This document shows, piece by piece, positions 1 through 52,758 of a stretch of 52,758 nt of DNA. The notes under the pieces are model-generated. The model did not search any database, was not told the origin of the DNA, and worked only from the letters and a program-made list of their open reading frames with translations. This DNA is from an uncultured Gammaproteobacteria bacterium (GTDB taxonomy: Bacteria; Patescibacteriota; Microgenomatia; Levybacterales; UBA12049), in contig CAZZCX010000005.1 of the NCBI GenBank assembly GCA_964653195.1, positions 17,829 through 70,586 on the forward strand, given 5' to 3'. Within the stretch, counting starts at the first letter, position 1; each line of letters begins with the position of its first letter. The position numbers were made by a program, and so were the translations under genes.

Positions 1-1076
1 ATAATGATAAATAACGATAAAACACTCATATAAAGAAAGTGAATTTTCTTTTTTTCGATAATAAGAGTATCAAGAAGTAGCGGTATTATGACGATTAAAG
101 CTAAAACCACAGGGAAGAAATGTCTGTACCAGTTTGTAGCACCGAGGAAAATAAAGTATAGACTATAACAGATGCTAAAGAATGCAAGTGAAACAGCAGT
201 GAAATTTGTGCGGAGTTTACGTAAAGTCACATGACTGATGATGAGTATTAGGACTACGAATCCTAAACCATGCATACCAAATACATAAGATAACATATCA
301 ATCCTCTTATCTATAAGAGAAAGATTGGGCTGTGAAAGAAGATTTGCAGCTTTCCAGCTTTCTTGAATAATATTTGAATATCCGTAGTAAGAAAATCCTA
401 CAGCTGTAAGTATATATAAATGCCAAGCAAGAACTATGATCAAACTTCCGCTTAATAGTAGCGCTGCATTTCTTGATATGACTATACGTTGACTTTTGAA
501 GAATATATGAATGAGTAGAAACTCCAGTAAGATGACAGGTATAGAGAATAAATACACTGACTTAGTAAAAATACTAAGCATTATAAAAATACCTGAAAAA
601 AAGTATTTTTTTCTTACTAGAACTAAAAGTGAAATTAGGAAAAAAACAAATCCTGGTAATTCGCCTAAGTTATGGGAGGAGAAAAAATAAAACAAAGGAG
701 TTAACGTAATCAAAATAAGAAAAATAATCCGTTGTCTTTGATTGGTATACATGTATACCTGGCAAATATATATAAAGAGTATTGCAAATATAAGCATAAC
801 TACTCTAGGAAGAAGAGGATGAGATACATCAATAAATAAAGATGTAGGAATAAGGAGTGCGGGACCGGTCGTTATATTTGTATCAAACAATTTATCGAAA
901 GTTGCGTAATTTAGAAAATCGCGAGAAAGGTTATAGCTTACTTGTAGATTATAACCCTCATCAAAATCGATAGGTGTGAAAAAAATACGAGATACGATTT
1001 GAGAATAAATAAAAATTGAAAGAAAAAGAATGATTAGGCTACCTACCGTTTTGGAAAATAATTTCTTGCTCTGCAT
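1..1076 (-). CDS. Partial polytopic membrane protein (runs off the left edge), GT-C-type glycosyltransferase-like (ArnT/PMT/GT39-like)
   Basis: Absent from the supplied ORF track. I checked every minus-strand codon from the ATG (complement of 1074-1076) down to position 3 and found no stop (358 codons). It starts MQSKKLFSKTVGSLIILFLSIFIYSQIVSRIFFTPIDFDEGYNLQ: TM1 followed by an acidic D-x-D-E loop as in GT-C enzymes, then many hydrophobic segments. Confidence 0.6.
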   Translation of the reverse strand, partial: MQSKKLFSKTVGSLIILFLSIFIYSQIVSRIFFTPIDFDEGYNLQVSYNLSRDFLNYATFDKLFDTNITTGPALLIPTSLFIDVSHPLLPRVVMLIFAILFIYICQVYMYTNQRQRIIFLILITLTPLFYFFSSHNLGELPGFVFFLISLLVLVRKKYFFSGIFIMLSIFTKSVYLFSIPVILLEFLLIHIFFKSQRIVISRNAALLLSGSLIIVLAWHLYILTAVGFSYYGYSNIIQESWKAANLLSQPNLSLIDKRIDMLSYVFGMHGLGFVVLILIISHVTLRKLRTNFTAVSLAFFSICYSLYFIFLGATNWYRHFFPVVLALIVIIPLLLDTLIIEKKKIHFLYMSVLSLFII

Positions 1077-1176
1077 AAATTATCGGGACATTATAACATT
1101 TTTGGAGTATTTAAATTTTTAATTATTGTATGTTTGTAAATTTAAATTTATACTAAGTAGACAATATAAACTAAGT

Positions 1177-3510
1177 ATGAATAGATATTCTAAGCGTAGC
1201 TTTTTATTAATATTTTTTTTAATTCTATTTTTTTCATTAGTATTATATTTTTATTTACGAAATCTTACTCGTGATGTATATGCAGGTGACATAGGCGATA
1301 TCGCGACAGCTGCTTATTTTTTCGGGGTAGCACATCCGCCTGGTTATCCGACGCTAACTTTTCTAGGCTTTATATTTTCCAGACTTCCGATTACTATACC
1401 TATCATTTCAAGAATCGCTTTGGTTTCTACTCTAGCTTCACTGAGCGGATTAATTATTTATTTTAAATTTGTATTGGAGGCAATTGGGGATTATTCGTCT
1501 AGTGAGCAAGTTAAACTCACGTATCGAGCAGCTGCTAAAAATTCTCGACGCACAACTTTCATTCAAACAATTAGTCTTCAAAATTTGGCGGTTGCCATTT
1601 TATCAACTGGCATTCTCGGGTTTTCATATTATTATTGGTTATATGCCGAAGTGCCTGAGGTATTTGCTCTGAATAACTTTTTTGTAATTGCTACTTTCTA
1701 TGCTTCATGGAAGTTTTATCATACGATGCGTCAAGCGAAATTATTTTCTGCTTCGATCAAAACGGGAACATTAACTGCTGTCAAATTAAATAGATTCCAA
1801 AAACAAGCTTGGGAAGACAAAGGAATAAGATATCTGTATCTCACTTCTTTTATAGTTGGTTTATCCATGACCAATCAACAGGCGATTATGTTTGCCTTCC
1901 CAGGATTATTTGTAATGGTATTACCAGATGTTTGGAGAATTTTAGTAAGTAAAAAAAAGTTGTCAGATCAGTTAGAATTGCAGAGAAGAGCAACTGATAA
2001 GACTTATATTAGATCAAAGAGTTTATCAAATTCTAAAAATACTCTCAACACAAGCAAAGATAACCAATTTGATAATTTAATTGGTGTTACTTTGAGATTT
2101 ATAAATTTATTAAAGAATGTAATCTTAAGTTTTTTACTGGGTCTTACCCCGTATCTATATGTATTTATCGCTGCATCTACAAATCCGCAAATAAATTGGA
2201 TGAAGGAGCCTACTATTTATAACTTTATTCGTTTGCTTTTTCGAATGGATTACAAGTTTGCGGAAAATCTTGTAGGCTTTACGCAGCGATTTGTAATTCA
2301 AGGAATTTATTTATCTACACTTATTGACACTTACTCTCTAATACTTTTTTTGATTGGAATAATGGGGATTTTTTACCTTTTTATACGTGAGAAGAGGTTA
2401 TTCGGAGCACTACTAACTGGTTTTTTATTCGCAGGACCAATATTTATTTTCATCATCACTCCTGAAATTATTGATTCCGATGAATTCGGTGTTATGGAGA
2501 GAATGTATATACAGTCGTTTGTGATTTTTTCGTTTTTTATACCTTTTGGATTTGTTCTTATTCAAGAATTATTTTACAAAGTTATTCCCAGGCGAATTTA
2601 CGGAGTAATTTTCCTTCTACCATTTTTAATTGTTTTAATACAAATGATTTATTTCAATAATCCAAAAACAGATTTATCGAAAACTCAAATCGGTTCCAAT
2701 TATGTTAAAGATGTATTAGGGCCTTTGTCAATAAATTCAATAGTATATCTTCTGGGTGATACAGGAACACTAAATACTTGGTATGTGCATTATGTAGAAG
2801 GATATAGGAAAGATTTAGTCTTTGCAGGTTCATATGGTGATAGAAACGATTTCGAGAAGAAGATTTACAGTGATTTTCTAAAAGAAAATAAAGATACTAA
2901 ATTATCTATGGAAGAAGTTGTTATAAGTAAACTTCCAGAAATCATGAGAAAAAGAAAAATATATTCCATGTATCAGTTTCCAGTAGGTAAAAACTATATG
3001 TGGGTTCCAAAGGGACTGGTATTTGAGCTTATGAAAATTGAGGATATTCCTCAAAAAGATGAATATTTAAAAGATGTTAATACGCTAACCCAAAATTATA
3101 AGATAGCGTATAGGGAAAAACTTTTACCTTCAGAGCAGAATAATATTGCTCCGAGTATAAGCAGGCATTATTCAAATGCATTTAATCATATAGGCGATAT
3201 ATTATATATCCGCTACAACGACTTAAGTAGTGCATTTAGTTACTATTCACGTGCTCAGATAATAGATCCGCAAAATTCTTTAACTTATGCGAAATTGGGT
3301 ATTATTCAGGCAGAATTTCCTGCTCAATGCAGCTTGGCTGTTGAGAATATCGATACTTCAATAAGTATGTATAAAATTTATAGGCCTTATTATACTTTTG
3401 CTTTGAAAATATATAACAAATGCAAGATAGGGGAGAATAAGATAAAAGATCTAAAGACTAGATACAAAAACCTTTTTCTTAAAGACCTCGATAAAGACCC
3501 ACACTACTAA
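1177..3510 (+). CDS. DUF2723/TMEM260-like GT-C glycosyltransferase with C-terminal TPR repeats
   Basis: The 794-aa track ORF is trimmed here to ATG 1177 (MNRYSKRSFLLIFFLILF). It has the motif YAGDIGDIATAAYFFGVAHPPGYP, more than 10 TM segments, and a TPR-like C-terminus (SAFSYYSRAQIIDPQNSLTYAKLGI). Confidence 0.7.
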   Translation: MNRYSKRSFLLIFFLILFFSLVLYFYLRNLTRDVYAGDIGDIATAAYFFGVAHPPGYPTLTFLGFIFSRLPITIPIISRIALVSTLASLSGLIIYFKFVLEAIGDYSSSEQVKLTYRAAAKNSRRTTFIQTISLQNLAVAILSTGILGFSYYYWLYAEVPEVFALNNFFVIATFYASWKFYHTMRQAKLFSASIKTGTLTAVKLNRFQKQAWEDKGIRYLYLTSFIVGLSMTNQQAIMFAFPGLFVMVLPDVWRILVSKKKLSDQLELQRRATDKTYIRSKSLSNSKNTLNTSKDNQFDNLIGVTLRFINLLKNVILSFLLGLTPYLYVFIAASTNPQINWMKEPTIYNFIRLLFRMDYKFAENLVGFTQRFVIQGIYLSTLIDTYSLILFLIGIMGIFYLFIREKRLFGALLTGFLFAGPIFIFIITPEIIDSDEFGVMERMYIQSFVIFSFFIPFGFVLIQELFYKVIPRRIYGVIFLLPFLIVLIQMIYFNNPKTDLSKTQIGSNYVKDVLGPLSINSIVYLLGDTGTLNTWYVHYVEGYRKDLVFAGSYGDRNDFEKKIYSDFLKENKDTKLSMEEVVISKLPEIMRKRKIYSMYQFPVGKNYMWVPKGLVFELMKIEDIPQKDEYLKDVNTLTQNYKIAYREKLLPSEQNNIAPSISRHYSNAFNHIGDILYIRYNDLSSAFSYYSRAQIIDPQNSLTYAKLGIIQAEFPAQCSLAVENIDTSISMYKIYRPYYTFALKIYNKCKIGENKIKDLKTRYKNLFLKDLDKDPHY

Positions 3511-3535
3511 ATAATTAAGTAAGGCAAATTGATTG

Positions 3536-3564
3536 TTGCAATAATCTAACTCTTCATTTAAAAT
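3536..3564 (+). promoter_or_regulatory. Sigma70-like promoter for the 3574 ORF
   Basis: TTGCAA (3536-3541), 17-nt spacer, TAAAAT (3559-3564). The ATG at 3574 lies 9 nt after the -10, so the leader would be about 3 nt or less. Confidence 0.4.
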
Positions 3565-3573
3565 ATTAAAATT

Positions 3574-3852
3574 ATGTCAGTACCATTTTTTGAAAGAGGT
3601 ATAGTTCCGGGTGGAAATAGAGAGATAGAACGAGAAGCAGTTCCTTCCGATACGAATATTTCGGGAAGAGGAACTAGGCTCAAAAGAAGGCCTAGTTTTT
3701 CTCCGCCAGGAGAAGGATCGGGAGTGGCAAGTATGAAAAATAAAGGTAGAAGTAGACCACATGAAAAAGGAGATAAGAGGAGGCCAATAGAGAAACCAAA
3801 AACTAAAAGACAAAAGAAAATTGAAGGAAACGGTGGTGGAAGTAAAAAATAA
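3574..3852 (+). CDS. Small, very basic, low-complexity protein (92 aa), hypothetical
   Basis: The ORF lies in a purine-rich tract and is preceded by a near-consensus promoter. The product is rich in R, K, G and P. No homology recognised, so it could be a non-coding spacer. Confidence 0.3.
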   Translation: MSVPFFERGIVPGGNREIEREAVPSDTNISGRGTRLKRRPSFSPPGEGSGVASMKNKGRSRPHEKGDKRRPIEKPKTKRQKKIEGNGGGSKK

Positions 3853-3853
3853 T

Positions 3854-4864
3854 TTATTTAAATTTAATACCTTTGTAAATACCCCAGTAATAATATAAGA
3901 TCGCCTTATAATTACCACTTTTCAGTATATCTATAGAATAATATGGTAATCGTATCAAGAACTGTCCTAAATAATTAGTAACTTTTTTGAATCCTCTTAC
4001 GTTTCTTTTTATATAAATAAATGGATTTCTAGCAAAGTAATAAGCCTTTGCAGGTGTTAAATCATTTGTCCCTGCGCTGTCAGATGAACCCGAAACATGA
4101 TGTCTTACTAACGGCTTCATTAAGATATTACATTTAAAGCCTTTATTGATTGCCATTTGGCAAAAATCTACATCTTCGAAATACATAAAGTAATCTTCAG
4201 GTAGTAAACCGACTTTTTCAAATACTTCTATTTTTACCATCATACAAGCTCCTGTAATAAAATCTGTATTAATGATAGTACTTGCAACTACATTTGAGCT
4301 TTTTGTTCGAGCAAGCGAAGTGAATCGAGAACTTTGGTCACTATACTTCTCGCTTGAGCTCGAAGAATGTTGTTTTTTAATTGCGTTAGTTAATTTAATT
4401 ATTTTATTCATATTTAAGTGTTTAGTGTATAGAAACAGTCTATTTATATATCCACCTGAATACCAAATTCTATCAGGATCTTGTGCATAAGTAATTACAG
4501 GTCCTATTATTCCTATTTCCTTATTTGCTTCCATTACGCTGACACATTCTTTTATAAGATTGGGGGATATGAGGGTATCCGGGTTCAGTATGAGTATATA
4601 TGATACATTTTCATTTTTAAGTAAATGTCTTATACCGACATTATTACCAGCAGCATAGCCTAAATTAGATTTGTTTTTTATTAATTTTAGCTTTGGGTAT
4701 TTATATTTAACGATACTTTGAGTTTTATCTGTAGAATCATTGTCTACAACTATACATTTACAGCTAGAATATTTCGATTTGAGGATACTATCAAGGCAAC
4801 TTTGTATATATTTTTCAGAATTATATGTAAGTATTACAATACCGACATCTGGGGGTATTTTCAT
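3854..4864 (-). CDS. Family 2 glycosyltransferase (rhamnosyltransferase-like)
   Basis: N-terminus VILTYNSEKYIQSCLDSILKS...VVDNDSTDKT, followed by the DxD-like motif YFEDVDF. Confidence 0.85.
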   Translation of the reverse strand: MKIPPDVGIVILTYNSEKYIQSCLDSILKSKYSSCKCIVVDNDSTDKTQSIVKYKYPKLKLIKNKSNLGYAAGNNVGIRHLLKNENVSYILILNPDTLISPNLIKECVSVMEANKEIGIIGPVITYAQDPDRIWYSGGYINRLFLYTKHLNMNKIIKLTNAIKKQHSSSSSEKYSDQSSRFTSLARTKSSNVVASTIINTDFITGACMMVKIEVFEKVGLLPEDYFMYFEDVDFCQMAINKGFKCNILMKPLVRHHVSGSSDSAGTNDLTPAKAYYFARNPFIYIKRNVRGFKKVTNYLGQFLIRLPYYSIDILKSGNYKAILYYYWGIYKGIKFK

Positions 4865-4890
4865 AAATAATATTTTAAATAAGTGTTATT

Positions 4891-5619
4891 TTACTTTTCA
4901 CAAACCGCTATAAAATATATGCATTTAAAATACATTTTTTTGGATAGAGGATAAATTCTATAACCCTCCCAAGGACGTAAATAAAGAAGTCTTTTTAAAA
5001 AAGAATTTTTTATATGTTTTATCAATTTTTGATAAAGATGAATTAGGTACGTGAAAGCTATACCTTGTCCGTAATATCTTTTTACTTTAAAGTCATTTAA
5101 AAATGTATTTAATTCTGTAAATTTAAATTCTTTTATATGAAAAGGATTGTCTTTAAGAGAAGTACTACGGTTTGGAGTGGAAAGAATGAAAGTACCGCCC
5201 GGTTTCAGTATTCGCAAAACTTCATTTATTAACTCACGTGGATTTTGTAGATGTTCTATAACTTCAAATGCAATTACTACATCTGCATAGTTTGCAGTTA
5301 TTGAAGATTTGGTTGCTGATTCATTTAGATAAGTAATTGAACTGTGATTATAATTTTTTATAGCAAATTCTATTGCAGATTTATCGATATCAATTCCGTA
5401 TACTTTTTTTGCTCCGTTTTGTGACATTGCATATGTACCATATCCCATTCCACATCCCATTTCTACAACTATTTTTCCTTTTACATACTCGCTAGCTAGA
5501 TTATATCGCATGAGATGTTCGTTGAGGAGTTTTCGGGAATACCAGGGAGTTTTATAAGGGTTGAAGCGCTCTATGTCCCAATTTGTGGGAGTGTTTTTGT
5601 GCTTTTTGTTATTTGCCAT
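4891..5619 (-). CDS. Class I SAM-dependent methyltransferase
   Basis: Motif I VVEMGCGMGYGT and post-I GIDID. It overlaps the upstream GT2 gene by 49 nt. Confidence 0.85.
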   Translation of the reverse strand: MANNKKHKNTPTNWDIERFNPYKTPWYSRKLLNEHLMRYNLASEYVKGKIVVEMGCGMGYGTYAMSQNGAKKVYGIDIDKSAIEFAIKNYNHSSITYLNESATKSSITANYADVVIAFEVIEHLQNPRELINEVLRILKPGGTFILSTPNRSTSLKDNPFHIKEFKFTELNTFLNDFKVKRYYGQGIAFTYLIHLYQKLIKHIKNSFLKRLLYLRPWEGYRIYPLSKKMYFKCIYFIAVCEK

Positions 5620-6470
5620 ACAGTATGCTTTTTTTTCTTAAATTTATAATCAGTATATCCTAAGAAACGAGAATATATTTCCAGAATTATAACTAAAGGA
5701 GTCCATAAAATATACTGCCATGTAGGTCGAAAATTTCTAATTATTAAAAATAATATTTTTGTACCACTTATAGTTGATACAGAATAACTGTACTCATGTC
5801 TAGTTGCTAAATGACCAGCGAAAATATGTCTACGTCTTACGATATAATCTTTCAAATTTTGCGCACCCATATTATATATAACTGCTTTCGGTTGATATAC
5901 AGTCTTAAATCCTTGTCCGCGAATTAATGGTTCGATATTTGCTTCATCTACAGATGAAAGAACAGGTATTTGTTTGAAAACTTTTCGAAATGCGATACAT
6001 TCACCCATCTTGGGTGAACTTAATGATATTTTATGATGTAAATCCCAGAGCAAATGGGAAGTATAACCAAAAAATGTTGATTTATCATTTAACGGTATAG
6101 GCCTTGAACCCACTATTCCAATAATTGGTTTTGAAAGTGGTAAAACTAGTTTTTCTATAGAATCATTCTTGAGCAAAATATCAGCACTCATCAAAACAAT
6201 TATATCCTCACGTGATTCATTTAAAATTAAATTTACAGCAGAAGCTTTGCCGAGGCGTCTTGATTGCGTAATGAGTCTGATTTTTTTCAAACGTTTTTGA
6301 TAGGTGGAAATTATATTATTTGTCTTATCGGTAGAACCTGAAGAGATAATCAAAATTTCTCCTATTTTTACTTTTTTTAACTTTTGTGACCTTATTGAAT
6401 CAAGCAATCTTTTGATATTTTTTTCTTCGTTAAATGCTGCAATACCAATTGAAACTACTAATTTGTTCAT
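5571..6470 (-). CDS. Family 2 glycosyltransferase
   Basis: VSIGIAAFNEEKNIKRLLDSI...SSGSTDKT, and a C-terminal TM segment. Confidence 0.85.
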   Translation of the reverse strand: MNKLVVSIGIAAFNEEKNIKRLLDSIRSQKLKKVKIGEILIISSGSTDKTNNIISTYQKRLKKIRLITQSRRLGKASAVNLILNESREDIIVLMSADILLKNDSIEKLVLPLSKPIIGIVGSRPIPLNDKSTFFGYTSHLLWDLHHKISLSSPKMGECIAFRKVFKQIPVLSSVDEANIEPLIRGQGFKTVYQPKAVIYNMGAQNLKDYIVRRRHIFAGHLATRHEYSYSVSTISGTKILFLIIRNFRPTWQYILWTPLVIILEIYSRFLGYTDYKFKKKKHTVWQITKSTKTLPQIGT

Positions 6471-6516
6471 TATATTTTATGATATCACACATTAAGATTT
6501 TTAATATTTAATATTA

Positions 6517-6545
6517 TTGAGAGTATTTCAATACTTGTGTATAAT
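6517..6545 (+). promoter_or_regulatory. Sigma70-like promoter of the DsbB-like gene
   Basis: TTGAGA (6517-6522), 17-nt spacer, TATAAT (6540-6545). Confidence 0.45.
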
Positions 6546-6559
6546 ATGTCTTGTTAAGA

Positions 6560-7024
6560 ATGAAAATTAATCAAAAAATGCTATTATATATATCCCTGAT
6601 ACTCTCACTGGTAGGTACCCTGATGAGTTTATACTTCAGTGAAATTTTGCATTTTCCACCTTGTATTCTTTGCTGGTATCAAAGAATCGCAATGTATCCT
6701 TTGATTCCTATTCTTGCAATAGGAATTTATCTTAAGGATAAAAAGTTACCCTTTTATGTTCTACCTTTGAGCGTATCTGGCTTATTTATCGCAATTTATC
6801 ATAATTTACTTTATTACAAGATTCTTCCTGAAAGCGCAACACCTTGCCTGCTAGGAGTATCATGCACCACCAAATATATTGAATGGTTCGGGTTTATAAC
6901 AATCCCATTATTGTCACTTATTGCCTTTTTGATTATTACTGTATGTATGATAGGATATGGTAGAAGTTTAAAAATCAAAGATAAAATCTCAAAAATAAAA
7001 GTTAAAAAATATAAGAAGAGATAA
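6560..7024 (+). CDS. Disulfide bond formation protein, DsbB/BdbC family
   Basis: Four TM segments, CxxC motif PPCILCWYQRIAMYP and a second Cys pair (TPCLLGVSCT). Start taken at ATG 6560; the track uses TTG 6551. Confidence 0.8.
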   Translation: MKINQKMLLYISLILSLVGTLMSLYFSEILHFPPCILCWYQRIAMYPLIPILAIGIYLKDKKLPFYVLPLSVSGLFIAIYHNLLYYKILPESATPCLLGVSCTTKYIEWFGFITIPLLSLIAFLIITVCMIGYGRSLKIKDKISKIKVKKYKKR

Positions 7025-7031
7025 TATTATT

Positions 7032-7080
7032 AACTTATAACTTATAACTTATAACTTATAACTTATAACTTATAACTTAT
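7032..7080. repeat. Heptamer microsatellite (AACTTAT)x7
   Basis: Seven perfect tandem copies between the DsbB-like stop (7024) and the DsbA-like ATG (7091). Confidence 0.95.
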
Positions 7081-7090
7081 CGTTATTTAT

Positions 7091-7747
7091 ATGACTACAG
7101 AAACAAAAATATTAGCAGCAATAGGATTGACGACCGTAATAATTATGGCTGCTGGTATATTTTTCCTTAGTAAGCCTGCATCTACTGATTTATCTACTGC
7201 CAGACAGGTAAATCAAAGTATTTTAGTTAAGCCAGATAGCTCACAGTCTGGACCGCTTGACGCCAAAGTAACTCTTGTAGAATTTGGTGATTTTCAGTGT
7301 CCAGCGTGTGCTCAAACAGCATCGACGATAAAAACTCTTAAAGAAGAATTTAAGGGAAAAGTTAATTTCGTATTCAGACACTATCCGCTTCCACAACATA
7401 AAAATGCCATATTAGCAGCTATGGCCTCTGAAGCAGCAGGTGAACAAAGTAAATTCTGGGAGATGCATGATGTGATTTATGCAAATCAGACAGAATGGTC
7501 AGAATCGGAAAAAGCAATAGATTTTTTCGTAAAGTATGCTAAAAATTTATCTTTAGATACTGAAAAGTTTAAAAAAGCATTGACAGATGAAAAGTTCAAA
7601 CCAAAAATCTTAAGAGATGAAGCTGACGGTGGAGCAGCACAAATACGTTATACTCCTACATTGTTTATTAATGAAAAGATAATTGAAGGTTCTTCAAGCT
7701 ATGATATCTTAAAAAGCGGAATTGAGACGGAATTGAATAAAAATTGA
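7091..7747 (+). CDS. DsbA-family thiol:disulfide oxidoreductase, membrane anchored
   Basis: N-terminal TM segment and thioredoxin-fold active site FGDFQCPACAQ. Confidence 0.85.
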   Translation: MTTETKILAAIGLTTVIIMAAGIFFLSKPASTDLSTARQVNQSILVKPDSSQSGPLDAKVTLVEFGDFQCPACAQTASTIKTLKEEFKGKVNFVFRHYPLPQHKNAILAAMASEAAGEQSKFWEMHDVIYANQTEWSESEKAIDFFVKYAKNLSLDTEKFKKALTDEKFKPKILRDEADGGAAQIRYTPTLFINEKIIEGSSSYDILKSGIETELNKN

Positions 7748-7825
7748 AACTAATATTGCCACAATTTTCGTAAATTAATTTTTAAATTCTTAAGATTAAT
7801 AGTTCTTCTAATGTAGTTAAAATCT

Positions 7826-8308
7826 ATGTATCATCCAGTAGTAGATAAAATTAAAAGTATACTTAATGCAAATAAACTCTGGTACGAGTCGTTTGAGCAT
7901 GCACCTGTTAAAACCAGCATTGAGGCAGCACAGGTTAGAACTGGATATACTCTTGCCCAGGGAGCGAAGGCACTTATCGTAAGAGTGAAGAAAAATGGTG
8001 AAAAATACTTTGTAATGCTTGTTTTGCCGGGAGATAAAAGGTTTGATAAAGATAGAGCCAAGAAAGTTTTAGGATCAAATGATATTCGCTTTGCGACTGA
8101 GGGAGAAATAGGTACTATTACAGATGGTGTAAAGATAGGCGGTATTCCACCATTTGGCAACTTATTTAATTTAAAAGTATTCGCTGATCCATCGGTTCTC
8201 AGAAATGAAAAAATTATATTTAATGCAGGTGATAGGGGATTTTCAATCGCGATGAAAGCACATGATTATGAAAATCTAGTTGATCCGATTATAAGTGAAC
8301 TTATTTAA
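7826..8308 (+). CDS. YbaK/EbsC-type aminoacyl-tRNA deacylase domain protein
   Basis: KALIVRVKKNG..FVMLVLPGDKRFD...GGIPPFG resembles the YbaK/ProRS-associated editing domain. Confidence 0.65.
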   Translation: MYHPVVDKIKSILNANKLWYESFEHAPVKTSIEAAQVRTGYTLAQGAKALIVRVKKNGEKYFVMLVLPGDKRFDKDRAKKVLGSNDIRFATEGEIGTITDGVKIGGIPPFGNLFNLKVFADPSVLRNEKIIFNAGDRGFSIAMKAHDYENLVDPIISELI

Positions 8309-8363
8309 TAAACTAAAGAAAACTGCATTTGCTATATAAACATTTATTGAATATTATATATTT

Positions 8364-8762
8364 ATGAATGAGCTTTTTAGAAAATTTGCACATAAAACTT
8401 CAGAATTGACCGGTACCTCATGGGCATTTACAGCAGCAGTAAGTATAATTCTTATTTGGGCAATTACAGGTCCGATATTCAACTTTTCTTCTTCCTGGCA
8501 GCTTGTTATAAATACTACAACTACAATAATAACTTTTCTTATGATTTTCTTGGTTCAAAATACACAAATTAGAGACACAAAAGCAATTCATCTTAAGCTG
8601 GATGAACTAATTAAAGCATTGGGGAAAGCCAGAAACGCGTTGATTGATGCTGAAGATTTACCGGATGACCAACTGGAGACATACAGAGAAGCGTTTATGA
8701 AAATCGCTGAAAAGACAAATCAGAAAGCACATGAAAAAAGTGACAAATCAAATCTTGCTTAA
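8364..8762 (+). CDS. Low-affinity iron permease family small membrane protein
   Basis: GTSWAFTAAVSIILIWAITGPIFNFSSSWQLVINTTTTIITFLMIFLVQNTQIRDTKAIHLKLDELI matches the family signature as I recall it. Confidence 0.7.
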   Translation: MNELFRKFAHKTSELTGTSWAFTAAVSIILIWAITGPIFNFSSSWQLVINTTTTIITFLMIFLVQNTQIRDTKAIHLKLDELIKALGKARNALIDAEDLPDDQLETYREAFMKIAEKTNQKAHEKSDKSNLA

Positions 8763-8770
8763 GTAGTCAA

Positions 8771-9880
8771 TTATAAAGAATTAAGTTCTACTTTCGCATC
8801 TGACAAATTTTCGTTATAAAATACAGCTTTTTCAAATTCCGTTCTCGCTAAAGTTTTCCCCCCTTTTATTTTATATATTTTCCCTCTGATAATATAGACT
8901 TCAGAATAAGCGCGGTTATATCGATAAATGATATTATTTGTAATCGTAAATACCTTATCATAATTTCCTAACATGAAATAAGCTTCTACTGGCTCTAATT
9001 GATACCATAAAGTTCGAAATGGTATAAGATTTTCAACTTTCTCAAACTCATCTACTGATTTTTGGTATTCTTTAAGATAAAAGTATGCAACCGAGAGATT
9101 GAATCTGCTATATATATCATCTGGATTCGACTTCAGTTTTTCGATATTCCTAGATGCAGTTTTTTTCCATGCTACTTTTTCATTGATGTTTTCACCTATA
9201 ATTTTTTCTGCAATTTCCTTTTTTTCTTTCGGAACTAGTACTAAGTATTCGTAGTCGAATTTCTCCCACATCGTATTGAAATCAGAATATGAAAAAGATA
9301 AATTAGCACCAGTATAAGAATCATCCTGAATTATGGTTTGTGTCGTATCGTTAAAACCTTTTATCACGCGGTAGTGACCTATATCTTCGTTTATCTGCAA
9401 CCAAGTACGAGTAAGTATTGGGATATCATATGTTATAAACTTTTTCAAAAGTTCTATATCACCATTTGGTCTATGATATGTATGAAGTCCATATGTTTTT
9501 GCATGTTTTTCAATCTCCTCAATAGTAACTGATTTATCATCATTATCGCCAACAGGATTCTGGAAAGGTCTTAATATTTGCCCTAACTCTTGTTGGGATG
9601 CCGTGATTCGATAATACGAAAGTAGCATTGAGTAAGAAGCGGGACCACAGTTATTAAAAGTCTGTTTTACATAGTAGTTGTTATTTAATACTTTATTTTG
9701 AGGGATCTGTAATAAGGGAACAGTCATTGAGCTGGGAGTTTCATTCGTTTTGGTTGTAGCTGGATTTGTATGAGAACTATTCTGGTTTATGTCAGATTTT
9801 CTTTTCGAAAAAACAATAATAGAAATAGTAATTAAGTTTATGCAGATAATTACAAGTAATATGTAATTTATTTTTTTCAT
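8771..9880 (-). CDS. Peptidase C39-like (papain-fold) domain protein with C-terminal TPR repeats, membrane anchored
   Basis: N-terminal TM segment, catalytic-Cys context NNCGPASYSMLLSYY, and TPR-like repeats near the C-terminus. Confidence 0.65.
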   Translation of the reverse strand: MKKINYILLVIICINLITISIIVFSKRKSDINQNSSHTNPATTKTNETPSSMTVPLLQIPQNKVLNNNYYVKQTFNNCGPASYSMLLSYYRITASQQELGQILRPFQNPVGDNDDKSVTIEEIEKHAKTYGLHTYHRPNGDIELLKKFITYDIPILTRTWLQINEDIGHYRVIKGFNDTTQTIIQDDSYTGANLSFSYSDFNTMWEKFDYEYLVLVPKEKKEIAEKIIGENINEKVAWKKTASRNIEKLKSNPDDIYSRFNLSVAYFYLKEYQKSVDEFEKVENLIPFRTLWYQLEPVEAYFMLGNYDKVFTITNNIIYRYNRAYSEVYIIRGKIYKIKGGKTLARTEFEKAVFYNENLSDAKVELNSL

Positions 9881-10077
9881 AATCGCTATTGTAGCAAAAA
9901 TTTATTAGTTAGATATTTCTTTATATTAATACACGCTATTCAGCTTTATATTACAAATATCCTTCAATAAAAAGATTTGAAGAAAAAGTGATTGTATCTT
10001 TTCGATATATGTGATCGATCGTAAAGTACATGTTTGACTGGTATAATATATTTTGAAATTTTGCTATAGTTCTTTTT

Positions 10078-10662
10078 GTGAAGAAATTAATATTTTTGCT
10101 TATTTTCGTAATTGTTTTGGGAATTTTATCTTTATTTACTAAAACGAATGAAGAAAATGTAGCTAATAAGTTTGAAATAAAAAATGATTATTGGCTTGTG
10201 TTATATCGTAAGTCAAACAAAGAATTTTTATATTTAGGAATACCGGGAGATATGAAAAACAGTAAACTGATAAAAAGTTTTATTGTTAAGACGGGTATAC
10301 CAGGTGAGCGTCCGACGCCATTGCCAAAATTAGTTGAATTAGATTACTGGATTATCACCAAAAAAGCAGAATCATTTGAAAATCCTGAGACAGCACCATA
10401 TTTTTTGAGTCTGAATATTCCTGCTCCTACCGGTATTCCTTTCGGACCTGAGCCTTATTTGGAATGCGGAGGCATTCAGTGTCAATGGGAGCTGCCTGGT
10501 GAGTTTGGTTTACATGGTGTAAATGGAGATGAGTCGAAATTGGCAAGCGAAAATCCGGGGAGTTCAGGTTGTATCAGGCACAAAGATTCCGATATAACAT
10601 ATCTGTATAATCTTTTAAATCCAACAAAAGAAGAAATTAGGTATTACATAGAAGACATTTAG
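10078..10662 (+). CDS. L,D-transpeptidase (YkuD) domain protein
   Basis: GLHGVNGDES...NPGSSGCIRHKDSD carries the H...SxGCIR active-site motif. GTG start and signal anchor. Confidence 0.8.
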   Translation: MKKLIFLLIFVIVLGILSLFTKTNEENVANKFEIKNDYWLVLYRKSNKEFLYLGIPGDMKNSKLIKSFIVKTGIPGERPTPLPKLVELDYWIITKKAESFENPETAPYFLSLNIPAPTGIPFGPEPYLECGGIQCQWELPGEFGLHGVNGDESKLASENPGSSGCIRHKDSDITYLYNLLNPTKEEIRYYIEDI

Positions 10663-10820
10663 AGAGTATAAAAATCTTTATTTTTAGGTGTCAATTAATT
10701 CATTAATTTTTAATTTCGAAAATATATGGAGATTGGAAAATAGATACTGGATATTTTTCTTTCAGCTGCATTTCAGCCACGATGATATAATTTAAGCTAA
10801 AATACGCGCAATTCATAAAT

Positions 10821-11495
10821 ATGAAAGTATTAGTTATCGAGGATGAGCATAAAATAGCACAGTCTATAAAAAGGGGACTTGAGTCGGAAAATTTTATTGT
10901 TGATATCGCGTTTGACGGTACAACAGGACTTGACCTCGCATTAGCTGAAGAATACGATGCGATAATTCTTGATCGGCTTTTGCCAGGAGTAGATGGTATT
11001 ACTATAGCCAAAAATTTAAGGAAAAACTTTAATCACACACCTATACTAATGCTTACAGCGAAAGAGCAGATTGAAGATAGGGTAGAAGGATTAGATTCGG
11101 GTGCAGATGATTATTTGTCAAAACCCTTTGCATTTTCAGAATTGGTTGCAAGAATTCGTGCTTTAATCAGAAGGCCAAAGGAATTTAAGAATCCTGTTTT
11201 GACAATCGGTGATTTATCTTTACATACTCAGACTTATGAAGTAAAAAGGTCAGGAAAAAGTATAAATCTAACATCTAAAGAATACTCACTTTTAGAATAC
11301 CTCATGAGAAACAAAGAAAAAATAATTACCAAGGATCAAATTATAAATCACGTTTGGAGTTATGATGATGATGTATTGCCAAATACAGTAGAGGTGTGGA
11401 TACTTCATCTGCGTAAAAAAATTGATAAAGCATTTCCGCACAATAAGCCATTGATTCACACTGTAAGAGGATTCGGATACAAGATCGTAAAATAA
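10821..11495 (+). CDS. OmpR/PhoB-family response regulator
   Basis: Receiver domain (VLVIEDE...ILDRLLPGVDG...LTAK) plus winged-helix output (TVRGFGYKI). Confidence 0.9.
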   Translation: MKVLVIEDEHKIAQSIKRGLESENFIVDIAFDGTTGLDLALAEEYDAIILDRLLPGVDGITIAKNLRKNFNHTPILMLTAKEQIEDRVEGLDSGADDYLSKPFAFSELVARIRALIRRPKEFKNPVLTIGDLSLHTQTYEVKRSGKSINLTSKEYSLLEYLMRNKEKIITKDQIINHVWSYDDDVLPNTVEVWILHLRKKIDKAFPHNKPLIHTVRGFGYKIVK

Positions 11496-11598
11496 AAAAT
11501 CAAAAATTAGAAATAAAAAATACAGACTAAATTTGAAAAATATTTTAATTATTATTTTTTGTTTTTGAGATTTTATTTTTAATATTTAATTTACTAAC
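11496..11598. repeat. Q-family AT-rich intercistronic element, copy 1
   Basis: It fills the entire gap between the RR stop and the HK GTG. It shares AAAAATTAGAAAT at the 5' end (11502-11514) and a 21-nt identical 3' end TTATTTTTAATATTTAATTTA (11573-11593) with the copy at 49055-49163. Confidence 0.8.
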
Positions 11599-12615
11599 GT
11601 GTTTCATTCAGCAAAACTTAAATTAACCGCTTGGTATCTTCTCATCATCATGATTATAAGCGTGATGTTCAGTATCGGCATTTTCAGAATTTTGAGCATG
11701 GAGCTAGATCGCATCGCTTATCAGAGAAGAATTAGATTTGAGCAGGTTGAGTCAGATTGGAGACTACCTTATACGTTACGTAACTATCTGATGAACAGAC
11801 TTGATCCTGAAGTGATAAGTGAAGCAAAAGGAAGGTTAGCGTCGCAACTTATTTTAATTAATGGTGGTATTTTGATAGCTGCAAGTCTTGCAGGATACTT
11901 TCTAGCCGGTAGAACATTAAAACCAATTCAGCAAATGGTAGATGATCAGAAACGGTTTATAGCTGATGCCTCACATGAGCTTAGAACCCCACTTACTTCG
12001 TTGCGATCTGAAATAGAAGTTGGCTTGATGGATGAAAAAATGAACTTAAATGACACAAAGGTTTTATTGAAAAGCAATCTTGAGGAAGTCATCAAATTAC
12101 AGTCTCTAACTGACAAGCTTTTGACTTTGGCAAAAAAGAACGATGTTTCAATCCAGCAAGTATACAAACGAGTATCGCTAAAGTTATGTCTAGATAATGC
12201 GATAAAGAAATTGAATGGATCTTTTAAGAAAAAAAACATTGTGCTTAAAAAAGATATAAAAGAAATTTATATAAATGCGAAGGAAGATCGAATAACCGAA
12301 TTGTTCGTCATACTTTTAGATAACGCTATGAAATATAGTTTGGTAAATAGTGAAATTAAAATTACTCTAAAAATATGGCGAGGCATGGCATACGCATCTA
12401 TAAAAGATTATGGCATTGGTATATCAAAAAAAGAGTTACCTCATATTTTTGATAGATTTTATCGTGCTGATTTATCAAGAACTGCAACTGTCGCCTCAGG
12501 CTTCGGATTGGGTTTGTCGATTGCTAGAGATATAGTAAAGGATCATTCAGGAAGTATCTATGTAAAAAGTAAAGAAAAAAAAGGATCTGAATTTATAGTG
12601 AAATTTCCTCTTTAA
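11599..12615 (+). CDS. Sensor histidine kinase (HisKA + HATPase_c)
   Basis: Two TM segments, H-box FIADASHELRTPLT, N box LLDNAMKY, and G boxes DYGIGI / GFGLGLSI. Confidence 0.9.
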   Translation: MFHSAKLKLTAWYLLIIMIISVMFSIGIFRILSMELDRIAYQRRIRFEQVESDWRLPYTLRNYLMNRLDPEVISEAKGRLASQLILINGGILIAASLAGYFLAGRTLKPIQQMVDDQKRFIADASHELRTPLTSLRSEIEVGLMDEKMNLNDTKVLLKSNLEEVIKLQSLTDKLLTLAKKNDVSIQQVYKRVSLKLCLDNAIKKLNGSFKKKNIVLKKDIKEIYINAKEDRITELFVILLDNAMKYSLVNSEIKITLKIWRGMAYASIKDYGIGISKKELPHIFDRFYRADLSRTATVASGFGLGLSIARDIVKDHSGSIYVKSKEKKGSEFIVKFPL

Positions 12616-12661
12616 GCATTTTTTCAGCTACAAATTATAATATAAAAAGTAATTATATATT

Positions 12662-12721
12662 TATTCTTGGAGCAAAGTGTGAAGTTATAGGGTGTATAGT
12701 TCTCATATAATTCGAACAATA
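12662..12721 (+). repeat. A-family palindromic MITE-like element, copy A1
   Basis: TATTCTTGGA...GTGAAGTTA...TAGTTCTCA...TCGAACAATA. Its ends are near-inverted repeats of each other. Confidence 0.7.
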
Positions 12722-12760
12722 TATTTCGAAAGGTCGCCAAGTTAAAACTTCGGCGAGGTG

Positions 12761-12832
12761 ACCCGCCTAAGCTAACTTTGGAACTTTTTAATACTATTCG
12801 TATACGTTCCAAAGAGCGCTTGAACGGCGGGC
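12761..12832 (+). repeat. B-family structured element, copy B1
   Basis: ACCCGCCTAA...CTTTGGAAC...TACTATTCGTA...GTTCCAAAGAGCG.TTGA.CGGCGGG, with nested stems cccgcc/ggcggg and ctttggaac/gttccaaag. Second copy at 20010-20080. Confidence 0.7.
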
Positions 12833-12851
12833 GAGGAGGGGGGTGATAAAG

Positions 12852-13328
12852 ATGAATAAAAAATATATTTTACCGGCAATTACCATCTTAGCAGCAGGAG
12901 CGATGCTTTTTGGTGCTACAACTACTTATGCGAATACTTATGATGCGCAAACATTTGTTCAGAAACTTGCGGTCAAGCTTGGAGTGTCGGAAGATAAAGT
13001 CCAAAATGCTGTAAATGATTTGAGAACTGAAAGGCAATCGGAAATGCAGAAAAAGCTTGAAGAAAAATTGACACAAGCCGTGAAAGACGGGAAAATTACC
13101 GAATCCCAAAAATCGGCGATTTTGGCAAAACATAAAGAAATGCAAGCAAAGCACATATCGAATAGAGATGTATTTAAAGATATGACTGTCGAAGAGAGAA
13201 GAAGTGCGATGCAAAAAGAAAGAGATGAATTAAAGATTTGGGCTGATGAGCAAAATATAGATTTAAAAGAGTTATTAGGAATTAAGGGTAAATGGGGAAT
13301 GGGGTGGAAGATGAAAATGATGCATTAA
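12852..13328 (+). CDS. Secreted helical Lys/Glu/Gln-rich protein, hypothetical
   Basis: SD GGAGGGGGG lies 8-10 nt upstream of ATG 12852. Signal peptide MNKKYILPAITILAAGAMLFGATTTYA. It sits downstream of the two-component system. Confidence 0.7.
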   Translation: MNKKYILPAITILAAGAMLFGATTTYANTYDAQTFVQKLAVKLGVSEDKVQNAVNDLRTERQSEMQKKLEEKLTQAVKDGKITESQKSAILAKHKEMQAKHISNRDVFKDMTVEERRSAMQKERDELKIWADEQNIDLKELLGIKGKWGMGWKMKMMH

Positions 13329-13343
13329 ATCTGACACTTTTTT

Positions 13344-13379
13344 CAGCAAACACCGGCAGAAATGCTTGGTGTTCTGCTG
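13344..13379 (+). terminator. Putative intrinsic terminator
   Basis: Stem cagcaaacacc/ggtgttctgctg (11 bp, one bulge), 16 nt after the stop and followed by A/T-rich sequence. Confidence 0.45.
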
Positions 13380-13404
13380 TAATTATTAATTATCCATTTT
13401 ATAT

Positions 13405-13429
13405 GTCATCCTGAACTTGATTCAGGATC
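13405..13429. repeat. P-family palindromic repeat, half copy P1
   Basis: GTCATCCTGAACTTGATTCAGGATC with 8-bp stem atcctgaa/ttcaggat. Related copies at 17921 and 22444. Confidence 0.85.
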
Positions 13430-13492
13430 CTTATAGTTTTATATATACTTAAGAATTATATGAATTAATTAGTTTTATATTATAATTCGATT

Positions 13493-14623
13493 ATGGAAAA
13501 TAATTTAACAGATTTATCCACTGAAAATGTACAAGAAAAAGTAATTTCAATACAAACAAATAAATTACACAAAATTATATTTTATAGTTTGATTTCAGTT
13601 ATTTTAGTAGTTGTTTTCGGTTATGTAGTTTTAACTTTAAAGTCGAAAACAAGCTCGTTCAATCCTCAAATAACTCAAACAAAAAAAATTACTAAAGATA
13701 TTAAAGCATCAGTTACTCCCATACCTTTTGCAGAACTTACGATTCCTTATCTTCGCAATAAAAAATATATAAGTAAGTTAGGAGAACTGAATCAGGTATC
13801 CGTGGGATCTTATTATAAATCATTTATAACTTATTACACATCAGATGGGCTACGGGTAAACGGATTATTGACTGTACCAAATGAAGAAATGCCGCAGGAA
13901 GGTTTTCCGGCAATTGTTTTCGTACATGGTTATATACCGCCTGCAATATATTCAACAACGAGTGAAGCTTATTTTGCGTATGTCGATTATCTCGCAAGTT
14001 CTGGATTTGTGGTTTTCAAAATTGATCTGAGGGGACATGGCTCATCTGAGGGAGAGGCAGGAGGAGGTTATTATGGATCGGATTATGTGTCAGATATTCT
14101 TCATGCATATAATGCCCTAGAGAATCTCGAATATGTGAATCCAAAAAAGATCGGTTTATGGGGGCATAGTATGAGTGGAAATGCTGTTTTGAGAAGTATG
14201 GCTGCTCGACCTGAAATACCGGCAGGAGTGATATGGGCAGGTGCAGTATATACCTATGTAGATATGCAGAAGTATGGAATCAGTGATTCAAGTTATCAAC
14301 CACCTGTCTCTAATATTCAACGTCAAAATAGACGTAGGGAATTATTTGAAAAGTATGGGAGCCCAAGTGCGACCAGTGCGTTTTGGAAGCAAGTGGCACC
14401 GACTAATTATTTATTTGATTTGAAAGGCGCAATAAGTCTTCATCATGCAGTGGATGACTCAGTCGTAAATATCGGCTACAGTCGTGATTTAAATGGTCTA
14501 CTTGATGACACAAGTGTTGAGCATGAATTGTATGAATACGATTCTGGCGGACATAATATCTCAGGTAGTAGTTTCACTCTCGCAATGCAAAGAACTGTAG
14601 AATTCTTCAAAAAACATTTGTAA
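13493..14623 (+). CDS. Alpha/beta hydrolase (S9 peptidase / dienelactone-hydrolase-like), membrane anchored
   Basis: TM anchor, nucleophile elbow GLWGHSMSG, and downstream D and H candidates (HHAVDD, GGHN). Confidence 0.75.
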   Translation: MENNLTDLSTENVQEKVISIQTNKLHKIIFYSLISVILVVVFGYVVLTLKSKTSSFNPQITQTKKITKDIKASVTPIPFAELTIPYLRNKKYISKLGELNQVSVGSYYKSFITYYTSDGLRVNGLLTVPNEEMPQEGFPAIVFVHGYIPPAIYSTTSEAYFAYVDYLASSGFVVFKIDLRGHGSSEGEAGGGYYGSDYVSDILHAYNALENLEYVNPKKIGLWGHSMSGNAVLRSMAARPEIPAGVIWAGAVYTYVDMQKYGISDSSYQPPVSNIQRQNRRRELFEKYGSPSATSAFWKQVAPTNYLFDLKGAISLHHAVDDSVVNIGYSRDLNGLLDDTSVEHELYEYDSGGHNISGSSFTLAMQRTVEFFKKHL

Positions 14624-14629
14624 TGGTAA

Positions 14630-14735
14630 TATTCTTCGAGCGAAGCGAGAAGTAAACAGCAGTAGTTCTCATTTCATTCGAACAATAAATACTATTCTTC
14701 GAAGCGTGAAGCGCTGAGAAGTAAAGTGCAATAAT
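14630..14735 (+). repeat. A-family elements A2a (14630-14687) and truncated A2b (14693-14735)
   Basis: TATTCTTCGAgcgaagcGAGAAGTAAacagcagTAGTTCTCAtttcaTTCGAACAATA followed by a second, truncated unit that ends at the GIY-YIG ATG. Confidence 0.85.
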
Positions 14736-14993
14736 ATGCCCAAGAGATGGAAGTGGTACGTATATATTTTAGAGTGCTTAGATGGATTTTACTATACAGG
14801 TATTACTTGGAATTTAGATTTAAGAATGGAACAACATAAAAGCGGGATTGGTAGTAATTTTACTAAAAAACATGGATTTAAAAAGCTTCGTTATTTTGAG
14901 GAATTTTTTGATTTAATACAAGCAAGAGAAAGAGAAATTCAACTTAAGGACTATAGTAGAAAGAAAAAAGAAGCTTTATTTTTAAGGCAATAG
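14736..14993 (+). CDS. GIY-YIG nuclease superfamily protein (small, stand-alone)
   Basis: WYVYILECLDGFYYTGITWNLDLRMEQHKSG...FTKKH carries the GIY/YIG-type beta-hairpin motifs plus a conserved Arg and Glu region. Confidence 0.85.
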   Translation: MPKRWKWYVYILECLDGFYYTGITWNLDLRMEQHKSGIGSNFTKKHGFKKLRYFEEFFDLIQAREREIQLKDYSRKKKEALFLRQ

Positions 14994-14998
14994 GAATA

Positions 14999-15127
14999 TA
15001 TTCTTCGAGCGAAGCGAGAAGTAACCAGCAGTAGTTCTCATTTCATTCGCACAATAAATACCATTCTTCGAGCCAAGCGAGAAGTAGTGAGAAGTTAATA
15101 ATTAGTTCTTGTTTTACTCGAACAATA
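14999..15127 (+). repeat. A-family elements A3a (14999-15056) and A3b (15062-15127)
   Basis: A3a is nearly identical to A2a (58 nt, 2 differences). A3b resembles the reverse complement of copy A5. Confidence 0.85.
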
Positions 15128-15129
15128 TA

Positions 15130-15513
15130 TCATTCTTTCAAAAGTGTAGGTAATTTTTGATCCTTTGGTATAAACTTTATTGAAAGTGAATTCACACAAT
15201 GCCTCGTATTTTTGTCTGTCATAAATTCACCGGTGAATACATGGCCTAAGTGGCCGTCACAATTAGCGCATACTATTTCAGTTCTGCTTCCGTCAGAATC
15301 CGGTATTCTTTTTACGGCATTTGGAAAATCTTCATCAAATGCGGGCCAGCCGCAGTGGGCGTCGAATTTGGATTTGGACGAGAAAAGGGGAGAGTTGCAT
15401 CTTCTGCAGATGAAAGTTCCTTCTTCATAAAAATCATCGTATTCGCCTGAAAATGGTGCTTCGGTACCTTTATATACAATTATATTCTTTTCTTCGGGTG
15501 TGAGTTTATTCAT
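15130..15513 (-). CDS. msrB: Peptide-methionine (R)-S-oxide reductase
   Basis: Zn-binding CxxC pairs (CRRCNSPLF, CANCDGHLGHVF) and the CGWPAF motif. Confidence 0.9.
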   Translation of the reverse strand: MNKLTPEEKNIIVYKGTEAPFSGEYDDFYEEGTFICRRCNSPLFSSKSKFDAHCGWPAFDEDFPNAVKRIPDSDGSRTEIVCANCDGHLGHVFTGEFMTDKNTRHCVNSLSIKFIPKDQKLPTLLKE

Positions 15514-15517
15514 TCTT

Positions 15518-15910
15518 CTACTGAACTGGTGGGAGGTTAAGGTGTTTCTCGATTCGTTTTATTCTTTCATTATGTAGTTCATATCCTCCCTCAATAAGCT
15601 CAGTAAGTGCTTCTATCGTTTCTTGTTGAGAAATTTCAATTCTTTGCTCAAGACTTCTATGTACTTTATCTACTTTACTATTTATCGTTTCAACTTTTAA
15701 TTCTAGAGTTTTTTGTCTATCTTCTACATTACCAAGTCTATCTTCTACATTACCAAGTCTATCTTCTACATTACCAAGTCTATCTTCTACATTACCCAAG
15801 CGACTTTTTACCTCGCCCAAGTCTTGTTTGATTGGTTTAAGTTTTTGATCAAGTTTTTCATCAATCATTTCACCAATTTGTTGTAGTAGTTGTTTGTTAT
15901 CCATGATCAT
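15518..15910 (-). CDS. Coiled-coil protein with (LGNVEDR)x4 tandem repeat, hypothetical
   Basis: A 21-nt unit gtctatcttctacattaccaa occurs four times (15715-15798 on the + strand). The stop is 4 nt upstream of the msrB start. Confidence 0.7.
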   Translation of the reverse strand: MIMDNKQLLQQIGEMIDEKLDQKLKPIKQDLGEVKSRLGNVEDRLGNVEDRLGNVEDRLGNVEDRQKTLELKVETINSKVDKVHRSLEQRIEISQQETIEALTELIEGGYELHNERIKRIEKHLNLPPVQ

Positions 15911-16065
15911 ATACTACACATCGTGAAGTGAGTTTTCAATATAACAAAACATATTAATTTGTGTAAGTGTAAATTTACCGAGGTGTCTTATCGGGGATAC
16001 CTCTAAGATTTGCTACAAGTTAGTTGTTGTGAATTGATATATTATTTATAATATAGACTTAAGGT

Positions 16066-16698
16066 ATGGGAAAAGAAAAAGAGAAATCAGGAGGAGAACA
16101 GGATAAATTTAATATTTTGGCAGCTGCGAGAGATTTTGTGAATTCACTTCCAGACTATGAAGGCGATATTATTGAGCAGGCTGAAGCTATAGCTGCGAGA
16201 GTAGAGTTAAGGGATTTAATGGATAGAATGGGAGATAAGTTTGCAGAATATCTGAAGCAATATCCCGATCTTATAAAGGGGACAGCTTCTGTTTTTGCAT
16301 TGCCTTATTTAGATGCGCTTGATACCTTGGATGAAGAATTTGAGGTAAGAATGACAGAAGCAGAAGGTGAGGATCCGGATAGATTAAGGGATATTAAAAG
16401 AGAAAAGCAGTTAAGATACAATGACACAGCTTTAGAGGCATTAGGTACAGGTGTTGCATTGCTACGGGCAGGTAATCAATGGTCAAGGTTGCCTGGTGGT
16501 GAGCAGCTTACAAAACCGAGTCCTTTTGAAATAAGCACCGTTTTTATACATGTAGTTTCAGAGCGCTTAGGTGATCAGCAGATGGCAGCTCCTATCGGTT
16601 GGGATTTGTTGGTAAACGGTATGTTTGGGGTTACAGGGGTAAGCGTAGATCAAAGCATCAGAGATACCAGAGCTTATCTAAAAGGTTCTGATAAATAA
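16066..16698 (+). CDS. Acidic cytosolic orphan protein (210 aa)
   Basis: Clean ORF with TATAAT and AAGG upstream. No TM segment, no signal peptide, no recognisable motif. Confidence 0.6.
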   Translation: MGKEKEKSGGEQDKFNILAAARDFVNSLPDYEGDIIEQAEAIAARVELRDLMDRMGDKFAEYLKQYPDLIKGTASVFALPYLDALDTLDEEFEVRMTEAEGEDPDRLRDIKREKQLRYNDTALEALGTGVALLRAGNQWSRLPGGEQLTKPSPFEISTVFIHVVSERLGDQQMAAPIGWDLLVNGMFGVTGVSVDQSIRDTRAYLKGSDK

Positions 16699-16913
16699 AT
16701 ATCAATTCATAAGAGGATAGCCTTCAGATGTTTAAAAAAGCATGGGTAAGGTATGCTTTAGAGATTTGTCTCCCAAAGATTACTCTTTAGGAGACTCCTC
16801 ACCCACACTTTCCTAAACATCTAATTTTAATAATTCCTATTTGTACTTTCTATCGAGAAAGTACCAAAGCTTGAGAGCTAGTGAGAGTCGACCGGTTTTG
16901 TTTCGTTCTCTCC

Positions 16914-16979
16914 TCGGGGAATTGTCCACCCCTTTCCTTCACTCTCCGCCTTGGGCGGATCGAAAGGGATTTCCCCTGA
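16914..16979. repeat. C-family 66-nt conserved core, copy C1
   Basis: TCGGGGAATTGTCCACCCCTTTCCTTCACTCTCCGCCTTGGGCGGATCGAAAGGGATTTCCCCTGA. About 88% identical to 17524-17589, with nested stems. Confidence 0.8.
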
Positions 16980-17074
16980 GTCGTTCACGTCACAAAACTA
17001 TTTCGGTCTTTGTCTCAACGCTCGCATTTTAGCTTCGTTCAAAGCTCACAATAATTTAAATTGTTAATTACTTT

Positions 17075-17122
17075 TATTGTTCGAACAAAGCGAGAACTAC
17101 TTCTTACTTCATTTGAAGAATA
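17075..17122 (-). repeat. A-family element, copy A4 (reverse orientation, shortened)
   Basis: TATTGTTCGAACAAAGCGAGAACTACTTCTTACTTCATTTGAAGAATA is the reverse complement of the A consensus. Confidence 0.7.
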
Positions 17123-17135
17123 AATTTGTAAGGGT

Positions 17136-17160
17136 GCGGGCTGGTTTTTGACCAGCCCGC
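17136..17160. terminator. Perfect 10-bp GC-rich hairpin (terminator-like)
   Basis: gcgggctggt-ttttg-accagcccgc, followed by tatttaatt on the + strand. It lies 3' of the minus-strand 38-aa ORF. Confidence 0.45.
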
Positions 17161-17214
17161 TATTTAATTGTAGGTAAGTTTTACCATTGTCGGGCGCATT
17201 TGCCCGACTTTGGC

Positions 17215-17331
17215 TTATTTACCTTTCGGCCTTCTGGAGTTCCAGAAGGCCAGAGCTGCTGCTGTAAAAAGCAGCCCGAATCCAAGCAAAGTCAACCCGT
17301 TGCACATAAAATATTCTGGTGCCGGCATCAT
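17215..17331 (-). CDS. 38-aa hydrophobic peptide (single TM plus basic tail), hypothetical
   Basis: Minus strand: AGGAGtgaaATGATG... encodes MMPAPEYFMCNGLTLLGFGLLFTAAALAFWNSRRPKGK*. SD AGGAG is 4 nt upstream. Below the 60-aa cutoff of the ORF track. Confidence 0.35.
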   Translation of the reverse strand: MMPAPEYFMCNGLTLLGFGLLFTAAALAFWNSRRPKGK

Positions 17332-17523
17332 TTCACTCCTGTCAAATATTCTCCAAAATTGGAGGGGAGGATAGAGACGAGTTTCGTCTGTATCTTCCTC
17401 CCAATTTGTGAGTTGACTGATTTATTAAATTGTTAAGTTGCTAATGTATTTGTTCTTTTGTGTGTACAAAAGAACCAAAAAACTTGCGCGCTTGAAGTCA
17501 GGCTATTTTACTCAGTTCGCTAG

Positions 17524-17589
17524 TCGGGGGATTGTCCGCCCCCTTCCTTCACTCACCACCCTGGGCGGTTCGAAAGGGATTCCCCCTGA
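17524..17589. repeat. C-family 66-nt conserved core, copy C2
   Basis: TCGGGGGATTGTCCGCCCCCTTCCTTCACTCACCACCCTGGGCGGTTCGAAAGGGATTCCCCCTGA. Confidence 0.8.
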
Positions 17590-17920
17590 CAGCTCACTTC
17601 GTAAAATTTAACGCCTTTTATTCACAGCGCTAAATTGATTTAATAAAATGTTAATTTGCTAAGAAATTTGTAGTCACAATTCAGAAGTTAAAAAGAGCTT
17701 TAACTGCTCAATCGTAACTACGGGCGCTTATGTGGTAAGCGCCCGAGTGTTGAAAGCGCAATTGCTTTCAAACTTGGGACGCTTTAAGTATAAGCGCCCG
17801 TCATCCGAAATCAGCTGAGAATTCACCATTTCAGCGCAAAAGCTTTGTGGTAAAAACTCTACCTCTTCGGAAGCCTCTTCTTAAGGTGAGAGAATACCTT
17901 TTTTAGTCTGTTTTCTTTTT

Positions 17921-17976
17921 GTCACCCTGAATTTATTTCAGGGTCTCCTGAGATGCTGAAACAAGTTCAGCATGAC
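17921..17976. repeat. P-family double-hairpin palindromic element, copy P2
   Basis: GTCACCCTGAATTTATTTCAGGGTC-tcctga-GATGCTGAAACAAGTTCAGCATGAC. Confidence 0.85.
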
Positions 17977-18212
17977 AGGTTCGAAAACGAACCGTTTCCT
18001 GTGAGTCACCATTAGACTCCTTGGTATCCAGCTAAGCTGGACAGGAATTTCGTTCCGATTGCTCGGAACTCTATTCAGCCTTATTCAAGCTGAATAGGCG
18101 GGGGAGAGACCCGCCGGATCCGGACTAAGAACATCCAGGTATCCGACGGGCTCCCGCCCGGCTAACCTCCGGTCAAACCCTTATGGGCGGACCAGAGGCC
18201 AATAGTAGAAGG

Positions 18213-19250
18213 TTACTTCCAGTCGACCGGCCGCAGATCGGCCGGCTTGGCGGATTGTTCCACCATCCGAATTTCCTCGGCAGGGGGGTCCCACTGGACC
18301 CACCCGGACACCTCGCAGCGAACGCCGGAAGTGTCCTGGTACCACATTCTGATGTGGTAATCGGGTATCGCGAGCAGCTCGATAGGGTTGCTGTCCCAGA
18401 TCTCGCTGCCGGTATCCGGCCAGGGGTAAACACCGGTCAGGCTGTATGTTTTGGCGACCGGCAAGTAGTGATACTGGTCAGCCGCACGGCTGACCGCCCA
18501 ATCCACGTCGCGGCTGGCCGTTAGCGACAGAGGCACGCCGGGCCCCCAGATCCCGAAATCGTACTCCGCACCCGGCCAAGGCTGAAAGTCCAGCGTGGCG
18601 TTTTGCCCGGCCATGGAGGCGCTGAGGGTCTCGCGCTCGCACACCGCGGGGGGCGGGGGCGGCAGGGGCTGGCCGATCGCCAACGGAAGATAAGCTTTAA
18701 ACTCGACGGGCTGGCCGGGGCACTCGTAATCAGCCCAGAGGCCGATGGAATCTTCCGTACGGAAGGTCAAGATACCCTCTTCGGGCACCTCGAGAACACC
18801 GTAGGAAACCATCCCTTGAGGCACGGCGTGGAGCAACTGCCCGTTTAAGTAGAAGCCGCTCATGCGTTCATCGACGTCGTCGTCGATGATAGTGTACCCC
18901 ACTGTGCAGCCGGCTTTATCAAAGACGCTGATCGTCCACTCGTCGTCGTTTATGTGAACCGGGCGAGTGGTTCCTTCCTCCACCGCCCATACGCGCTCGT
19001 TCTTCTTCGCTTGGTACTCCGGGCCTTCCCGAAGCACCATATCGAGTGGCCTCGCCTTCACGACGAAGTCGCCGGACTCATTATTGAACGTCCCCGGGCC
19101 CTCGCCCAGAAACGTAACTTCGGGCATTTCCGGCACTGAGCTTGCGCCAGCGCCGAAGACGAAGTCGACACTCAGCCTGCATACGAGCAGACCGAGCAGG
19201 ACGGCGATGGTGATCCATAACGCCTTCCGGTTAATCTCTGTGTTACTCAC
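18213..19250 (-). CDS. GC-rich (about 60%) membrane-anchored extracytoplasmic orphan protein, compositionally foreign
   Basis: Longest frame in the GC-rich core, with G/C-dominated third codon positions. SD AAGGAG (complement of 19259-19264) lies 8 nt upstream of GTG (19250). The N-terminus (M)SNTEINRKALWITIAVLLGLLVC is a signal anchor, and a PLPPPPPA linker separates two Trp/Asp-rich domains. The track ORF extends to TTG 19412. Confidence 0.6.
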   Translation of the reverse strand: MSNTEINRKALWITIAVLLGLLVCRLSVDFVFGAGASSVPEMPEVTFLGEGPGTFNNESGDFVVKARPLDMVLREGPEYQAKKNERVWAVEEGTTRPVHINDDEWTISVFDKAGCTVGYTIIDDDVDERMSGFYLNGQLLHAVPQGMVSYGVLEVPEEGILTFRTEDSIGLWADYECPGQPVEFKAYLPLAIGQPLPPPPPAVCERETLSASMAGQNATLDFQPWPGAEYDFGIWGPGVPLSLTASRDVDWAVSRAADQYHYLPVAKTYSLTGVYPWPDTGSEIWDSNPIELLAIPDYHIRMWYQDTSGVRCEVSGWVQWDPPAEEIRMVEQSAKPADLRPVDWK

Positions 19251-19916
19251 TTTCGTGTCTCCTTGTGCCCGGTTTTGCCGGGCGTAGTCGTGTTTGCCCG
19301 CCAAGTGCAGAAAGCGCGGCGGGCGCTCGTTAAGAAACCAATAAAGGTTTAGTGCCACTGTGAGGTGGCTCAGTACGACAATAAGCACGTATAAAACGCG
19401 CTCACCTTCCAATTTTGACGTAAACCCGTGTATTCAGGGGAGTACGTATTCACCGGAAGCCTTTCAAATACAAATTTTCTTTATTCTTGAATCTTACATC
19501 TTGAATCTTGATTCTTTTGTACTCATAAGGCTCCCGGCAAAGTACCGGAAGTTCGATTTAGGAGAATCAATGCTTGCCCCACTTCGTCCCGATCTAATCG
19601 GGACTGCGAGGGGTAAATAACCTTCTATTATTATTAAAGAGCAAATTTGCGTAGAGCTAAGAGCTTAGGGCATAGAGCACTAAGAATAAAACAATACGAA
19701 TTCCTTCACCGATCAGTTCGCATTACTGCGGAACCTAGAACCAGTTTGAAGCTAAATAGCCTCAGACTGTCCCGCCTGCAACGCATGCTTGCATTGCGGG
19801 CAGGTGGCGTCAGGAAGAGAAGAGGAGAGTGCGATTCATCTTAATTCGTGAATCTTAAATCTTAAATCTATGTTAAGATCTCCTCTTTCTCTTCCGTACA
19901 CCAAAATGCATCAATT

Positions 19917-19987
19917 TATTGTTCGATCCCGATCAGATCGGGTGAGAACTAATTAACTTCTCACCGCTTAAGGCGGTTCGAAGAATA
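19917..19987 (-). repeat. A-family element, copy A5 (reverse orientation)
   Basis: TATTGTTCGA-tcccgatcagatcggg-TGAGAACTAattaaCTTCTCAccgcttaaggcggTTCGAAGAATA. Confidence 0.75.
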
Positions 19988-20009
19988 TTAACTTTAAAAT
20001 GTGCTTCTT

Positions 20010-20080
20010 ACCCGCCTAATCTTACTTTTCGCCTTACCTACTATTCGTAGCGTGGCTCAAAGAGCGATTGAGCGGCGGGT
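20010..20080 (+). repeat. B-family structured element, copy B2
   Basis: ACCCGCCTAAtcttacttttcgccttacCTACTATTCGTAgcgtggctCAAAGAGCGaTTGAgCGGCGGGT. Confidence 0.7.
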
Positions 20081-20123
20081 TATGCATTTCTAAGCCTCGC
20101 TTTTTGGCTCGGCAAGAATTGCA

Positions 20124-20153
20124 TAAAAAAACCCGCACTTTAAAGGTGCGGGT
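20124..20153 (-). terminator. Intrinsic terminator (minus strand)
   Basis: Hairpin acccgcac-tttaaag-gtgcgggt (20131-20153). On the minus strand it is followed by a T7 run (complement of the A7 at 20124-20130). Confidence 0.6.
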
Positions 20154-20300
20154 TGAAAATTCAATCCGAATCCAGGATAGCCTGGTCTGCCTCTAAAGCT
20201 TGTGGAGTATACTATAAGTCTAGTAATTTGTCAAGTAGGGAAGGAGAGAATATGGATTTTAGTAAATGGCATATGGTAAATAGATAATAGACATATAGCT

Positions 20301-20328
20301 TAGGGCATAGGGCATAGGGCATAGGGCG
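20301..20328. repeat. Heptamer microsatellite (TAGGGCA)x3 plus TAGGGCG
   Basis: Tandem copies at 20301, 20308, 20315 and 20322. AGCTTAGGGCATAG also occurs once at about 19663. Confidence 0.9.
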
Positions 20329-20633
20329 TATGGTAGCAAGAAGCAGGTAGTATGTAGTAGGCAGTAGGTAGCAGTAATAAACAGTATGCAAAGAGGGATA
20401 ATAAGTAGTTATTATAAATTCCTATAGGATAATTATAGTTGCAAGGTGCAATAGGTGGGAGTTATGCTTTACCATTGAAGCTTCGAAGCTGATTTACCCC
20501 GGGGGTAGGTTAGCTTCGAACACCGGTAATACTTAAATTCCAATTTAAATTTACTGACCCCTAATCTCTGTTTCCTCGCCGAAGCTTAAGCGAAGGTGGG
20601 TTCCCGGGTCACTGACCCCAGAACCTTGATTTT

Positions 20634-22403
20634 TCATCCGAAGGTGAAGGCGTAGACTTCCATATTGTCATCTAGAAACTCCAGTTTTAGTATGTGCTGG
20701 CCTGCGATAGGCAAATTAATTAGCTTATAAAGCGTATCTTTTGTGACTGTGACTGTACCGTTTTTATTATCCTCTCCGAAATATTGGAGCTTTTCGTCTA
20801 TATACACTTTTACTTGGGATTCCGTTCCATCAGTTTTAGGTTTCATGACTAAGTAAACCTCTTTCGCTTTGAAATTAAGATACAGCTTAGATTCACTCAT
20901 TGGTGCTGCATATTTTTCCGCAATTAGCCACTTTCCTTCATAAGCTAGTTCTGAAGAAGAAATAGTTCTGGGGCGTAAATATGATGTGAGCTGATCTTTT
21001 ATTACTCCTTCAGGGGAAACGAATTTATCAATTCTCCAGTATCCGAGATATTTTTCAGGTGTACTGCCATAATTTTGGTATGTTGGATTATTGATGTCGA
21101 CTGCTGTAATTTTTGAGCCTGCTTCAGTTAATAATTCCTGGATCATTTTTTCAGTCTCATCATACGCACCTTCACCGAAATGGACATATCGGATAAAGCC
21201 GTCTATATCTATGAGATATTTGGCCGGCCAGTAATGGTTGTCATAAGCAAGCCAGGTAGCGAAATCGTTGTCCTGCATGATTGGATATTTGAGGCCGAAA
21301 TCACTAGCAGCCTCGCGGAGATTATCCAAATCCTTCTCAAATTCAAATTCAGGGGAATGGACTCCTATAATTGTAAGACCGTTATCTTTGTACTTTTCAT
21401 GCCAAGTGCGTAAATAAGGAAATGTACGCTGGCAATTGATACAGGAATACGTCCAGAAATCGATGAGAACAACTTTCCCCAATAAAGATTGGAGGACTTG
21501 CCCTTCCGTAGCCTCTGGCGAAGGAGGGTTCAACCATGATCCACCCGGTATTAATTCAGGAGCTTTTTTACCTTTCGGCTGAAGTTCAAAAAGCGGTTTA
21601 CCCATATCAGTAGTATCAGTTTTACGGCCATTTAACGTATTTAATGCGTCTTTTATCACGCCTATATCTTCAAAGTCAGTCAGATTGCTACCGTAATTGG
21701 GGAACGATGTCAGGATATACGTCTGGAATTTTCGATCAATATTGAAATATATCGCAGCTGCTGTGAGGATCATAATAAGCCCGAAGGCTTTTTGTATCAG
21801 TTGAGTGTTACTTAAAAGCCAGGGGATTTTTCTAAGCAGTTTCTGTCCGCCAAGCATGATCGCAAACATAGGTATCGCAGTACCCAGAGAATAGGAGAGT
21901 GTGATAATTAATGCGCTGAAATTTACCGTGCCTGTGATGGCCAAAGTTATAACTGATGCTAGAATTGGACCTACGCATGGAGTCCAAAGTAGACCAAGAG
22001 ATAAGCCGACAAGAAGGCCTGAGATAAATTTACTGTGCATATTTGCTTGTCCGGATTTTGAAGTGTTTACGGGTACGAAGCGTGACAGTTTGGAAAATAA
22101 CCTTTCAAGAAGAACTTGAAACTGTGGGATAAGAAGGGATATACCGAATGTGGCTATAACTAAAATTGAGAAAATTCTCAAAGAATCGGCAGGTATCCCG
22201 CTTATTTTGACTATGGTAGATAAAAAGAGTGTAAAGAAAGTGAAGCTTGTGATAAATCCGGTTATAACACCAAGTGGTCGAGATCTGCTTGCATCCTTAC
22301 CGCCGATAGTAGAAGAGAGTATGATTGGAAGTACAGGGAGAATGCAGGGGGAGAGGATAGTGACTATTCCTGCGATGAATGAGAAAAGAATTAGTAATAA
22401 CAT
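20634..22403 (-). CDS. DipZ-like fusion: CcdA/DsbD transmembrane thiol-disulfide transporter + TlpA/redoxin-like thioredoxin domain + C-terminal beta-rich domain
   Basis: TM-domain cysteines (ILSPCILPV, LWTPCVGPI), thioredoxin motif DFWTYSCINCQRT, and a C-terminal extension of about 150 aa. Confidence 0.8.
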   Translation of the reverse strand: MLLLILFSFIAGIVTILSPCILPVLPIILSSTIGGKDASRSRPLGVITGFITSFTFFTLFLSTIVKISGIPADSLRIFSILVIATFGISLLIPQFQVLLERLFSKLSRFVPVNTSKSGQANMHSKFISGLLVGLSLGLLWTPCVGPILASVITLAITGTVNFSALIITLSYSLGTAIPMFAIMLGGQKLLRKIPWLLSNTQLIQKAFGLIMILTAAAIYFNIDRKFQTYILTSFPNYGSNLTDFEDIGVIKDALNTLNGRKTDTTDMGKPLFELQPKGKKAPELIPGGSWLNPPSPEATEGQVLQSLLGKVVLIDFWTYSCINCQRTFPYLRTWHEKYKDNGLTIIGVHSPEFEFEKDLDNLREAASDFGLKYPIMQDNDFATWLAYDNHYWPAKYLIDIDGFIRYVHFGEGAYDETEKMIQELLTEAGSKITAVDINNPTYQNYGSTPEKYLGYWRIDKFVSPEGVIKDQLTSYLRPRTISSSELAYEGKWLIAEKYAAPMSESKLYLNFKAKEVYLVMKPKTDGTESQVKVYIDEKLQYFGEDNKNGTVTVTKDTLYKLINLPIAGQHILKLEFLDDNMEVYAFTFG

Positions 22404-22443
22404 TGCGATTTATGATATAAGATTCAAGATTTAAGAATTGTAT

Positions 22444-22511
22444 GTCATCCTGAATTTATTTCAGGATCCATTTGAACATCGAATAAGATGCTGAATCGAG
22501 TTCAACAAGAC
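22444..22511. repeat. P-family double-hairpin palindromic element, copy P3 (second hairpin degenerate)
   Basis: GTCATCCTGAATTTATTTCAGGATC ... GATGCTGAATCGAGTTCAACAAGAC. Confidence 0.8.
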
Positions 22512-22540
22512 AAATTCATTAATATTTCAGCTATTTTTGT

Positions 22541-23038
22541 CTACTTTATATTCTCCAATAATTCTGACATCGCACCGCCGTTCCATTTAGTGACTTCATT
22601 TCCGTCTGAATCGATTTGTACAAACGTATGCTGGTATGTAATTCCGTATTTTTTCGCCAAATCCTTTTCCTCTTTGTCAGTCTCCGTATCGTTGTAATTT
22701 ATTCTTATTACAGTAACAGCTTCCGGTATCTGACTCTCCTGATTCATAAATACTTTATCGACAGGAATACAGGTCGGGCACCAATTGGCATAGAAAAAAA
22801 GAACTCTTTTGTTATCAGCGCGTTGTTCAAGTACACCGTCTTGATAAACAACATATCTGCCTGCACCGGCTTTTGGTGAGGAATTGTTATCTGATTGATT
22901 CTCATCCTGAGTTACCCTATCTGAGGTATCATTCATCTGTTTATTGCCCTGCATCGCAGTTCTTGGATATAAAATGAAGGCAGTTATTCCGAGAATTACT
23001 AAAACTCCGATAATTAAAATAAAATTTCTATTCGTCAT
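22541..23038 (-). CDS. Membrane-anchored thioredoxin-like protein
   Basis: N-terminal TM segment and motif FFYANWCPTCIP. Confidence 0.8.
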   Translation of the reverse strand: MTNRNFILIIGVLVILGITAFILYPRTAMQGNKQMNDTSDRVTQDENQSDNNSSPKAGAGRYVVYQDGVLEQRADNKRVLFFYANWCPTCIPVDKVFMNQESQIPEAVTVIRINYNDTETDKEEKDLAKKYGITYQHTFVQIDSDGNEVTKWNGGAMSELLENIK

Positions 23039-23082
23039 ATTTTATATATATTAACTTATTTTAATAAATTTGTCAGGGAAAT

Positions 23083-23861
23083 CTAACCCCCGGGGTATAT
23101 TGACTTCGTACATCGGAACATATAATCTGAGAGTAAAATATATAATGCCACGCAGGAAAACAATCTTAGCTAATGGAGAATATTACCATGTTTTTAATAG
23201 AGGTGTAGCTAGTATACCTATATTTAAAAACCAATCCTCTTATAAAAGATTTATAAACTTAATTGATTATCTACAGTATGGAAATACACCTACTAGTTTT
23301 TCGAATTTTTTAAAACATTCGATTGCTGATAGGCAGGAGATTGTGACCAAATTGCAAATAGAGAATAGACAGCTCATAGAGATTATATCTTTTTGCCTTA
23401 TGCCTAATCATTATCATTTTGTTTTGTTGCAGAAAGTTGATAAGGGAATATCTAAATTTATTGCCAATCTTCAAAATAGTTATGGGAAATATTTTAACCT
23501 GAGATTCAAAAGAACTGGACCATTGGTCCAGCCATCATTTAAAGCTGTTAGGATTGAAACTAATGAACAATTATTGCATGTAACCAGATATATCCATCTA
23601 AATCCTATTACAAGTTTTTTGGTAAATGAAATTGAATTTTTAAGTTATGAATGGAGCTCATTGCCTGAATATATTACTAATATAAAGCGTTATTCTTTTA
23701 TAAATACCGATATTGTATTAGATATCCTTGATAGTGAACAGTATAAGGAATTTGTCTTTGATCAAATTAATTATCAGCAGGAATTACATAAGATTAGGCA
23801 TTTAATGCTTGAATAAAAGTTTGCGTACTGATGTTAGAAGCTATTTTACGCCGGGGGTTAG
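23083..23861 (+). mobile_element. RAYT unit: Y1 (HUH) transposase gene flanked by inverted GC-rich REP-like repeats
   Basis: Left TCTAACCCCCGG (23082-23093) and right CCGGGGGTTAGA (23851-23862) are exact 12-bp inverted repeats bracketing the CDS. Confidence 0.65.
23145..23816 (+). CDS. REP-associated tyrosine transposase (IS200-like Y1/HUH transposase family)
   Basis: YHVFNRGV...IF, HUH motif LMPNHYHFVL, and catalytic Tyr context TRYIHLNPI. Start trimmed to ATG 23145. Confidence 0.8.
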   Translation: MPRRKTILANGEYYHVFNRGVASIPIFKNQSSYKRFINLIDYLQYGNTPTSFSNFLKHSIADRQEIVTKLQIENRQLIEIISFCLMPNHYHFVLLQKVDKGISKFIANLQNSYGKYFNLRFKRTGPLVQPSFKAVRIETNEQLLHVTRYIHLNPITSFLVNEIEFLSYEWSSLPEYITNIKRYSFINTDIVLDILDSEQYKEFVFDQINYQQELHKIRHLMLE

Positions 23862-23874
23862 AGTTGATTTAATT

Positions 23875-24297
23875 CTACTTTTTATAATTAAGTTTAAATA
23901 GGCAAAATGAGATAAATAGAAAAGCTGTTAGGCAAAGTGTAGCTTGTGTGATGAAGCCAAAAATTTCAAAGAATTTCGTAGTGCATACGAATCCAGCTGA
24001 GCAGGGCACAAGCGGAAGATTAATTAGTTTCCAATGAACCAGTTGTTGATAGGCTGCAGATGGTATACCTAGAAGCAGAAAGGGGACTGAAAAATATTTC
24101 AAATTTATATCGCGTTTTAGAATACCTACAGTTAGAATTAATAGAAGTCCCAGCATGAGCATTCTCTCTATCCAGCAAAGCGGTGCTGCGGGATTGCCTT
24201 TGATTTCAATGAAAAATATACTTGCAGCTGTAGCAAGTAGAGCCATTGTCCAGGCAAGATATGCATAGATATTGAGCGATTTTGTATTTTTATCCAT
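23875..24297 (-). CDS. Disulfide bond formation protein, DsbB/BdbC family (second copy)
   Basis: Four TM segments, APLCWIERMLM and a second Cys pair VPCSAGFVCT. Confidence 0.75.
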   Translation of the reverse strand: MDKNTKSLNIYAYLAWTMALLATAASIFFIEIKGNPAAPLCWIERMLMLGLLLILTVGILKRDINLKYFSVPFLLLGIPSAAYQQLVHWKLINLPLVPCSAGFVCTTKFFEIFGFITQATLCLTAFLFISFCLFKLNYKK

Positions 24298-24391
24298 TTG
24301 ATACTTTATATCATACCCCGAATTTTTTTACATGATATTTATCACATTTGTATCGTTGCAGATTTAGCGAAAACATTATATGCTCAATTTG

Positions 24392-24928
24392 ATGAAGAAA
24401 AGTATCAAAATTCTGCTTGTTTTTATATTTTTGAACGTAATCGGCGCATTTGTACTCTTTCGCATTTGGAAGAATGTTGAAGTTAGCGGGATAAGTAATT
24501 TTGAGGAATGTACGGCATATAATTATCCCATCCAAGATTCCTATCCGCCAAGGTGCAGTACGCCAGATGGTAAGACATTTACACAGGATATCGGAAATGA
24601 ACTTGAATATACGGATCTTATTCGCATTGATACACCTAGACCGAATAGCGACGTTGTAAGTCCTCTAAATATAAAAGGCGTTGCAAGAGGTAGTTGGTTT
24701 TGGGAAGCCAATTCAACTGCGGAAATTTATGATGGAAATGGACTATCAATAGGAAATGGATTTGTGATAGCTGTTGGTGAATCAATGACTGAGGATTTCG
24801 TAAAAATGGAAGGTGTTATAGAATTTGAAAAACCAGAAACTCCTACGGGTAAGCTTATACTAAGAAATGATAATCCTTCAGGTCTTGTGGAAAATCAGAA
24901 GGAATTAATTATACCAGTAAAATTTTAA
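24392..24928 (+). CDS. Secreted Gmad2-type Ig-like domain protein
   Basis: Signal anchor MKKSIKILLVFIFLNVIGAFVLF. SPLNIKGVARGSWFWEANSTAEIYDGNG...LILRNDNPSG resembles the Gmad2 domain. Confidence 0.65.
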   Translation: MKKSIKILLVFIFLNVIGAFVLFRIWKNVEVSGISNFEECTAYNYPIQDSYPPRCSTPDGKTFTQDIGNELEYTDLIRIDTPRPNSDVVSPLNIKGVARGSWFWEANSTAEIYDGNGLSIGNGFVIAVGESMTEDFVKMEGVIEFEKPETPTGKLILRNDNPSGLVENQKELIIPVKF

Positions 24929-25041
24929 TAGATTCTAGATGTGTATTGATAACTTCTTATCTTCTTCTTACCTACTTTTAAAGTAACTTACATGTTGTAG
25001 TGCTAGATTTACCTTAAGTATGAAGGGAGGTGAGATTATAA

Positions 25042-25713
25042 ATGAAAACAATTATAGGTGTTATTTCAGATAGAGAACATGCAGAGTTGGCGATTGAAGA
25101 TTTAAAGACCAGAGGTTATAAACCTGATGAATTATCAATAATTATGCGCGATCAGAGCCAGGCTCAAGAGATGTCTGCTGATACTGGAGTAGATGTTGTA
25201 AGCGGTACAGCGACCGGTGCTACGACAGGAGCAGTGCTCGGTGGTTTGGCTGGACTTTTGGCAAGTTATATGATTCCTGGATTGGGAGCATTTTTTATCG
25301 GAGGACCTATTGCATCGGCTTTAGGACTTACTGGTGCAGCAGCTACAACGGCTTCAGGTGCAGCTACAGGTGCACTTGCGGGTGGATTTTTGGGAGCTTT
25401 AACAGGACTTGGATTATCTGAGGATGATGCCAGATTATATGAGGAGAGTGTTAATGCTGGAAAAATACTCATTGCCGTACCTGTTCTAAATGAATCTGAA
25501 AAAGAAGTGGAGGGGTTATTACGTGCTCATTATGCTGACCAGATAAAATCTATAAATGCATCAACAGGAACTGATAGATTCGAAGATAAAAAGACTTTGA
25601 ATAAATCCGTTGATTCAGAAGATTTTAGGGAAGAAATTTCTGATTACTCTCCGAAGTATCATACGGTTAGTACTAAAGGTGGTAAGTCGAAAAGGACTTC
25701 TGAAAGTGGATGA
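25042..25713 (+). CDS. General-stress-protein (YflT-like N-domain) with glycine-zipper membrane segment
   Basis: Strong SD GGGAGGTGA. IIGVISDREHAELAIEDLKTRGYKPDELSIIM, followed by a long Gly/Ala/Thr zipper. Confidence 0.7.
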   Translation: MKTIIGVISDREHAELAIEDLKTRGYKPDELSIIMRDQSQAQEMSADTGVDVVSGTATGATTGAVLGGLAGLLASYMIPGLGAFFIGGPIASALGLTGAAATTASGAATGALAGGFLGALTGLGLSEDDARLYEESVNAGKILIAVPVLNESEKEVEGLLRAHYADQIKSINASTGTDRFEDKKTLNKSVDSEDFREEISDYSPKYHTVSTKGGKSKRTSESG

Positions 25714-25761
25714 TAAAATGTACTAGTAAACGAGTACATAAATTGGTGAATCATAATTTGG

Positions 25762-25792
25762 ACAAAACAGTTACCTTTGGTAGCTGTTTTGT
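25762..25792 (+). terminator. Putative intrinsic terminator
   Basis: acaaaacag-ttacctttggtag-ctgttttgt (9-bp stem) followed by tgcttg. Confidence 0.45.
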
Positions 25793-25872
25793 TGCTTGAT
25801 GCACGTATTCTTAGCAAAGAGTGAAAGTTATTATTTGCGGATACAAATTAATAGATATATAATGCATTTATT

Positions 25873-26526
25873 GTGAATAAAAATATAGTAATTATTGCAG
25901 TATTAATCGCTTTTGCCTTATTAGGTGGGGGAGCATACATGATGCTGAGTCGTTCATATGATAAACCTGCTGACACTAATGGTCAAAAATCTATAACTCC
26001 AGCTATTTCAAGCGAGAGGGGTATCAAATCACTTCGAGATTTTGCAAGTTTAGGTTCTAATAAAGAGTGTACGTTTAGTGACCTAGATTCAGACAATAAA
26101 GGTACAATGTATATAGGAAATGGTGAGGTTAGGGGAGATTTTGAATCGAATATAGATGGAAAAATAGTTATTTCTCATATGATTCAGGATGAGAATGGAA
26201 TGTTTATATGGACAGATGGAGAGAAGCAGGGATTTAAAGTATCGCTTGAATCAATAAATGATGCTGTAGAAAAAGTAGATACAACAGGATTTGATTTAAA
26301 TAAAGAGGTTGATTACAGTTGTAAGCCTTGGTCGGTTGTTCAGGGTGTTTTTGATGCACCAAGGGATGTCGAATTTCAGGATTTTAGTAAAATGATGAAA
26401 GGTATAGCAGAGAAGATGCAAGTTGAATCTACCCCAGGTGCTACAGGTTCATCGTCTTGCTCTATGTGTGATAATCTTCCAGCAGAATCACAAGCTTCAT
26501 GCCGTACAGCCCTCAAATGCGACTAA
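25873..26526 (+). CDS. Secreted Cys-containing orphan protein (217 aa)
   Basis: GTG start, N-terminal TM/signal segment, and C-terminus SSCSMCDNLPAESQASCRTALKCD. Confidence 0.6.
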   Translation: MNKNIVIIAVLIAFALLGGGAYMMLSRSYDKPADTNGQKSITPAISSERGIKSLRDFASLGSNKECTFSDLDSDNKGTMYIGNGEVRGDFESNIDGKIVISHMIQDENGMFIWTDGEKQGFKVSLESINDAVEKVDTTGFDLNKEVDYSCKPWSVVQGVFDAPRDVEFQDFSKMMKGIAEKMQVESTPGATGSSSCSMCDNLPAESQASCRTALKCD

Positions 26527-26615
26527 TTGATACTTCGTTTCTAGGTTTAGTTAACCTTCATTGCTAGTAATCATAATTGATTATTTTAACTCACCTACAA
26601 TATTGATAGAATAAT

Positions 26616-26876
26616 ATGGTGAAGAGGTATTGGTTCAAAGCAAAAAAGTATGGATGGGGATGGTATCCTGCGAGTGTCGAAGGATGGCTTATTATATTGG
26701 CTTATGTCATATATATAATATTTCTAGCCAAAAAGCTGGAAACGATGCTTGATATAAGCTCATCTTCCGCGCTCCAATACGCTATAGCGTTTTTGTTTCC
26801 CACATTAATATTGCTGATGGTATGTTTTTGGAGAGGTGAGAAACCAGGGTGGCATTGGGGAGATAAGAAAAAGTAA
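26616..26876 (+). CDS. Small two-TM membrane protein
   Basis: KKYGWGWYPASVEGWLIILAYVIY..., Trp-rich N-terminal motif and two hydrophobic helices. Confidence 0.6.
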   Translation: MVKRYWFKAKKYGWGWYPASVEGWLIILAYVIYIIFLAKKLETMLDISSSSALQYAIAFLFPTLILLMVCFWRGEKPGWHWGDKKK

Positions 26877-27062
26877 GATCAAAATATTAAAGTTTATTGG
26901 ATAACTATCCATTTGATATACTTAATTTGTACGATGTATTGTCTTACATAATTTTCTAATTAGACTCACTTTCCCTTTTTCTTTACTTCATTTAGGCCTA
27001 CTTCGTCACTATTCTTAACTATTTATTTGGATGTTTAGTAATTGTTGCGTAAATTCATATTA

Positions 27063-28238
27063 TCAAGAGAATTGATATTTTCTCACTATATATAAACTAA
27101 GGGGAAAAACAGTAAAAAGAGTAAGGATTCCTAATAAAGTATACATCCATCTTACTGAAAAAAGGCTGATTATGGGTCCAGAAGTAAGTGTAATAATGAT
27201 ATATAGAACTCCAATTAGCATACTTAATAGAGAAATTGCAGTCGCGCGGTACTTAGAATCAAAAGCTTCATTAGTATACTTAGTGAGTATCATCCATCTC
27301 GCGGTAGAGCTCATCATTCCACCTGCTACGAAAGGAACTCCGATCCAGCCCTGAAGGAGAAATCCAGGTGAAAGTGAAAGTATCATGATTGTCGGAAAAA
27401 ACAGTATTGACAGCTTTTCCGTAAAGATATGTGAGTTTTTTATAAGATTAGTCAGTATAAGAATATTGCTTAAACGGAGAGCTGCGTCAATTATGCCTCG
27501 CTCCTGGTTGCTAAATCCTAGTTCGACAAGTACATATCCATTAAAGTATAAAGCGCATGTCCAAGTTATCGCTCCAACCAATATATAAAATAAAGAAATA
27601 GATGCTGTAGGCTTATTTTTAAAAGCTTCTTTAGAGCCAAATTTTATTTGTCGTAGATAGTTGCGTATCGTAAATTTTTCAGAATCGACTTTAGGTTCTA
27701 TGAAAAAGAAGGATAAAGTAAATGCTGATAATAAACATAATCCATATAGAATATAGGGGAGGCCATAATAATAAGAATAAAGAAATCCACCTAGAAAAGT
27801 TGCCGTTAGTAATCCAATTTGATACCAAAATGCTTGTTTGCCAAGAATTTTTGAAAACATATTTTCCTGGCCATCTTGTTTAAGAGAATCATAAACAAGC
27901 GCTTCAACAGATCCGGAAAGTAGCGAGTCTGCTATTCCTACAAGCGCTGCTAATATCATGAAATGTGAAAAAGAGGTTGCTAGAGGGAAGAGTAGAAAGC
28001 TTATACTACCAAAGAAAAATCCTAAAATTGAAGTAAGTTTTTTGCCAAGTAAGTCAGCAAAAGCCCCAGTGGGCAGTTCTCCTATTACTTGAATGAAATA
28101 TTGAAACGCAACAAGTAAAGATATTTCTAAAGCCGTAAGTCTACCCTGATAAAAAACAATCCAAATAGGGATAGTAAATATAAGTGAGTGCAGAAACTGA
28201 GTGATGGTATAGAGTCTGCTGTTTCTTTTTGAAATCAT
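27063..28238 (-). CDS. MFS transporter
   Basis: About 12 TM segments and an MFS loop motif (GAFADLLGKK). Confidence 0.8.
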   Translation of the reverse strand: MISKRNSRLYTITQFLHSLIFTIPIWIVFYQGRLTALEISLLVAFQYFIQVIGELPTGAFADLLGKKLTSILGFFFGSISFLLFPLATSFSHFMILAALVGIADSLLSGSVEALVYDSLKQDGQENMFSKILGKQAFWYQIGLLTATFLGGFLYSYYYGLPYILYGLCLLSAFTLSFFFIEPKVDSEKFTIRNYLRQIKFGSKEAFKNKPTASISLFYILVGAITWTCALYFNGYVLVELGFSNQERGIIDAALRLSNILILTNLIKNSHIFTEKLSILFFPTIMILSLSPGFLLQGWIGVPFVAGGMMSSTARWMILTKYTNEAFDSKYRATAISLLSMLIGVLYIIITLTSGPIISLFSVRWMYTLLGILTLFTVFPLSLYIVRKYQFS

Positions 28239-28304
28239 GGTGTTATTATAGAATGCTTTTGAATGCTCATCAATAGAACCTTGAAAGTCTGATATAATAT
28301 AAGC

Positions 28305-28613
28305 ATGGGGTATCTCGTTGAGTTGAATACTTTATTCCGTCCACCCAGTAGTTTTGATTTTTCTTCATTAGTAAGTGGTGAAAGATATACAGTGACTTTA
28401 GAAAAAGAGCGAGCATTTCCTCTACATTTGGCCATACTTCTAATTGATAAAGAATGGAATTTCTATGGGTATTGTGTTGCTCATTCTGCAGTAGTTAAAG
28501 AACAGAAAACTATAATTGAATTTGAAATGTTAACTAAATTTTCTCTCGATGAACAAAAGCTTTACCGAGAAAAATTTTTGGAAGCTGGAAAAATGACCGG
28601 AGAAGTGGTGTAG
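28305..28613 (+). CDS. Hypothetical cytosolic protein (102 aa)
   Basis: ORF only; no motif recognised. Confidence 0.45.
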   Translation: MGYLVELNTLFRPPSSFDFSSLVSGERYTVTLEKERAFPLHLAILLIDKEWNFYGYCVAHSAVVKEQKTIIEFEMLTKFSLDEQKLYREKFLEAGKMTGEVV

Positions 28614-28659
28614 TTTCATTTTTTGTAAGTTGTTTGGGAGGGGATTGAAAGGAAGCGTT

Positions 28660-29118
28660 TTACTGACTATCTACTGTTTGCTCTACTTCTTCTTTTGAGA
28701 CGGGTTTCACTAACTGCATAAGCTCTACTATGCCAAAGGCCACTAAGGCATAAACTATAGCTGCGACTATAGTTGACCATTCAAAGTAATTTCCTTGTGT
28801 GGTCGCAGTGATACCAAATATACTCCTGAAAGGAGTAGCTAGAGGGTTTGATAGTGAATAAATTAAGCTCGTGAAAGCATTTAGAGGGTTGGCGTTAAGG
28901 GCTTTTAGAGTCATACGAAATGCTAATAAAAATTCAATTACACCTAAAATGTACCAGATAATTTGGTTGGTTCGGAAAATTGCTTTCTTTTTTTGAAATA
29001 CTCTTTGGGGATGTTCATTTACTACTTGTGGCGTGACTTGTTTCGTAGTTTTTACTACCTGAGTAGGGATGGATTTAGATACAGTCGTTACTTCTTGAGT
29101 TTCTACTACTTCAGGCAT
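28660..29118 (-). CDS. YggT-family membrane protein with hydrophilic N-terminal extension
   Basis: IIWYILGVIEFLLAFRMTLKALNANP...PLATPFR... resembles the YGGT repeat. Confidence 0.65.
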   Translation of the reverse strand: MPEVVETQEVTTVSKSIPTQVVKTTKQVTPQVVNEHPQRVFQKKKAIFRTNQIIWYILGVIEFLLAFRMTLKALNANPLNAFTSLIYSLSNPLATPFRSIFGITATTQGNYFEWSTIVAAIVYALVAFGIVELMQLVKPVSKEEVEQTVDSQ

Positions 29119-29207
29119 AGATTCCTTTCGGTACTATCTCATGGTATGTTAATGATGAAATATAGTCAAGCTCAACTTTAGATCGTTTTGACGACTCATT
29201 TTAACTA

Positions 29208-29236
29208 TTGACATATACCCCCAGGGGGTATATCAT
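29208..29236 (+). promoter_or_regulatory. csoR-cop promoter with CsoR-type operator in the spacer
   Basis: TTGACA (29208-29213), 17-nt spacer, TATCAT (29231-29236). The 21-nt palindrome ATATACCCCCaGGGGGTATAT (29213-29233) spans the spacer. The A of the csoR ATG (29243) is 7 nt after the -10. Confidence 0.7.
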
Positions 29237-29242
29237 TTATTA

Positions 29243-29515
29243 ATGAAATCTAATTATAAAGATGTCAAAGTGAAAGCTCAAAAGAGAATAAATATTATCA
29301 AAGGACAGCTCGATGGACTAGCGAAAATGATCGACTCAGATGTATACTGCATGGATCTTCTTAATCAAAGCCTCGCTATTCAAAACTCCCTACGAAGTCT
29401 CGATTCAGTCCTATTTGAAAGACACGTAAAAACCCATGTAATACATCAGTTAAAACACGAAGAAGAGAAAGCAGTGACTGAATTAGTCACATTGTTTAAA
29501 AGGGTAAATAAATGA
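29243..29515 (+). CDS. csoR: Copper-sensing transcriptional repressor, CsoR/RcnR family
   Basis: 90-aa helical protein. RINIIKGQLDGLAKMI..DVYCMDLLNQSLAIQNSL...H places Cys and His at the family positions. Confidence 0.85.
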   Translation: MKSNYKDVKVKAQKRINIIKGQLDGLAKMIDSDVYCMDLLNQSLAIQNSLRSLDSVLFERHVKTHVIHQLKHEEEKAVTELVTLFKRVNK

Positions 29516-29519
29516 ATTT

Positions 29520-29882
29520 ATGCAGATAGATAAAGTACTAGTAGGGCTAATTAGTATAGTCGGAATAGTTTATACTTATTGGTTTTTTCTTATGAAGAAA
29601 GAACAAGTTGTAGAAATTACATCTGATTCCGTGGATATTACTGTTAGTGGAGGGTATCAACCAGAAGTAATATCAATTCCAAAAGGAAAAACCACGAAGA
29701 TAAATTTTTTCAGAAAAGACCCTTCAAGTTGTTTAGAGGAAGTTGTTTTGAGTGATTTTAAAATTCGAAAATACTTACCACTAAATAAGAAAGTAACTGT
29801 TGAAATTACTCCGCATAAGTTAGGAGAATATCCTTTTTCTTGTGGTATGAACATGTTTCACGGAAAAATAAAAGTTATTTAA
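29520..29882 (+). CDS. Membrane-anchored cupredoxin-like domain protein
   Basis: TM anchor followed by a beta domain ending [15 protein letters not shown] (Cys/Met/His ligand cluster). Confidence 0.7.
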
Positions 29883-29883
29883 T

Positions 29884-32112
29884 ATGAAATATATTAAGAA
29901 AATATATCCAATAAAAGGCATGCATTGTGCATCTTGCGTCAGAGTTATTGAAAAGTCACTCATTAAAACATCTGGTGTAGAAAATGCGGTCGTAAATCTA
30001 GCCACTGAAAAAGCGACCGTTACTTATGATCAAAATGTTTGCAAAGAAGAAAATATTTCATCAGCAGTTGAAAAAGTTGGTTATAAATTAGTGACTGATG
30101 AAAATGCTATTTCAGAAGACCAACAAAATTTGGAAAAAGCAAAAGAGCTTAAAAAATTAAGAAATAAAGTTGCTGTAGGTCTTTTTCTCGGAGGATTGAT
30201 TTTATGGGGTAGTTTTCCAGGACTCATGAACTTTGCACCTGAAATACTTAAGAACTTTTGGGTACAACTTTTACTTGCGACACCAGTACAGTTTTGGGCT
30301 GGATGGGATTTCTACAGAGCTACAATTCCTGCATTAAAACATAGAACTGCTAATATGGATACTTTAGTAGCATTAGGAACAACTGTTGCTTATTTTTATT
30401 CTGTATTTGTAACCTTTTCTCCTAGCATTATTATGGACTTAGGAATGGAAGCTATGCCTTACTTTGATGTCGCTACTATTGTCATCGGACTTATTTTATT
30501 AGGTCGTTATCTTGAAGCACGAGCTAAGGGGCAAACATCAGAAGCGATTAAAAAGTTAATAGGAATGCAAGCTAAAACTGCAAGAGTTGTGAGAGATGGA
30601 AAAGAAGTAGATCTTTCAATTGAACAGGTTGCAATAGGGGATGTAATAAGAGTAAGACCAGGTGAAAAGATTCCTGTAGATGGAATCTTATTAGAAGGTG
30701 AATCATCAGTTGATGAATCAATGATTACTGGTGAAAGTATTCCAGTTGAAAAACAAAAAGGAGATACAGTTGTGGGTGCAACAATTAATAAAACTGGAAC
30801 ATTTACTTATAAAGCTAGCAAGATAGGACAAGACACTATGCTTGCTCAGATTATTAAACTCGTCCAAGAAGCACAAGGCTCTAAAGCTCCTATACAAAGA
30901 ATTGCAGATACAATTTCTTCTTATTTTGTGCCAGTTGTCATTATGTTAGCTATTGCCACATTCGGTATTTGGTATGTAGTTGGTCCAAATCCTGCATTAC
31001 TTTTTGCATTACTTAATACTGTAGCGGTTCTTATTATCGCATGTCCCTGTGCTATGGGTTTGGCTACTCCTACTGCCATAATGGTCGGTACCGGACTCGG
31101 TGCAGAACGGGGGATACTTATTAAAGATGCTGAGAGTTTAGAGATTGCACATAAAGTAGATACTATTGTTTTCGATAAAACTGGAACTTTAACAAAAGGA
31201 AAGCCAGAGGTCACAGATATCATACCTATTAGCAAAATGGATAAAGAGGAATTGCTAGCATTAGCAGCATCTATTGAGAAGGGTTCTGAACACTCATTAG
31301 CAGAAGCGATTGTTAAAAAAGCAGAGGATGAGAAAATTAAAATTGATGTAGCGACTAAGTTTAAGGCAATCGCCGGTCATGGTGTTGAAGGAAAAGTATC
31401 CACAAAGAAAGTTTATTTTGGGAATAGAAGGTTAATGGAAAAAGAAAATATTTTTTTTGGTTCTCTATTGGAATCAATTGAAAAATTAGAGGGAGATGGT
31501 AAAACTGTTATGATGCTTGGAGTAAATGGAAAACTAGAAGGTCTTATTGCTGTTGCAGATACTATTAAAGAATCCGCTAAAGATGGCGTAGGCGCATTAA
31601 CAAGAAAAGGCATAGAAGTTGTGATGATAACAGGTGATAACCAAAGGACAGCACAAGCAATAGCCTCAAAGTTAGGAATAAAAAGAGTTTTGGCGGAAGT
31701 TTTGCCAGGTCAAAAGGAAGCAGAGGTTAGAAAGTTGCAAGCTGAAGGAAAAGTTGTTGCTATGGTAGGAGATGGTATAAATGATGCTCCAGCTCTAGCT
31801 GCTGCTGATGTAGGCATTGCAATGGGAACAGGAACAGACGTTGCAATAGAGGCTGCAGATATAACGCTTATTAATAAGGATTTAAAATCAGTAGCTTCAG
31901 CAATTGAACTATCACGAAAAACTATAAGAACGATTAAAATTAATCTTTTCTGGGCTTTTGGATATAATATACTATTAATTCCTGTTGCTATGGGTATCTT
32001 ATATCCGATTTTCGGAATATTACTAAGTCCTATATTGGCATCCATTGCGATGGCTACCAGTTCTGTATCTGTTGTAACTAACTCTCTTTTATTAAAAAGG
32101 AGTAGAATCTAA
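29884..32112 (+). CDS. copA: Copper-translocating P1B-type ATPase
   Basis: N-terminal HMA GMHCASC, TGES, CPC ([12 protein letters not shown]), DKTGTLT, and [10 protein letters not shown]. Confidence 0.95.
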
Positions 32113-32114
32113 TT

Positions 32115-33116
32115 ATGAATCCTTTTGTAATTTTATTAACAGGACTTACTGTAGGCGGACTTACTTGTCTTGCGGTACAAGGCGGACTTCTTGCATCAGT
32201 TATAGCAGCAAGGGGAAACAACGAGAAATCGGATAAATCACATCACGTTTTGGTCATAACTTCAGTTTTTCTTTTTAGTAAATTTATTTCTTATACCTTA
32301 CTTGGCTTTTTACTGGGATTATTTGGCGGAGCTATAAATATCGGAAGCAATATTCAATCTTTTATGCAGTTATTAGCAGGTATCTATATGATTGCTGTAG
32401 CATTGAATTTATTGGATATTCATCCTATATTTCGCTATGTTGTAATTCAACCGCCACGGTTTTTGACTAGAGTAGTGCGTAACAAATCAAAATCGAAAGA
32501 TATATTTGCGCCTTTCATACTCGGTTTTATGACTATATTTATTCCTTGTGGAACAACTCTAGCTATGGAGGCACTTGCTATAAGCAGTGCAGACCCTATT
32601 CTAGGAGCATCTATTTTGGCCCTTTTTACTGCGGGCACCATACCCCTTTTTCTAAGCATTGGATTTATCAGCTCTATTTTAGGTGATGCATATAAAACGA
32701 AGTTTTTGAAAATTGCAGCATTTGCTGTTTTATATTTGGGGATAACTGCTGTGAATGGATCATTTATTGCATTAAATATCCCATTCAATTCACGGGTTTT
32801 TGCTGATATATTTAATTTTTCAACGAATACACCTTCAAAAAATATTCAAATTAGTCAGGAAAATGAAATTCTTATAACATCAGGAGGATACACTCCAAAT
32901 TATATAATTGTGAAAAAAAATCAGCTGGTGACTCTTAAGCTGGTCAGCCAGGGTGCTTACAGTTGCGCTTCTGCTTTTCGTATACCTTCTTTAGGTATAA
33001 GTCGGGATTTGCAGCCTAACGAGACACAAACTGTTTCATTTACACCAGATAAAGTCGGGAAAATACTTTTTACCTGTTCAATGGGTATGTATACTGGAGT
33101 AATTGAGGTAATTTAA
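32115..33116 (+). CDS. DsbD_2/TauE-like transmembrane domain fused to a C-terminal cupredoxin-like domain
   Basis: N-terminus LTVGGLTCLAVQGGLL and six TM segments. The C-terminus FTCSMGMYTGVIEVI is paralogous to the 29520 protein. Confidence 0.7.
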   Translation: MNPFVILLTGLTVGGLTCLAVQGGLLASVIAARGNNEKSDKSHHVLVITSVFLFSKFISYTLLGFLLGLFGGAINIGSNIQSFMQLLAGIYMIAVALNLLDIHPIFRYVVIQPPRFLTRVVRNKSKSKDIFAPFILGFMTIFIPCGTTLAMEALAISSADPILGASILALFTAGTIPLFLSIGFISSILGDAYKTKFLKIAAFAVLYLGITAVNGSFIALNIPFNSRVFADIFNFSTNTPSKNIQISQENEILITSGGYTPNYIIVKKNQLVTLKLVSQGAYSCASAFRIPSLGISRDLQPNETQTVSFTPDKVGKILFTCSMGMYTGVIEVI

Positions 33117-33158
33117 TTCATCCCATGAAATCAGGGTGATAAAAGTAAAAAAGAATTT

Positions 33159-33377
33159 ATGAGCAGAATAATCAAAAAAACATTCCAGATAAAAGGCATG
33201 CATTGTGTCTCCTGCGCGATGAACATAGATTTTGATTTAGAGGATATAAATGGTGTAAAAAAGGCGCATACTAATTATGCGAAACAAATTTGTGAGGTAG
33301 AATATGATTCTGGCATTGTAACAGAAAAAGATATCATCGCATCAATTGAGAAAACAGGTTACAGTGTTGAAATCTGA
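33159..33377 (+). CDS. copZ: Copper chaperone (HMA domain)
   Basis: 72 aa with GMHCVSCAMNI. Confidence 0.85.
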   Translation: MSRIIKKTFQIKGMHCVSCAMNIDFDLEDINGVKKAHTNYAKQICEVEYDSGIVTEKDIIASIEKTGYSVEI

Positions 33378-33408
33378 TACGCATATTCACTCACTCTTTC
33401 CTCAAAAT

Positions 33409-34128
33409 ATGAACTCATTTAAATATACTTCTTTCAGATTGGCTTTGAATGTAGATGATGTTTTTGCCAATATGCATGCAATAGATGAGGAATTAAGAGG
33501 AACGAATCTAAATAATCTAAGGGCATTTAATTATACTTATTTTATAATTACCAAAAACGTACTCAATCGTTTAGGTACCGGATATTTCACAGATGATAAT
33601 TTAATGCGTTCAGTTGATACTGTGTTTGGGAATTTTTATTTCGAAGCATTACACGGGTATATAAATAACGATAAATGTCCATTGTCTTGGAAATTGCTTT
33701 TCGATACCTGCAAAGAAAACTCCTTTCATCAGTTTGTATATATGGCCTTAGGTGTAAATGCACATGTAAATAATGATTTGCCTCAAACATTACAACTCGT
33801 ACATAGAGGGGATATGAATAAAGACGATTTTGACAAGATAAATGAAATAATAGGGTTCAGTATGAAAGAAGTGATTTCAAGTCTTCATGAGAAGTCAATT
33901 TTATTAAGTAAAATCCAAAATATTTCATTATTTTTTTATAAACCAATCCTCACTCAGCTTATCAGGAATTGGCGGGATGTTGCATGGGAAAATTACTGTT
34001 TATTAAATGAAAAAAGGAGAAAGGTAAATGATATTGAGCTTGAGGCATCTATCATTGCAAAAAAATTGTTGAGTATAAAGCATGTTTATGACTTACCGAA
34101 AGTTATTCCTACACTTTATATACGTTAA
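33409..34128 (+). CDS. Hypothetical protein (possibly DUF5995-like)
   Basis: Start trimmed to ATG 33409 to avoid overlap with copZ. The motif LGVNAHVNNDLPQ is recalled from DUF5995-type proteins with low certainty. Confidence 0.5.
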   Translation: MNSFKYTSFRLALNVDDVFANMHAIDEELRGTNLNNLRAFNYTYFIITKNVLNRLGTGYFTDDNLMRSVDTVFGNFYFEALHGYINNDKCPLSWKLLFDTCKENSFHQFVYMALGVNAHVNNDLPQTLQLVHRGDMNKDDFDKINEIIGFSMKEVISSLHEKSILLSKIQNISLFFYKPILTQLIRNWRDVAWENYCLLNEKRRKVNDIELEASIIAKKLLSIKHVYDLPKVIPTLYIR

Positions 34129-34161
34129 TTCTCAAGTATTTAAAATGAGTTGACTAGGTTT

Positions 34162-35784
34162 TTAGATTTCAATAACTTCGCCTCCCATTTGTTTTATGAA
34201 ATATGTATCATGCGAGATATAAAGGATACCGCCTTGATAGTCGCTTAGTGCATTTTCTAATTCCTCAATAGATGGTAGATCCAGATGATTGGTTGGTTCA
34301 TCAAGAATAAGAAGATTTGGTTTATTCGCTAGCATTTTTATTATCTGGAAGCGTGCCTTTTGGCCTCCGGATAAGTCTTCAATTTTTTGCTTGCCGTCTA
34401 TAATTGGATCGAAAAGATATTGAGCCAAAATACCTTTAAGCTTCATGTCCGGAATTGGATTTCCGCATTCTTCATAGATTATTTTTAATGCCTCATTAAG
34501 AGTAAGCTTTAAATATTCTAAACTTATTTCTTGTTCATATGTACCTATTCTCAGACTTACACCAAGTCGAATTTCCCCTGTAAAAATTTTAGCTACTGGT
34601 AATTCTTTTCTATATAAAGAAAGTATAGTTCGTACTATTGTACTTTTACCTGCTCCATTTCGTCCTTTGATAAATACTCTGTCTTCATTTTTTAATGAGA
34701 ATGAAATATTTGAGAAAAGGGGAGTGTCGTATCCCAAAGATAGATTTTTAATAGAAATAAGTTCACTTGCGCGTTGTTTATCCTGATTGAGTGAAATTTT
34801 TATATTTTTTTCTTTAAATTTGTGATATGAATCTGCAACTTTTTTATCCAGATCCATTGAAGAGTCTTGGTCAATCCAAAAAGATGGTTTTACTGTCTCA
34901 GATTTAATTCTTTCATAGTCTTTCAACCAATGATCATAGCGGATTTTCCAGGCTTTACTTTTCGCCCTCATGCGAAGTCCCCAGTCTACGCGTTTTTTAG
35001 CATCTGCTAATTTGTTTAATTGATTCTGGTACTGTTTTACGGAATTAGTCGTTTGAGTCGTGTTTTGTTGGATATAGTGGTCATAATTACCATTAAAAAC
35101 AAATATTTTTTTATCTTTTAATTCAATTATCTTATTAACATGTCTTAATACGTCTCTGTCATGGGTTACGACGACTATACTTTCAGTCACTGTCTGCATC
35201 CAGGAAATAAATTGTTCTTTTCCGATATAATCCATATGATTTGTGGGTTCATCTATAAGTAGAAGATCTGCTTTCGAATACATCATTCTCACAAGTTCTA
35301 CATATCTTTTTTCTCCGCCTGAGAGTGAAAGCAATCGAGTATTTGCTAATTTTTCTGAAATTTGGAAATCTGAGAGTGATGCCAGAATTAGGTCTTTTAT
35401 ATAGTAATACCCATTATGTGTGAAATATTCAACTGCGTGGTTATATAAATTCATGTCACGATGTATTTCTTTTTCAAAATCAACCAGTATCTTTTCAAAT
35501 TCATAATAATGTAAAACGCTTTCCAATATGTATTCCAGAGCAGTTTTTTCGTAATCAGTCAGATGTTCCTGACGAGTGAGTACAGTACGAAGATTTTTTC
35601 GGGTTTCTATCTTACCCCCAAAATCTTTATCAATTCCAGCAAGAATTTTAAGTAATGTTGTCTTTCCCTGGCCATTTCTACCTATGAGCGCTATTTTTTC
35701 ACCTTTTGAAATTGAAAAATTGAGATCTACCAAAAGTGTCTTTGGGCCAATAGATTTAGATATATTCGATGCATTTATTACCAT
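34162..35784 (-). CDS. ABC-F family ATPase (two ABC domains, no TMD)
   Basis: Two Walker A motifs (GRNGQGKTT, GRNGAGKST), two signatures (LSGGEKRY, LSGGQKAR), and Walker B LLLIDEPTNH / LLILDEPTNH. Confidence 0.9.
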   Translation of the reverse strand: MVINASNISKSIGPKTLLVDLNFSISKGEKIALIGRNGQGKTTLLKILAGIDKDFGGKIETRKNLRTVLTRQEHLTDYEKTALEYILESVLHYYEFEKILVDFEKEIHRDMNLYNHAVEYFTHNGYYYIKDLILASLSDFQISEKLANTRLLSLSGGEKRYVELVRMMYSKADLLLIDEPTNHMDYIGKEQFISWMQTVTESIVVVTHDRDVLRHVNKIIELKDKKIFVFNGNYDHYIQQNTTQTTNSVKQYQNQLNKLADAKKRVDWGLRMRAKSKAWKIRYDHWLKDYERIKSETVKPSFWIDQDSSMDLDKKVADSYHKFKEKNIKISLNQDKQRASELISIKNLSLGYDTPLFSNISFSLKNEDRVFIKGRNGAGKSTIVRTILSLYRKELPVAKIFTGEIRLGVSLRIGTYEQEISLEYLKLTLNEALKIIYEECGNPIPDMKLKGILAQYLFDPIIDGKQKIEDLSGGQKARFQIIKMLANKPNLLILDEPTNHLDLPSIEELENALSDYQGGILYISHDTYFIKQMGGEVIEI

Positions 35785-35907
35785 ACAGCCTCAAGTATAT
35801 CATTTTAGCTCTCGAATAAGTATTTTATAATACCAATTTTTAGTTATTCGTCATATAATATTTCTGAGTGAAATCACAGATTTTATATATGAGAGAAGGT
35901 GATTTAG

Positions 35908-36078
35908 ATGAAATGTAACGCAGGGTCAGGAGCTATATACGGATTTGGTACACTGGGAGCATTAGTGTATTTTTTACAGCATGCCACATCATTTGTTGAA
36001 GTAATAATGGGGTTTTTTAAAGCTGTTTTTTGGCCGGGAGTAGTACTTTATAGAGTATTAGAGCTCTTACAGTTATAA
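35908..36078 (+). CDS. 56-aa small membrane protein (missed by the ORF track)
   Basis: SD AAGGTGA is 5 nt upstream of the ATG. Product: MKCNAGSGAIYGFGTLGALVYFLQHATSFVEVIMGFFKAVFWPGVVLYRVLELLQL*. Two hydrophobic helices. Confidence 0.55.
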   Translation: MKCNAGSGAIYGFGTLGALVYFLQHATSFVEVIMGFFKAVFWPGVVLYRVLELLQL

Positions 36079-36227
36079 GACATTTATTGACCAACTGTAA
36101 CTTGTAAAAAAAGCTTATTGAAAAGATACTTGCTGATGTAAAGTTATTATTGTACCGATACAATAATTTGAGGCTGTTCTTGTATATCTTATTTTGAGAA
36201 ATAACATTTCTACATAAAGTATATAAT

Positions 36228-37025
36228 TTAGTGATAATACACTCCAGCGACGTAACTTGTTCCGCGTGTTCGGGGATCGCTGAGGAAATAACCACTATGC
36301 GTAGAGTCCCATAACTCCCATCGGGCGATATTTTTACTTTGCATTACATGAAGCCAAAGTGAAATACCGTTTGGTGAATCTAGGTGTTTATCGGTAAATG
36401 AAAGCAATGTTTTCAAGTCAAATTTTTGGATCGCGGAAATTGTTTCTGTATTGTTTCTGATACCTTCTTCGATTGTAGAATCATGAGAAAAATCTACACT
36501 GGCTATATATAATGTATCTTTAGGAAATAGTGAAGAAAGTGAGTCAGAAAATTTTCTTGTTTCACTAAGGGTAGTTAACGGTGAAACTAGAATTGGTACG
36601 ATAGAAGCATCGGGGAAATTTTCCTTAATATATGGTAAGTGAATCATGATTGCATGATCTTTTTGTATTATATCTTTGCTGACATGTAAATCAGGAACTA
36701 TTTGTATTAATTTATTCATACTTTCAGATATTTTTACATCTGTAAAAAGTGTTGTAGTTGTTGTAAAAAATCCGCTATTTGGTGAGAAATGGTTAGGACC
36801 GATAATAACGATTGTAGAATATTTTGCCTGAGCAGCCAATTTTTTATAAGACGTATCTAAAAGTGATGCAGCAACGTCATGATGGGGGAGTATAATTCCT
36901 GCTACTTGTTTCTCAATTTTTGTGGAAGCACCTTTAATATCAGTATAACGACGTTTGTATATTGACACTGTACCAAAAAGAAAAAGTAGCGCGAATAAGA
37001 ATATAAGTAGTTTTCGATTTCTCAT
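36228..37025 (-). CDS. Memo-like / AmmeMemoRadiSam system protein B-like, membrane anchored
   Basis: GIILPHHDVA, VIIGPNHF, DHAIMIHLPYI and ASVDFSHD follow the Memo family metal-site pattern. Confidence 0.6.
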   Translation of the reverse strand: MRNRKLLIFLFALLFLFGTVSIYKRRYTDIKGASTKIEKQVAGIILPHHDVAASLLDTSYKKLAAQAKYSTIVIIGPNHFSPNSGFFTTTTTLFTDVKISESMNKLIQIVPDLHVSKDIIQKDHAIMIHLPYIKENFPDASIVPILVSPLTTLSETRKFSDSLSSLFPKDTLYIASVDFSHDSTIEEGIRNNTETISAIQKFDLKTLLSFTDKHLDSPNGISLWLHVMQSKNIARWELWDSTHSGYFLSDPRTRGTSYVAGVYYH

Positions 37026-37030
37026 TTTGT

Positions 37031-40000
37031 TTACTTACTTGTGAATGATAACAAATCTGTATAAGTTAAAACAGATAGATCAAGATTAGATTGCATTAGC
37101 GCAGGTTCCTCTTTAAATGTTCCTGAACCAGCTACTCTAGCATAGTAAACCAGATTTTTGTCATTATATTTAAGCCACCCGGGATCGTTGAATATTGAAA
37201 ATACTATTTTATTATTTTGTGCACTTTGAACCCAGTCATCGGTTTGATATGCATAATATGCAGGATTCTCGACATATACCAATCCCGATGGTAGGATATC
37301 AGTGATTGTGTATTGTCCACGAGGGCTATCATTACTCGCGAAGTTGAAAGATAATTTCACCCGTACGATATCGCCAGGTTTAAAAGATGTACTTTTATCA
37401 GTCAAATTGGTATATGTTTTATCGAGCGTAAGTCTTTTGTCTTTAGAAAAGGATTTGAATGCATTTACACCTAGTGAATAAGTCAACATGACATCTGCTT
37501 TTCCTTTTTGAACAGAAAGCCTGAAATTATTAAGTTCTTCATTTGATAGTCTTAAATTCCATGCAGTCTGATTTTCAAATTTTTTCTGAATGGTACGAAC
37601 GTTTGAAGTATACGTCATTTCAGTAAATTCTTTTGGTAGTTTGGCCAATTGATTTTCTATATACTTAATTTCTGCCAAATCTAGTACGATATCCTGTGTA
37701 TCATATTTAAAATCGCGAACATAAAGATATAAGCCTTCGTTATATTCCGGCTCAACAAGTGCCCCTAGTAAGAGTACTAGACTGGAATTTTTGATTAATT
37801 CATCTACTGTCGCTTTTTCAAATTGAATTCTTATATAGGGCTTACTAATATAAGCGTATTCCGCCAAAATATCATAATAAAGATTTCTAGCAGTTTCTGT
37901 ATCTCCATTTTGTGCAAGTGCAATTCCCGAGATAGTTTTTTCCATAATTGTGACTGATTCATTTGCATACTGACGTAATACATTAAGCATCGGTTTACCG
38001 ATGCTTTGCAAGCCCCATGCTGCGTATATTTTTCTAAGCCTATCGTTAGGTGTATTTTGTAGTTCTCTTTCAAAGTAACTAAGCATTCTTTCACGATTAA
38101 AAATCTCTGGATTTACAGATGCCGCCCATGCAGATACAGGAAGATCATCTCCGCCCCATTGCACAAGGCTTATCCCACCGTTTTCAGTTTGAAATTTCTG
38201 AAGTGATTCTGTTGCATCGGCACAATCTGTTTCTTTATACAAATCTACAAGAATTTGTTTTGCTTTTAATTGACTAAGCTTTTTCTCAATTCTATTACTG
38301 CTTCCGTAACAGCGATATACTAAGTCGTAGTAATAAATACCTTTTCCTGAGTCAGTGATATAAAGGTTTACGGGTTTATCTTTTAGGATATTACTAAGAT
38401 CGGGAGCTTTAAGTGTCGATCCATTTTGCATAGAAGTCTTATTTTGTTTTTCAAATGAAAATCTGCTTGAAATTACAGAGTAGGGAAGTGAGACAGCATC
38501 TTTTTTGTTACCTGTCGATCCATGTAATGCAAGCGAATATACACCTGTAGACAATTTAGGAAATTCAAATAAAACTGGCTCATATGCTTTTGCCTTTTTT
38601 TCCGACTTATAAAGAACTGTTTTATCCTTTCTAAATTCTGCTGAATATGTGATATTTGATGAGTTATTTAATGCAGTTCCATATGACCGACTGGTTAATT
38701 TGGGCTTATCAGCTGTGAGCACTTCAGACATAAATGCAGGGAATACAAAAAAATCTTTCGTTGTAATCATACTCGTCCGTGTATGTCCCGCTTCAAATTT
38801 ATCGTTATATGCTTGGGCAAAGACAATCCAGGAGGTTATATTATCGGGTAGCTTAACTCGAAATACTGTCTTGCCTTCAGCATTTGTTCTAGCTTGGCTG
38901 AAGTACGCTGTGTCTTTAAAGATATTGCGTTCTTCTCCTCCTCCGCCACCGCCTTTTTCTGCACCACTTTCATCCGGGAATAGGGATTGATGGGAATAAT
39001 AACTAAAATAGATTCCTGAATCTATATATTTATAAAGTGACGATAGAGGTGATGGTAAATTTACTCCACCAATTGCTTCCATTGCTTCATCTACAAGTAC
39101 CAGTTGTACTTGTGTGTCACTGGCCAATTGCCCATCTTTATTTTTTACAGTTACAGTTATTTCAGCATCATCTCCGGGCAGGTAATTTGTTTTGTCAAAG
39201 CTTAAATCAAATTGGAGATTTTTATCCTCTTGTTTATATGCAAAGTTTATTGAAGGAAGCGAATAATCATTGTAATAAGAACCATATACACAACGCCATT
39301 CCCACAAACACGATGATCGGGCAAGGGTGTAACCTTTGCCTGTAAATATAACAGCGCTAGCAAAACTATTCGGGAGATGATTTGTCGAAAAAGCAAAAGT
39401 TAACTGAGGTGATTCGCTTACAATTGCTTCCTGCATTCCACGAGCGGAAATAAGGAAAAGAAAATTATTTTCTTTCGTATCGGTGTAGAGTTTATCTCCT
39501 AATTGTATTTTTAGCTGAACGTCTTCATTTAGTCCATACAAATTATCTTTTTTATTCAGCAGTAATTCTGGGAATTCTCTATCCGTTATATTATCTTCAT
39601 GTCGGTTATAAGCATAAAAATATTCTGTTATTTCTTGTTTGTGACCATCAGAGTCTGTGACAGTTAATGTTGCGCGGTATGATTTGTCCGGTTCAAGTGC
39701 GAACTTATGATGAAATTTCCCTGTATCATCTGCTGTAAGGGTAGTTTTTAGAATCTGTTCCTCATTACGTTTATAATCATATTTAGGCTTTGTAATCTTT
39801 TCGATAAAATCATAAAAGGTACCGGAAGGAGTTTTTGTATACCAGTATTTATATATGTTTAATTCGCCTTTTTGTCCTGCAGCTGGTTTTCCGGTATATC
39901 CCTGGTCAGGATTTTTATTATATTTATCCAAATCTATATTATTTGCCTGAACCTGAAAATTCGCCTGTGTACTTTCCTGGTTGGAGTTAGAGTCTAGGAT

Positions 40001-42139
40001 GACGCGATTGTTGAATGAAAGGACGCAGCCATTGCCTTCTATAGTTTTTTCAACCGCTGCAGCAGGCGTAAAAGTAGCACAAGCATAATAATATAATGAG
40101 TAAGGATCATACGCTGGTTTTAGCGTATAATCTAGCTCTCCTTGATTATTGGTTTTTAGCTCGCCAGGATTTGCTCCATATCTCTCAAAAGTTTTTAAGG
40201 AAATATTTGAAACCGGGGTGTTATCATAGAAGGCAACCTGAGCTTTAAAATTTATAGATTCTCCAGAAAATACTGCTTTTTTCGCACTGGTGACATTTAT
40301 TTTTATGTCGGGTTTGGTGTAATTCTCTATCGAGAAACCTGAAGAGATCACGTTTATTCCGTCAGCTTGGACGCGTAAGTTGTACCAGCTAGGTGGAAGA
40401 TTTGTATATGAAATAGAACCGATGAATGTCCCGTCTGCTTCTGGATTAATATCTATACTTTTTAGATCGTTTTCATAAGATTCGCCGGTCTCATAATAAT
40501 ATCTGGAATTACTTATTGATACTTTTATCCTTGAGGGTGAACTATTCGTATCTCGCTCTTTCACAATACCCCAAAAATAAATTGTATCATCAGGTTTATA
40601 AAGTGTGCGTTCGTGATAGAGGTAAGTCCAGTAATCTTCCTTGGTTTTTTTTGCTTGCTGACCACTTGTATAAAAAGGAATATACAATTCTTTTTCATCT
40701 TTTATCAATTTGATATATGTTCCAGGTTGGTTTAGTGCAGTCTGCGGAGTGTCAAATATATTTATTCCTTGGTCATTAGTTACGCCAAGATTTCCCACTC
40801 CTTCAGCTTGTACAGTGACATTTGCTTGAGGTTTACCGTCATCAAGAGAATTGGTCCACACTGTAGATTTTTTCGTTCCCCCGGCTAGAAATCCTGATAA
40901 ATTTGTTGACTGCAGCCATACATATTCTTTATGTTTTTTTTCACCATATTCGATCTGTACGAGATAGAACCCCGCTGGTAACGTAGTAGGTAAACGAATA
41001 AATTTGACATCATTTTGTGATTCAATAGCTAAATCAGCCTTAGATAATAATGAAAGTTTTGTGAGGTCTATTGATACGTTCTCAGGATAATAAGAATACC
41101 AGCTTCGATAGCTTTCGTCTGGTACTTTTCTTGAATTTATGAAACTTCCGCTGTCAGGAAACTGATAGATATTGGCTTTTACTTTACTACCGTCCCAGTC
41201 GTATGTATAGACTTTAAATTCCGCTTTTTCGTTTGTAGCTATTTGTTGCAGATTTTTCGTTATAGTAAGGTAAGGTTTATTAGTTTGTTTTTTCTCAACT
41301 TCAGTTTGAAAGGAGAATTTAAAATCTTCAGCTAGTGGATCATTTCGTGATTTTAGATTCAAGCCTTTTTTCAATGTGACTGTATACAGTGTTGCCTCGG
41401 TAAGTTTATTATTTGGTACTATTGCAAGTGTCTCTGCGTGGTATTCAAGTCTATAATCTAATTTTGGGGATATTGAAATAAAATTATTTGCGTTCTGAAA
41501 ACCATCTTGGCTGAATGTAATTTCAATTCCGGTATTGGTTGGTACATTGGTTTTTTTATTTCCCGGTATGCTACTCACGACACGAAATTTCCCTTGAGTC
41601 TGAAAAGCCCAACCATAATCACGATCGAAGCTCTCTTTACTGATTTTATCGTTCTTAGTCAAAAGTTTAATTTCATAAAGTGAATCAGTAGCTATTGGAC
41701 TATCTGGAGTAAGTGTATAAGTAGTGTTATCTACTTTTTTTATCGTTACAGGTGAAGTGGTTTTTAAATTTTTTCTGAGAAAATCTTCAGGGATGGCATT
41801 CTGCGTTTTCAGAATAAATTCTTCACTTGGCAGTATGCCGTATTTATTTGTCGTTTTTGCTTTAAGTGTAAAAAAAGTTGGTTTTCTTTGACTAATAACT
41901 AATTTCTCATAATTACCCTGATCTAGAGGAAGTTGATTATTGGATTGTGGCTGATTTGGATTCTGTATCTGTAGAAGAATTCTAATCAAAAGGAGAAAAA
42001 GTAAAATAATTATAAAGACTAAAGAAGAAATAAAAATAAACTTTTGTTTTTTAGTGATTGAATTCCATTTCGAAATTAATCTATCTTTCAATGATAGTGG
42101 CTGATGAGGAGATTGAACGGTTGAAGGAGACTCATCCAT
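37031..42139 (-). CDS. Alpha-2-macroglobulin family protein (about 1,700 aa), thioester-less, membrane anchored
   Basis: N-terminal TM segment and serial Ig-like MG domains. The A2M domain signature is ERNIFKDTAYFSQARTNAEGKTVFRVKLPDNITSWIVFAQAY. No CxEQ thioester motif anywhere. Start trimmed to ATG 42139. Confidence 0.8.
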   Translation of the reverse strand: MDESPSTVQSPHQPLSLKDRLISKWNSITKKQKFIFISSLVFIIILLFLLLIRILLQIQNPNQPQSNNQLPLDQGNYEKLVISQRKPTFFTLKAKTTNKYGILPSEEFILKTQNAIPEDFLRKNLKTTSPVTIKKVDNTTYTLTPDSPIATDSLYEIKLLTKNDKISKESFDRDYGWAFQTQGKFRVVSSIPGNKKTNVPTNTGIEITFSQDGFQNANNFISISPKLDYRLEYHAETLAIVPNNKLTEATLYTVTLKKGLNLKSRNDPLAEDFKFSFQTEVEKKQTNKPYLTITKNLQQIATNEKAEFKVYTYDWDGSKVKANIYQFPDSGSFINSRKVPDESYRSWYSYYPENVSIDLTKLSLLSKADLAIESQNDVKFIRLPTTLPAGFYLVQIEYGEKKHKEYVWLQSTNLSGFLAGGTKKSTVWTNSLDDGKPQANVTVQAEGVGNLGVTNDQGINIFDTPQTALNQPGTYIKLIKDEKELYIPFYTSGQQAKKTKEDYWTYLYHERTLYKPDDTIYFWGIVKERDTNSSPSRIKVSISNSRYYYETGESYENDLKSIDINPEADGTFIGSISYTNLPPSWYNLRVQADGINVISSGFSIENYTKPDIKINVTSAKKAVFSGESINFKAQVAFYDNTPVSNISLKTFERYGANPGELKTNNQGELDYTLKPAYDPYSLYYYACATFTPAAAVEKTIEGNGCVLSFNNRVILDSNSNQESTQANFQVQANNIDLDKYNKNPDQGYTGKPAAGQKGELNIYKYWYTKTPSGTFYDFIEKITKPKYDYKRNEEQILKTTLTADDTGKFHHKFALEPDKSYRATLTVTDSDGHKQEITEYFYAYNRHEDNITDREFPELLLNKKDNLYGLNEDVQLKIQLGDKLYTDTKENNFLFLISARGMQEAIVSESPQLTFAFSTNHLPNSFASAVIFTGKGYTLARSSCLWEWRCVYGSYYNDYSLPSINFAYKQEDKNLQFDLSFDKTNYLPGDDAEITVTVKNKDGQLASDTQVQLVLVDEAMEAIGGVNLPSPLSSLYKYIDSGIYFSYYSHQSLFPDESGAEKGGGGGGEERNIFKDTAYFSQARTNAEGKTVFRVKLPDNITSWIVFAQAYNDKFEAGHTRTSMITTKDFFVFPAFMSEVLTADKPKLTSRSYGTALNNSSNITYSAEFRKDKTVLYKSEKKAKAYEPVLFEFPKLSTGVYSLALHGSTGNKKDAVSLPYSVISSRFSFEKQNKTSMQNGSTLKAPDLSNILKDKPVNLYITDSGKGIYYYDLVYRCYGSSNRIEKKLSQLKAKQILVDLYKETDCADATESLQKFQTENGGISLVQWGGDDLPVSAWAASVNPEIFNRERMLSYFERELQNTPNDRLRKIYAAWGLQSIGKPMLNVLRQYANESVTIMEKTISGIALAQNGDTETARNLYYDILAEYAYISKPYIRIQFEKATVDELIKNSSLVLLLGALVEPEYNEGLYLYVRDFKYDTQDIVLDLAEIKYIENQLAKLPKEFTEMTYTSNVRTIQKKFENQTAWNLRLSNEELNNFRLSVQKGKADVMLTYSLGVNAFKSFSKDKRLTLDKTYTNLTDKSTSFKPGDIVRVKLSFNFASNDSPRGQYTITDILPSGLVYVENPAYYAYQTDDWVQSAQNNKIVFSIFNDPGWLKYNDKNLVYYARVAGSGTFKEEPALMQSNLDLSVLTYTDLLSFTSK

Positions 42140-42248
42140 AGCGAATAATATATTCAGTATGGCAATGCTTAAAGCTGTAGTCAATAGCAAAAAGCTTGGC
42201 AAAAAAATTTGTTACTTGTTTAATTATTTATTCAAGATTATAGGGAAG

Positions 42249-42257
42249 TGGTATAAT
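42249..42257 (+). promoter_or_regulatory. Extended -10 promoter of ychF (leaderless)
   Basis: TGgTATAAT (42249-42257). The A of ATG 42264 is 7 nt after the -10. Confidence 0.5.
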
Positions 42258-42263
42258 CATTTC

Positions 42264-43358
42264 ATGAATATTTCTTGCGGGATAGTTGGATTACCAAATG
42301 TAGGTAAATCGACATTATTTAATGCTCTTCTGAAAAAACAGCAGGCACTTGCTGCGAATTATCCTTTTGCGACAATTGAGCCAAACATTGGGGTAGTTCC
42401 GGTTCCGGATTATCGCTTAAACCAAATAGCTGAAATTACAAAACAGGAAGAAAAGATGACGAATCTTCCACCACTAAAACCAGCCACGGTCGAATTCGTA
42501 GATATAGCAGGGCTCGTGAAAGGTGCAAGTGAGGGGGCAGGCCTCGGGAACAAATTTCTTTCGCATATACGTGAGGTATCAGTAATAACACACGTCATAC
42601 GAAGTTTTACTGACGATAATATTATAAGAGAAGGAAGTAGTGATCCTGAGTCAGATTATGCGGTTATACAAATGGAGTTACTTCTGGCGGATTTACAGAC
42701 TGCGACTTCTCATGAACAAAAAACAAAAAATAAAGCAGAAAAAGAACTTTTTCAAAGAATTCAAAGCGATTTAAATGCGGGAATTCCTGTACGTGACATG
42801 CGTTTTCGTGATGATGAGGAAGAAAGAGTCCGGCAGGTATTCTTTTTGACTTACAAACCTGAAATGCTTGTTCTTAACGTTTCAGAAGATGATTATACAG
42901 AGAAAAAAAGTGCCATATTAATTCAAAGATATGCGAATTTACTTCAACTTGCGCCAGATAAGATAGTTGTCATTTGTGCGAAAATTGAAGAAGAATTAGC
43001 TGTACTTACAGATGAGGAACAGGCTATTTTCCTCAAAGAACTGGGTATTGAAGCTTCTGGTCTTTCGCAATTGATCCGCAAAGCTTATCTGAAATTGGGC
43101 TTAATTTCATTTCTGACTGCGGGGGAGAAAGAGGTGAGGGCATGGACTATAAAAAAGGGAACCAGTGCACAGTTTGCAGCAGGAGAAATTCATACAGATT
43201 TTATAAAAAAATTCATAAAAGCCGAAGTCGTATCCTTTTCAGATTTTGTGGCACATAAAGGATGGAAGGGTAGTCGGGATTTAGGAAAAGCGCGATTAGA
43301 AGGAAGAGATTATGTGATACAAGATGGAGATGTCGTGGATTTTAAGATCGGTGCTTGA
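42264..43358 (+). CDS. ychF: Ribosome-binding ATPase YchF
   Basis: MNISCGIVGLPNVGKSTLFNAL, the DIAGLVKGAS G3 region, and a TGS-like C-terminus. Confidence 0.9.
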   Translation: MNISCGIVGLPNVGKSTLFNALLKKQQALAANYPFATIEPNIGVVPVPDYRLNQIAEITKQEEKMTNLPPLKPATVEFVDIAGLVKGASEGAGLGNKFLSHIREVSVITHVIRSFTDDNIIREGSSDPESDYAVIQMELLLADLQTATSHEQKTKNKAEKELFQRIQSDLNAGIPVRDMRFRDDEEERVRQVFFLTYKPEMLVLNVSEDDYTEKKSAILIQRYANLLQLAPDKIVVICAKIEEELAVLTDEEQAIFLKELGIEASGLSQLIRKAYLKLGLISFLTAGEKEVRAWTIKKGTSAQFAAGEIHTDFIKKFIKAEVVSFSDFVAHKGWKGSRDLGKARLEGRDYVIQDGDVVDFKIGA

Positions 43359-43413
43359 TGGAGACCTGCCTGCCGGCAGGCAGGTGTCGTGGATTTTAAG
43401 ATCGGTGCTTGAT
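43331..43413 (+). repeat. 29-bp direct duplication of the ychF 3' end flanking a perfect 22-nt palindrome
   Basis: TGTCGTGGATTTTAAGATCGGTGCTTGAT occurs at 43331-43359 and again at 43385-43413. The palindrome ACCTGCCTGCCGGCAGGCAGGT lies between them at 43364-43385. Confidence 0.9.
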
Positions 43414-43585
43414 CTTCAGGTGTCTACTTAGTGCGCCCCCGGTGTGTGTAATTCGCAATATCTCTCAATTTCTTCGTAAATGTTATTAACTATATCTTAT
43501 AGTAGTCAAAAGTGATATAATGCTTACTTACTCGTATTAATTAGTTTTAAGCAGATATACGAGTATAGATCACAATATTTATAAT

Positions 43586-43942
43586 ATGGTATCAGGTAGA
43601 GAATCAGAACAAGGAATATTCGGTGGGTATACGCAAGCTGCTCTTCAACAGCAAGGAATAGCAAGGGATCTTCCCGGAGCTAGGTTTCATCGTAAGTATA
43701 TAAAACCAGGAGGAGGGCGTAGATACACTCAAGATGTTTTGTCAGCAGACGTAATTAAAAAGGAGCATTTAAAAGACGATGGTTTTATTGAAGATGGTAC
43801 GGTAGTCGGTGTTACTGCGAATAGGACTGAACTTACCCATTATGATGTACAACCAGAAGGCGATAGTTGGATATATGTCAGAGATATGGATGGTTTACCT
43901 GTATTTAGAAAGAAAGCGTTACAAAAACGTGACTGGCGATAA
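43586..43942 (+). CDS. Orphan small protein (118 aa), paralog of 47521-47928
   Basis: Shares the blocks LPgARFHrKY..GG, FIeDGTVV and GLPV with the 135-aa protein. Confidence 0.6.
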   Translation: MVSGRESEQGIFGGYTQAALQQQGIARDLPGARFHRKYIKPGGGRRYTQDVLSADVIKKEHLKDDGFIEDGTVVGVTANRTELTHYDVQPEGDSWIYVRDMDGLPVFRKKALQKRDWR

Positions 43943-44007
43943 GAAAATTATACTAAAATTTTAGTTTCAGATATTCTGGCAAAAATGTCATGTCTAGAAA
44001 ATTATAA

Positions 44008-45672
44008 TTAAAAACTCCATTTTCTATGTGGCCACTTGTTTGGATCTTGGCTAGCCTGATCACCTACAATTCTAACATTTGGTTTACGCCAAGTATTATA
44101 AAAATTATCCAGTGGTTCTCTTGCGTAAGTGTCCATAAACCAAGGGGAAACCAAATCTATAGAGTCAGCCCAGTCTAGCTGATATTCATCAAGCGGATCA
44201 GAATATTTACTAGTAAACCAGGAATATTCTTCAGGCTTCATTTCTTCCCTTTCTCTTCTGTATTTTGCACTTAATTCTGATAAAATTTCACTAGTTTTTG
44301 TATCTTCAGTTATTTCAATACCTTGTATTTTTGCTATTTTTCGTGCCCATGTGTCTATTCCGCCGTGTTGACTTATATAGCCATGTAATTTTAAATGAGG
44401 TAGAAGACCTGTTGCATGTGTTGCTGCAACAAATCGGAACGGATCTAGCCCATATGCAATCATAAGGCGTGATACATATTCATCGCCTCGAAAAGTATCA
44501 AATCTAAATTCATCCCATATAGACGGAATTTGATTATAAAATTCCTTAAATTCATCTGGCATTCCAGGTACCTCTTCATCCCACATCTCAACTCCCTTTA
44601 ATAATTTATCCATTGTGATAGGTTTGGTTTGGTCAGTAAAAAAATTTCTCAACAGAATTTGATCACCAAAAGCACATTGATCTAGTATAAATCTTGTGAT
44701 ATGTGAGAATGACTGGCTTGCAAGGGTATCACCAAAAAAATAAATTGTACCTTCAGGACAATCCTCAGGTAAATCTAAAGGATGTAAATTTAGTTTACCC
44801 ATTGAGTCTGGTCTAATTTCTGATCTATATTGCTCCAGATAATAATATCCAGGGTTTCTTCCATCGTAAGCGTGATTATCTCCACCATCCTCTCGGTCGG
44901 TCCAGTTAAAAGACATAGTCAACCGTTTTTGATCAAGAACATTGTCATCTGTTGGATTTACCCTTAGTCTAACCAGGAATGAGGATCTAGGATCTGAAGG
45001 ATGAGTAACACCTTTTAAAGGGAACCTTATAAGATCTGCTTTTACTAAGTCATTCGGCTCAGAATCTAATATTAAAGCTTTTTCTAATGTTTCTTCTGTA
45101 TGTTTTAATAATTTTCCAGGTAAAATTCCGGATTCAATATCAACATTGGGTCCTTCCTTTACCATATCAAAAATTCTTTTCGCTCTAGTGTCGGGTTCAT
45201 CTTCTATTTGAACATGTTTTACATCGATTTCCCTGGCTATCCTTTGAGGAGAGAAATAGCCAGGTGGTACACCTAATCTTCTTAGCTTTTCTGTACTACC
45301 TCTAATCTCAAATTTTCTACTTTTTCTAGCTAAATGTTCAGCAGAGTGCTGTGCTATAGCCGCTGAAGTCAAGTCCTCTATACCTGGATCAGCTAAGCGA
45401 TGTATAAAATCTGGTGACTCTTCTTGTGTGATCATAACTAGTAACAGTCTATTCATAGCTTCAATATATGGTACATTTCCTGTATCTGAAATTTCAGGAA
45501 GATTAAATGCACCTGACATTCCAGCTGCTTGCATAATAGCTTCATCGTCCAATCTTCGAGTCAATGATCTAACTATTAGCTCCATATAAGGAATTGCTGG
45601 ATTATTGTCAAAAATAATTTTCAGCCCTTCTGTGAAGGGAGTAGGGGATAAGTTTTTTTCTTTTTCTACCAT
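44008..45672 (-). CDS. Orphan cytosolic protein (554 aa), Trp/Asp/Phe-rich
   Basis: Long clean ORF that starts 3 nt after the upstream regulator gene. No TM segment, signal peptide or recognised domain. It contains an HSAEH (HxxEH-like) string of unknown significance. Confidence 0.7.
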   Translation of the reverse strand: MVEKEKNLSPTPFTEGLKIIFDNNPAIPYMELIVRSLTRRLDDEAIMQAAGMSGAFNLPEISDTGNVPYIEAMNRLLLVMITQEESPDFIHRLADPGIEDLTSAAIAQHSAEHLARKSRKFEIRGSTEKLRRLGVPPGYFSPQRIAREIDVKHVQIEDEPDTRAKRIFDMVKEGPNVDIESGILPGKLLKHTEETLEKALILDSEPNDLVKADLIRFPLKGVTHPSDPRSSFLVRLRVNPTDDNVLDQKRLTMSFNWTDREDGGDNHAYDGRNPGYYYLEQYRSEIRPDSMGKLNLHPLDLPEDCPEGTIYFFGDTLASQSFSHITRFILDQCAFGDQILLRNFFTDQTKPITMDKLLKGVEMWDEEVPGMPDEFKEFYNQIPSIWDEFRFDTFRGDEYVSRLMIAYGLDPFRFVAATHATGLLPHLKLHGYISQHGGIDTWARKIAKIQGIEITEDTKTSEILSELSAKYRREREEMKPEEYSWFTSKYSDPLDEYQLDWADSIDLVSPWFMDTYAREPLDNFYNTWRKPNVRIVGDQASQDPNKWPHRKWSF

Positions 45673-45675
45673 ATT

Positions 45676-46812
45676 CTATTCCTCCCAGCGGTAACCTTTA
45701 CTTTTTATTGTTTTTAGTGATTTAGGATTTAAGCCGGATTTTTTTAGCTTATCCCGAAGCCTTTTAATTGTCTGATCCAGCGTCCAGTCATTATAATCCG
45801 TATAATTCATCCAAATCCGCTGTGCTATTTGCTCACGAGTTACCGTATTTTTGCTGTTAATAAGAGTCTTGAGAAGCTGTATATCTCGATTAGTAAATTT
45901 ATCTAAAATTACTCCATTAATTTCCATTTGATTGTTCGAAGTAAAATTAATGGTTTTCTTTGTTATCTTGAGAATGTAATGTTCTAACAACGGCACGCTA
46001 ATTTTTAATTTTCCTTGGTTGATTACAATCAGCTTATGCGATATCAAAGTCTCAGCTATAGAATTTAAATCCGGAGAATAAGTATTATTATTTGCCAGAG
46101 CCGATAGTACTCTTTGGTAAAAATTTGGTAAAGAATTCCAGATTGAACGAAGTTTTAATTGCATTGTCGTATGCCTATAAGAAAATTCACCACTCAGTTT
46201 ATAATTTCTTATTATTTCTGATGTAAGTCCTACATAACCGCCGCAGAGATCCTGTATAAGCTCTGTTTGTGATTCTGAAAGTGTAACATTAAGAAGATTA
46301 CTAAAGTAGCGGATAAAGTGAGATATGTCTTCTTGACTGTAAAGTGGGACGCGTAGGATGTTCTTGCACAAAATTTGATTCGACAGTGTGATTTTTTCAA
46401 AATCTATGATAAAAGGGTCAGTTTCGTAAGTAATGATGAATGTATCTTTTGGCTCAGGTTGGTATGAGAGTTGACGCATCTGTTCAAAAAACTGGGGATT
46501 ATTTTCTATCACCCATTCGCCATCCATGACAAAAAAGACCTGGTTTACTCCCGAACCAGGTCTCAGGCTCTCAATTTTATCTTTAAAAAAAGCAGGTTCG
46601 CAATTTAATGACTGAATATTCAATTGTCTTATTATTTTTTTACTTCTATATTGTGGCGGGTATTCCTGGATAAATTGGGCGACTCTGTAATATCTGTCAG
46701 ATTTAGGTAGAAAAATAGTGTTAGCGGATTCGAAACCATCAATGCATCCTTTCCAAAAGGTAAACAGACTTTTAGTTGCGCTATCAGGTATAGCTGTCAG
46801 GGGTTTTTTCAT
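45676..46812 (-). CDS. wHTH (OmpR/PhoB-type trans_reg_C-like) DNA-binding protein with a non-receiver, P-loop-less NTPase-like N-terminal region
   Basis: C-terminus TREQIAQRIWMNYTDYNDWTLDQTIKRLRDKLKKSGLNPKSLKTIKSKGYRWEE. The N-terminal 270 aa has no receiver Asp pocket and no Walker A, but has a Walker-B-like VFFVMDGE and a lid-like VPLYSQEDISHFIRYF...DLCGGYVGL. Confidence 0.7.
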   Translation of the reverse strand: MKKPLTAIPDSATKSLFTFWKGCIDGFESANTIFLPKSDRYYRVAQFIQEYPPQYRSKKIIRQLNIQSLNCEPAFFKDKIESLRPGSGVNQVFFVMDGEWVIENNPQFFEQMRQLSYQPEPKDTFIITYETDPFIIDFEKITLSNQILCKNILRVPLYSQEDISHFIRYFSNLLNVTLSESQTELIQDLCGGYVGLTSEIIRNYKLSGEFSYRHTTMQLKLRSIWNSLPNFYQRVLSALANNNTYSPDLNSIAETLISHKLIVINQGKLKISVPLLEHYILKITKKTINFTSNNQMEINGVILDKFTNRDIQLLKTLINSKNTVTREQIAQRIWMNYTDYNDWTLDQTIKRLRDKLKKSGLNPKSLKTIKSKGYRWEE

Positions 46813-46911
46813 ATGATTGGGAATTATAGCGGAGTTCAGTCATTCTGACAACTTTATGTCAGGAATTGGCGTCAAGTATATCTATTGACCAGGCTTTATA
46901 ATTTCGCCAAT

Positions 46912-47475
46912 ATGTTTAAAGAAAGAGCAAGTAAGGGTATAGATCGAGTTTGTATTAAGCCAATCTCCGAAAAACTTAATACCCATTTCAAATCCGGTGG
47001 TTCAATCCGTGAGGCATGGGGAAATAGAGCAGAATTTCGTCAAGTATTAGATGCCCAGGCAATTGACCCTCGAAACAAATCACTTCATGCTTTAGCAGGA
47101 ACAGGATTAGCTTTAGGTGCAATTACAGTTTATGAAGCATATAGGGCAAATCACAGCGGTTTACCATCTTCGGCAGAAGTTGTTGCGGCAGCTGTGCCAG
47201 GTTTATCATTAACTCAAATTAATATTTACGATAGTGCAAAATTACAAGCGCAACAAGGCCAAAGTGACGTTAGTGGTGCTGACAAGCGGAGATATATCAG
47301 CGATACACCGGCTACTAAGTTTCTTTATGTTTACACAGGTGAAGTTTCAAAAGATGGAAGGCCATTTATAGTAGCAAGAGGAAGTTCCGGTATCCCGCAA
47401 GATGTCAGTCCTGATAAAGCCGCACAGCTTACAGGTCAGGTATTTCATAGAGGAAATAGCAGAATAAATAAATAA
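46912..47475 (+). CDS. Orphan protein (187 aa from ATG 46912)
   Basis: Divergent from the regulator gene. TATAAT (46897-46902) lies 9 nt upstream of the ATG. One weakly hydrophobic segment (LHALAGTGLALGAITVY). Confidence 0.55.
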   Translation: MFKERASKGIDRVCIKPISEKLNTHFKSGGSIREAWGNRAEFRQVLDAQAIDPRNKSLHALAGTGLALGAITVYEAYRANHSGLPSSAEVVAAAVPGLSLTQINIYDSAKLQAQQGQSDVSGADKRRYISDTPATKFLYVYTGEVSKDGRPFIVARGSSGIPQDVSPDKAAQLTGQVFHRGNSRINK

Positions 47476-47520
47476 CTGAAAATTTCTATAATGTCATTAT
47501 TAAACTAAATTATCATAAAT

Positions 47521-47928
47521 ATGAGCGCAGAATATGACAGATCGGAATCAGGTGATATAGACCCATTAAATCCAGCAATTAAGTTTGAAGATGATATAAC
47601 GGAAACATTACCTCAGGCTCGATTCCATCATAAATACTCATTTGGCGGACCCGGGGGAATTGTACGTAATTGGAAGCGTGTAGAATATTTGCCAGATGAA
47701 GTGAGACCAGAAAATGCTCGAATTGAACTTGTAAGTAGAAGTTATGGGCGAGAGGTTACATGGCATAAGCACGAAAAATTTATTGCTGAAGGAACTGTTG
47801 TATATGAGGGATCTCAAATAGATGAACGAGGTAAAGAAATAGGTAGAATACGAAAAATACATGATCATAACGGTAATTCAACATTTGGTGGTCTACCGGT
47901 AAGAGCTGTAATTACACCTCATAAGTAA
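47521..47928 (+). CDS. Orphan small protein (135 aa), paralog of 43586-43942
   Basis: LPQARFHHKYSFGGPGG, FIAEGTVV, GLPVRAV. Confidence 0.6.
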   Translation: MSAEYDRSESGDIDPLNPAIKFEDDITETLPQARFHHKYSFGGPGGIVRNWKRVEYLPDEVRPENARIELVSRSYGREVTWHKHEKFIAEGTVVYEGSQIDERGKEIGRIRKIHDHNGNSTFGGLPVRAVITPHK

Positions 47929-48075
47929 ATATTTTAATTTAAATTCCAACTGGGGGTGGATTAAGTAAACGCCTACAGAATTTAAATATTCCTTAAAATA
48001 AATAATAAAGATATTGCCGGGTTTGCCTCTTGTATTACGTTCGTTTAAGGTATACAGTCGAGATAGAAGCTAAAT

Positions 48076-48438
48076 ATGGCTCACCCATTTGAAAGTGAGA
48101 ACCATCTAGGCAGGGGATTAGACGGTCCTATTTCTCCAGAAGGACCGATAGCTTCAAGTGGTGAAAAATTAGATTTTGACTCTCCAGATAGTCCTCACGT
48201 ATTAGAAAGACTAAGATATTTCGGTAAAGGTGGCGCAAGGCAGCCTATTACTCCAGAACAACTCGCTATAGAAATAGGTGAGCTTCCGTCTAGAGTAAAA
48301 CGGTTTAGGCGACGTGTTGAAGAAGATTTGAGAACTTTTAACGGTATGATGCGGAATTTAGAAGAAAAAGAAAGAAATAAAAGAGAGGGAGATGAAGCAA
48401 GGGCTCTAGCAGAGAGGAGATTTTGGACAAGGCATTAA
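48076..48438 (+). CDS. Orphan charged protein (120 aa)
   Basis: ORF only, with an Arg/Glu-rich helical C-terminus. Confidence 0.5.
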   Translation: MAHPFESENHLGRGLDGPISPEGPIASSGEKLDFDSPDSPHVLERLRYFGKGGARQPITPEQLAIEIGELPSRVKRFRRRVEEDLRTFNGMMRNLEEKERNKREGDEARALAERRFWTRH

Positions 48439-48501
48439 GTCATCTAAGCTTGTAATTTCTGAATAATATGTTAAGATTCATAAGTCATTTTATTAATACA
48501 T

Positions 48502-48678
48502 ATGGAACGAAGAGAAACTCCAAAATTAAAACAGGATGGTCCAGGGCTACTTAGGCTACAGGCAGCTCAAGAGAGATTAAAAGAGATAAAGAAAAAGTTG
48601 CCCCTTGTTGGTTATCTGGAAGGAGCAGAAGGTCCAGAAGGTCCAGAAAGTCCAGAAAGTCCAGAAAATAAAACATAA
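48502..48678 (+). CDS. 58-aa ORF with C-terminal (G/S)PE nonamer repeats (missed by the ORF track)
   Basis: MERRETPKLKQDGPGLLRLQAAQERLKEIKKKLPLVGYLEGAEGPEGPESPESPENKT*. It contains four tandem 9-nt units (gaaggtcca / gaaagtcca). Confidence 0.35.
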   Translation: MERRETPKLKQDGPGLLRLQAAQERLKEIKKKLPLVGYLEGAEGPEGPESPESPENKT

Positions 48679-48742
48679 TTTAGTCTTTAAGCTCTCTGTT
48701 TTTAAATAGAATTATCAGAGATATTTATACGTTATTTACCCC

Positions 48743-48772
48743 TTGCGGAAATGAGCTTGAATTTGTTATTAT
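48743..48772 (+). promoter_or_regulatory. rpsF promoter (leaderless geometry)
   Basis: TTGCGG (48743-48748), 18-nt spacer, TATTAT (48767-48772). The A of ATG 48779 is 7 nt after the -10 and there is no SD. Confidence 0.5.
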
Positions 48773-48778
48773 TACGGC

Positions 48779-49054
48779 ATGAGATTATATGATTTGATCG
48801 TAGTTATGCGATCTTCATTATCAGAAAAAGAACGTGAAAAACTTCTTGATAGTATCAAAAGTTGGCTAAAGGATGTAAAAATCGTCAATAGTTCGTCATG
48901 GGGCCAGAAGCCACTTTCTTATAAAATCAAAAAGGAAATTTCGGGAATATATCAGAAAATGGAGCTAGAAGCTGAAAACATCCCAGCAGATTTCGAAAAA
49001 AGGCTAAATACGAACGAGAATGTTCTGAGACACCTGCTTTTAAGGAAGAAATAA
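48779..49054 (+). CDS. rpsF: 30S ribosomal protein S6
   Basis: MRLYDLIVVMRSSLSEKE... and its position in the conserved S6-SSB-S18 gene order. Confidence 0.85.
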   Translation: MRLYDLIVVMRSSLSEKEREKLLDSIKSWLKDVKIVNSSSWGQKPLSYKIKKEISGIYQKMELEAENIPADFEKRLNTNENVLRHLLLRKK

Positions 49055-49163
49055 AAAATTAGAAATTAAATCTCAAAAATACAAAGCAAAAATTTGTAAA
49101 TTTATATTTATTATCTATTCTTTGTATATTTGATTTCTTATTTTTAATATTTAATTTATACAT
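49055..49163. repeat. Q-family AT-rich intercistronic element, copy 2
   Basis: It fills the rpsF-ssb gap. AAAAATTAGAAAT at 49054-49066 and TTATTTTTAATATTTAATTTA at 49138-49158 are identical to copy 1. Confidence 0.8.
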
Positions 49164-49664
49164 ATGGCACGAAGTTTAAACAAAGCTCAATTAATAGGAA
49201 ATTTGACAAGGGATCCAGAATTACGATATACACCATCAGGTGCAGCAGTATGTACTTTCGGTCTAGCGACAAATAGGTCTTGGACTACGGATACAGGTGA
49301 GAAGCATGAGGAATCAGAGTTTCACAATATAGTTTCGTGGAACAAGCTTGCCGAGCTTTGCAGTCAATTTCTTGTAAAAGGCAGAAAAGTATATGTAGAG
49401 GGACGCCTGGCAACGAGGTCTTGGCAAGGACAAGATGGACAGTCGCGGACAAGAACAGAAATAGTTATTGATGATATGATACTTCTTGACAGTAAAGGAG
49501 CAGGATCATCAACTGCAGTTCGCAGTGAGGGAGGTAACCAGCCGACAGTAGTTAAACAAAATGTTGCAAAAAAACCAAAAGAAGAAAAGACTGAGGAAGT
49601 GACTCAAGAAGTAGTAGAACATTCAGGAGGTATTGATGTACCACCGGATGATATACCTTTTTAA
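49164..49664 (+). CDS. ssb: Single-stranded DNA-binding protein
   Basis: OB fold NKAQLIGNLTRDPELRYTPSGAAVCTFGLATNR and acidic tail DDIPF. Confidence 0.95.
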   Translation: MARSLNKAQLIGNLTRDPELRYTPSGAAVCTFGLATNRSWTTDTGEKHEESEFHNIVSWNKLAELCSQFLVKGRKVYVEGRLATRSWQGQDGQSRTRTEIVIDDMILLDSKGAGSSTAVRSEGGNQPTVVKQNVAKKPKEEKTEEVTQEVVEHSGGIDVPPDDIPF

Positions 49665-49745
49665 CTTATTAATTAATTATTAACGGGTTAATGAGTTTTT
49701 TAAACTCGTTAATAAACAACTTGCTAAATATAAAATAAAAATAAC

Positions 49746-49994
49746 ATGGCCAAGAAAAGAATTACCAGAAGACCGAAAAAAACAGCTCAAGTCCCACTTG
49801 AATGTTATTTCTGTAAAGAGAAAAAGGAACCAGTATATGAGGACATCAGTGTTCTTACTCGTTATATAACCGATCGCGGGAAGATAACACCACGATCCCG
49901 TAATGGTTTGTGCTCCAAGCATCAAAGTGCTTTGGGTGATAATATTAAGTATGCTAGACATCTAGCTCTTCTTCCATTCGTAATTCGCGAATAG
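49746..49994 (+). CDS. rpsR: 30S ribosomal protein S18
   Basis: CYFCKEKKEPVYEDISVLTRYITDRGKITPRSRNGLCSKHQ... Confidence 0.9.
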   Translation: MAKKRITRRPKKTAQVPLECYFCKEKKEPVYEDISVLTRYITDRGKITPRSRNGLCSKHQSALGDNIKYARHLALLPFVIRE

Positions 49995-50051
49995 TTTTAT
50001 TAATTTCCTCTTGAACGTCTAATTAGCATATGCCATAATGTTTAAATTCGC

Positions 50052-51350
50052 ATGAATCATTCTTATATGAATTCCAGACTAATTCGATTTTTATTAATAG
50101 TCATTTTCTCAGGCTTAACCGGTTACGTAATAGGTGTAAGTAAAATCAAGATTGAATGGGCCAATTACCAGCCTCATATAGAAATAAGCAGTAAAGAACC
50201 ACCATCATCAATTTCTCATGTAGATTTTACACCTTTATGGACAGTCATGCAGAAGCTTGAAGCCAGCTATTATCAAAAAACCGCGATTGACTCTCAAAAA
50301 ATGCTAAACGGAGCCATAACGGGCTTGGTCGCAAGTTTAGATGATCCTTATACAGTGTATCTTCCACCACAGCAAAACGATGATTTCAAAGAAGTCATGG
50401 CGGGAAAATTTGAAGGAATAGGTGCAGAACTTGGGATCAAAGACAAACAAATTATAGTACAGGCGCCATTGGACAATAGTCCTGCGGTGAAAGCTGGTTT
50501 AAAACCATTGGATATGATTCTTGAAGTGAATGGAAAGAGTACTGCAGGTTGGACGCTGGCTCAAACAGTTGACCAAATCAGAGGGCCGAAAGGAACGACA
50601 GTTTCATTACTAATTTTTCAGGAAAAAGCCAAAGAACCAAAAACGGTTTCAATAATACGTGACACAATTGTAATTAAGAGTGTTGCATATTGGGTAAAAC
50701 CAGTAAAAGATATAAAAAAGATTACTTTAAATGCGAAATTAAAGACATATTCTGATGAAAAAGTAGCTTTTATAAGATTATCTCAATTTGGAGATTCCGC
50801 CAATCAGGAGTGGGTGAATGCGATAAATGATATAAGCATTGAAGTACAAAGAGACAAATCCGTAAAAGGTATAATTGTCGATCTTCGAAATAATCCAGGT
50901 GGATACCTGACGCAAGCTGTTTTTATAGCATCAGAATTTGTAAAAAATGGGACTATAGTCATGGAGGAGAATAGAGAAAATGTACAGAGAAAACTTCCAG
51001 TATCAAGACAGGGATTGCTTACAGAATTGCCAGTCGTCGTACTTCTAAATAAAGGATCAGCATCAGCTTCAGAAATTGTAGCAGGTGCTTTGAGTGATCA
51101 TAATAGAGCGAAAATAGTAGGTGAAACTTCATTCGGAAAAGGTACTATACAGCAGGCAGAGGATTTGGGAGGTGGATCAGGTATTCACGTAACTATAGCA
51201 AAATGGCTGACACCAAAAGGGAACTGGATACACGGAAAAGGTTTGGTGCCAGATATTGAGGTAGCACTTAAAGAAACTGATGATATAAATCCATCATCTG
51301 ATACTCATGATAGTCAACTGGAAGCAGCAATCATCGAACTGATGAAATAA
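50052..51350 (+). CDS. Carboxy-terminal processing peptidase (S41) with PDZ domain
   Basis: TM anchor, PDZ domain (GIGAELG...SPAVKAGLKPLDMILEVNG), DLRNNPGG, and GSASASEIVAGAL. Confidence 0.9.
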   Translation: MNHSYMNSRLIRFLLIVIFSGLTGYVIGVSKIKIEWANYQPHIEISSKEPPSSISHVDFTPLWTVMQKLEASYYQKTAIDSQKMLNGAITGLVASLDDPYTVYLPPQQNDDFKEVMAGKFEGIGAELGIKDKQIIVQAPLDNSPAVKAGLKPLDMILEVNGKSTAGWTLAQTVDQIRGPKGTTVSLLIFQEKAKEPKTVSIIRDTIVIKSVAYWVKPVKDIKKITLNAKLKTYSDEKVAFIRLSQFGDSANQEWVNAINDISIEVQRDKSVKGIIVDLRNNPGGYLTQAVFIASEFVKNGTIVMEENRENVQRKLPVSRQGLLTELPVVVLLNKGSASASEIVAGALSDHNRAKIVGETSFGKGTIQQAEDLGGGSGIHVTIAKWLTPKGNWIHGKGLVPDIEVALKETDDINPSSDTHDSQLEAAIIELMK

Positions 51351-51498
51351 ATATGCTGTTACTAGTAAGCAGCGTGCTGAATTAGATTAAGAATTCCTGA
51401 GATTCTTAAAATCTTGCTTCCAATAATCAATTAAGAATTTAGAATGATAAATTTTCAGCTGGTTTTAAGTTAATTGTTTATATTATAAAGTTGTAAAT

Positions 51499-52647
51499 AT
51501 GAGAAATCTAATTAAGTTGGTAATAGTACTTGTAGCTTTGTTATTTGGGTTAAGTTTACTAAGGCAGAATATGCCAATTCTAGAAAATCTAAATGTCTCG
51601 ACACCAGCAAAAGAAACAACGGGTAACGTGAGGATAATTACTGAGGAATCTGTAGTAATTGATGTAGTTAAGAAAGCTGGACCATCCGTTGTGACAATTT
51701 CTGCAGAATCTGCACAAAGATCATTAATTGATGAAGATTCATTTTTCTTTTTCGATACACCTAAGAGAAATATAGAACCTCAGAATATAGGATCAGGATT
51801 TGTTGTATCTAACGATGGGTTTATCGTCACGAACAAACATGTGGTTTCACAGCAAGGTGCGACTTATACTGTAGTCACGCAGGATGATAAGCGGTTCAAA
51901 GTCGAAAGGATTTATAGAGATCCCCAGAATGATATTGCAATTATAAAAGTGAACCCTACGCAAAATGGTGCAAGCCTTAAGCCGCTCCCACTTGGTGATT
52001 CTTCCAAACTGCAGGTAGGACAGCTCGTCATAGCAATCGGAACACCGCTAGGTGAATTCAATAACAGCGTAACTACCGGTGTTGTTTCCGGTCTTGGGCG
52101 TGGTATTGTCGCTGGTTCATTTTTTGAAGGATATGCAGAAGCGCTTGATGATGTGATTCAGACTGATGCTGCTATAAATCCCGGGAATAGTGGCGGACCA
52201 TTGCTGAACTCAGGCGGACAGGTTATAGGAGTGAATACTGCAGTTTCACAAAGTGGCCAGAATATAGGTTTTGCGCTTCCTATAAATGCGGTAAAAGACT
52301 CTCTTAAAAATTTTAATGAAACAGGTCAATTTAATAGACCATATCTAGGCGTGTCATATCAAATGATCACACGTGAAATTGCATTAAGAAATGAAATAGC
52401 AGAGGGAGCATATATCAGGAATGTGATCGCAGGTTCTGCAGCTGATAAAGCTGGAGTACTTGCAGGAGATGTAATTACGAAAATTGATGGGACAGACTTG
52501 CGATCGGGAAGAAATGAACTTTCCGGTGTGATAAGTAAAAAGAAAGTAGGGGATTCATTGAATCTTACTATTTGGCGAGAGGAAGAGTCAGGGGATGATA
52601 GGACTTTTGATGTCAAAGCGACGTTGGAAGCTGCACCCGATGAGTAA
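51499..52647 (+). CDS. htrA: HtrA/DegP-family serine protease (S1C) with PDZ domain
   Basis: TNKHVV, DIAIIKV, GNSGGPLLN, and C-terminal PDZ domain (GSAADKAGVLAGDVITKIDG). Confidence 0.9.
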   Translation: MRNLIKLVIVLVALLFGLSLLRQNMPILENLNVSTPAKETTGNVRIITEESVVIDVVKKAGPSVVTISAESAQRSLIDEDSFFFFDTPKRNIEPQNIGSGFVVSNDGFIVTNKHVVSQQGATYTVVTQDDKRFKVERIYRDPQNDIAIIKVNPTQNGASLKPLPLGDSSKLQVGQLVIAIGTPLGEFNNSVTTGVVSGLGRGIVAGSFFEGYAEALDDVIQTDAAINPGNSGGPLLNSGGQVIGVNTAVSQSGQNIGFALPINAVKDSLKNFNETGQFNRPYLGVSYQMITREIALRNEIAEGAYIRNVIAGSAADKAGVLAGDVITKIDGTDLRSGRNELSGVISKKKVGDSLNLTIWREEESGDDRTFDVKATLEAAPDE

Positions 52648-52703
52648 AGTATATAGCATTTAGTTTCAAATTGAAGACAAGCTTATATAGTTTTAAAATC
52701 ACT

Positions 52704-52758
52704 TACTAAATACTAAATACTAAATACTAAATACTAAATACTAAATACTAAATACTAA
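52704..52758. repeat. Heptamer microsatellite (TACTAAA), at least 7.8 copies, running off the window edge
   Basis: Perfect tandem copies start at 52704, 57 nt after the htrA stop. Confidence 0.95.

Follow-up and report, generated by a model that had tools for sequence, protein, structure and literature searches.

In a Patescibacteria bacterium with a tiny genome, two genes are separated by 3.9 kb (positions 16699-20633 of the window, the whole 52,758-nt stretch analysed here). This gap is probably a real slot under relaxed constraint that keeps its position, and it carries three kinds of cargo: a foreign gene, copies of a folded element termed R1, and small palindromes. The foreign gene arrived by horizontal transfer and brought a GC-rich leader, a ribosome-binding site and a downstream stretch with it; in near-identical strains this one site is taken by at least four and probably five alleles that have diverged deeply. 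R1 has a strongly covarying fold and is dispersed in Microgenomates-type genomes. The features are listed in Table 1.

Table 1. Features of the island and its flanking genes, in window positions.
Feature	Position	Strand	Basis or remark
Left flanking gene, 210-aa hypothetical, lineage-specific	16066..16698	+	ORF list
R1 copy W1	16839..17036	+	Covariance-model match, 111 bits, E = 2.7e-21
Possible degenerate R1 remnant, tail-to-tail with W1	17061..17254	-	Weak covariance-model match, 16.5 bits, E = 0.07
38-aa hydrophobic ORF MMPAPEYFMCNGLTLLGFGLLFTAAALAFWNSRRPKGK	17215..17331	-	ORF list; GGAG upstream
R1 copy W2	17448..17643	+	Covariance-model match, 123 bits, E = 8e-24
Conserved non-coding hairpin block	17670..17903	.	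Inverted repeats I1, I15
144-bp REP-like hairpin insertion, strain-dependent	17904..18047	.	Alignment gap in relatives
GC-rich, hairpin-rich stretch, presumed 3' UTR of foreign gene	18048..18212	-	Common to alleles
Foreign high-GC CDS, 345 aa	18213..19250	-	ORF and translation; GTG start after GGAGA
Upstream region of foreign gene, allele-specific, GC-rich near start	19251..19573	-	Not alignable to L031
Right non-coding arm	19574..20633	.	About 95% identical to L031 and L001, equal to flanking genes
Right-arm hairpin	19574-19616
Right-arm hairpin CCCGCCTGCAACGC..GCATTGCGGGCAGG	~19768-19808
Fragment resembling start of RNase P RNA gene	20028-20059		Similarity by eye to ~20080
Terminator-like hairpin	20130-20154	-	Below promoter-like site 20234-20206 (-)
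CATAGGG, four times	~20299-20326
Right-arm palindrome	20482-20520
Right flanking gene, DsbD/thioredoxin-like membrane protein	20634..22403	-	Pfam DsbD_TM, AhpC-TSA, Thioredoxin_10

A gene-poor island in its chromosomal setting

The chromosome has about 34% GC, and its closest protein matches are in Patescibacteria (Microgenomates-type) MAGs; the ABC-F protein is 82% identical to that of the nearest MAG and 66-69% identical to those of Gottesman- and Woesebacteria MAGs. The sequence-only reading had described the island as nearly gene-free with a local rise in GC, and both descriptions hold. Greedily chosen ORFs of at least 80 aa cover 35.8% of the island versus 90.0% of the rest of the window. 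Of all ORF-free gaps in the window, the two largest (1514 bp and 1013 bp) are inside the island. GC is 57.5% across 18048-19573 against a background of 34.5%, and the rise extends from 18101 to 19400 at 100-nt resolution. Successive 500-nt windows across 18001-19500 have GC of 0.588, 0.624 and 0.530, most of the window lying at about 0.30-0.38, and the 34 of 60 counted by hand for 18181-18240 in the earlier reading is correct. The non-coding flanks of the island have 42% GC, compared with 34.5% in the rest of the window.

The two flanking genes are convergent across the island. The left protein has no Pfam match, and its homologues fall into just two clusters (95% and 74% identity), each on syntenic contigs; the DsbD-like gene on the right is syntenic in the loci L001, L031 and L033. 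No integrase, tRNA, direct-repeat boundary or other classical island machinery was found at the island.

The island is almost certainly not an assembly chimera, as several assemblies made independently show a high-GC core between these low-GC flanks. L001 (Logan, SRR25722606) matches the window over 29375-19805 (96.4%), 19642-18660 (95.3%) and 18218-17950 (85%), so that both GC junctions are crossed. L031, L032 and L033 (JGI, ENA and Logan) have flanks that are 95.3-97.6% identical to those of the window with a different high-GC gene between them, and in L086 a high-GC core lies between low-GC flanks on both sides. The composition change is abrupt and the junction regions are rich in repeats also present in other genomes, as expected if a high-GC fragment of another organism had been joined into a low-GC contig via shared repeats. 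Such a joining, which the sequence-only reading had named as the outcome that would undo it, is nevertheless extremely improbable: at least five samples, assembled by three pipelines, yield the flanks and high-GC core; different alleles stand at one position with both junctions crossed; and the GC-rich downstream stretch, conserved among alleles, runs on into low-GC sequence in all of them.

Palindromes and dispersed repeats

Perfect stems (at least 8 bp, loop of 2-10 nt, compared with shuffles) number 15 in the island, with about 0.6 expected. Nine are in 16699-18212 (0.2 ± 0.4 in shuffles), three in the core ORF (0.2) and three in 19413-20633 (0.2); coding controls gave 1 versus 0.6 and 4 versus 1.1 in shuffles. 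The proposed hairpin enrichment is thus borne out, but not the "dozens" of perfect stem-loops, since only 15 stems are perfect, and counting imperfect ones as well raises the number of pairs to 25. Four of the five hairpins offered as examples are perfect (16843, 17136, 17228 and 17721), whereas the one at about 16769 has a mismatch (GTCTCCCAAAG versus CTTTAGGAGAC).

At least four repeat families had been said to be common to the island and the rest of the window, and two were recovered. One is a palindromic element, ATTsTTCGA..GAGAAC..CTTCTC..TCGAAsAAT, at 12663, 14631, 15000, 15063 and 17076, with a further copy by eye at 19917-19990. The other is a hairpin family, GTCAyCCTGAA..TTCAGGrTC, at 13399, 17915 and 22438.

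The possible R1 remnant is specific to the window's strain and overlaps the palindromic element's copy at about 17064-17125 (direct-repeat family D3, copy at 17076) as well as the GC-rich hairpins at 17136-17160, 17189-17208 and 17228-17251. The last of these, a perfect 11-bp hairpin, is held within the 38-aa ORF, which lies inside the strain-specific segment and is doubtful as a gene. In the conserved block, CGGGCGCTTA/TAAGCGCCCG occurs twice around GTTGAAAGC/GCTTTCAAC, producing a 38-nt imperfect inverted repeat (17720-17801). The block is 90% identical to L031, with 93% identity between L086 and L031; a 38-aa ORF called there in L035 is broken by a stop codon in the window.

The idea of a repeat landing pad is supported by two differences between strains. 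The 144-bp insertion, with hairpins GTCACCCTGAA..TTCAGGGTC, CCTGAGATGCTGAA..TTCAGCATGACAGG and GGTTCG..CGAACC, is present in L001 and L086 and missing in L031, L032 and L033, and in place of window positions 16825-17418, L031 has 336 bp of other repeat content. The insertion's hairpin type recurs at 13399 and 22438 and, in four other MAGs, immediately precedes R1. The REP/MITE-like palindromes and the fragment resembling the start of an RNase P RNA gene point to the slot as a place where insertions are tolerated.

R1, a dispersed element with a covarying fold

R1 is 175-195 nt long, and its two copies are the private two-copy family (C1, C2) of the earlier reading, which proves to be real (16896-16979 and 17506-17589, 82% identical). 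In W1 a 5' hairpin, P1 (GTACTTTCT/AGAAAGTAC), leads into a long rod with interruptions, whose apex is TCGGGGAA..CCCC..(hairpin)..TTTCCCCTGA. The RNA fold of W1 is -66 kcal/mol (z = -4.1), and that of W2 is -60.9 kcal/mol (z = -4.7). In L031 the W1 segment is replaced, and the W2 orthologue (11127-11314) keeps the rod with a different apical hairpin.

We found 54 copies in Microgenomates-type MAGs. Changes on both sides occur at 36 of 48 pairs, 91.7% of cells are paired versus 35-52% in slid controls, and the covariation score is 0.47 versus about 0.06, a value that 0 of 500 shuffles reach. The proposal of a structured-RNA cluster is therefore supported in structure alone: both copies have the covarying fold, but Rfam gives no match, neither a promoter nor a terminator is conserved, and the pairs do not tolerate G-U. 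With its Watson-Crick pairing, R1 may act as RNA or as single-stranded DNA. R1 is atypical as an RNA in having no G-U excess, conserved promoter or terminator, and atypical as a mobile element in that most copies are diverged and no target-site duplication was seen by eye.

One possibility is that the copies are independent small-RNA genes (sibling sRNAs) and that the island is mainly a non-coding RNA gene cluster. The strong covariation, conserved unpaired nucleotides and stable folds are in keeping with this, as is a strand asymmetry of mismatches (89 pyrimidine-pyrimidine versus 24 purine-purine), and the retention of the fold in deeply diverged copies within a genome implies selection on each copy. 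We nonetheless consider sibling sRNAs unlikely, given that R1 has no match in Rfam, that no -35 or -10 box keeps its position upstream of it, where there is just a T-rich 8 nt, and that inspection by eye shows no U-tract terminator behind the element. Moreover, G-U/U-G pairs are not in excess over A-C/C-A mismatches (49 versus 36, and 24 versus 24 in the rod helices), and the elements often lie right against the upstream gene's stop codon.

An alternative, also on the unlikely side but less so, is that R1 is a non-autonomous mobile element that works as single-stranded DNA in its folded form. An HUH/Y1 transposase, for example that at 23145-23816, would move it in trans, and R1 would resemble REP/REPIN-RAYT systems or IS200/IS605-derived palindromic elements. 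This Y1_Tnp gene is 3.5 kb from the island, but it has a different flanking inverted repeat (TCTAACCCCCGG/CCGGGGGTTAGA), and no R1 copy was found within 3 kb of a Y1_Tnp homologue at about 29 Patescibacteria-type loci (34 sources, 193 kb). Pairing is Watson-Crick only and the 5' flank is T-rich, like a target preference. In one MAG, copies that are 100% identical sit at different loci with unrelated flanks and sharp boundaries (TGTAC...GCTACCAA), with no target-site duplication in those flanks by eye. Most copies within a genome, however, are only 60-75% identical, being old and diverged and still constrained in structure, and in a relative (L038) that is only 74% identical, a partial W1 copy still follows the orthologous gene at the corresponding position. 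Copies also cluster and include six tail-to-tail pairs, although identity within a pair is only 60-72%, which is unlike REPIN doublets.

We favor a reading in which R1, like ERIC, Correia and REP elements, is a DNA repeat that moves, or formerly moved, from one intergenic site to another. The upstream gene is co-oriented with R1 in 35 cases versus 13 (14 versus 4 in the informative classes), and the neighbours are unrelated housekeeping genes with no recurring gene family. R1 may be kept, usually co-oriented with the upstream gene, because its folded single strand is functional, and the functional form would most likely be the 3' end of the upstream gene's transcript.

A foreign gene with deeply diverged alleles

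The core ORF as listed extends to a TTG at 19412. We set the gene start by alignment with the other alleles, and the start codon and ribosome-binding site follow from the sequence and from the matching upstream stretch of L086 and L087. The 34 nt up to the start codon are 91% identical to L087, 19515-19602 is 88.6% identical to L086, and homology to L031 resumes at 19574. A hairpin, GCCCGGCAAAACCGGGC, directly precedes the ribosome-binding site. On the downstream side, the presumed 3' UTR (66% GC in 18101-18200) shares 76% identity with L031, 85% with L001 and 79% with L086, whereas the adjoining CDS is not alignable.

The GC3 of the gene is 0.76 and that of five alleles is 0.72-0.82, compared with 0.25-0.37 in native genes. 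Homologues of the protein were found at 32 metagenomic loci, all 32 of them uniformly 53-70% GC; one named homologue is in a Ca. Promineofilum (Chloroflexota) MAG, at a locus of 69% GC. Other high-GC homologues have a conserved Phosphorylase-DUF1269-DUF308 context. Nucleotide similarity to the high-GC homologues is confined to one conserved coding motif, and no high-GC genome with the same leader or downstream sequence was found. The suggestion of a hotspot of foreign DNA gains support from a coding gene of foreign composition with at least four diverged alleles at one site.

The alleles share 32-57% amino-acid identity, and the flanks of the strains that carry them are 79-97.6% identical. Four-fold sites at conserved residues are 30-55% identical, with 30-35% expected at random, and synonymous sites are nearly saturated. 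Between the window and L001 the C-terminal module is swapped, with limits at 18660 (the linker) and 18218 (the stop codon). L087 carries no low-GC flank and may or may not belong to a Patescibacteria genome. In a rough neighbour-joining tree of 139 columns, the alleles from Patescibacteria loci form one clade with 90% bootstrap support. Such a clade would be expected from one old acquisition and equally from a single reservoir.

The protein is membrane-anchored, with an N-terminal transmembrane helix, a conserved beta-sandwich N-domain, a Pro-rich linker and a variable beta-sandwich C-domain. It has no Pfam or PDB sequence match. The AlphaFold2 model has a mean pLDDT of 75.5 (about 90 in the N-domain), and its structure matches are weak, of beta-sandwich, adhesin or carbohydrate-binding-module type, with whole-chain TM-scores of 0.1-0.2. 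From the modelled fold, the protein may act in binding or adhesion at the cell surface, with diversifying selection on it. This reading of function depends on a generic fold.

How did such alleles come to share one site? They may be exchanged by homologous recombination, anchored in the Pro-rich linker, in the downstream stretch common to the alleles and in the conserved flanks. Because every allele keeps a GC3 of about 0.75, they would have diverged in a GC-rich regime, in an outside reservoir (such as a high-GC donor or host), and not in place in an AT-rich genome.

The alternative to repeated import is one ancient acquisition followed by diversification in place at a recombination hotspot, with the high GC held locally by GC-biased gene conversion or by a GC-preserving hypermutation process. 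The monophyly of the alleles agrees with this, as do mosaic breakpoints that differ between strain pairs, the coincidence of the GC-rich tract with the recombining tract, and the common leader and downstream sequences that are missing from the high-GC genome homologues. We regard a single acquisition as improbable, for it must raise or hold GC3 at 0.72-0.82 over a background of 0.25-0.37 through saturating synonymous change, and we know of no bacterial gene-conversion effect near that size. In addition, silent donor cassettes were not found in the 52-kb window, and neither a reverse transcriptase nor a template repeat was seen among the roughly 20 of about 50 ORFs scanned. If one old acquisition did give rise to the alleles, the unameliorated GC3 of this gene in its AT-rich host would need another cause.

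A gene-poor island between convergent genes

The GC content of three 500-nt windows across 18001-19500 is 0.59, 0.62 and 0.53, compared with ~0.30-0.38 in most of the window. At 100-nt resolution the plateau extends from 18101 to 19400, and the GC content of 18048-19573 is 57.5% against a background of 34.5%. The hand count in the sequence-only reading (34 of 60 nucleotides G or C in 18181-18240) was exact, and its description of the island as poor in genes holds, since a crude greedy ORF cover fills 35.8% of the island and 90.0% of the sequence outside it. Both of the largest ORF-free gaps of the window fall inside the island. Perfect stem-loops of at least 8 bp number nine in the left arm, three in the core and three in the right arm, where block-wise dinucleotide shuffles predict ~0.2 for each, and coding controls have no comparable enrichment. 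The "dozens" of perfect stem-loops reported earlier were thus an overstatement. Four of the five hairpins quoted there are perfect and one has a mismatch, and two of the supposed four or more repeat families common to the island and the rest of the window could be confirmed.

The genes around the island are ordinary bacterial chromosomal genes, which include those for a two-component sensor kinase, an alpha/beta hydrolase, MsrB, a DsbD-like protein, thioredoxin, a P-type ATPase, an ABC-F protein, an alpha-2-macroglobulin-like protein, CtpA and HtrA; the Pfam scan covered ~20 of the roughly 50 ORFs in the window. The ABC-F protein is 82% identical to that of the closest metagenome-assembled genome (MAG) and 66-69% identical to those of MAGs labelled Gottesmanbacteria, Woesebacteria or Patescibacteria group, and the window is therefore part of a Microgenomates-type Patescibacteria chromosome. 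Many MAGs deposited as third-party annotations under the titles "uncultured Gammaproteobacteria" or "Pseudomonadales" (L004-L027 and L041-L085) have an ABC-F protein 60-82% identical to that of the window together with R1, the folded repeat described below, and these titles are probably wrong.

An abrupt change in composition could result from the joining of unrelated sequences during assembly. A 24-kb Logan contig (L001) encodes a protein whose N-terminal part is 93% identical to that of the core protein. Its collinearity with the window, from 29375 down to 17950, takes in both GC transitions. The left flanking protein, for which no relative was found in species-representative genomes, led to JGI, ENA and Logan contigs of the same locus in close strains (L031, L032 and L033) whose left and right flanks are 97.6% and 95.3% identical to the window, with a different high-GC gene at the same place. 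In one more sample, a 2-kb contig (L086) has low-GC flanks that enclose yet another allele. Since independent samples and independent assemblers share one site occupied by different alleles, an assembly artefact appears very unlikely on these sequence comparisons.

Features of the island and its surroundings, with the parts of R1 and of the core protein
Feature	Position	Strand	Description
Left flanking gene	16066-16698	+	convergent with right flanking gene
Island	~16699-20633		
Right flanking gene	20634-22403	-	
R1 copy W1	16839-17036	+	covariance model, E = 2.7e-21
R1 copy W2	17448-17643	+	covariance model, E = 8e-24
Possible R1 remnant	17061-17254	-	weak match to covariance model
R1 P1			9-10-bp 5' hairpin, then CCAAAA
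R1 closing rod			long; conserved unpaired CUA, UUCACU, CUCACU, UUAACG and CUUUGUU
R1 apex			UCGGGGGA-loop-CCCC(C)U-[variable hairpin]-UCCCCCUGA
Palindromic family copies	17076, 19917		also outside the island
REP-like hairpin block	17904-18047		144 bp
Core coding sequence	18213-19250	-	345 aa; GTG start preceded by GGAGA
N-terminal transmembrane helix	residues 4-33		AlphaFold2 model of core protein
N-domain beta-sandwich	residues 45-177		confident, pLDDT ~90
Pro-rich linker	residues 184-198		disordered; AlphaFold2 model of core protein
C-domain, second beta-sandwich	residues 209-322		AlphaFold2 model of core protein
RNase P RNA-like remnant	20028-20059		32 nt
Candidate small RNA	20122-20234	-	could be ~75 nt
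Heptamer tandem repeats	~20299-20326		CATAGGG x4
Related heptamer motifs	19664-19690		TTAGGGCATAGAGC
GIY-YIG ORF	14736-14993		85 aa
74-nt palindromic element copies	14629-14702 and 14998-15071		flanking GIY-YIG ORF
Coiled-coil ORF	15518-15910	-	
Tandem 21-nt repeats	15694-15819		five units inside coiled-coil ORF
Y1_Tnp gene	23145-23816	+	IS200-like or RAYT-like
Perfect 12-bp inverted repeat	23083-23094 and 23852-23863		TCTAACCCCCGG / CCGGGGGTTAGA, around Y1_Tnp gene
TACTAAA repeats	52704-52758		running off the window end

The core gene and its alleles

In alignment, the start of the core coding sequence falls at the same place as the ATG codons that begin the other alleles, and the protein family had no match in Pfam or PDB sequence searches. 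The AlphaFold2 model of the protein has a mean pLDDT of 75.5, and Foldseek returned only generic Ig-like, carbohydrate-binding-module, adhesin and phage-fibre beta-sandwich matches with low whole-chain TM-scores. From the N-terminal helix, the modelled beta-sandwiches and these generic fold matches, we infer that the product may be a membrane-anchored, surface-exposed binding protein.

Five alleles of the gene were found (those of the window, L001, L031, L086 and L087), the first four of which are demonstrably located between the same low-GC flanks. The N-domains are 37-57% identical, and the C-domains belong to at least three unrelated types, one common to the window and L086, another to L031 and L087, and one present in L001 alone. 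Compared with L001, the window has a swapped C-terminal module whose limits are 18660 in the linker and 18218 at the stop codon, and the GC-rich stretch downstream of the gene (18048-18212) is 76-85% conserved between alleles. The flanks are 79-97.6% identical in nucleotide sequence, whereas the alleles are 32-57% identical in protein sequence. At conserved residues, four-fold degenerate sites are 30-55% identical between alleles, where 30-35% is expected at random. GC3 is 0.76 in the window allele and 0.72-0.82 in every allele, compared with 0.25-0.37 in native genes.

A profile of the N-domain found a relative in a MAG of Ca. Promineofilum (Chloroflexota), in a locus of 69% GC. Other relatives of the N-domain are located on contigs of ~65% GC in a conserved Phosphorylase-DUF1269-(TerB)-DUF308 context, and all 32 metagenomic loci with relatives, one of them labelled activated sludge, are uniformly 53-70% GC. 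We read the core gene family as native to high-GC bacteria and the gene as foreign to its host genome.

How could such a gene diverge so far and keep its foreign composition? Ordinary amelioration does not account for a GC3 that has not drifted despite near-saturated synonymous change. What is required is an external reservoir that is still live or, failing that, some unusual process acting locally. One possibility is that the gene would be replaced repeatedly from an unsampled external reservoir through recombination in the conserved flanks. The combination of near-saturated synonymous sites with undecayed GC3 indicates that the alleles diverged under a GC-rich regime, which favors such repeated replacement. 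An alternative is that the gene was acquired once, long ago, and has since been subject to a local process that favors GC, such as biased gene conversion. That alternative is kept alive by the monophyly of the alleles at the Patescibacteria locus, which form one clade with 90% support, separate from the homologues of high-GC genomes, in a rough neighbour-joining tree. As to variation generated within the genome, by cassette-based antigenic variation or by a diversity-generating retroelement, no silent donor cassettes or allele-like sequence were found elsewhere in the 52.8-kb window, and no reverse transcriptase with a template repeat among the ~20 of roughly 50 ORFs scanned.

The locus resembles hypervariable surface-protein loci that homologous recombination exchanges, such as strain-variable adhesin or receptor-binding genes with modular C-terminal domains and small integrase-less genomic islets, in that a single gene at a fixed site varies far more than its flanks, and in its mosaic structure, with module swaps and one breakpoint at an inter-domain linker. 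A predicted surface-exposed product and foreign composition are likewise shared. Unlike hypervariable surface-protein loci, however, all of the core alleles have a GC3 ~0.45 above that of the host despite near-saturated synonymous divergence, no silent cassettes are seen in the window, the host is a reduced-genome member of the Patescibacteria and the protein family is without Pfam or PDB sequence annotation. The allelic divergence far above that of the flanks at a fixed site and the mosaic breakpoints are those of a recombining locus. The deviant composition and the homologues native to genomes of donor-like GC are those of a horizontally acquired islet, of which the usual hallmarks of mobility were not found: a tRNA and tmRNA scan of the window had no hit, no integrase is encoded among the neighbours of the island, and no direct repeats flank its boundary.

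R1, a dispersed folded element

The private two-copy repeat of the sequence-only reading was confirmed and is the apex of a larger unit, R1. When the left arm of the window is compared with L031, tandem units are seen in which the outer sequence is kept and the inner hairpin replaced, with helices that differ in sequence and still pair. A degenerate R1 pattern identified 45 loci in species-representative genomes, of which ~34 are true members, and had 0 matches in viral contigs. Almost all of the true loci belong to MAGs with Levybacteria, Daviesbacteria or Patescibacteria group labels or to relatives under wrong labels, and several MAGs supplied more than one locus. With MAFFT and RNAalifold on 36 copies, misalignment of the rods left the G/C apex helix as the only one recovered, and a seed alignment and covariance model were therefore needed. 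The covariance model, built from 14 copies, has exactly two strong matches in the window and 54 matches, 175-195 nt in length, in 555 kb of fetched loci.

In the alignment fitted to the covariance model, pairing holds in 91.7% of cells, compared with 35-52% when partners are slid, and both sides change in 36 of the 48 pairs. The covariation score (0.47, against 0.06 for slid controls) is reached by no shuffle. The two window copies fold far better than their shuffles (z = -4.1 and -4.7). The apical hairpin behaves like a part that can be exchanged: a long apex is common to W1 and W2, whose rods are only ~72% identical, and the orthologue of W2 in L031 (11127-11314) and a W1-like copy in a further locus (L041, 4422-4603) keep the rod and have different apices.

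R1 is found beside unrelated housekeeping genes, such as those for EF-Tu, aminoacyl-tRNA synthetases, enolase, SHMT and Lon, and among 72 neighbouring proteins no family recurs, including transposase, reverse transcriptase and integrase. The gene 5' of R1 is co-oriented with it in 35 cases and opposed in 13, and where the neighbours disagree R1 follows a gene in 14 cases and precedes one in 4. The orientation of R1 relative to the GC skew of its flanks is also biased (39 against 12), a bias confounded with gene orientation that permits no conclusion on replication. Two R1 copies of one MAG (L048 and L067) are 100% identical with sharp ends between unrelated flanks, which indicates recent spread at the DNA level, and no target duplication was visible when the flanks were compared by eye. 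Within a genome, identity between most copies is only 60-75%, with the fold kept, and the range outside this identical pair is 60-91%. The segment of L031 corresponding to W1 is replaced rather than cleanly absent: 16825-17418 gives way to 336 bp that contain a palindromic element and an inverted R1.

Does R1 act as RNA or as DNA? Its covarying base pairs, taken from the model-fitted alignment, are as expected of a structured RNA. Rfam 15 had no match in the window at gathering thresholds, only terminator-driven or chance matches in 16000-21000 at E up to 5, and for the R1 copies only two chance-level edge overlaps at the 5' end of W1 (E = 1.3 and E = 4.8). No conserved promoter lies upstream of 44 copies, where only 8 T-rich nucleotides are seen, and by eye no U-tract terminator follows the closing helix, so that R1 is not bounded by promoter and terminator as an independent small-RNA gene would be. 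G-U and U-G pairs number 49 against 36 A-C and C-A mismatches (24 against 24 in the rod helices), and this lack of a G-U excess is unusual for RNA and as expected of a DNA hairpin. Pyrimidine-pyrimidine mismatches exceed purine-purine mismatches by 89 to 24, which argues that R1 has a preferred strand.

R1 has much in common with the ERIC, Correia (NEMIS), BOX and REP/BIME repeats: like them, it is in the range of ~100-200 nt and forms a strong fold from an imperfect palindrome. It too occurs at dispersed intergenic sites whose neighbouring genes are unrelated, often in the orientation of the gene upstream and sometimes in clusters, and it encodes no protein. It differs from them in being asymmetric, with a separate 5' hairpin followed by a rod with conserved unpaired motifs, and in an apex that has a G-run with two competing C-runs. 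In contrast to ERIC-type repeats, the copy number in the sampled loci seems low, a few to perhaps ten per genome and not hundreds, the copies are old and diverged yet covarying, and Microgenomates groups at class or phylum level share a conserved sequence core. When R1 is compared with a MITE, its closing helix lies near the 3' end and its 5' end is a separate hairpin.

With the REP/REPIN-RAYT system and IS200/IS605-derived palindromes, R1 shares hairpin DNA and Watson-Crick-only conservation; no target-site duplication is seen by eye and a Y1 (HUH) transposase gene is nearby in the window; the island also holds REP-like short hairpins (GTCAyCCTGAA..TTCAGGrTC). R1 is, however, approximately five times the length of REP, the inverted repeat bracketing the window Y1_Tnp gene differs from R1, and no R1 was found near Y1_Tnp homologues in ~29 Patescibacteria-type loci (34 sources, 193 kb in all). 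Six tail-to-tail pairs of R1 were considered as REPIN-like doublets and rejected, as their arms are only 60-72% identical, not above the between-locus mean of 67%. Integron attC sites and integrase-less attC clusters are likewise conserved in structure over sequence and have variable apical structures; function on one strand is plausible for R1 also, and its two co-oriented window copies are ~600 bp apart. The attC sites are 57-141 nt in length, shorter than R1. Tail-to-tail pairs are common for R1, unlike attC, no RYYYAAC/GTTRRRY (R''/R') core sites are seen by eye, and no integrase is among the 72 neighbouring proteins.

Given the lack of an Rfam match, promoter, terminator and G-U excess, together with the DNA-level spread, co-orientation and unrelated neighbours, we place R1 beside the ERIC, Correia and REP types, as a member of none of those families. 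It would be a dispersed folded repeat that probably forms part of transcripts at their 3' ends and may act as RNA or as DNA.

Other repeats and small elements

The REP-like hairpin block is present in L001 and L086 and absent from L031. Its hairpin type recurs at 13399 and 22438 and, in four other MAGs, lies immediately upstream of R1. The short hairpin itself (GTCAyyCTGAAc..TTCrGrATC; 13399, 17915 and 22438 in the window) recurs across distant Patescibacteria MAGs, directly abuts the 5' side of R1 in the related loci L082, L071, L059 and L044, and reads as the pseudo-ORF MLKQVQHD in the window. A 38-aa ORF (17215-17331) and an ORF called in the related locus L035 are not conserved and were not counted as genes.

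From 19574 on, the right arm is ~95% conserved among close strains, which equals the conservation of the flanking genes and is therefore uninformative on constraint. Within it, the RNase P RNA-like segment matches, at 97% identity, a stretch of another Patescibacteria MAG (L011) made up of the 24 nt ahead of a divergent RNase P RNA and its initial 8 nt. Similarity judged by eye runs to ~20080, ending just before a GGAAAGUCC motif; the segment thus appears to be a relic similar to the beginning of an RNase P RNA gene. The RNase P RNA of L011 (1420-1935) is only weakly confirmed (Rfam bacterial class A model RF00010, 25 bits, E = 7e-6), and as the gathering score is 100, the RNase P RNAs of these lineages are missed at Rfam thresholds. 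The best promoter-like site of the region (TTGACA-17-TATACT, 11 of 12 matches) precedes a strong hairpin of terminator type (AACCCGCAC..GTGCGGGTT, then T7) by ~50 nt, and a small RNA could be encoded here.

Outside the island, the GIY-YIG ORF is enclosed by two 96%-identical direct copies of a palindromic element, and 14629-15071 looks like a small mobile endonuclease cassette. In related strains the orthologous coiled-coil ORF has called lengths of 130, 116 and 114 aa, and the number of repeats may therefore vary. Homologues of the window Y1_Tnp protein with 40-46% identity are found in many Microgenomates MAGs.

Implications

The island is real and is more structured than could be seen from the sequence at first reading. 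The mundane side of it is a slot between convergent genes in which insertions are tolerated and small repeats have accumulated, and its non-mundane parts are a foreign, hypervariable gene for a putative surface protein, whose alleles never ameliorate, and the R1 family. Neither is categorically new in kind, and both are worth targeted follow-up. In the literature searched, neither an R1-like element nor the core gene was found to be described, and no repeat or non-coding RNA family published for Patescibacteria came to light. A bolder reading, which we consider rather improbable, would join two linked novelties. R1 would be a new functional class of folded nucleic acid, specific to Microgenomates-type Patescibacteria and with a role outside known RNA families and mobile-repeat types, and the core gene would be a record of repeated import, in which surface-protein variants pass from a high-GC partner, for example a Chloroflexota host of the epibiont, into one recombination slot.

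R1 is a well-supported structured element in many Microgenomates-type MAGs that is missing from current RNA and repeat catalogues and is otherwise left by annotation pipelines as blank intergenic DNA. Patescibacteria have tightly packed genomes of roughly 1 Mb, and their hosts are mostly unknown. A compositionally foreign locus for a putative surface protein that differs radically between near-identical strains is a natural candidate for a determinant of host attachment or a phage receptor, and the donor composition of ~60-70% GC together with the activated-sludge Chloroflexota relatives provides a lead to the partner organism. Repeated import, if true, would be a genomic marker of host association and of gene flow from host to symbiont.

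What the first reader, a model, noticed from the sequence alone, without database searches (positions are those of the whole stretch)
18213..19250. About 60%-GC gene for a membrane-anchored two-domain orphan protein inside a 35%-GC genome
- **Coding evidence.** The minus-strand frame has strongly G/C-biased third positions (e.g. GAC CAG TAT CAC TAC TTG CCG GTC GCC ... TGG GAC CCC CCT GCC GAG), which indicates genuine coding DNA from a high-GC donor.
- **Start site.** A canonical AAGGAG-N8-GTG start at 19250 is preceded by hairpins (gcccgg-caaaa-ccgggc).
- **Protein.** It has a signal-anchor N-terminus, a PLPPPPPA linker, and two Trp/Asp/Tyr-rich beta-like domains with no motif I recognise.
- **Context.** It is flanked on both sides by repeat families native to the low-GC host (A4 and P2 on the 3' side, A5 and B2 on the 5' side), which argues for integration rather than mis-assembly.

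Such an un-ameliorated transfer into a reduced genome is unusual.
Basis: partly seen in the sequence, partly recalled or inferred. Interest (0 to 1): 0.7.

Follow-up and report, generated by a model that had tools for sequence, protein, structure and literature searches.

The report
GC-rich, strain-variable secreted protein gene
A real gene for a secreted two-domain protein, far richer in G+C than its genome, occupies one chromosomal spot where closely related strains carry very different, anciently diverged and equally GC-rich versions.

Summary
ORF 18213..19250(-) has 61% GC and GC3 0.77, in a window whose other genes average 35% GC and GC3 0.26 (z about 12). It is a real gene, not an orphan and not an assembly artefact.

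- **Protein.** The N-terminal ~140-residue beta-sandwich domain has 163 representative relatives. No Pfam, NCBIfam, PHROG or PDB match was found. Relatives occur mainly in Chloroflexota MAGs, often fused to adhesin-type domains and alternative C-terminal anchors.
- **Same junctions elsewhere.** Independent assemblies of near-identical hosts (95-99% nt in the flanks) show the same GC-rich gene between the same low-GC neighbours.
- **Different alleles.** One strain has the same N-domain with an unrelated C-domain. Others have versions only 27-45% identical in protein.
- **Old alleles.** Silent sites between alleles are at or near saturation, yet five of the six alleles keep 59-63% GC and GC-rich amino-acid use; the sixth, in an unrelated low-GC flank, has 53%.
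- **Shared junctions.** Four or five of the six alleles share a hairpin next to the ribosome-binding site and a CCTTCTA motif after the stop codon.

Best reading: a hypervariable secreted or surface binding protein cassette of Chloroflexota-like ancestry, exchanged by recombination. It is not a single recent transfer. Why the high GC persists is unexplained. Host taxonomy could not be determined.

The parts
18213..19250 (-). CDS of 345 aa (GTG start, TAA stop) for a secreted or anchored two-domain protein. GC 0.61, GC3 0.77.
   Evidence: Homologues. The start is supported by L003, L011 and L016.
19143..19223 (-). N-terminal hydrophobic segment (residues 10-36) with an AGA|SS-like cleavage site. 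It is a signal peptide or a signal anchor.
   Evidence: Kyte-Doolittle values above 1.6 for residues 6-36. AlphaFold2 helix 3-31. Equivalent segments are present in all homologues.
18717..19133 (-). Conserved N-domain (residues ~40-178), a beta-sandwich. Motifs: P..(T)FLGEG..T, K, ERVW, G, IxDDDxDxR, QGMVSYG, EDSIGL. A conserved Cys pair lies at C115/C177.
   Evidence: Alignments. 163 representatives at E<=1e-3. Domain-only model pLDDT 93.6. No Pfam, NCBIfam or PDB hit.
18645..18695 (-). AYLPLAIGQPLPPPPPA: an internal copy of the family's C-terminal 'YLPLV' tag, followed by a proline linker. This is the recombination junction for C-domain swapping.
   Evidence: tag at the C-terminus of about 27 of the 157 proteins held; the window/L001 breakpoint lies right after CAGCCCCTGCCG, and a 34-nt island is shared with L003.
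18216..18644 (-). C-domain C1 (residues 203-345), all-beta, with a Cys pair at C204/C312. It was found only here and in the L003 allele (47% identity). In sister strain L001 it is replaced by an unrelated domain.
19251..19335 (-). GC-rich leader. Hairpins at 19324-19296 and 19283-19267 precede an unpaired AAGGAG (19264-19259). The SD-proximal hairpin is kept in four alleles, with a compensatory change in L003.
18100..18212 (-). GC-rich trailer. CCTTCTAC immediately follows the stop codon (conserved after the stop in five alleles), then a run of hairpins. It is the 3' edge of the variable block.
18208..19574 (.). The block with no nucleotide similarity to the corresponding block of L016, a genome otherwise 95-97% identical over about 18 kb. 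This is the strain-variable cassette.
   Evidence: The same pattern is seen against L003 and partly against L001.
19534..19603 (-). Host-type REP-like hairpin block conserved in window, L001 and L003. It marks the left edge of the variable block.
17544..18060 (-). Downstream host non-coding block. It is 71-100% identical to L003 in 60-nt windows (98-100% in three of them), although the two ORFs are only about 50-55% identical in nucleotides.
16699..20633 (.). ORF-poor, hairpin- and repeat-rich intergenic stretch (42-47% GC outside the gene) between the 210-aa gene and the DsbD-thioredoxin gene. The cassette sits inside it.

Best explanation
**What it is.** The ORF is a real gene for an exported two-domain beta-sandwich protein. 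It has a signal peptide or anchor, a conserved N-domain, a 'YLPL'-proline junction and a variable C-domain. Each domain carries one conserved cysteine pair.

**Family.** The N-domain belongs to an undescribed family of extracellular domains. Its other members sit mostly in Chloroflexota. There they are joined to PT-rich linkers, adhesin-type repeats and alternative C-terminal anchors. By inference, the protein most likely binds something at or beyond the cell surface, as a recognition or adhesion module. That function is not shown.

**Genomic behaviour.** In this low-GC lineage the gene, with its own GC-rich leader and trailer, behaves as a strain-variable cassette at one fixed site, between the DsbD-thioredoxin gene and a 210-aa gene.
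- Closely related strains carry alleles that differ as much as distant homologues.
- Whole alleles or single domains are exchanged by recombination at short conserved junctions: the leader, the proline linker and CCTTCTA after the stop codon.

**Composition.** The GC-rich make-up points to ancestry in, or continuing supply from, a GC-rich gene pool of Chloroflexota type. It does not point to one recent transfer.

**Shown:** the gene is real; it has export features; the family exists; the locus is hypervariable; the breakpoints lie where stated; the alleles are old; they are GC-rich.

**Inferred:** a binding or recognition function; diversifying or frequency-dependent selection; a GC-rich source.
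For: **Gene, family and fold**
- Nine relatives were found with the full protein, 8 with the N-domain profile, and 163 representatives by exhaustive HMM search.
- The conserved motifs are listed.
- The AlphaFold2 models have pLDDT 76 (full length) and 93.6 (N-domain), and are all-beta.
- In larger relatives the domain is fused to Big_9, cadherin-like, NHL, DUF7507/DUF11 and SdrD_B domains. Relatives end in IPxTGG+TM or YLPLVxx tags.
- The only GTDB species-representative genomes with relatives are four Chloroflexota MAGs.

**Not a chimera**
- The same junctions appear in L001, L003 and L016-L019, which come from other samples.

**Hypervariable locus**
- L016 is 95-97% identical to the window over about 18 kb, but window 19574..18208 has no blastn match in it.
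- L003's flanks reach 98-100% identity while the ORF is about 50% identical in nucleotides and 45% in protein.
- L001 has the same N-part (4 differences in 588 nt) but an unrelated C-domain. The neighbouring DsbD gene has dS 0.225.

**Old alleles that are still GC-rich**
- Identity at four-fold sites is 0.27-0.47 for all allele pairs except window/L001, against 0.29-0.39 expected at saturation.
- Allele GC is 0.59-0.63 in five alleles and 0.53 in the sixth (L020). GC3 measured in five alleles is 0.57-0.82. Flanks are 0.36-0.39 where long enough to measure (0.44 for L003's short non-coding flanks).
- The amino-acid make-up is also GC-rich. GARP is 0.25-0.29 against 0.20 in host proteins. FYMINK is 0.17-0.22 against 0.33.

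**Shared junctions**
- Leader and trailer are shared among alleles.
Against: - No function was tested. Foldseek found no significant structural neighbour (best E 0.018 in PDB, 0.01 in BFVD). 'Binding module' therefore rests on domain company and weak CBM-like similarity.
- No member of the allele group was found on a GC-rich contig, so the proposed GC-rich source is unobserved.
- Chloroflexota homologues lack the leader and trailer.
- Monophyly of the allele group has weak bootstrap support (46/100 for five alleles, 19/100 with P0057).
- Selection was not measured, because dN/dS is meaningless at saturation.
- Host taxonomy is unknown.
Confidence: 0.6

Rival explanations
1. One reading: one recent, un-ameliorated horizontal transfer of an orphan gene from a GC-rich donor into this genome.
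For: The composition is extreme (z about 12 for GC3). The family is otherwise found in Chloroflexota genomes of 49-67% GC.
Against: The same site holds at least four to six deeply diverged, GC-rich alleles in near-identical hosts. The gene has relatives. No donor copy was found among 15 billion proteins. The nearest relatives of the window allele are the other alleles, in low-GC flanks wherever the flanks could be judged.
Confidence: 0.12
2. The alleles diversified inside the low-GC lineage, and a locus-specific process keeps them GC-rich. Candidates are GC-biased gene conversion at a recombination hot spot, or selection on GC-rich codons or mRNA structure.
For: Every context of the allele group whose flanks could be judged is low-GC. 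The alleles share the leader, the trailer and the domain architecture. Recombination at the locus is evident. Two more distant family members are also richer in GC than their flanks: L024 at 0.58 against 0.46, and L005 at 0.55 against 0.47.
Against: To my knowledge, no local GC excess of this size has been attributed to gene conversion in bacteria. A phage-borne family member has fully adopted its 32% GC context, so the family has no intrinsic need for GC. No substitution-direction data could be obtained.
Confidence: 0.2
3. The cassette is a small non-autonomous mobile element moved by a site-specific or hairpin-recognising enzyme, such as the nearby Y1 (IS200/RAYT-like) transposase or an integron-like system.
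For: A Y1_Tnp gene lies at 23070-23816. Hairpins flank the ORF. Divergence begins exactly at the stop codon next to the conserved CCTTCTA. An 18-nt inverted repeat (16 of 18 matching) brackets the unit at 18201-18218 and 19615-19632.
Against: The cassette was seen at only one chromosomal site. No second copy or fragment exists in the window. The inverted repeat is absent in L003, and about 0.2 such pairs are expected by chance in this region (my own estimate). No integrase-sized ORF lies nearby. The sequence after the stop lacks attC core sites by eye. One breakpoint lies inside the ORF, which fits homologous exchange.
Confidence: 0.08
4. It is a phage-derived gene, either a moron or a receptor-binding protein remnant.
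For: Family members occur on a 124-kb IMG/VR viral contig (L004/L015) and in a resolvase/DUF5131/SprT context (L005/L006). Modular C-terminal swapping is typical of phage receptor-binding proteins.
Against: No phage genes are near it in the window, L001 or L016. There are no hits in 50,697 phage records, in PHROGs, or significantly in BFVD. The protein has a signal peptide.
Confidence: 0.05
5. It is an assembly chimera or contamination.
For: Contigs often break near the locus: L001 ends 254 nt past the gene, and L003, L011 and L020-L028 are short.
Against: The same junctions were recovered in assemblies from several different samples and sources. The breaks are what a variable, repeat-rich locus would produce.
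Confidence: 0.01

Closest known systems
Strain-variable surface recognition and adhesin loci kept diverse by recombination. Examples from my own knowledge: the polymorphic TraA receptor of Myxococcus, pilin and Opa loci, and S-layer gene variants.
   Same: An exported protein at a fixed chromosomal site. Alleles are far older than the strains that carry them. Divergence has sharp edges next to conserved flanks. Whole domains are exchanged.
   Different: Here the alleles have a base composition foreign to the genome (53-63% GC against about 35%). No silent cassettes or dedicated recombinase were found. Function and surface location are untested.
Horizontally acquired islands of atypical GC content
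   Same: A sharp compositional island with atypical codon and amino-acid usage, whose relatives lie in another phylum (Chloroflexota).
   Different: It is a single gene with no integrase or tRNA. It recurs at the same site as many old alleles. No donor copy was found.
'Choice-of-anchor' extracellular domains (an NCBIfam concept) and carbohydrate-binding-module-like beta-sandwiches
   Same: The N-domain appears with alternative C-terminal anchors (IPxTGG+TM, or a YLPLVxx end) and next to adhesin repeats. Some relatives also carry a choice_anch_E domain. There is weak similarity to CBM6/35-like folds.
   Different: The window protein matches no NCBIfam or Pfam model. Structural matches are not significant (E >= 0.018, TM <= 0.47).
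Polymorphic toxins (CDI/Rhs type) and phage receptor-binding proteins with swappable C-terminal modules
   Same: A conserved N-part, a short conserved junction motif, and unrelated C-terminal modules in sister strains.
   Different: There is no downstream immunity gene, no toxin-like domain, no phage neighbours, and the protein is small (345 aa).

Membership tests
Undescribed N-domain family (no database name) | Conserved motif set P..FLGEG..T / K / R.W / G / I.D..D.R / G.V / DS.G within a ~140-aa beta domain that follows a signal sequence | tested here: met
   The columns are invariant or nearly so in 9- and 16-sequence alignments. Profile E-value is 7.9e-53 for the window protein.
Any Pfam / NCBIfam / PHROG / PADLOC family | A profile match at or near the curated threshold | tested here: not met
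   No families matched the window protein in any of the four libraries.
Carbohydrate-binding module (CBM6/35-like jelly roll) | Significant structural superposition on a solved CBM | tested here: inconclusive
   The best PDB hit is a pectate-lyase CBM at E 0.018 and TM 0.36. CBM6 hits have E of about 0.1. The model is confident (pLDDT 93.6), so the weak match is not due to a poor model.
Sortase (LPXTG-like) substrate | A C-terminal motif followed by a hydrophobic helix and a basic tail | tested here: not met
   The window protein ends ...RPVDWK with no hydrophobic tail. Many relatives do end IPxTGG+TM+R/K.
Integron gene cassette | An attC site (R''/R' cores) after the ORF and an integron integrase nearby | tested here: not met
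   No integrase-sized ORF or tyrosine-recombinase domain is among the window ORFs scanned. By eye, the sequence after the stop has no GTTRRRY/RYYYAAC pair.
IS200/IS605- or RAYT-mobilised element | A Y1 transposase acting on subterminal hairpins, with copies at several sites | tested here: inconclusive
   A Y1_Tnp gene lies 3.8 kb away and hairpins are present. The unit was seen at one site only, with no second copy.
Diversity-generating retroelement target | A reverse transcriptase plus a template repeat matching a variable repeat | tested here: not met
   No RT domain is among the scanned ORFs. No internal or nearby repeat of the gene was found. The alleles differ over their whole length.
Polymorphic toxin (CDI/Rhs type) | A variable C-terminal toxin domain with an adjacent immunity gene | tested here: not met
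   No ORF follows the gene for about 1.5 kb. The C-domains are beta-sandwich-like and have no family hits.
Horizontally transferred gene from Chloroflexota | It nests within donor-phylum sequences in a tree, and a close donor copy exists | tested here: inconclusive
   The only GTDB species-representative genomes with relatives are Chloroflexota. Their identity to the window N-domain is 41-46%. The allele group clusters with itself rather than inside sampled Chloroflexota, and support is weak.

The most novel reading that the evidence does not exclude
A hypervariable exported-protein gene is held at about 60% GC inside a 35%-GC lineage across saturating divergence. Two processes not yet described for bacteria at this scale could do that:
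- extreme local GC-biased gene conversion at a recombination hot spot; or
- repeated capture of alleles from a GC-rich partner organism into one dedicated site. For example, a small low-GC symbiont might take surface-protein alleles from Chloroflexota hosts.
Probability: 0.25. Interest if true: 0.85.

Novelty: new variant of a known kind. Interest (0 to 1): 0.62.

Why it matters
- **A conflict with amelioration.** Base composition is normally expected to drift towards that of the resident genome. Here several old alleles at one site have kept 59-63% GC and GC-rich amino-acid use in genomes of about 35% GC; a sixth allele, in an unrelated low-GC flank, has 53%. Either there is a steady supply from a GC-rich partner, or a local force opposes the genome's mutation bias. 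Public read sets from the samples named here can test both.
- **An undescribed domain.** The work defines an extracellular domain family (163 representatives, confident predicted fold, no database entry).
- **A candidate sorting tag.** It also brings out a candidate C-terminal tag in that family.
- **An ecological lead.** If the host proves to be a small-genome symbiont, the locus would be a candidate determinant of partner recognition.

Tried and rejected
**Structured RNA in the flanks**
- Rfam found nothing at gathering score in the whole window, and only noise at E<=1 in 16600-20700. There are no tRNAs.
- The apparent covarying hairpins in the trailer are better read as different REP-like hairpin elements.

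**Defence system, phage or plasmid origin**
- No PADLOC, PHROG, phage-record or plasmid-record hits.

**More alleles or a donor**
- The leader pattern and a host-flank pattern gave 0 hits in JGI metagenome contigs.
- A search with the L001 C-domain returned nothing, not even the protein it came from, so that negative is unreliable.
- The last contig look-up, through the neighbouring 210-aa gene, gave contigs that stop before the cassette.

**Host identity**
- Not in the GTDB scan.
- The window protein is not retrievable by exact look-up.
- Sample accessions were not found in papers.
- The cyanobacterial HIP1 palindrome is absent.

**Other checks**
- Silent cassettes or pseudogene fragments of the family in the window: none.
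- Literature on the YLPLV-type tag: only unrelated frog peptides.
- Sigma-70-like promoter for the gene: none on the minus strand.
- A first bootstrap run timed out. It was redone with a faster distance method.

Full report
**1. The observation**

The window is 35.5% GC. ORF 18213..19250 on the minus strand is 61.2% GC, with GC at codon positions 1/2/3 of 0.62/0.45/0.77. Twenty-eight other ORFs of the window average 35.3 +/- 3.4% GC and GC3 0.262 +/- 0.041. The ORF is therefore 7.6 and 12.3 standard deviations away. The GC-rich island runs from about 18100 to 19330, a little beyond the ORF on both sides.

AAGGAG lies at 19264-19259, followed by eight bases and GTG at 19250. It is preceded by the hairpin GCCCGG-CAAAA-CCGGGC at 19283-19267. 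The mechanical ORF extends to a TTG at 19412 (399 aa). That extension is not conserved in homologous loci, which start at the position equivalent to 19250. Other frames hold only short ORFs, as expected in GC-rich DNA.

**2. It is a real gene with relatives**

- A search with the 345-aa product found nine proteins.
- A profile of the N-terminal domain found eight, seven of them new.
- An exhaustive HMM search of 1.84 billion representatives found 163 at E<=1e-3, of which 42 were at E<=1e-30.

The shared part is a ~140-residue domain (residues ~40-178) with a fixed set of residues: P..FLGEG..T, K, ERVW, G, IxDDDxDxR, QGMVSYG, EDSIGL. It matches nothing in Pfam, NCBIfam, PHROGs, PADLOC or PDB sequences.

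AlphaFold2 gives these results:
- The full-length model has an N-terminal helix (residues 3-31) and two all-beta domains, with a disordered stretch (183-196) at the junction just before the proline run. Its pLDDT is 76.
- The N-domain alone gives a confident model, with pLDDT 93.6 and pTM 0.85.
- Foldseek finds no significant neighbour in PDB or BFVD. The best E-values are 0.018 and 0.01, with TM of 0.47 or less. The top hits are carbohydrate-binding modules and GOLD domains.

Several features fit an exported protein:
- There is a hydrophobic N-terminus with an AGA|SS site.
- There is one conserved cysteine pair per domain.
- Larger relatives fuse the domain to Big_9, cadherin-like, NHL, DUF7507/DUF11 and SdrD_B domains.
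- Relatives end in two kinds of C-terminal tag: IPxTGG plus a hydrophobic helix and basic tail, or ...EP...[YFW]LP[LIV][IV]xx at the very end.

In the window protein the second tag is internal (AYLPLAIGQ, residues 186-194). It is followed by a proline run and a second domain. That second domain was found only in one other allele.

**3. Who else has the family**

The only GTDB species-representative genomes encoding relatives are four Chloroflexota MAGs: Promineifilaceae, Promineifilum, a Chloroflexia MAG and an Anaerolineae MAG. Their GC is 49-67% and their identity to the window domain is 41-46%. Their genes lack the window's leader and trailer.

One member sits on a 124-kb viral contig of 32% GC and has that contig's composition. 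Another lies among resolvase, DUF5131 and SprT genes. There are no hits in isolated phages or plasmids.

**4. The surprise: a hypervariable site**

| Locus | Relation of host flanks to the window | Allele at the site |
|---|---|---|
| L001 (another sample) | 96.4% identical over 9.6 kb | Same 5' half (4 differences in 588 nt; the neighbouring DsbD gene has dS 0.225). An unrelated C-domain begins right after CAGCCCCTGCCG in the linker. Similarity resumes after the stop codon. |
| L003 | 98-100% identical in stretches | Full-length allele, 45% identical in protein, about 50-55% in nucleotides |
| L016-L018 (three sources, 27-58 kb contigs) | Same gene order on both sides where the contig extends (L018 ends just past the 210-aa gene); L016 is 95-97% identical over about 18 kb | No nucleotide similarity across window 19574..18208. 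A 360-aa allele (P0034), 27% identical overall. |
| L011 (P0004) | Flanks too short to judge | Further allele |
| L020-L023 (P0057) | Low-GC flanks unrelated to the window | Further allele |

All six alleles share the same architecture. P0004, P0034 and P0057 share a third type of C-domain.

Four alleles keep a hairpin just upstream of a free Shine-Dalgarno sequence, with a compensatory C-G to U-A change in L003. Five have CCTTCTA directly after the stop codon. Trailer types do not follow C-domain types: L001 and L016 share a trailer but have unrelated C-domains.

The site therefore exchanges whole alleles or single domains at short conserved junctions. Frequent contig breaks at the locus fit this picture.

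**5. The alleles are old and still GC-rich**

- At four-fold degenerate sites of conserved residues, identity between alleles is 0.27-0.47 (window/L001, which share the N-part, excepted). Saturation given their composition would give 0.29-0.39.
- Five alleles have 59-63% GC and the sixth (L020) has 53%. GC3, measured in five alleles, is 0.57-0.82. Flanks long enough to measure have 36-39% GC; L003's short non-coding flanks have 44%.
- Their amino-acid make-up is also GC-type. G+A+R+P is 0.25-0.29, against 0.20 in host proteins. F+Y+M+I+N+K is 0.17-0.22, against 0.33.

This rules out a single recent transfer. It leaves two readings:
- repeated supply from an unsampled GC-rich pool; or
- a local process that holds GC high.

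Against the first, every allele whose flanks could be judged sits in low-GC flanks, and no GC-rich copy was found. Against the second, I know of no bacterial precedent of this size. In addition, a family member on a 32% GC viral contig has fully adopted that composition.

In a neighbour-joining tree the alleles group together, but support is weak: 46/100 for five alleles and 19/100 with P0057.

**6. Most likely working**

The following is inferred, not shown. The protein is exported. Its N-domain probably binds a ligand at a cell surface; the conserved acidic DDDxDxR cluster and the weak CBM-like fold suggest a metal-assisted glycan site. The swappable C-domain would change specificity or partners. 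Strain-to-strain replacement suggests diversifying or frequency-dependent selection, as for recognition molecules or phage receptors. The leader hairpin next to a free ribosome-binding site would fit mRNA stabilisation.

**7. What could not be done**

- Host taxonomy was not obtainable.
- Its genes are those of a cell: YchF, HtrA, CtpA, a two-component system, a Cu-ATPase and alpha-2-macroglobulin. It also has a Y1 transposase and many REP-like hairpins.
- 'Reduced genome' remains untested.

**8. Verdict**

It is not a lone fresh import. It is a multi-allelic, GC-rich cassette at a fixed site of a low-GC lineage, and it encodes a member of an undescribed extracellular domain family.

Noticed in passing
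Family proteins P0008, P0013, P0016, P0030, P0038, P0040, P0055, P0059, P0067, P0087, P0121, P0130 and others; internal copy at window 18669-18695 (-): About 27 of the 157 proteins held end 1-4 residues after a [ILV][YFW]LP[LIV][IV] motif, often preceded by (D/E)EP. Others end in IPxTGG plus a hydrophobic helix and basic tail. The first looks like an undescribed C-terminal tag; NCBIfam has no model for it in the proteins tested.
   Followed up: partly
window 20634-22403 (-): The DsbD-thioredoxin gene next to the cassette is much more diverged between window and L001 (92.4% nt, dS 0.225) than genes further away (dS 0.009-0.10). It is called as 465 aa in L001 and L016, against a 589-aa ORF here. 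The elevated diversity may be linked to the variable site.
   Followed up: partly
window 23070-23816 (+): A Y1 (IS200/RAYT-like) transposase gene is conserved in L001 and L016. The genome is full of REP-like hairpin repeats, e.g. 13399/17915/22438, 12663/14631/15000/15063/17076, and the 84-nt pair at 16896/17506.
   Followed up: partly
window 19478-19516, 19838-19869, 20301-20327, 20345-20371, 7020-7095: Short heptamer tandem arrays (TCTTGAA, ATCTTAA, TAGGGCA, AGGTAGT, CTTATAA) lie in intergenic DNA. The array upstream of the gene differs between strains.
   Followed up: no
window 18201-18218 and 19615-19632: An 18-nt inverted repeat (16 of 18 matching) brackets the gene plus leader. One arm overlaps the stop codon and CCTTCTA. 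It is present in L001 and partly in L016, but absent in L003, so it may be chance.
   Followed up: partly
window 15694-15819, inside ORF 15518-15910 (-): Five tandem 21-nt units (GTCTATCTTCTACATTACCAA) lie inside a small coiled-coil-like ORF. The number of units may vary between strains: the corresponding gene is 130 aa in L016 and 116 aa in L017.
   Followed up: no
L004 / L015 (IMG/VR contig, 124 kb, GC 0.32) and L005 / L006: Family members also occur on a large phage-like contig (HNH, D5-like primase, split ribonucleotide reductase with a LAGLIDADG gene, Thy1). Another lies in a resolvase/DUF5131/SprT gene set.
   Followed up: partly
L024 (gene GC 0.58, rest 0.46) and L005 (0.55 vs 0.47): Two more distant family members are also richer in GC than their surroundings. 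The GC excess may not be limited to the window's lineage.
   Followed up: no
The word-index protein search with the C-domain of P0002 returned no hit at all, not even P0002 itself. Negatives from that tool for short divergent queries should be read with care.
   Followed up: no

Follow-up and report, generated by a model that had tools for sequence, protein, structure and literature searches.

What is a block of seven genes, assigned to no catalytic family, doing between two conserved core units of a CPR genome? The block lies in a 52,758-nt stretch of DNA (here, the window) whose source genome belongs to the Levyibacteriota (Microgenomates, CPR). The initial annotation proposed it as a candidate seven-gene system, built around a regulator and a large orphan protein and resembling accessory, conflict or defence-type modules in layout. 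The block itself is confirmed by our analysis, and its interpretation is partly supported.

Layout of the block

All seven ORFs are present where they had been placed, bracketed by ychF and rpsF-ssb-rpsR. The features are as follows.

42264-43358, flank, ychF (named via the near-identical contig L002)
43586-43942, plus strand, 118-aa ARFH-family protein (family F1), convergent with the core operon
44008-45672, minus strand, 554-aa large partner, core operon gene 2
45676-46812, minus strand, 378-aa regulator, core operon gene 1
45688-45897, minus strand, winged helix-turn-helix (wHTH) DNA-binding domain of the regulator, OmpR/PhoB type (Pfam, aa 306-375)
45949-46812, minus strand, N-domain of the regulator (aa 1-288)
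46823-46851, minus strand, predicted promoter of the regulator/large-protein operon (11/12 match, the best in the region)
46839-46876, unstranded, conserved predicted operator (from co-conservation)
46881-46908, unstranded, junction of a window-specific deletion of ~870 bp
46912-47475, plus strand, 187-aa protein (family F6; ATG at 46912), divergent from the regulator
47521-47928, plus strand, 135-aa ARFH-family paralog (family F1)
48076-48438, plus strand, 120-aa highly charged protein (family F8)
48502-48678, plus strand, 58-aa protein (family F7)
48779-49994, flank, rpsF/ssb/rpsR (named via L002)

The ORFs have the coding-type order GC1>GC2>GC3 of bona fide genes and remain open in other strains; the 187-aa ORF has an alternative start (TTG 46885) that would give 196 aa. 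The GC enrichment described earlier holds for the small ORFs (0.38 to 0.42, against 0.355 for the window) but not for the core pair, which is at background (0.35 to 0.36). Likewise, the proposed richness in Trp fails (0 to 1.8%), whereas Asp is high in the 554-aa protein (8.7%) and the small proteins are rich in Arg and Gly. No product has a convincing transmembrane segment, the highest 19-residue Kyte-Doolittle mean being 1.17, in the 187-aa protein. As had been reported, none could be assigned to a catalytic family: there was no significant match to one in Pfam, NCBIfam, PADLOC or PHROGs, and no homology to a housekeeping enzyme was found. Moreover, defence, phage and PDB libraries (including PADLOC, PHROGs, phage genomes and viral contigs) gave no defence or mobile-element match.

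The conserved unit is a predicted operator and two genes

The unit that is conserved is smaller than the block. Only the operator, the regulator and the large partner travel together, in more than 30 Microgenomates loci, and a system of seven genes does not hold. The 378-aa and 554-aa proteins are a genuine co-inherited pair, found together in every allele, with the partner always downstream of the regulator on the same strand and overlapping it or a few nucleotides away. In the window, the 3-nt gap of the minus-strand pair is real (45673-45675): the 554-aa gene starts 3 nt past the regulator stop codon and has its own Shine-Dalgarno sequence, GGGAGG. The gene for the convergent 118-aa protein co-varies with the trio as well in the lineage of the window. 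We conclude that the pair is specific to Microgenomates.

The predicted operator centers on the palindrome CTGAC-N8-GTCAG (46845-46862), flanked by TGAC-type half-sites, GTCAT at 46839-46843 and GTCAAG at 46871-46876. The half-sites TGTCA/TGACA presumably resemble the Pho-box half-sites of PhoB. The palindrome occurs once in the window (0.05 expected) and is kept in all alleles, in Gottesmanbacteria and in other homologs, though the surrounding DNA is unalignable; the family consensus reads CTTGAC..CTGAC-N8-GTCAG(A/G)ATGAC..TATAAT. Of 103 loci, 15 contain the operator. At 14 of these, all module loci, it stands ~50 nt upstream of the regulator ATG; in the other, L101, the site is ~5 kb from its regulator. 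A probe made of the operator only retrieved 20 additional regulator loci, all from CPR. The operon promoter has a -35 box, TTGTCA (46851-46846), within the palindrome, a 17-nt spacer and the -10 box TATAAT (46828-46823). The -10 box ends only 10 nt before the regulator ATG, and thus the operon mRNA would be leaderless or nearly so. We note that the conserved operator element is, in part, simply a promoter. About 22 of 29 loci have a divergent neighbor that starts 3 to 141 nt away from the regulator. Co-conservation suggests that the wHTH domain of the regulator binds the operator; the regulator may thereby repress its own operon and would probably also control the divergent neighbor, which in the window is the 187-aa gene.

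The regulator and its large partner

The description of the 378-aa product as a wHTH protein was correct. Its C terminus matches Pfam Trans_reg_C (E=5.4e-14, aa 306-375), and PDB matches include RstA, BaeR and PhoB. The motif DY.DW.LDQ.IKRLR.KL, in the recognition-helix region, is near-invariant in an alignment of the regulator family, which has more than 30 full-length homologs. The N-domain looks like a degenerate P-loop NTPase (AAA+/STAND-like) that lacks Walker A, judging from its motifs. P[KR].DR.YR.QF occupies the expected Walker A site and is followed by Walker-B-like VFFVMDGE, sensor-1-like FIITYETD, lid-like PLYSQEDISHFIRYF and CGGYVGL. A Walker A sequence, GMGGNGKS, stands at the aligned position in 1 of 27 homologs, that of WWE3 (L101). 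A colinear match to the RFC small subunit was non-significant (E=0.7), and weak Pfam matches to an AAA+ lid (0.011) and iSTAND (0.077) were all below threshold. Both AlphaFold models failed; for the regulator, pLDDT was 25 to 60 in the N-domain, whose fold was not resolved, and 60 to 79 in the wHTH part. The N-domain may be an inactivated P-loop module whose surface senses a signal or binds proteins, and not an NTPase.

Profile comparisons place the 554-aa protein in one very fast-evolving orphan superfamily: hhalign gave 93%, single linkage gave a cluster of 13, and the profile recruits five more members at 1e-4 to 3e-10. The window's protein is acidic (net charge -26) and has no match in Pfam, NCBIfam, PADLOC, PHROGs or PDB. 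The residues conserved superfamily-wide are just four Arg, three Pro, one Gly and one Asp, a set that does not point to a classical hydrolase center.

Small genes next to the operon

The four plus-strand genes had been counted as members of the system. Instead, the 187-, 135-, 120- and 58-aa genes are lineage-restricted and variable in presence, the small genes are fast evolving (dN/dS, 0.44 to 2.0) and occur only in the window's sub-lineage, and none of the small families turns up at distant module loci. Several small families do recur with the pair in related lineages; F1, F6, F9 and F10 recur beside different alleles. The 118- and 135-aa proteins are indeed paralogs, although the similarity between the two is weak (pairwise BLASTP E=7e-5, 31% over 87 aa). 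Relatives unite them in one family (family profile, 1e-53 and 3e-37) with the common motif LP.ARFH.KY..PGG, and motifs in the small proteins are conserved at 31 to 34% identity. Homologs of the 118-aa protein lie at the equivalent position in L002, L009 and L007 and after ychF in L014. The 187-aa gene, preceded by TATAAT 8 nt before its ATG, has homologs upstream of the regulator in L002, L102 and L103. The window has it as the first gene that shares the operator-containing intergenic region; in L002, L003 and L004 the junction at 46881-46908 is filled by an F9 gene (169 aa), the neighbor of the regulator in relatives, and a 365-nt spacer, both deleted in the window. The 120-aa gene is confined to the window's sub-lineage. 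The 58-aa protein ends in an (EGP)n tract made by a 9-nt tandem repeat (48619-48663), and the DNA there is unalignable between strains.

Position and exchange of alleles

Compared with the common arrangement, in which ychF and rpsF are adjacent, the block is inserted, as the initial annotation had suspected. The gap between the two is 16 to 71 bp in 16 of 62 related loci and is filled elsewhere with unrelated genes; thus, the block sits in a variable hotspot. The strain variability is typical of accessory or conflict-type loci, and to that extent the layout was read correctly. In the distant relative L008, whose YchF is 52% identical, the pair occupies the same slot, and it is therefore a long-lived resident of the hotspot and not a recently arrived mobile island. 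In other lineages the module lies at other genomic positions, without ychF, among a motley set of neighbors that lack a defence-island signature.

The alignments indicate that deeply divergent alleles are exchanged between near-identical backgrounds. The flanks of the window and L009 are 91 to 95% identical in nucleotides, whereas the core is unalignable and the proteins are 25% (large partner), 37% (regulator) and 48% identical. What is swapped extends from the operator as far as the 5' third of the 118-aa gene. An alignment of L002 with L009 regains similarity precisely at the operator and within the 5' part of the 118-aa gene; the breakpoint within that gene is at ~43691, and the 3' two-thirds of the gene vary together with the allele of the regulator and the large protein. 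In the replacement that separates the window from L009, the far breakpoint is ~65 nt into the 135-aa gene. L102 and L103, from one metagenome, are a further case. The relationship of the cassettes is incongruent with that of the flanks, which are mosaic, and divergence peaks on both flanks. CPR genomes are rich in fast-evolving orphans, and recombination with distant lineages could give deep alleles without a conflict role.

Among members of one allele class, purifying selection acts on the core pair, whose divergence is at the genomic background level; thus, nothing points directly to positive selection still acting on it. The dN/dS was about 0.3 for the pair (0.29 for the regulator against strain L002, 0.30 for the 554-aa protein), 0.44 for the 120-aa gene, 0.87 for the 118-aa gene, 1.0 for the 187-aa gene and near 1 or above for the 135-aa gene, compared with 0.03 to 0.18 for housekeeping genes. 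Divergence of the regulator N-domain correlated with that of the partner (Spearman, 0.39 over 55 non-independent pairs), for which shared ancestry alone would suffice. The N-domain may act allele-specifically with the large partner and, in the lineage of the window, also with the C-terminal portion of the 118-aa protein. Such a partnership would explain why regulator, partner and part of the 118-aa protein are replaced jointly while the DNA-binding interface stays frozen.

Comparison with known systems

The C-terminal 70 to 90 aa of the regulator resemble OmpR/PhoB wHTH domains (Trans_reg_C, as in PhoB, RstA, BaeR and ToxR; E=5e-14, many solved structures). The regulator, however, has neither a receiver domain (no Response_reg match in Pfam or NCBIfam) nor a phospho-acceptor, its 290-aa N-terminal part is an orphan P-loop-like domain, and its main operator element is a palindrome and not only direct repeats. 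AfsR-type SARP regulators join an OmpR-type DNA-binding domain to BTAD, a STAND NTPase and TPR (PMC10936776), and thus also combine such a domain with a STAND/AAA+-like module in one polypeptide. In the regulator, by contrast, the order is reversed with the wHTH C-terminal, neither BTAD nor TPR is detected, 26 of the 27 family members have lost Walker A, and there is no significant sequence match. iSTAND modules are inactive STAND/Orc-Cdc6-like P-loop sensors of BREX (BrxB) and MoxR-vWA conflict systems (PMC7159879, PMC12839542). They share with the N-domain eroded Walker motifs, rapid evolution and a proposed role as sensor or adaptor rather than NTPase, but only 1 of 13 regulator family members touches PF19995 (E=0.077), no BREX, PglZ, MoxR or vWA genes lie nearby, and the N-domain is fused to a wHTH and retains a lid-like helical region. 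Hypervariable metagenomic islands and recombination hotspots likewise lie between conserved core units, vary in content among relatives and have mosaic flanks across which divergent cassettes are exchanged by homology. Here, however, the products seem to be cytoplasmic rather than cell surface, the exchanged unit is the same homologous hyperdivergent operon rather than unrelated gene sets, and one breakpoint is the operon's own operator.

What the cassette may be

The pair might simply be an ordinary lineage-specific regulatory operon, with the wHTH protein a physiological one-component regulator, its partner a co-regulator, an unrecognized enzyme or a structural protein, and the deep alleles a product of the high evolutionary rate of CPR orphans and homologous recombination at a permissive intergenic site. 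The age and wide occurrence of the pair in Microgenomates, the slot kept in L008, the purifying selection at a dN/dS of about 0.3, the failure of the defence libraries to match and the regulatory or metabolic genes among other hotspot contents (a sigma factor, a histidine kinase, PP2C, ThyX) all fit. Alleles just 25 to 37% identical in near-identical backgrounds would be unusual for a physiological regulator, however, and the pair is missing at this locus from 80 species-level relatives, small linked genes evolve at a dN/dS of 0.44 to 2.0, and the partner lacks conserved catalytic-type residues. We therefore consider an ordinary operon possible but rather unlikely. A toxin-antitoxin or abortive-infection addiction module, with the regulator as autorepressor and neutralizer and the large protein as toxic effector, would be a special case of a conflict role. 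Type II and IV toxin-antitoxin and AbiE-like operons are likewise tightly coupled, bicistronic, patchy and strain variable; their first gene encodes a DNA-binding autoregulator, and a palindromic operator overlaps the -35 box, here that of a strong promoter. In the present pair, moreover, both proteins are replaced together. At 378 and 554 aa, however, the proteins are far larger than typical pairs, match no toxin, antitoxin or Abi family, show no conserved catalytic residues in the partner and lack a mobile-element context, which makes this version improbable.

We give very little credence to a remnant of an integrative element aimed at the ychF 3' end. A 32-nt duplicate of that end does lie just downstream (43328-43359 and 43382-43413), and, compared with many relatives, the locus carries an insertion, but just 54 nt separate the two copies, which do not lie on either side of the block, no copy lies near rpsF, integrase, transposase and tRNA are absent, phage, PHROG and viral matches are none, and the module occurs elsewhere without ychF. 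It is just as hard to believe that the small ORFs are spurious and the block lacks functional unity. The 187- and 135-aa ORFs do have a dN/dS near 1 or above, family searches found no matches, and the small families are missing from distant module loci; yet codon-position GC is of the coding type, frames stay open across strains despite many substitutions, motifs survive at 31 to 34% identity, and four families recur beside different alleles.

We favor, at a probability of roughly one-half, a strain-variable, conflict-type cassette around an autoregulated two-gene operon specific to Microgenomates. Four features together point to a conflict role: the products seem to be cytoplasmic, a single locus is deeply polymorphic in its alleles, the small partners evolve fast, and the distribution is patchy. 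For the Microgenomates that carry it, the cassette may thus serve in anti-invader defence, as an addiction-like module or in strain incompatibility, rather than in core physiology.

RESULTS

The block between ychF and rpsF-ssb-rpsR (43586-48678) was initially annotated as seven ORFs, and an ORF check of the window recovered each of them as annotated: two minus-strand ORFs of 378 and 554 aa separated by 3 nt, plus-strand ORFs of 187, 135, 120 and 58 aa divergent from that pair, and a 118-aa ORF convergent with it on the far side. The flanking genes were identified by means of L002, a near-identical contig from a strain with the same allele. The 187-aa protein (p187) starts at ATG 46912 or, as a 196-aa product, at TTG 46885, and all of the small ORFs have GC1>GC2>GC3, the pattern of real genes. 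That no product can be assigned to a catalytic family also stood, as the sole significant family match among the seven proteins was Trans_reg_C on the 378-aa protein, and Pfam, NCBIfam, PADLOC and PHROGs gave no significant match for the other six. The 118- and 135-aa proteins are genuine paralogs, as had been proposed, if weak ones (pairwise E=7e-5; family profile, 1e-53 and 3e-37), and we call their family ARFH. The composition fared less well: the small ORFs are indeed higher in GC, but the core pair is at background, so GC was rejected as an island signal, and the reported richness in Trp was not seen. A transmembrane helix in p187 was likewise rejected (top 19-residue hydropathy, 1.17).

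The regulator, as we call the 378-aa protein, matched Trans_reg_C, the OmpR/PhoB winged helix, at residues 306 to 375 and above the gathering score (Pfam, E=5.4e-14), and a Trans_reg_C match was found in 12 of 13 members of its family. Its winged helix-turn-helix (wHTH) matched RstA, BaeR and PhoB in the PDB, and the motif DY.DW.LDQ.IKRLR.KL is almost invariant throughout the family. The OmpR/PhoB-type wHTH transcription factors are the sole class to which the protein, judged by sequence, appears to belong. It does not classify as a two-component response regulator, which has a REC domain with a phospho-acceptor Asp, as Pfam found no Response_reg and the NCBIfam matches spanned only the C-terminal 70 to 100 aa, far under family cut-offs. 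Moreover, the Walker A motif GxxxxGK[ST] is absent from the N-domain, which has LPKSDRYYRV at the aligned position. A WWE3 homolog (L101) is the only one of 27 homologs with a Walker A sequence there, GMGGNGKS, and the other 26 have P[KR].DR.YR.QF. Conserved motifs of the N-domain are colinear with those of AAA+/STAND proteins, namely VFFVMDGE (Walker-B-like; hhhhDAE in the family), FIITYETD (sensor-1-like; a strand ending in N/D in the family), PLY..D..FI.Y (lid-like) and CGGh.WL.KE. The best profile matches were consistent with this order and all subthreshold (RFC small subunit, E=0.7; AAA+ lid, 0.011; iSTAND, 0.077). With moderate confidence, we regard the N-domain as a probable inactivated P-loop module. 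An AlphaFold2 model from three sequences had a mean pLDDT of 48.5, in which the wHTH alone was credible and the N-domain scored 25 to 60. The iSTAND profile (PF19995) matched 1 of 13 members, at the value above, and no MoxR-vWA or BREX components were found among the neighbor genes inspected near regulator loci. We conclude that a lone weak match lacking associated genes does not make the regulator an iSTAND conflict sensor. An apparent split regulator in L004, a contig of another strain, was rejected as a pseudogene, as it coincides with a run of N.

Upstream of the regulator is a conserved element, CTTGAC(G/A)CC-N5-CTGAC-N8-GTCAG(A/G)ATGAC-N13-TATAAT, which is shared by every allele and by distant homologs, even amid unalignable DNA. 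The features of the core are as follows.

44008-45672, minus strand: 554-aa large protein (partner)
45676-46812, minus strand: 378-aa regulator
46828-46823, minus strand: predicted promoter -10 TATAAT; its -35, TTGTCA, lies within the palindrome, and the promoter is the region's best match (11/12)
46845-46862: putative operator palindrome, CTGAC-N8-GTCAG, from sequence comparison
46839-46876: the palindrome together with TGAC-type half-sites

The palindrome occurs once in the window, versus 0.05 expected, and in 15 of 103 fetched loci, in 14 of which it precedes the regulator start by ~50 nt. In the remaining locus, L101, the match is ~5 kb from the locus's own regulator. When all GTDB species genomes were probed with the operator, there were at least 120 matches, those listed being mostly chance occurrences in unrelated bacteria, and only those adjoining a regulator were used. 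Among the matches listed, at least 20 lay 30 to 70 nt upstream of a full-length regulator homolog; the 20 regulator-linked matches among those listed were all in CPR MAGs, nearly all with an ORF of 300 to 830 aa downstream. Because a conserved recognition-helix region pairs with a conserved site, we infer that the regulator binds the operator and autoregulates. In one locus, L192, the operator motif occurs twice (523 and 1324). Separately, many genes, including rpsF, ssb and rpsR, have no Shine-Dalgarno (sites 43556-43585, 46813-46830, 46893-46911 and 48749-49745), and several have TATAAT 5 to 10 nt before the ATG, which together suggest that leaderless mRNAs are common in the host organism. 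The internal 554-aa gene does have a Shine-Dalgarno, GGGAGG.

Relatives of the large protein are few. A word-indexed search of 5.8 billion proteins found two, and an exhaustive HMMER search yielded four from 1.84 billion cluster representatives, which stand for 15 billion proteins. One of the four, P0007 (E=3.5e-4), was rejected as a false positive, being a Mycoplasma-type Lipoprotein_17 protein. Word-indexed searches with the large protein and the regulator N-domain returned only same-species and 58 to 67% identical relatives, distant relatives of the large protein were recovered by the exhaustive run alone, and pattern-based locus searches with its profile found nothing in genome, metagenome and viral collections. 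Whether the pair keeps its neighborhood had been left as a check by the initial annotation, and indeed, every true relative of the large protein immediately follows a regulator homolog. The regulator is better conserved than the large protein and was therefore chosen as the search probe. Full-length homologs with 24 to 32% identity were found in Gottesmanbacteria, Roizmanbacteria, WWE3 and other MAGs, and each was followed, where the contig was long enough, by a same-strand ORF of 425 to 697 aa. The 554-aa protein was linked to the partners of other lineages by hhalign (93% over ~300 columns). Single-linkage clustering gave a partner family of 13 proteins, the profile of which recruited five more at 1e-4 to 3e-10.

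Nine partner residues are conserved in at least 11 of the 13 proteins (P28, R124, G125, D178, R272, R327, R395, P411 and P510, window numbering). No constellation of His, Cys, Ser, Glu or Lys is invariant among the 13, so that no classical hydrolase center stands out. Pfam recognized no domain in any of 16 partners. Weak lone Pfam matches to SF3a60_bindingd, TIM-barrel_EndoS, G2P_X_C, CdiA_C (0.0035, P0005 only) and pPIWI_RE_Z (0.098) were rejected as subthreshold and inconsistent between homologs. PDB profile searches found nothing meaningful for the large protein or for the ARFH family, and an AlphaFold2 model of the 554-aa protein from a three-sequence alignment had a mean pLDDT of 38, too low for use. 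In L220, the gene after the regulator (4746-5879) has a cytidine/dCMP-deaminase-like region just under the Pfam cut-off (E=3e-5); it is the sole downstream gene with a recognizable domain and is outside the large-protein family. In L162 (933-3780), two tandem paralogs of the large-protein family follow one regulator.

The site of the block was surveyed in 62 related loci that contain both ychF and rpsF, taken from GTDB species representatives. The usual order there is ychF and then rpsF-ssb-rpsR. Between ychF and rpsF lie 16 bp to 6.9 kb (16 to 71 bp in 16 of the 62), and unrelated genes occupy the wider gaps (sigma-70 region 4, histidine kinase, PP2C, ThyX and DUF7897). As both size and content vary, the junction is a variable hotspot. 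An insertion had been suspected, and compared with the usual gene order the block is one, since ychF and rpsF are directly adjacent in 16 of 62 loci and elsewhere the gap is filled with unrelated genes. The core pair is missing from the slot in all 62 loci; it occupies the slot in same-species strains, in L009 (ychF 94% identical; near-identical background, other allele) and in the distant L008 (ychF 52% identical). The ychF sequence assigns the window to Levyibacteriota (Microgenomates, CPR). The closest species-level representative by ychF (L014, 74% identity) has an ARFH-family gene directly after ychF and no regulator/large-protein pair (9321-13050), the place of which is taken by a 732-aa orphan and a 366-aa ORF, the latter with a weak LAGLIDADG-like match. 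In another Levyibacteriota genome (L030, 11847-12911), a different 354-aa Trans_reg_C protein sits in the same slot and orientation beside a ThyX-domain protein and without the large partner. Just upstream of ychF in the window lies a 1,723-aa protein (37031-42202, minus strand) with Big_5, MG2 and alpha-2-macroglobulin-like domains, read from precomputed Pfam matches on the 98% identical L002 ortholog, and a Memo-like gene follows it. In L046, another relative, an A2M TED-like protein lies within the ychF-rpsF gap itself.

Comparison of strains indicated that the core is exchanged. The flanks of the window and L009 have 91 to 95% DNA identity, whereas window positions 43692-47584 have no DNA similarity to the L009 segment, and the encoded proteins are 48% (118-aa protein), 25% (large protein) and 37% (regulator) identical. 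L002 has the window's allele and retains the gene for F9, a small protein family. Between L002 and L009, similarity returns exactly at F9 and the operator, where it ends just past the palindrome. A second stretch of similarity lies in the 5' third of the 118-aa gene. By these edges, the swapped unit comprises the regulator and the large protein together with the 3' two-thirds of the ARFH gene. Two loci from one metagenome, L102 and L103, show the same pattern (p187-like gene, 86% identical; operator, 89%; regulators unalignable). Flanks and cassettes are also incongruent: in L007, the flank is more distant and the cassette is closer (69% nucleotide identity), and the dS of ychF is 0.35 versus L002 and 0.12 versus L009. 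Finally, in the divergence profile versus L002, the core pair is at genomic background and peaks lie on both flanks. Together, these comparisons point to recombination in which old, divergent alleles pass from one background to another.

The ychF gene itself (42264-43358) is mosaic, with a dS order opposite to the cassette relationships (other genes versus L002, dS 0.04 to 0.17), and the recombination tract seems to extend into it. A 32-nt direct repeat of the ychF 3' end, including the stop codon (43328-43359 and 43382-43413, 97% identical), flanks a GC-rich palindrome (43361-43388). The 54-nt insertion with this repeat is present in the window and absent from L002, and it could represent a terminator or else a scar left by recombination or excision. 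As an att site of the block the repeat was rejected, because only 54 nt separate its two copies, the block does not lie between them and no third copy exists.

Clustering gave six recurrent small families, F1 (ARFH), F6 (p187), F7 (the 58-aa protein), F8 (the 120-aa protein), F9 and F10, which recur beside different alleles within the window's sublineage and were not found in distant module loci. F9 usually adjoins the regulator; it was lost in the window through a deletion of ~870 bp, which is why p187 is next to the operator. This deletion, with its junction at 46881-46908, is specific to the window and took out a 365-nt spacer along with F9, which encodes 169 aa in L002, L003 and L004. The dN/dS values are 0.44 to 2.0 for the small genes, ~0.3 for the core pair and 0.03 to 0.18 for housekeeping genes. 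A divergent ORF starts 3 to 141 nt from the regulator in ~22 of 29 loci; its family differs between lineages, and the domains found there are heterogeneous. The 58-aa gene region (48510-48701) is unalignable at the DNA level to L002 or L009, and all three encode distantly related 58-aa ORFs, that of the window with a 9-nt tandem repeat encoding (EGP)n (48619-48663).

DISCUSSION

The best-supported reading of the locus is an autorepressed regulator-partner cassette. Its DNA-binding interface would be frozen, whereas the surfaces for sensing and for the partner would diversify and be swapped as one unit. The closest analogies are OmpR-type one-component regulators, AfsR-type SARP-STAND regulators (PMC10936776) and iSTAND sensors (PMC7159879, PMC12839542). 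We infer a conflict-type role for the cassette; the products are cytoplasmic, the polymorphism at this one locus is deep, the small partners evolve fast and the distribution is patchy, all of which favor such a role. Perhaps the operator, regulator and partner are an undescribed, Microgenomates-specific sensor/effector system of immunity or strain incompatibility with a new-fold effector, to which we give a probability of roughly one in four. If so, the inactivated P-loop domain fused to an OmpR-type wHTH would keep the cassette repressed and, by contacting the large protein in an allele-specific way, would sense a signal from an invader or from non-self. The large protein would be the effector with a new fold. 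Negative frequency-dependent selection would maintain the deeply divergent alleles, which would recombine in by way of the frozen operator and the ARFH gene.

An inserted block that moves between backgrounds might be an integrative mobile element or a prophage, with an integrase or transposase, att-like repeats, a tRNA target and phage genes. Against this, there is no tRNA, no recombinase domain among the block products by Pfam, no match to the large protein in viral contigs and no match in phage genomes; the sole significant PHROG match (phrog_731, unknown function) is on the wHTH of the regulator, and the 32-nt repeat of the ychF end does not bracket the block. A known antiphage defense system also appears improbable by homology, as none of the seven window proteins matched PADLOC-DB 2.0 and a set of 56 (27 regulators and 29 downstream ORFs) gave only three isolated matches, mad2, DpdA and E1-E2. 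The two-gene core might suggest a toxin-antitoxin or Abi module, and no toxin, antitoxin or Abi family was matched in Pfam, NCBIfam, PADLOC or PHROGs, so such an assignment seems unlikely by sequence. An ordinary CPR-specific regulatory operon is a serious rival to the conflict-type role. Searches for tRNA and of PADLOC, PHROGs, viral contigs and phage genomes found no defense, phage or mobile-element signature; the polymorphism and fast-evolving small partners favor conflict instead.

CPR bacteria account for much of bacterial diversity, and their accessory genes are mostly orphans. To our knowledge, almost nothing is known of their gene regulation or of how they deal with phages and competitors. 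A rare foothold is given by a regulator family tied to a precise DNA element, which did not change as the proteins diverged to 25 to 37% identity, and tied also to an obligatory partner family, and natural allele swaps reveal which parts act together. Thus, an anonymous orphan cluster becomes a testable hypothesis. If the cassette is a conflict system, it would be a new sensor/effector architecture from a group beyond current defense catalogues. If instead the regulator is physiological, a widespread CPR-specific transcription factor family and its binding site would be defined.
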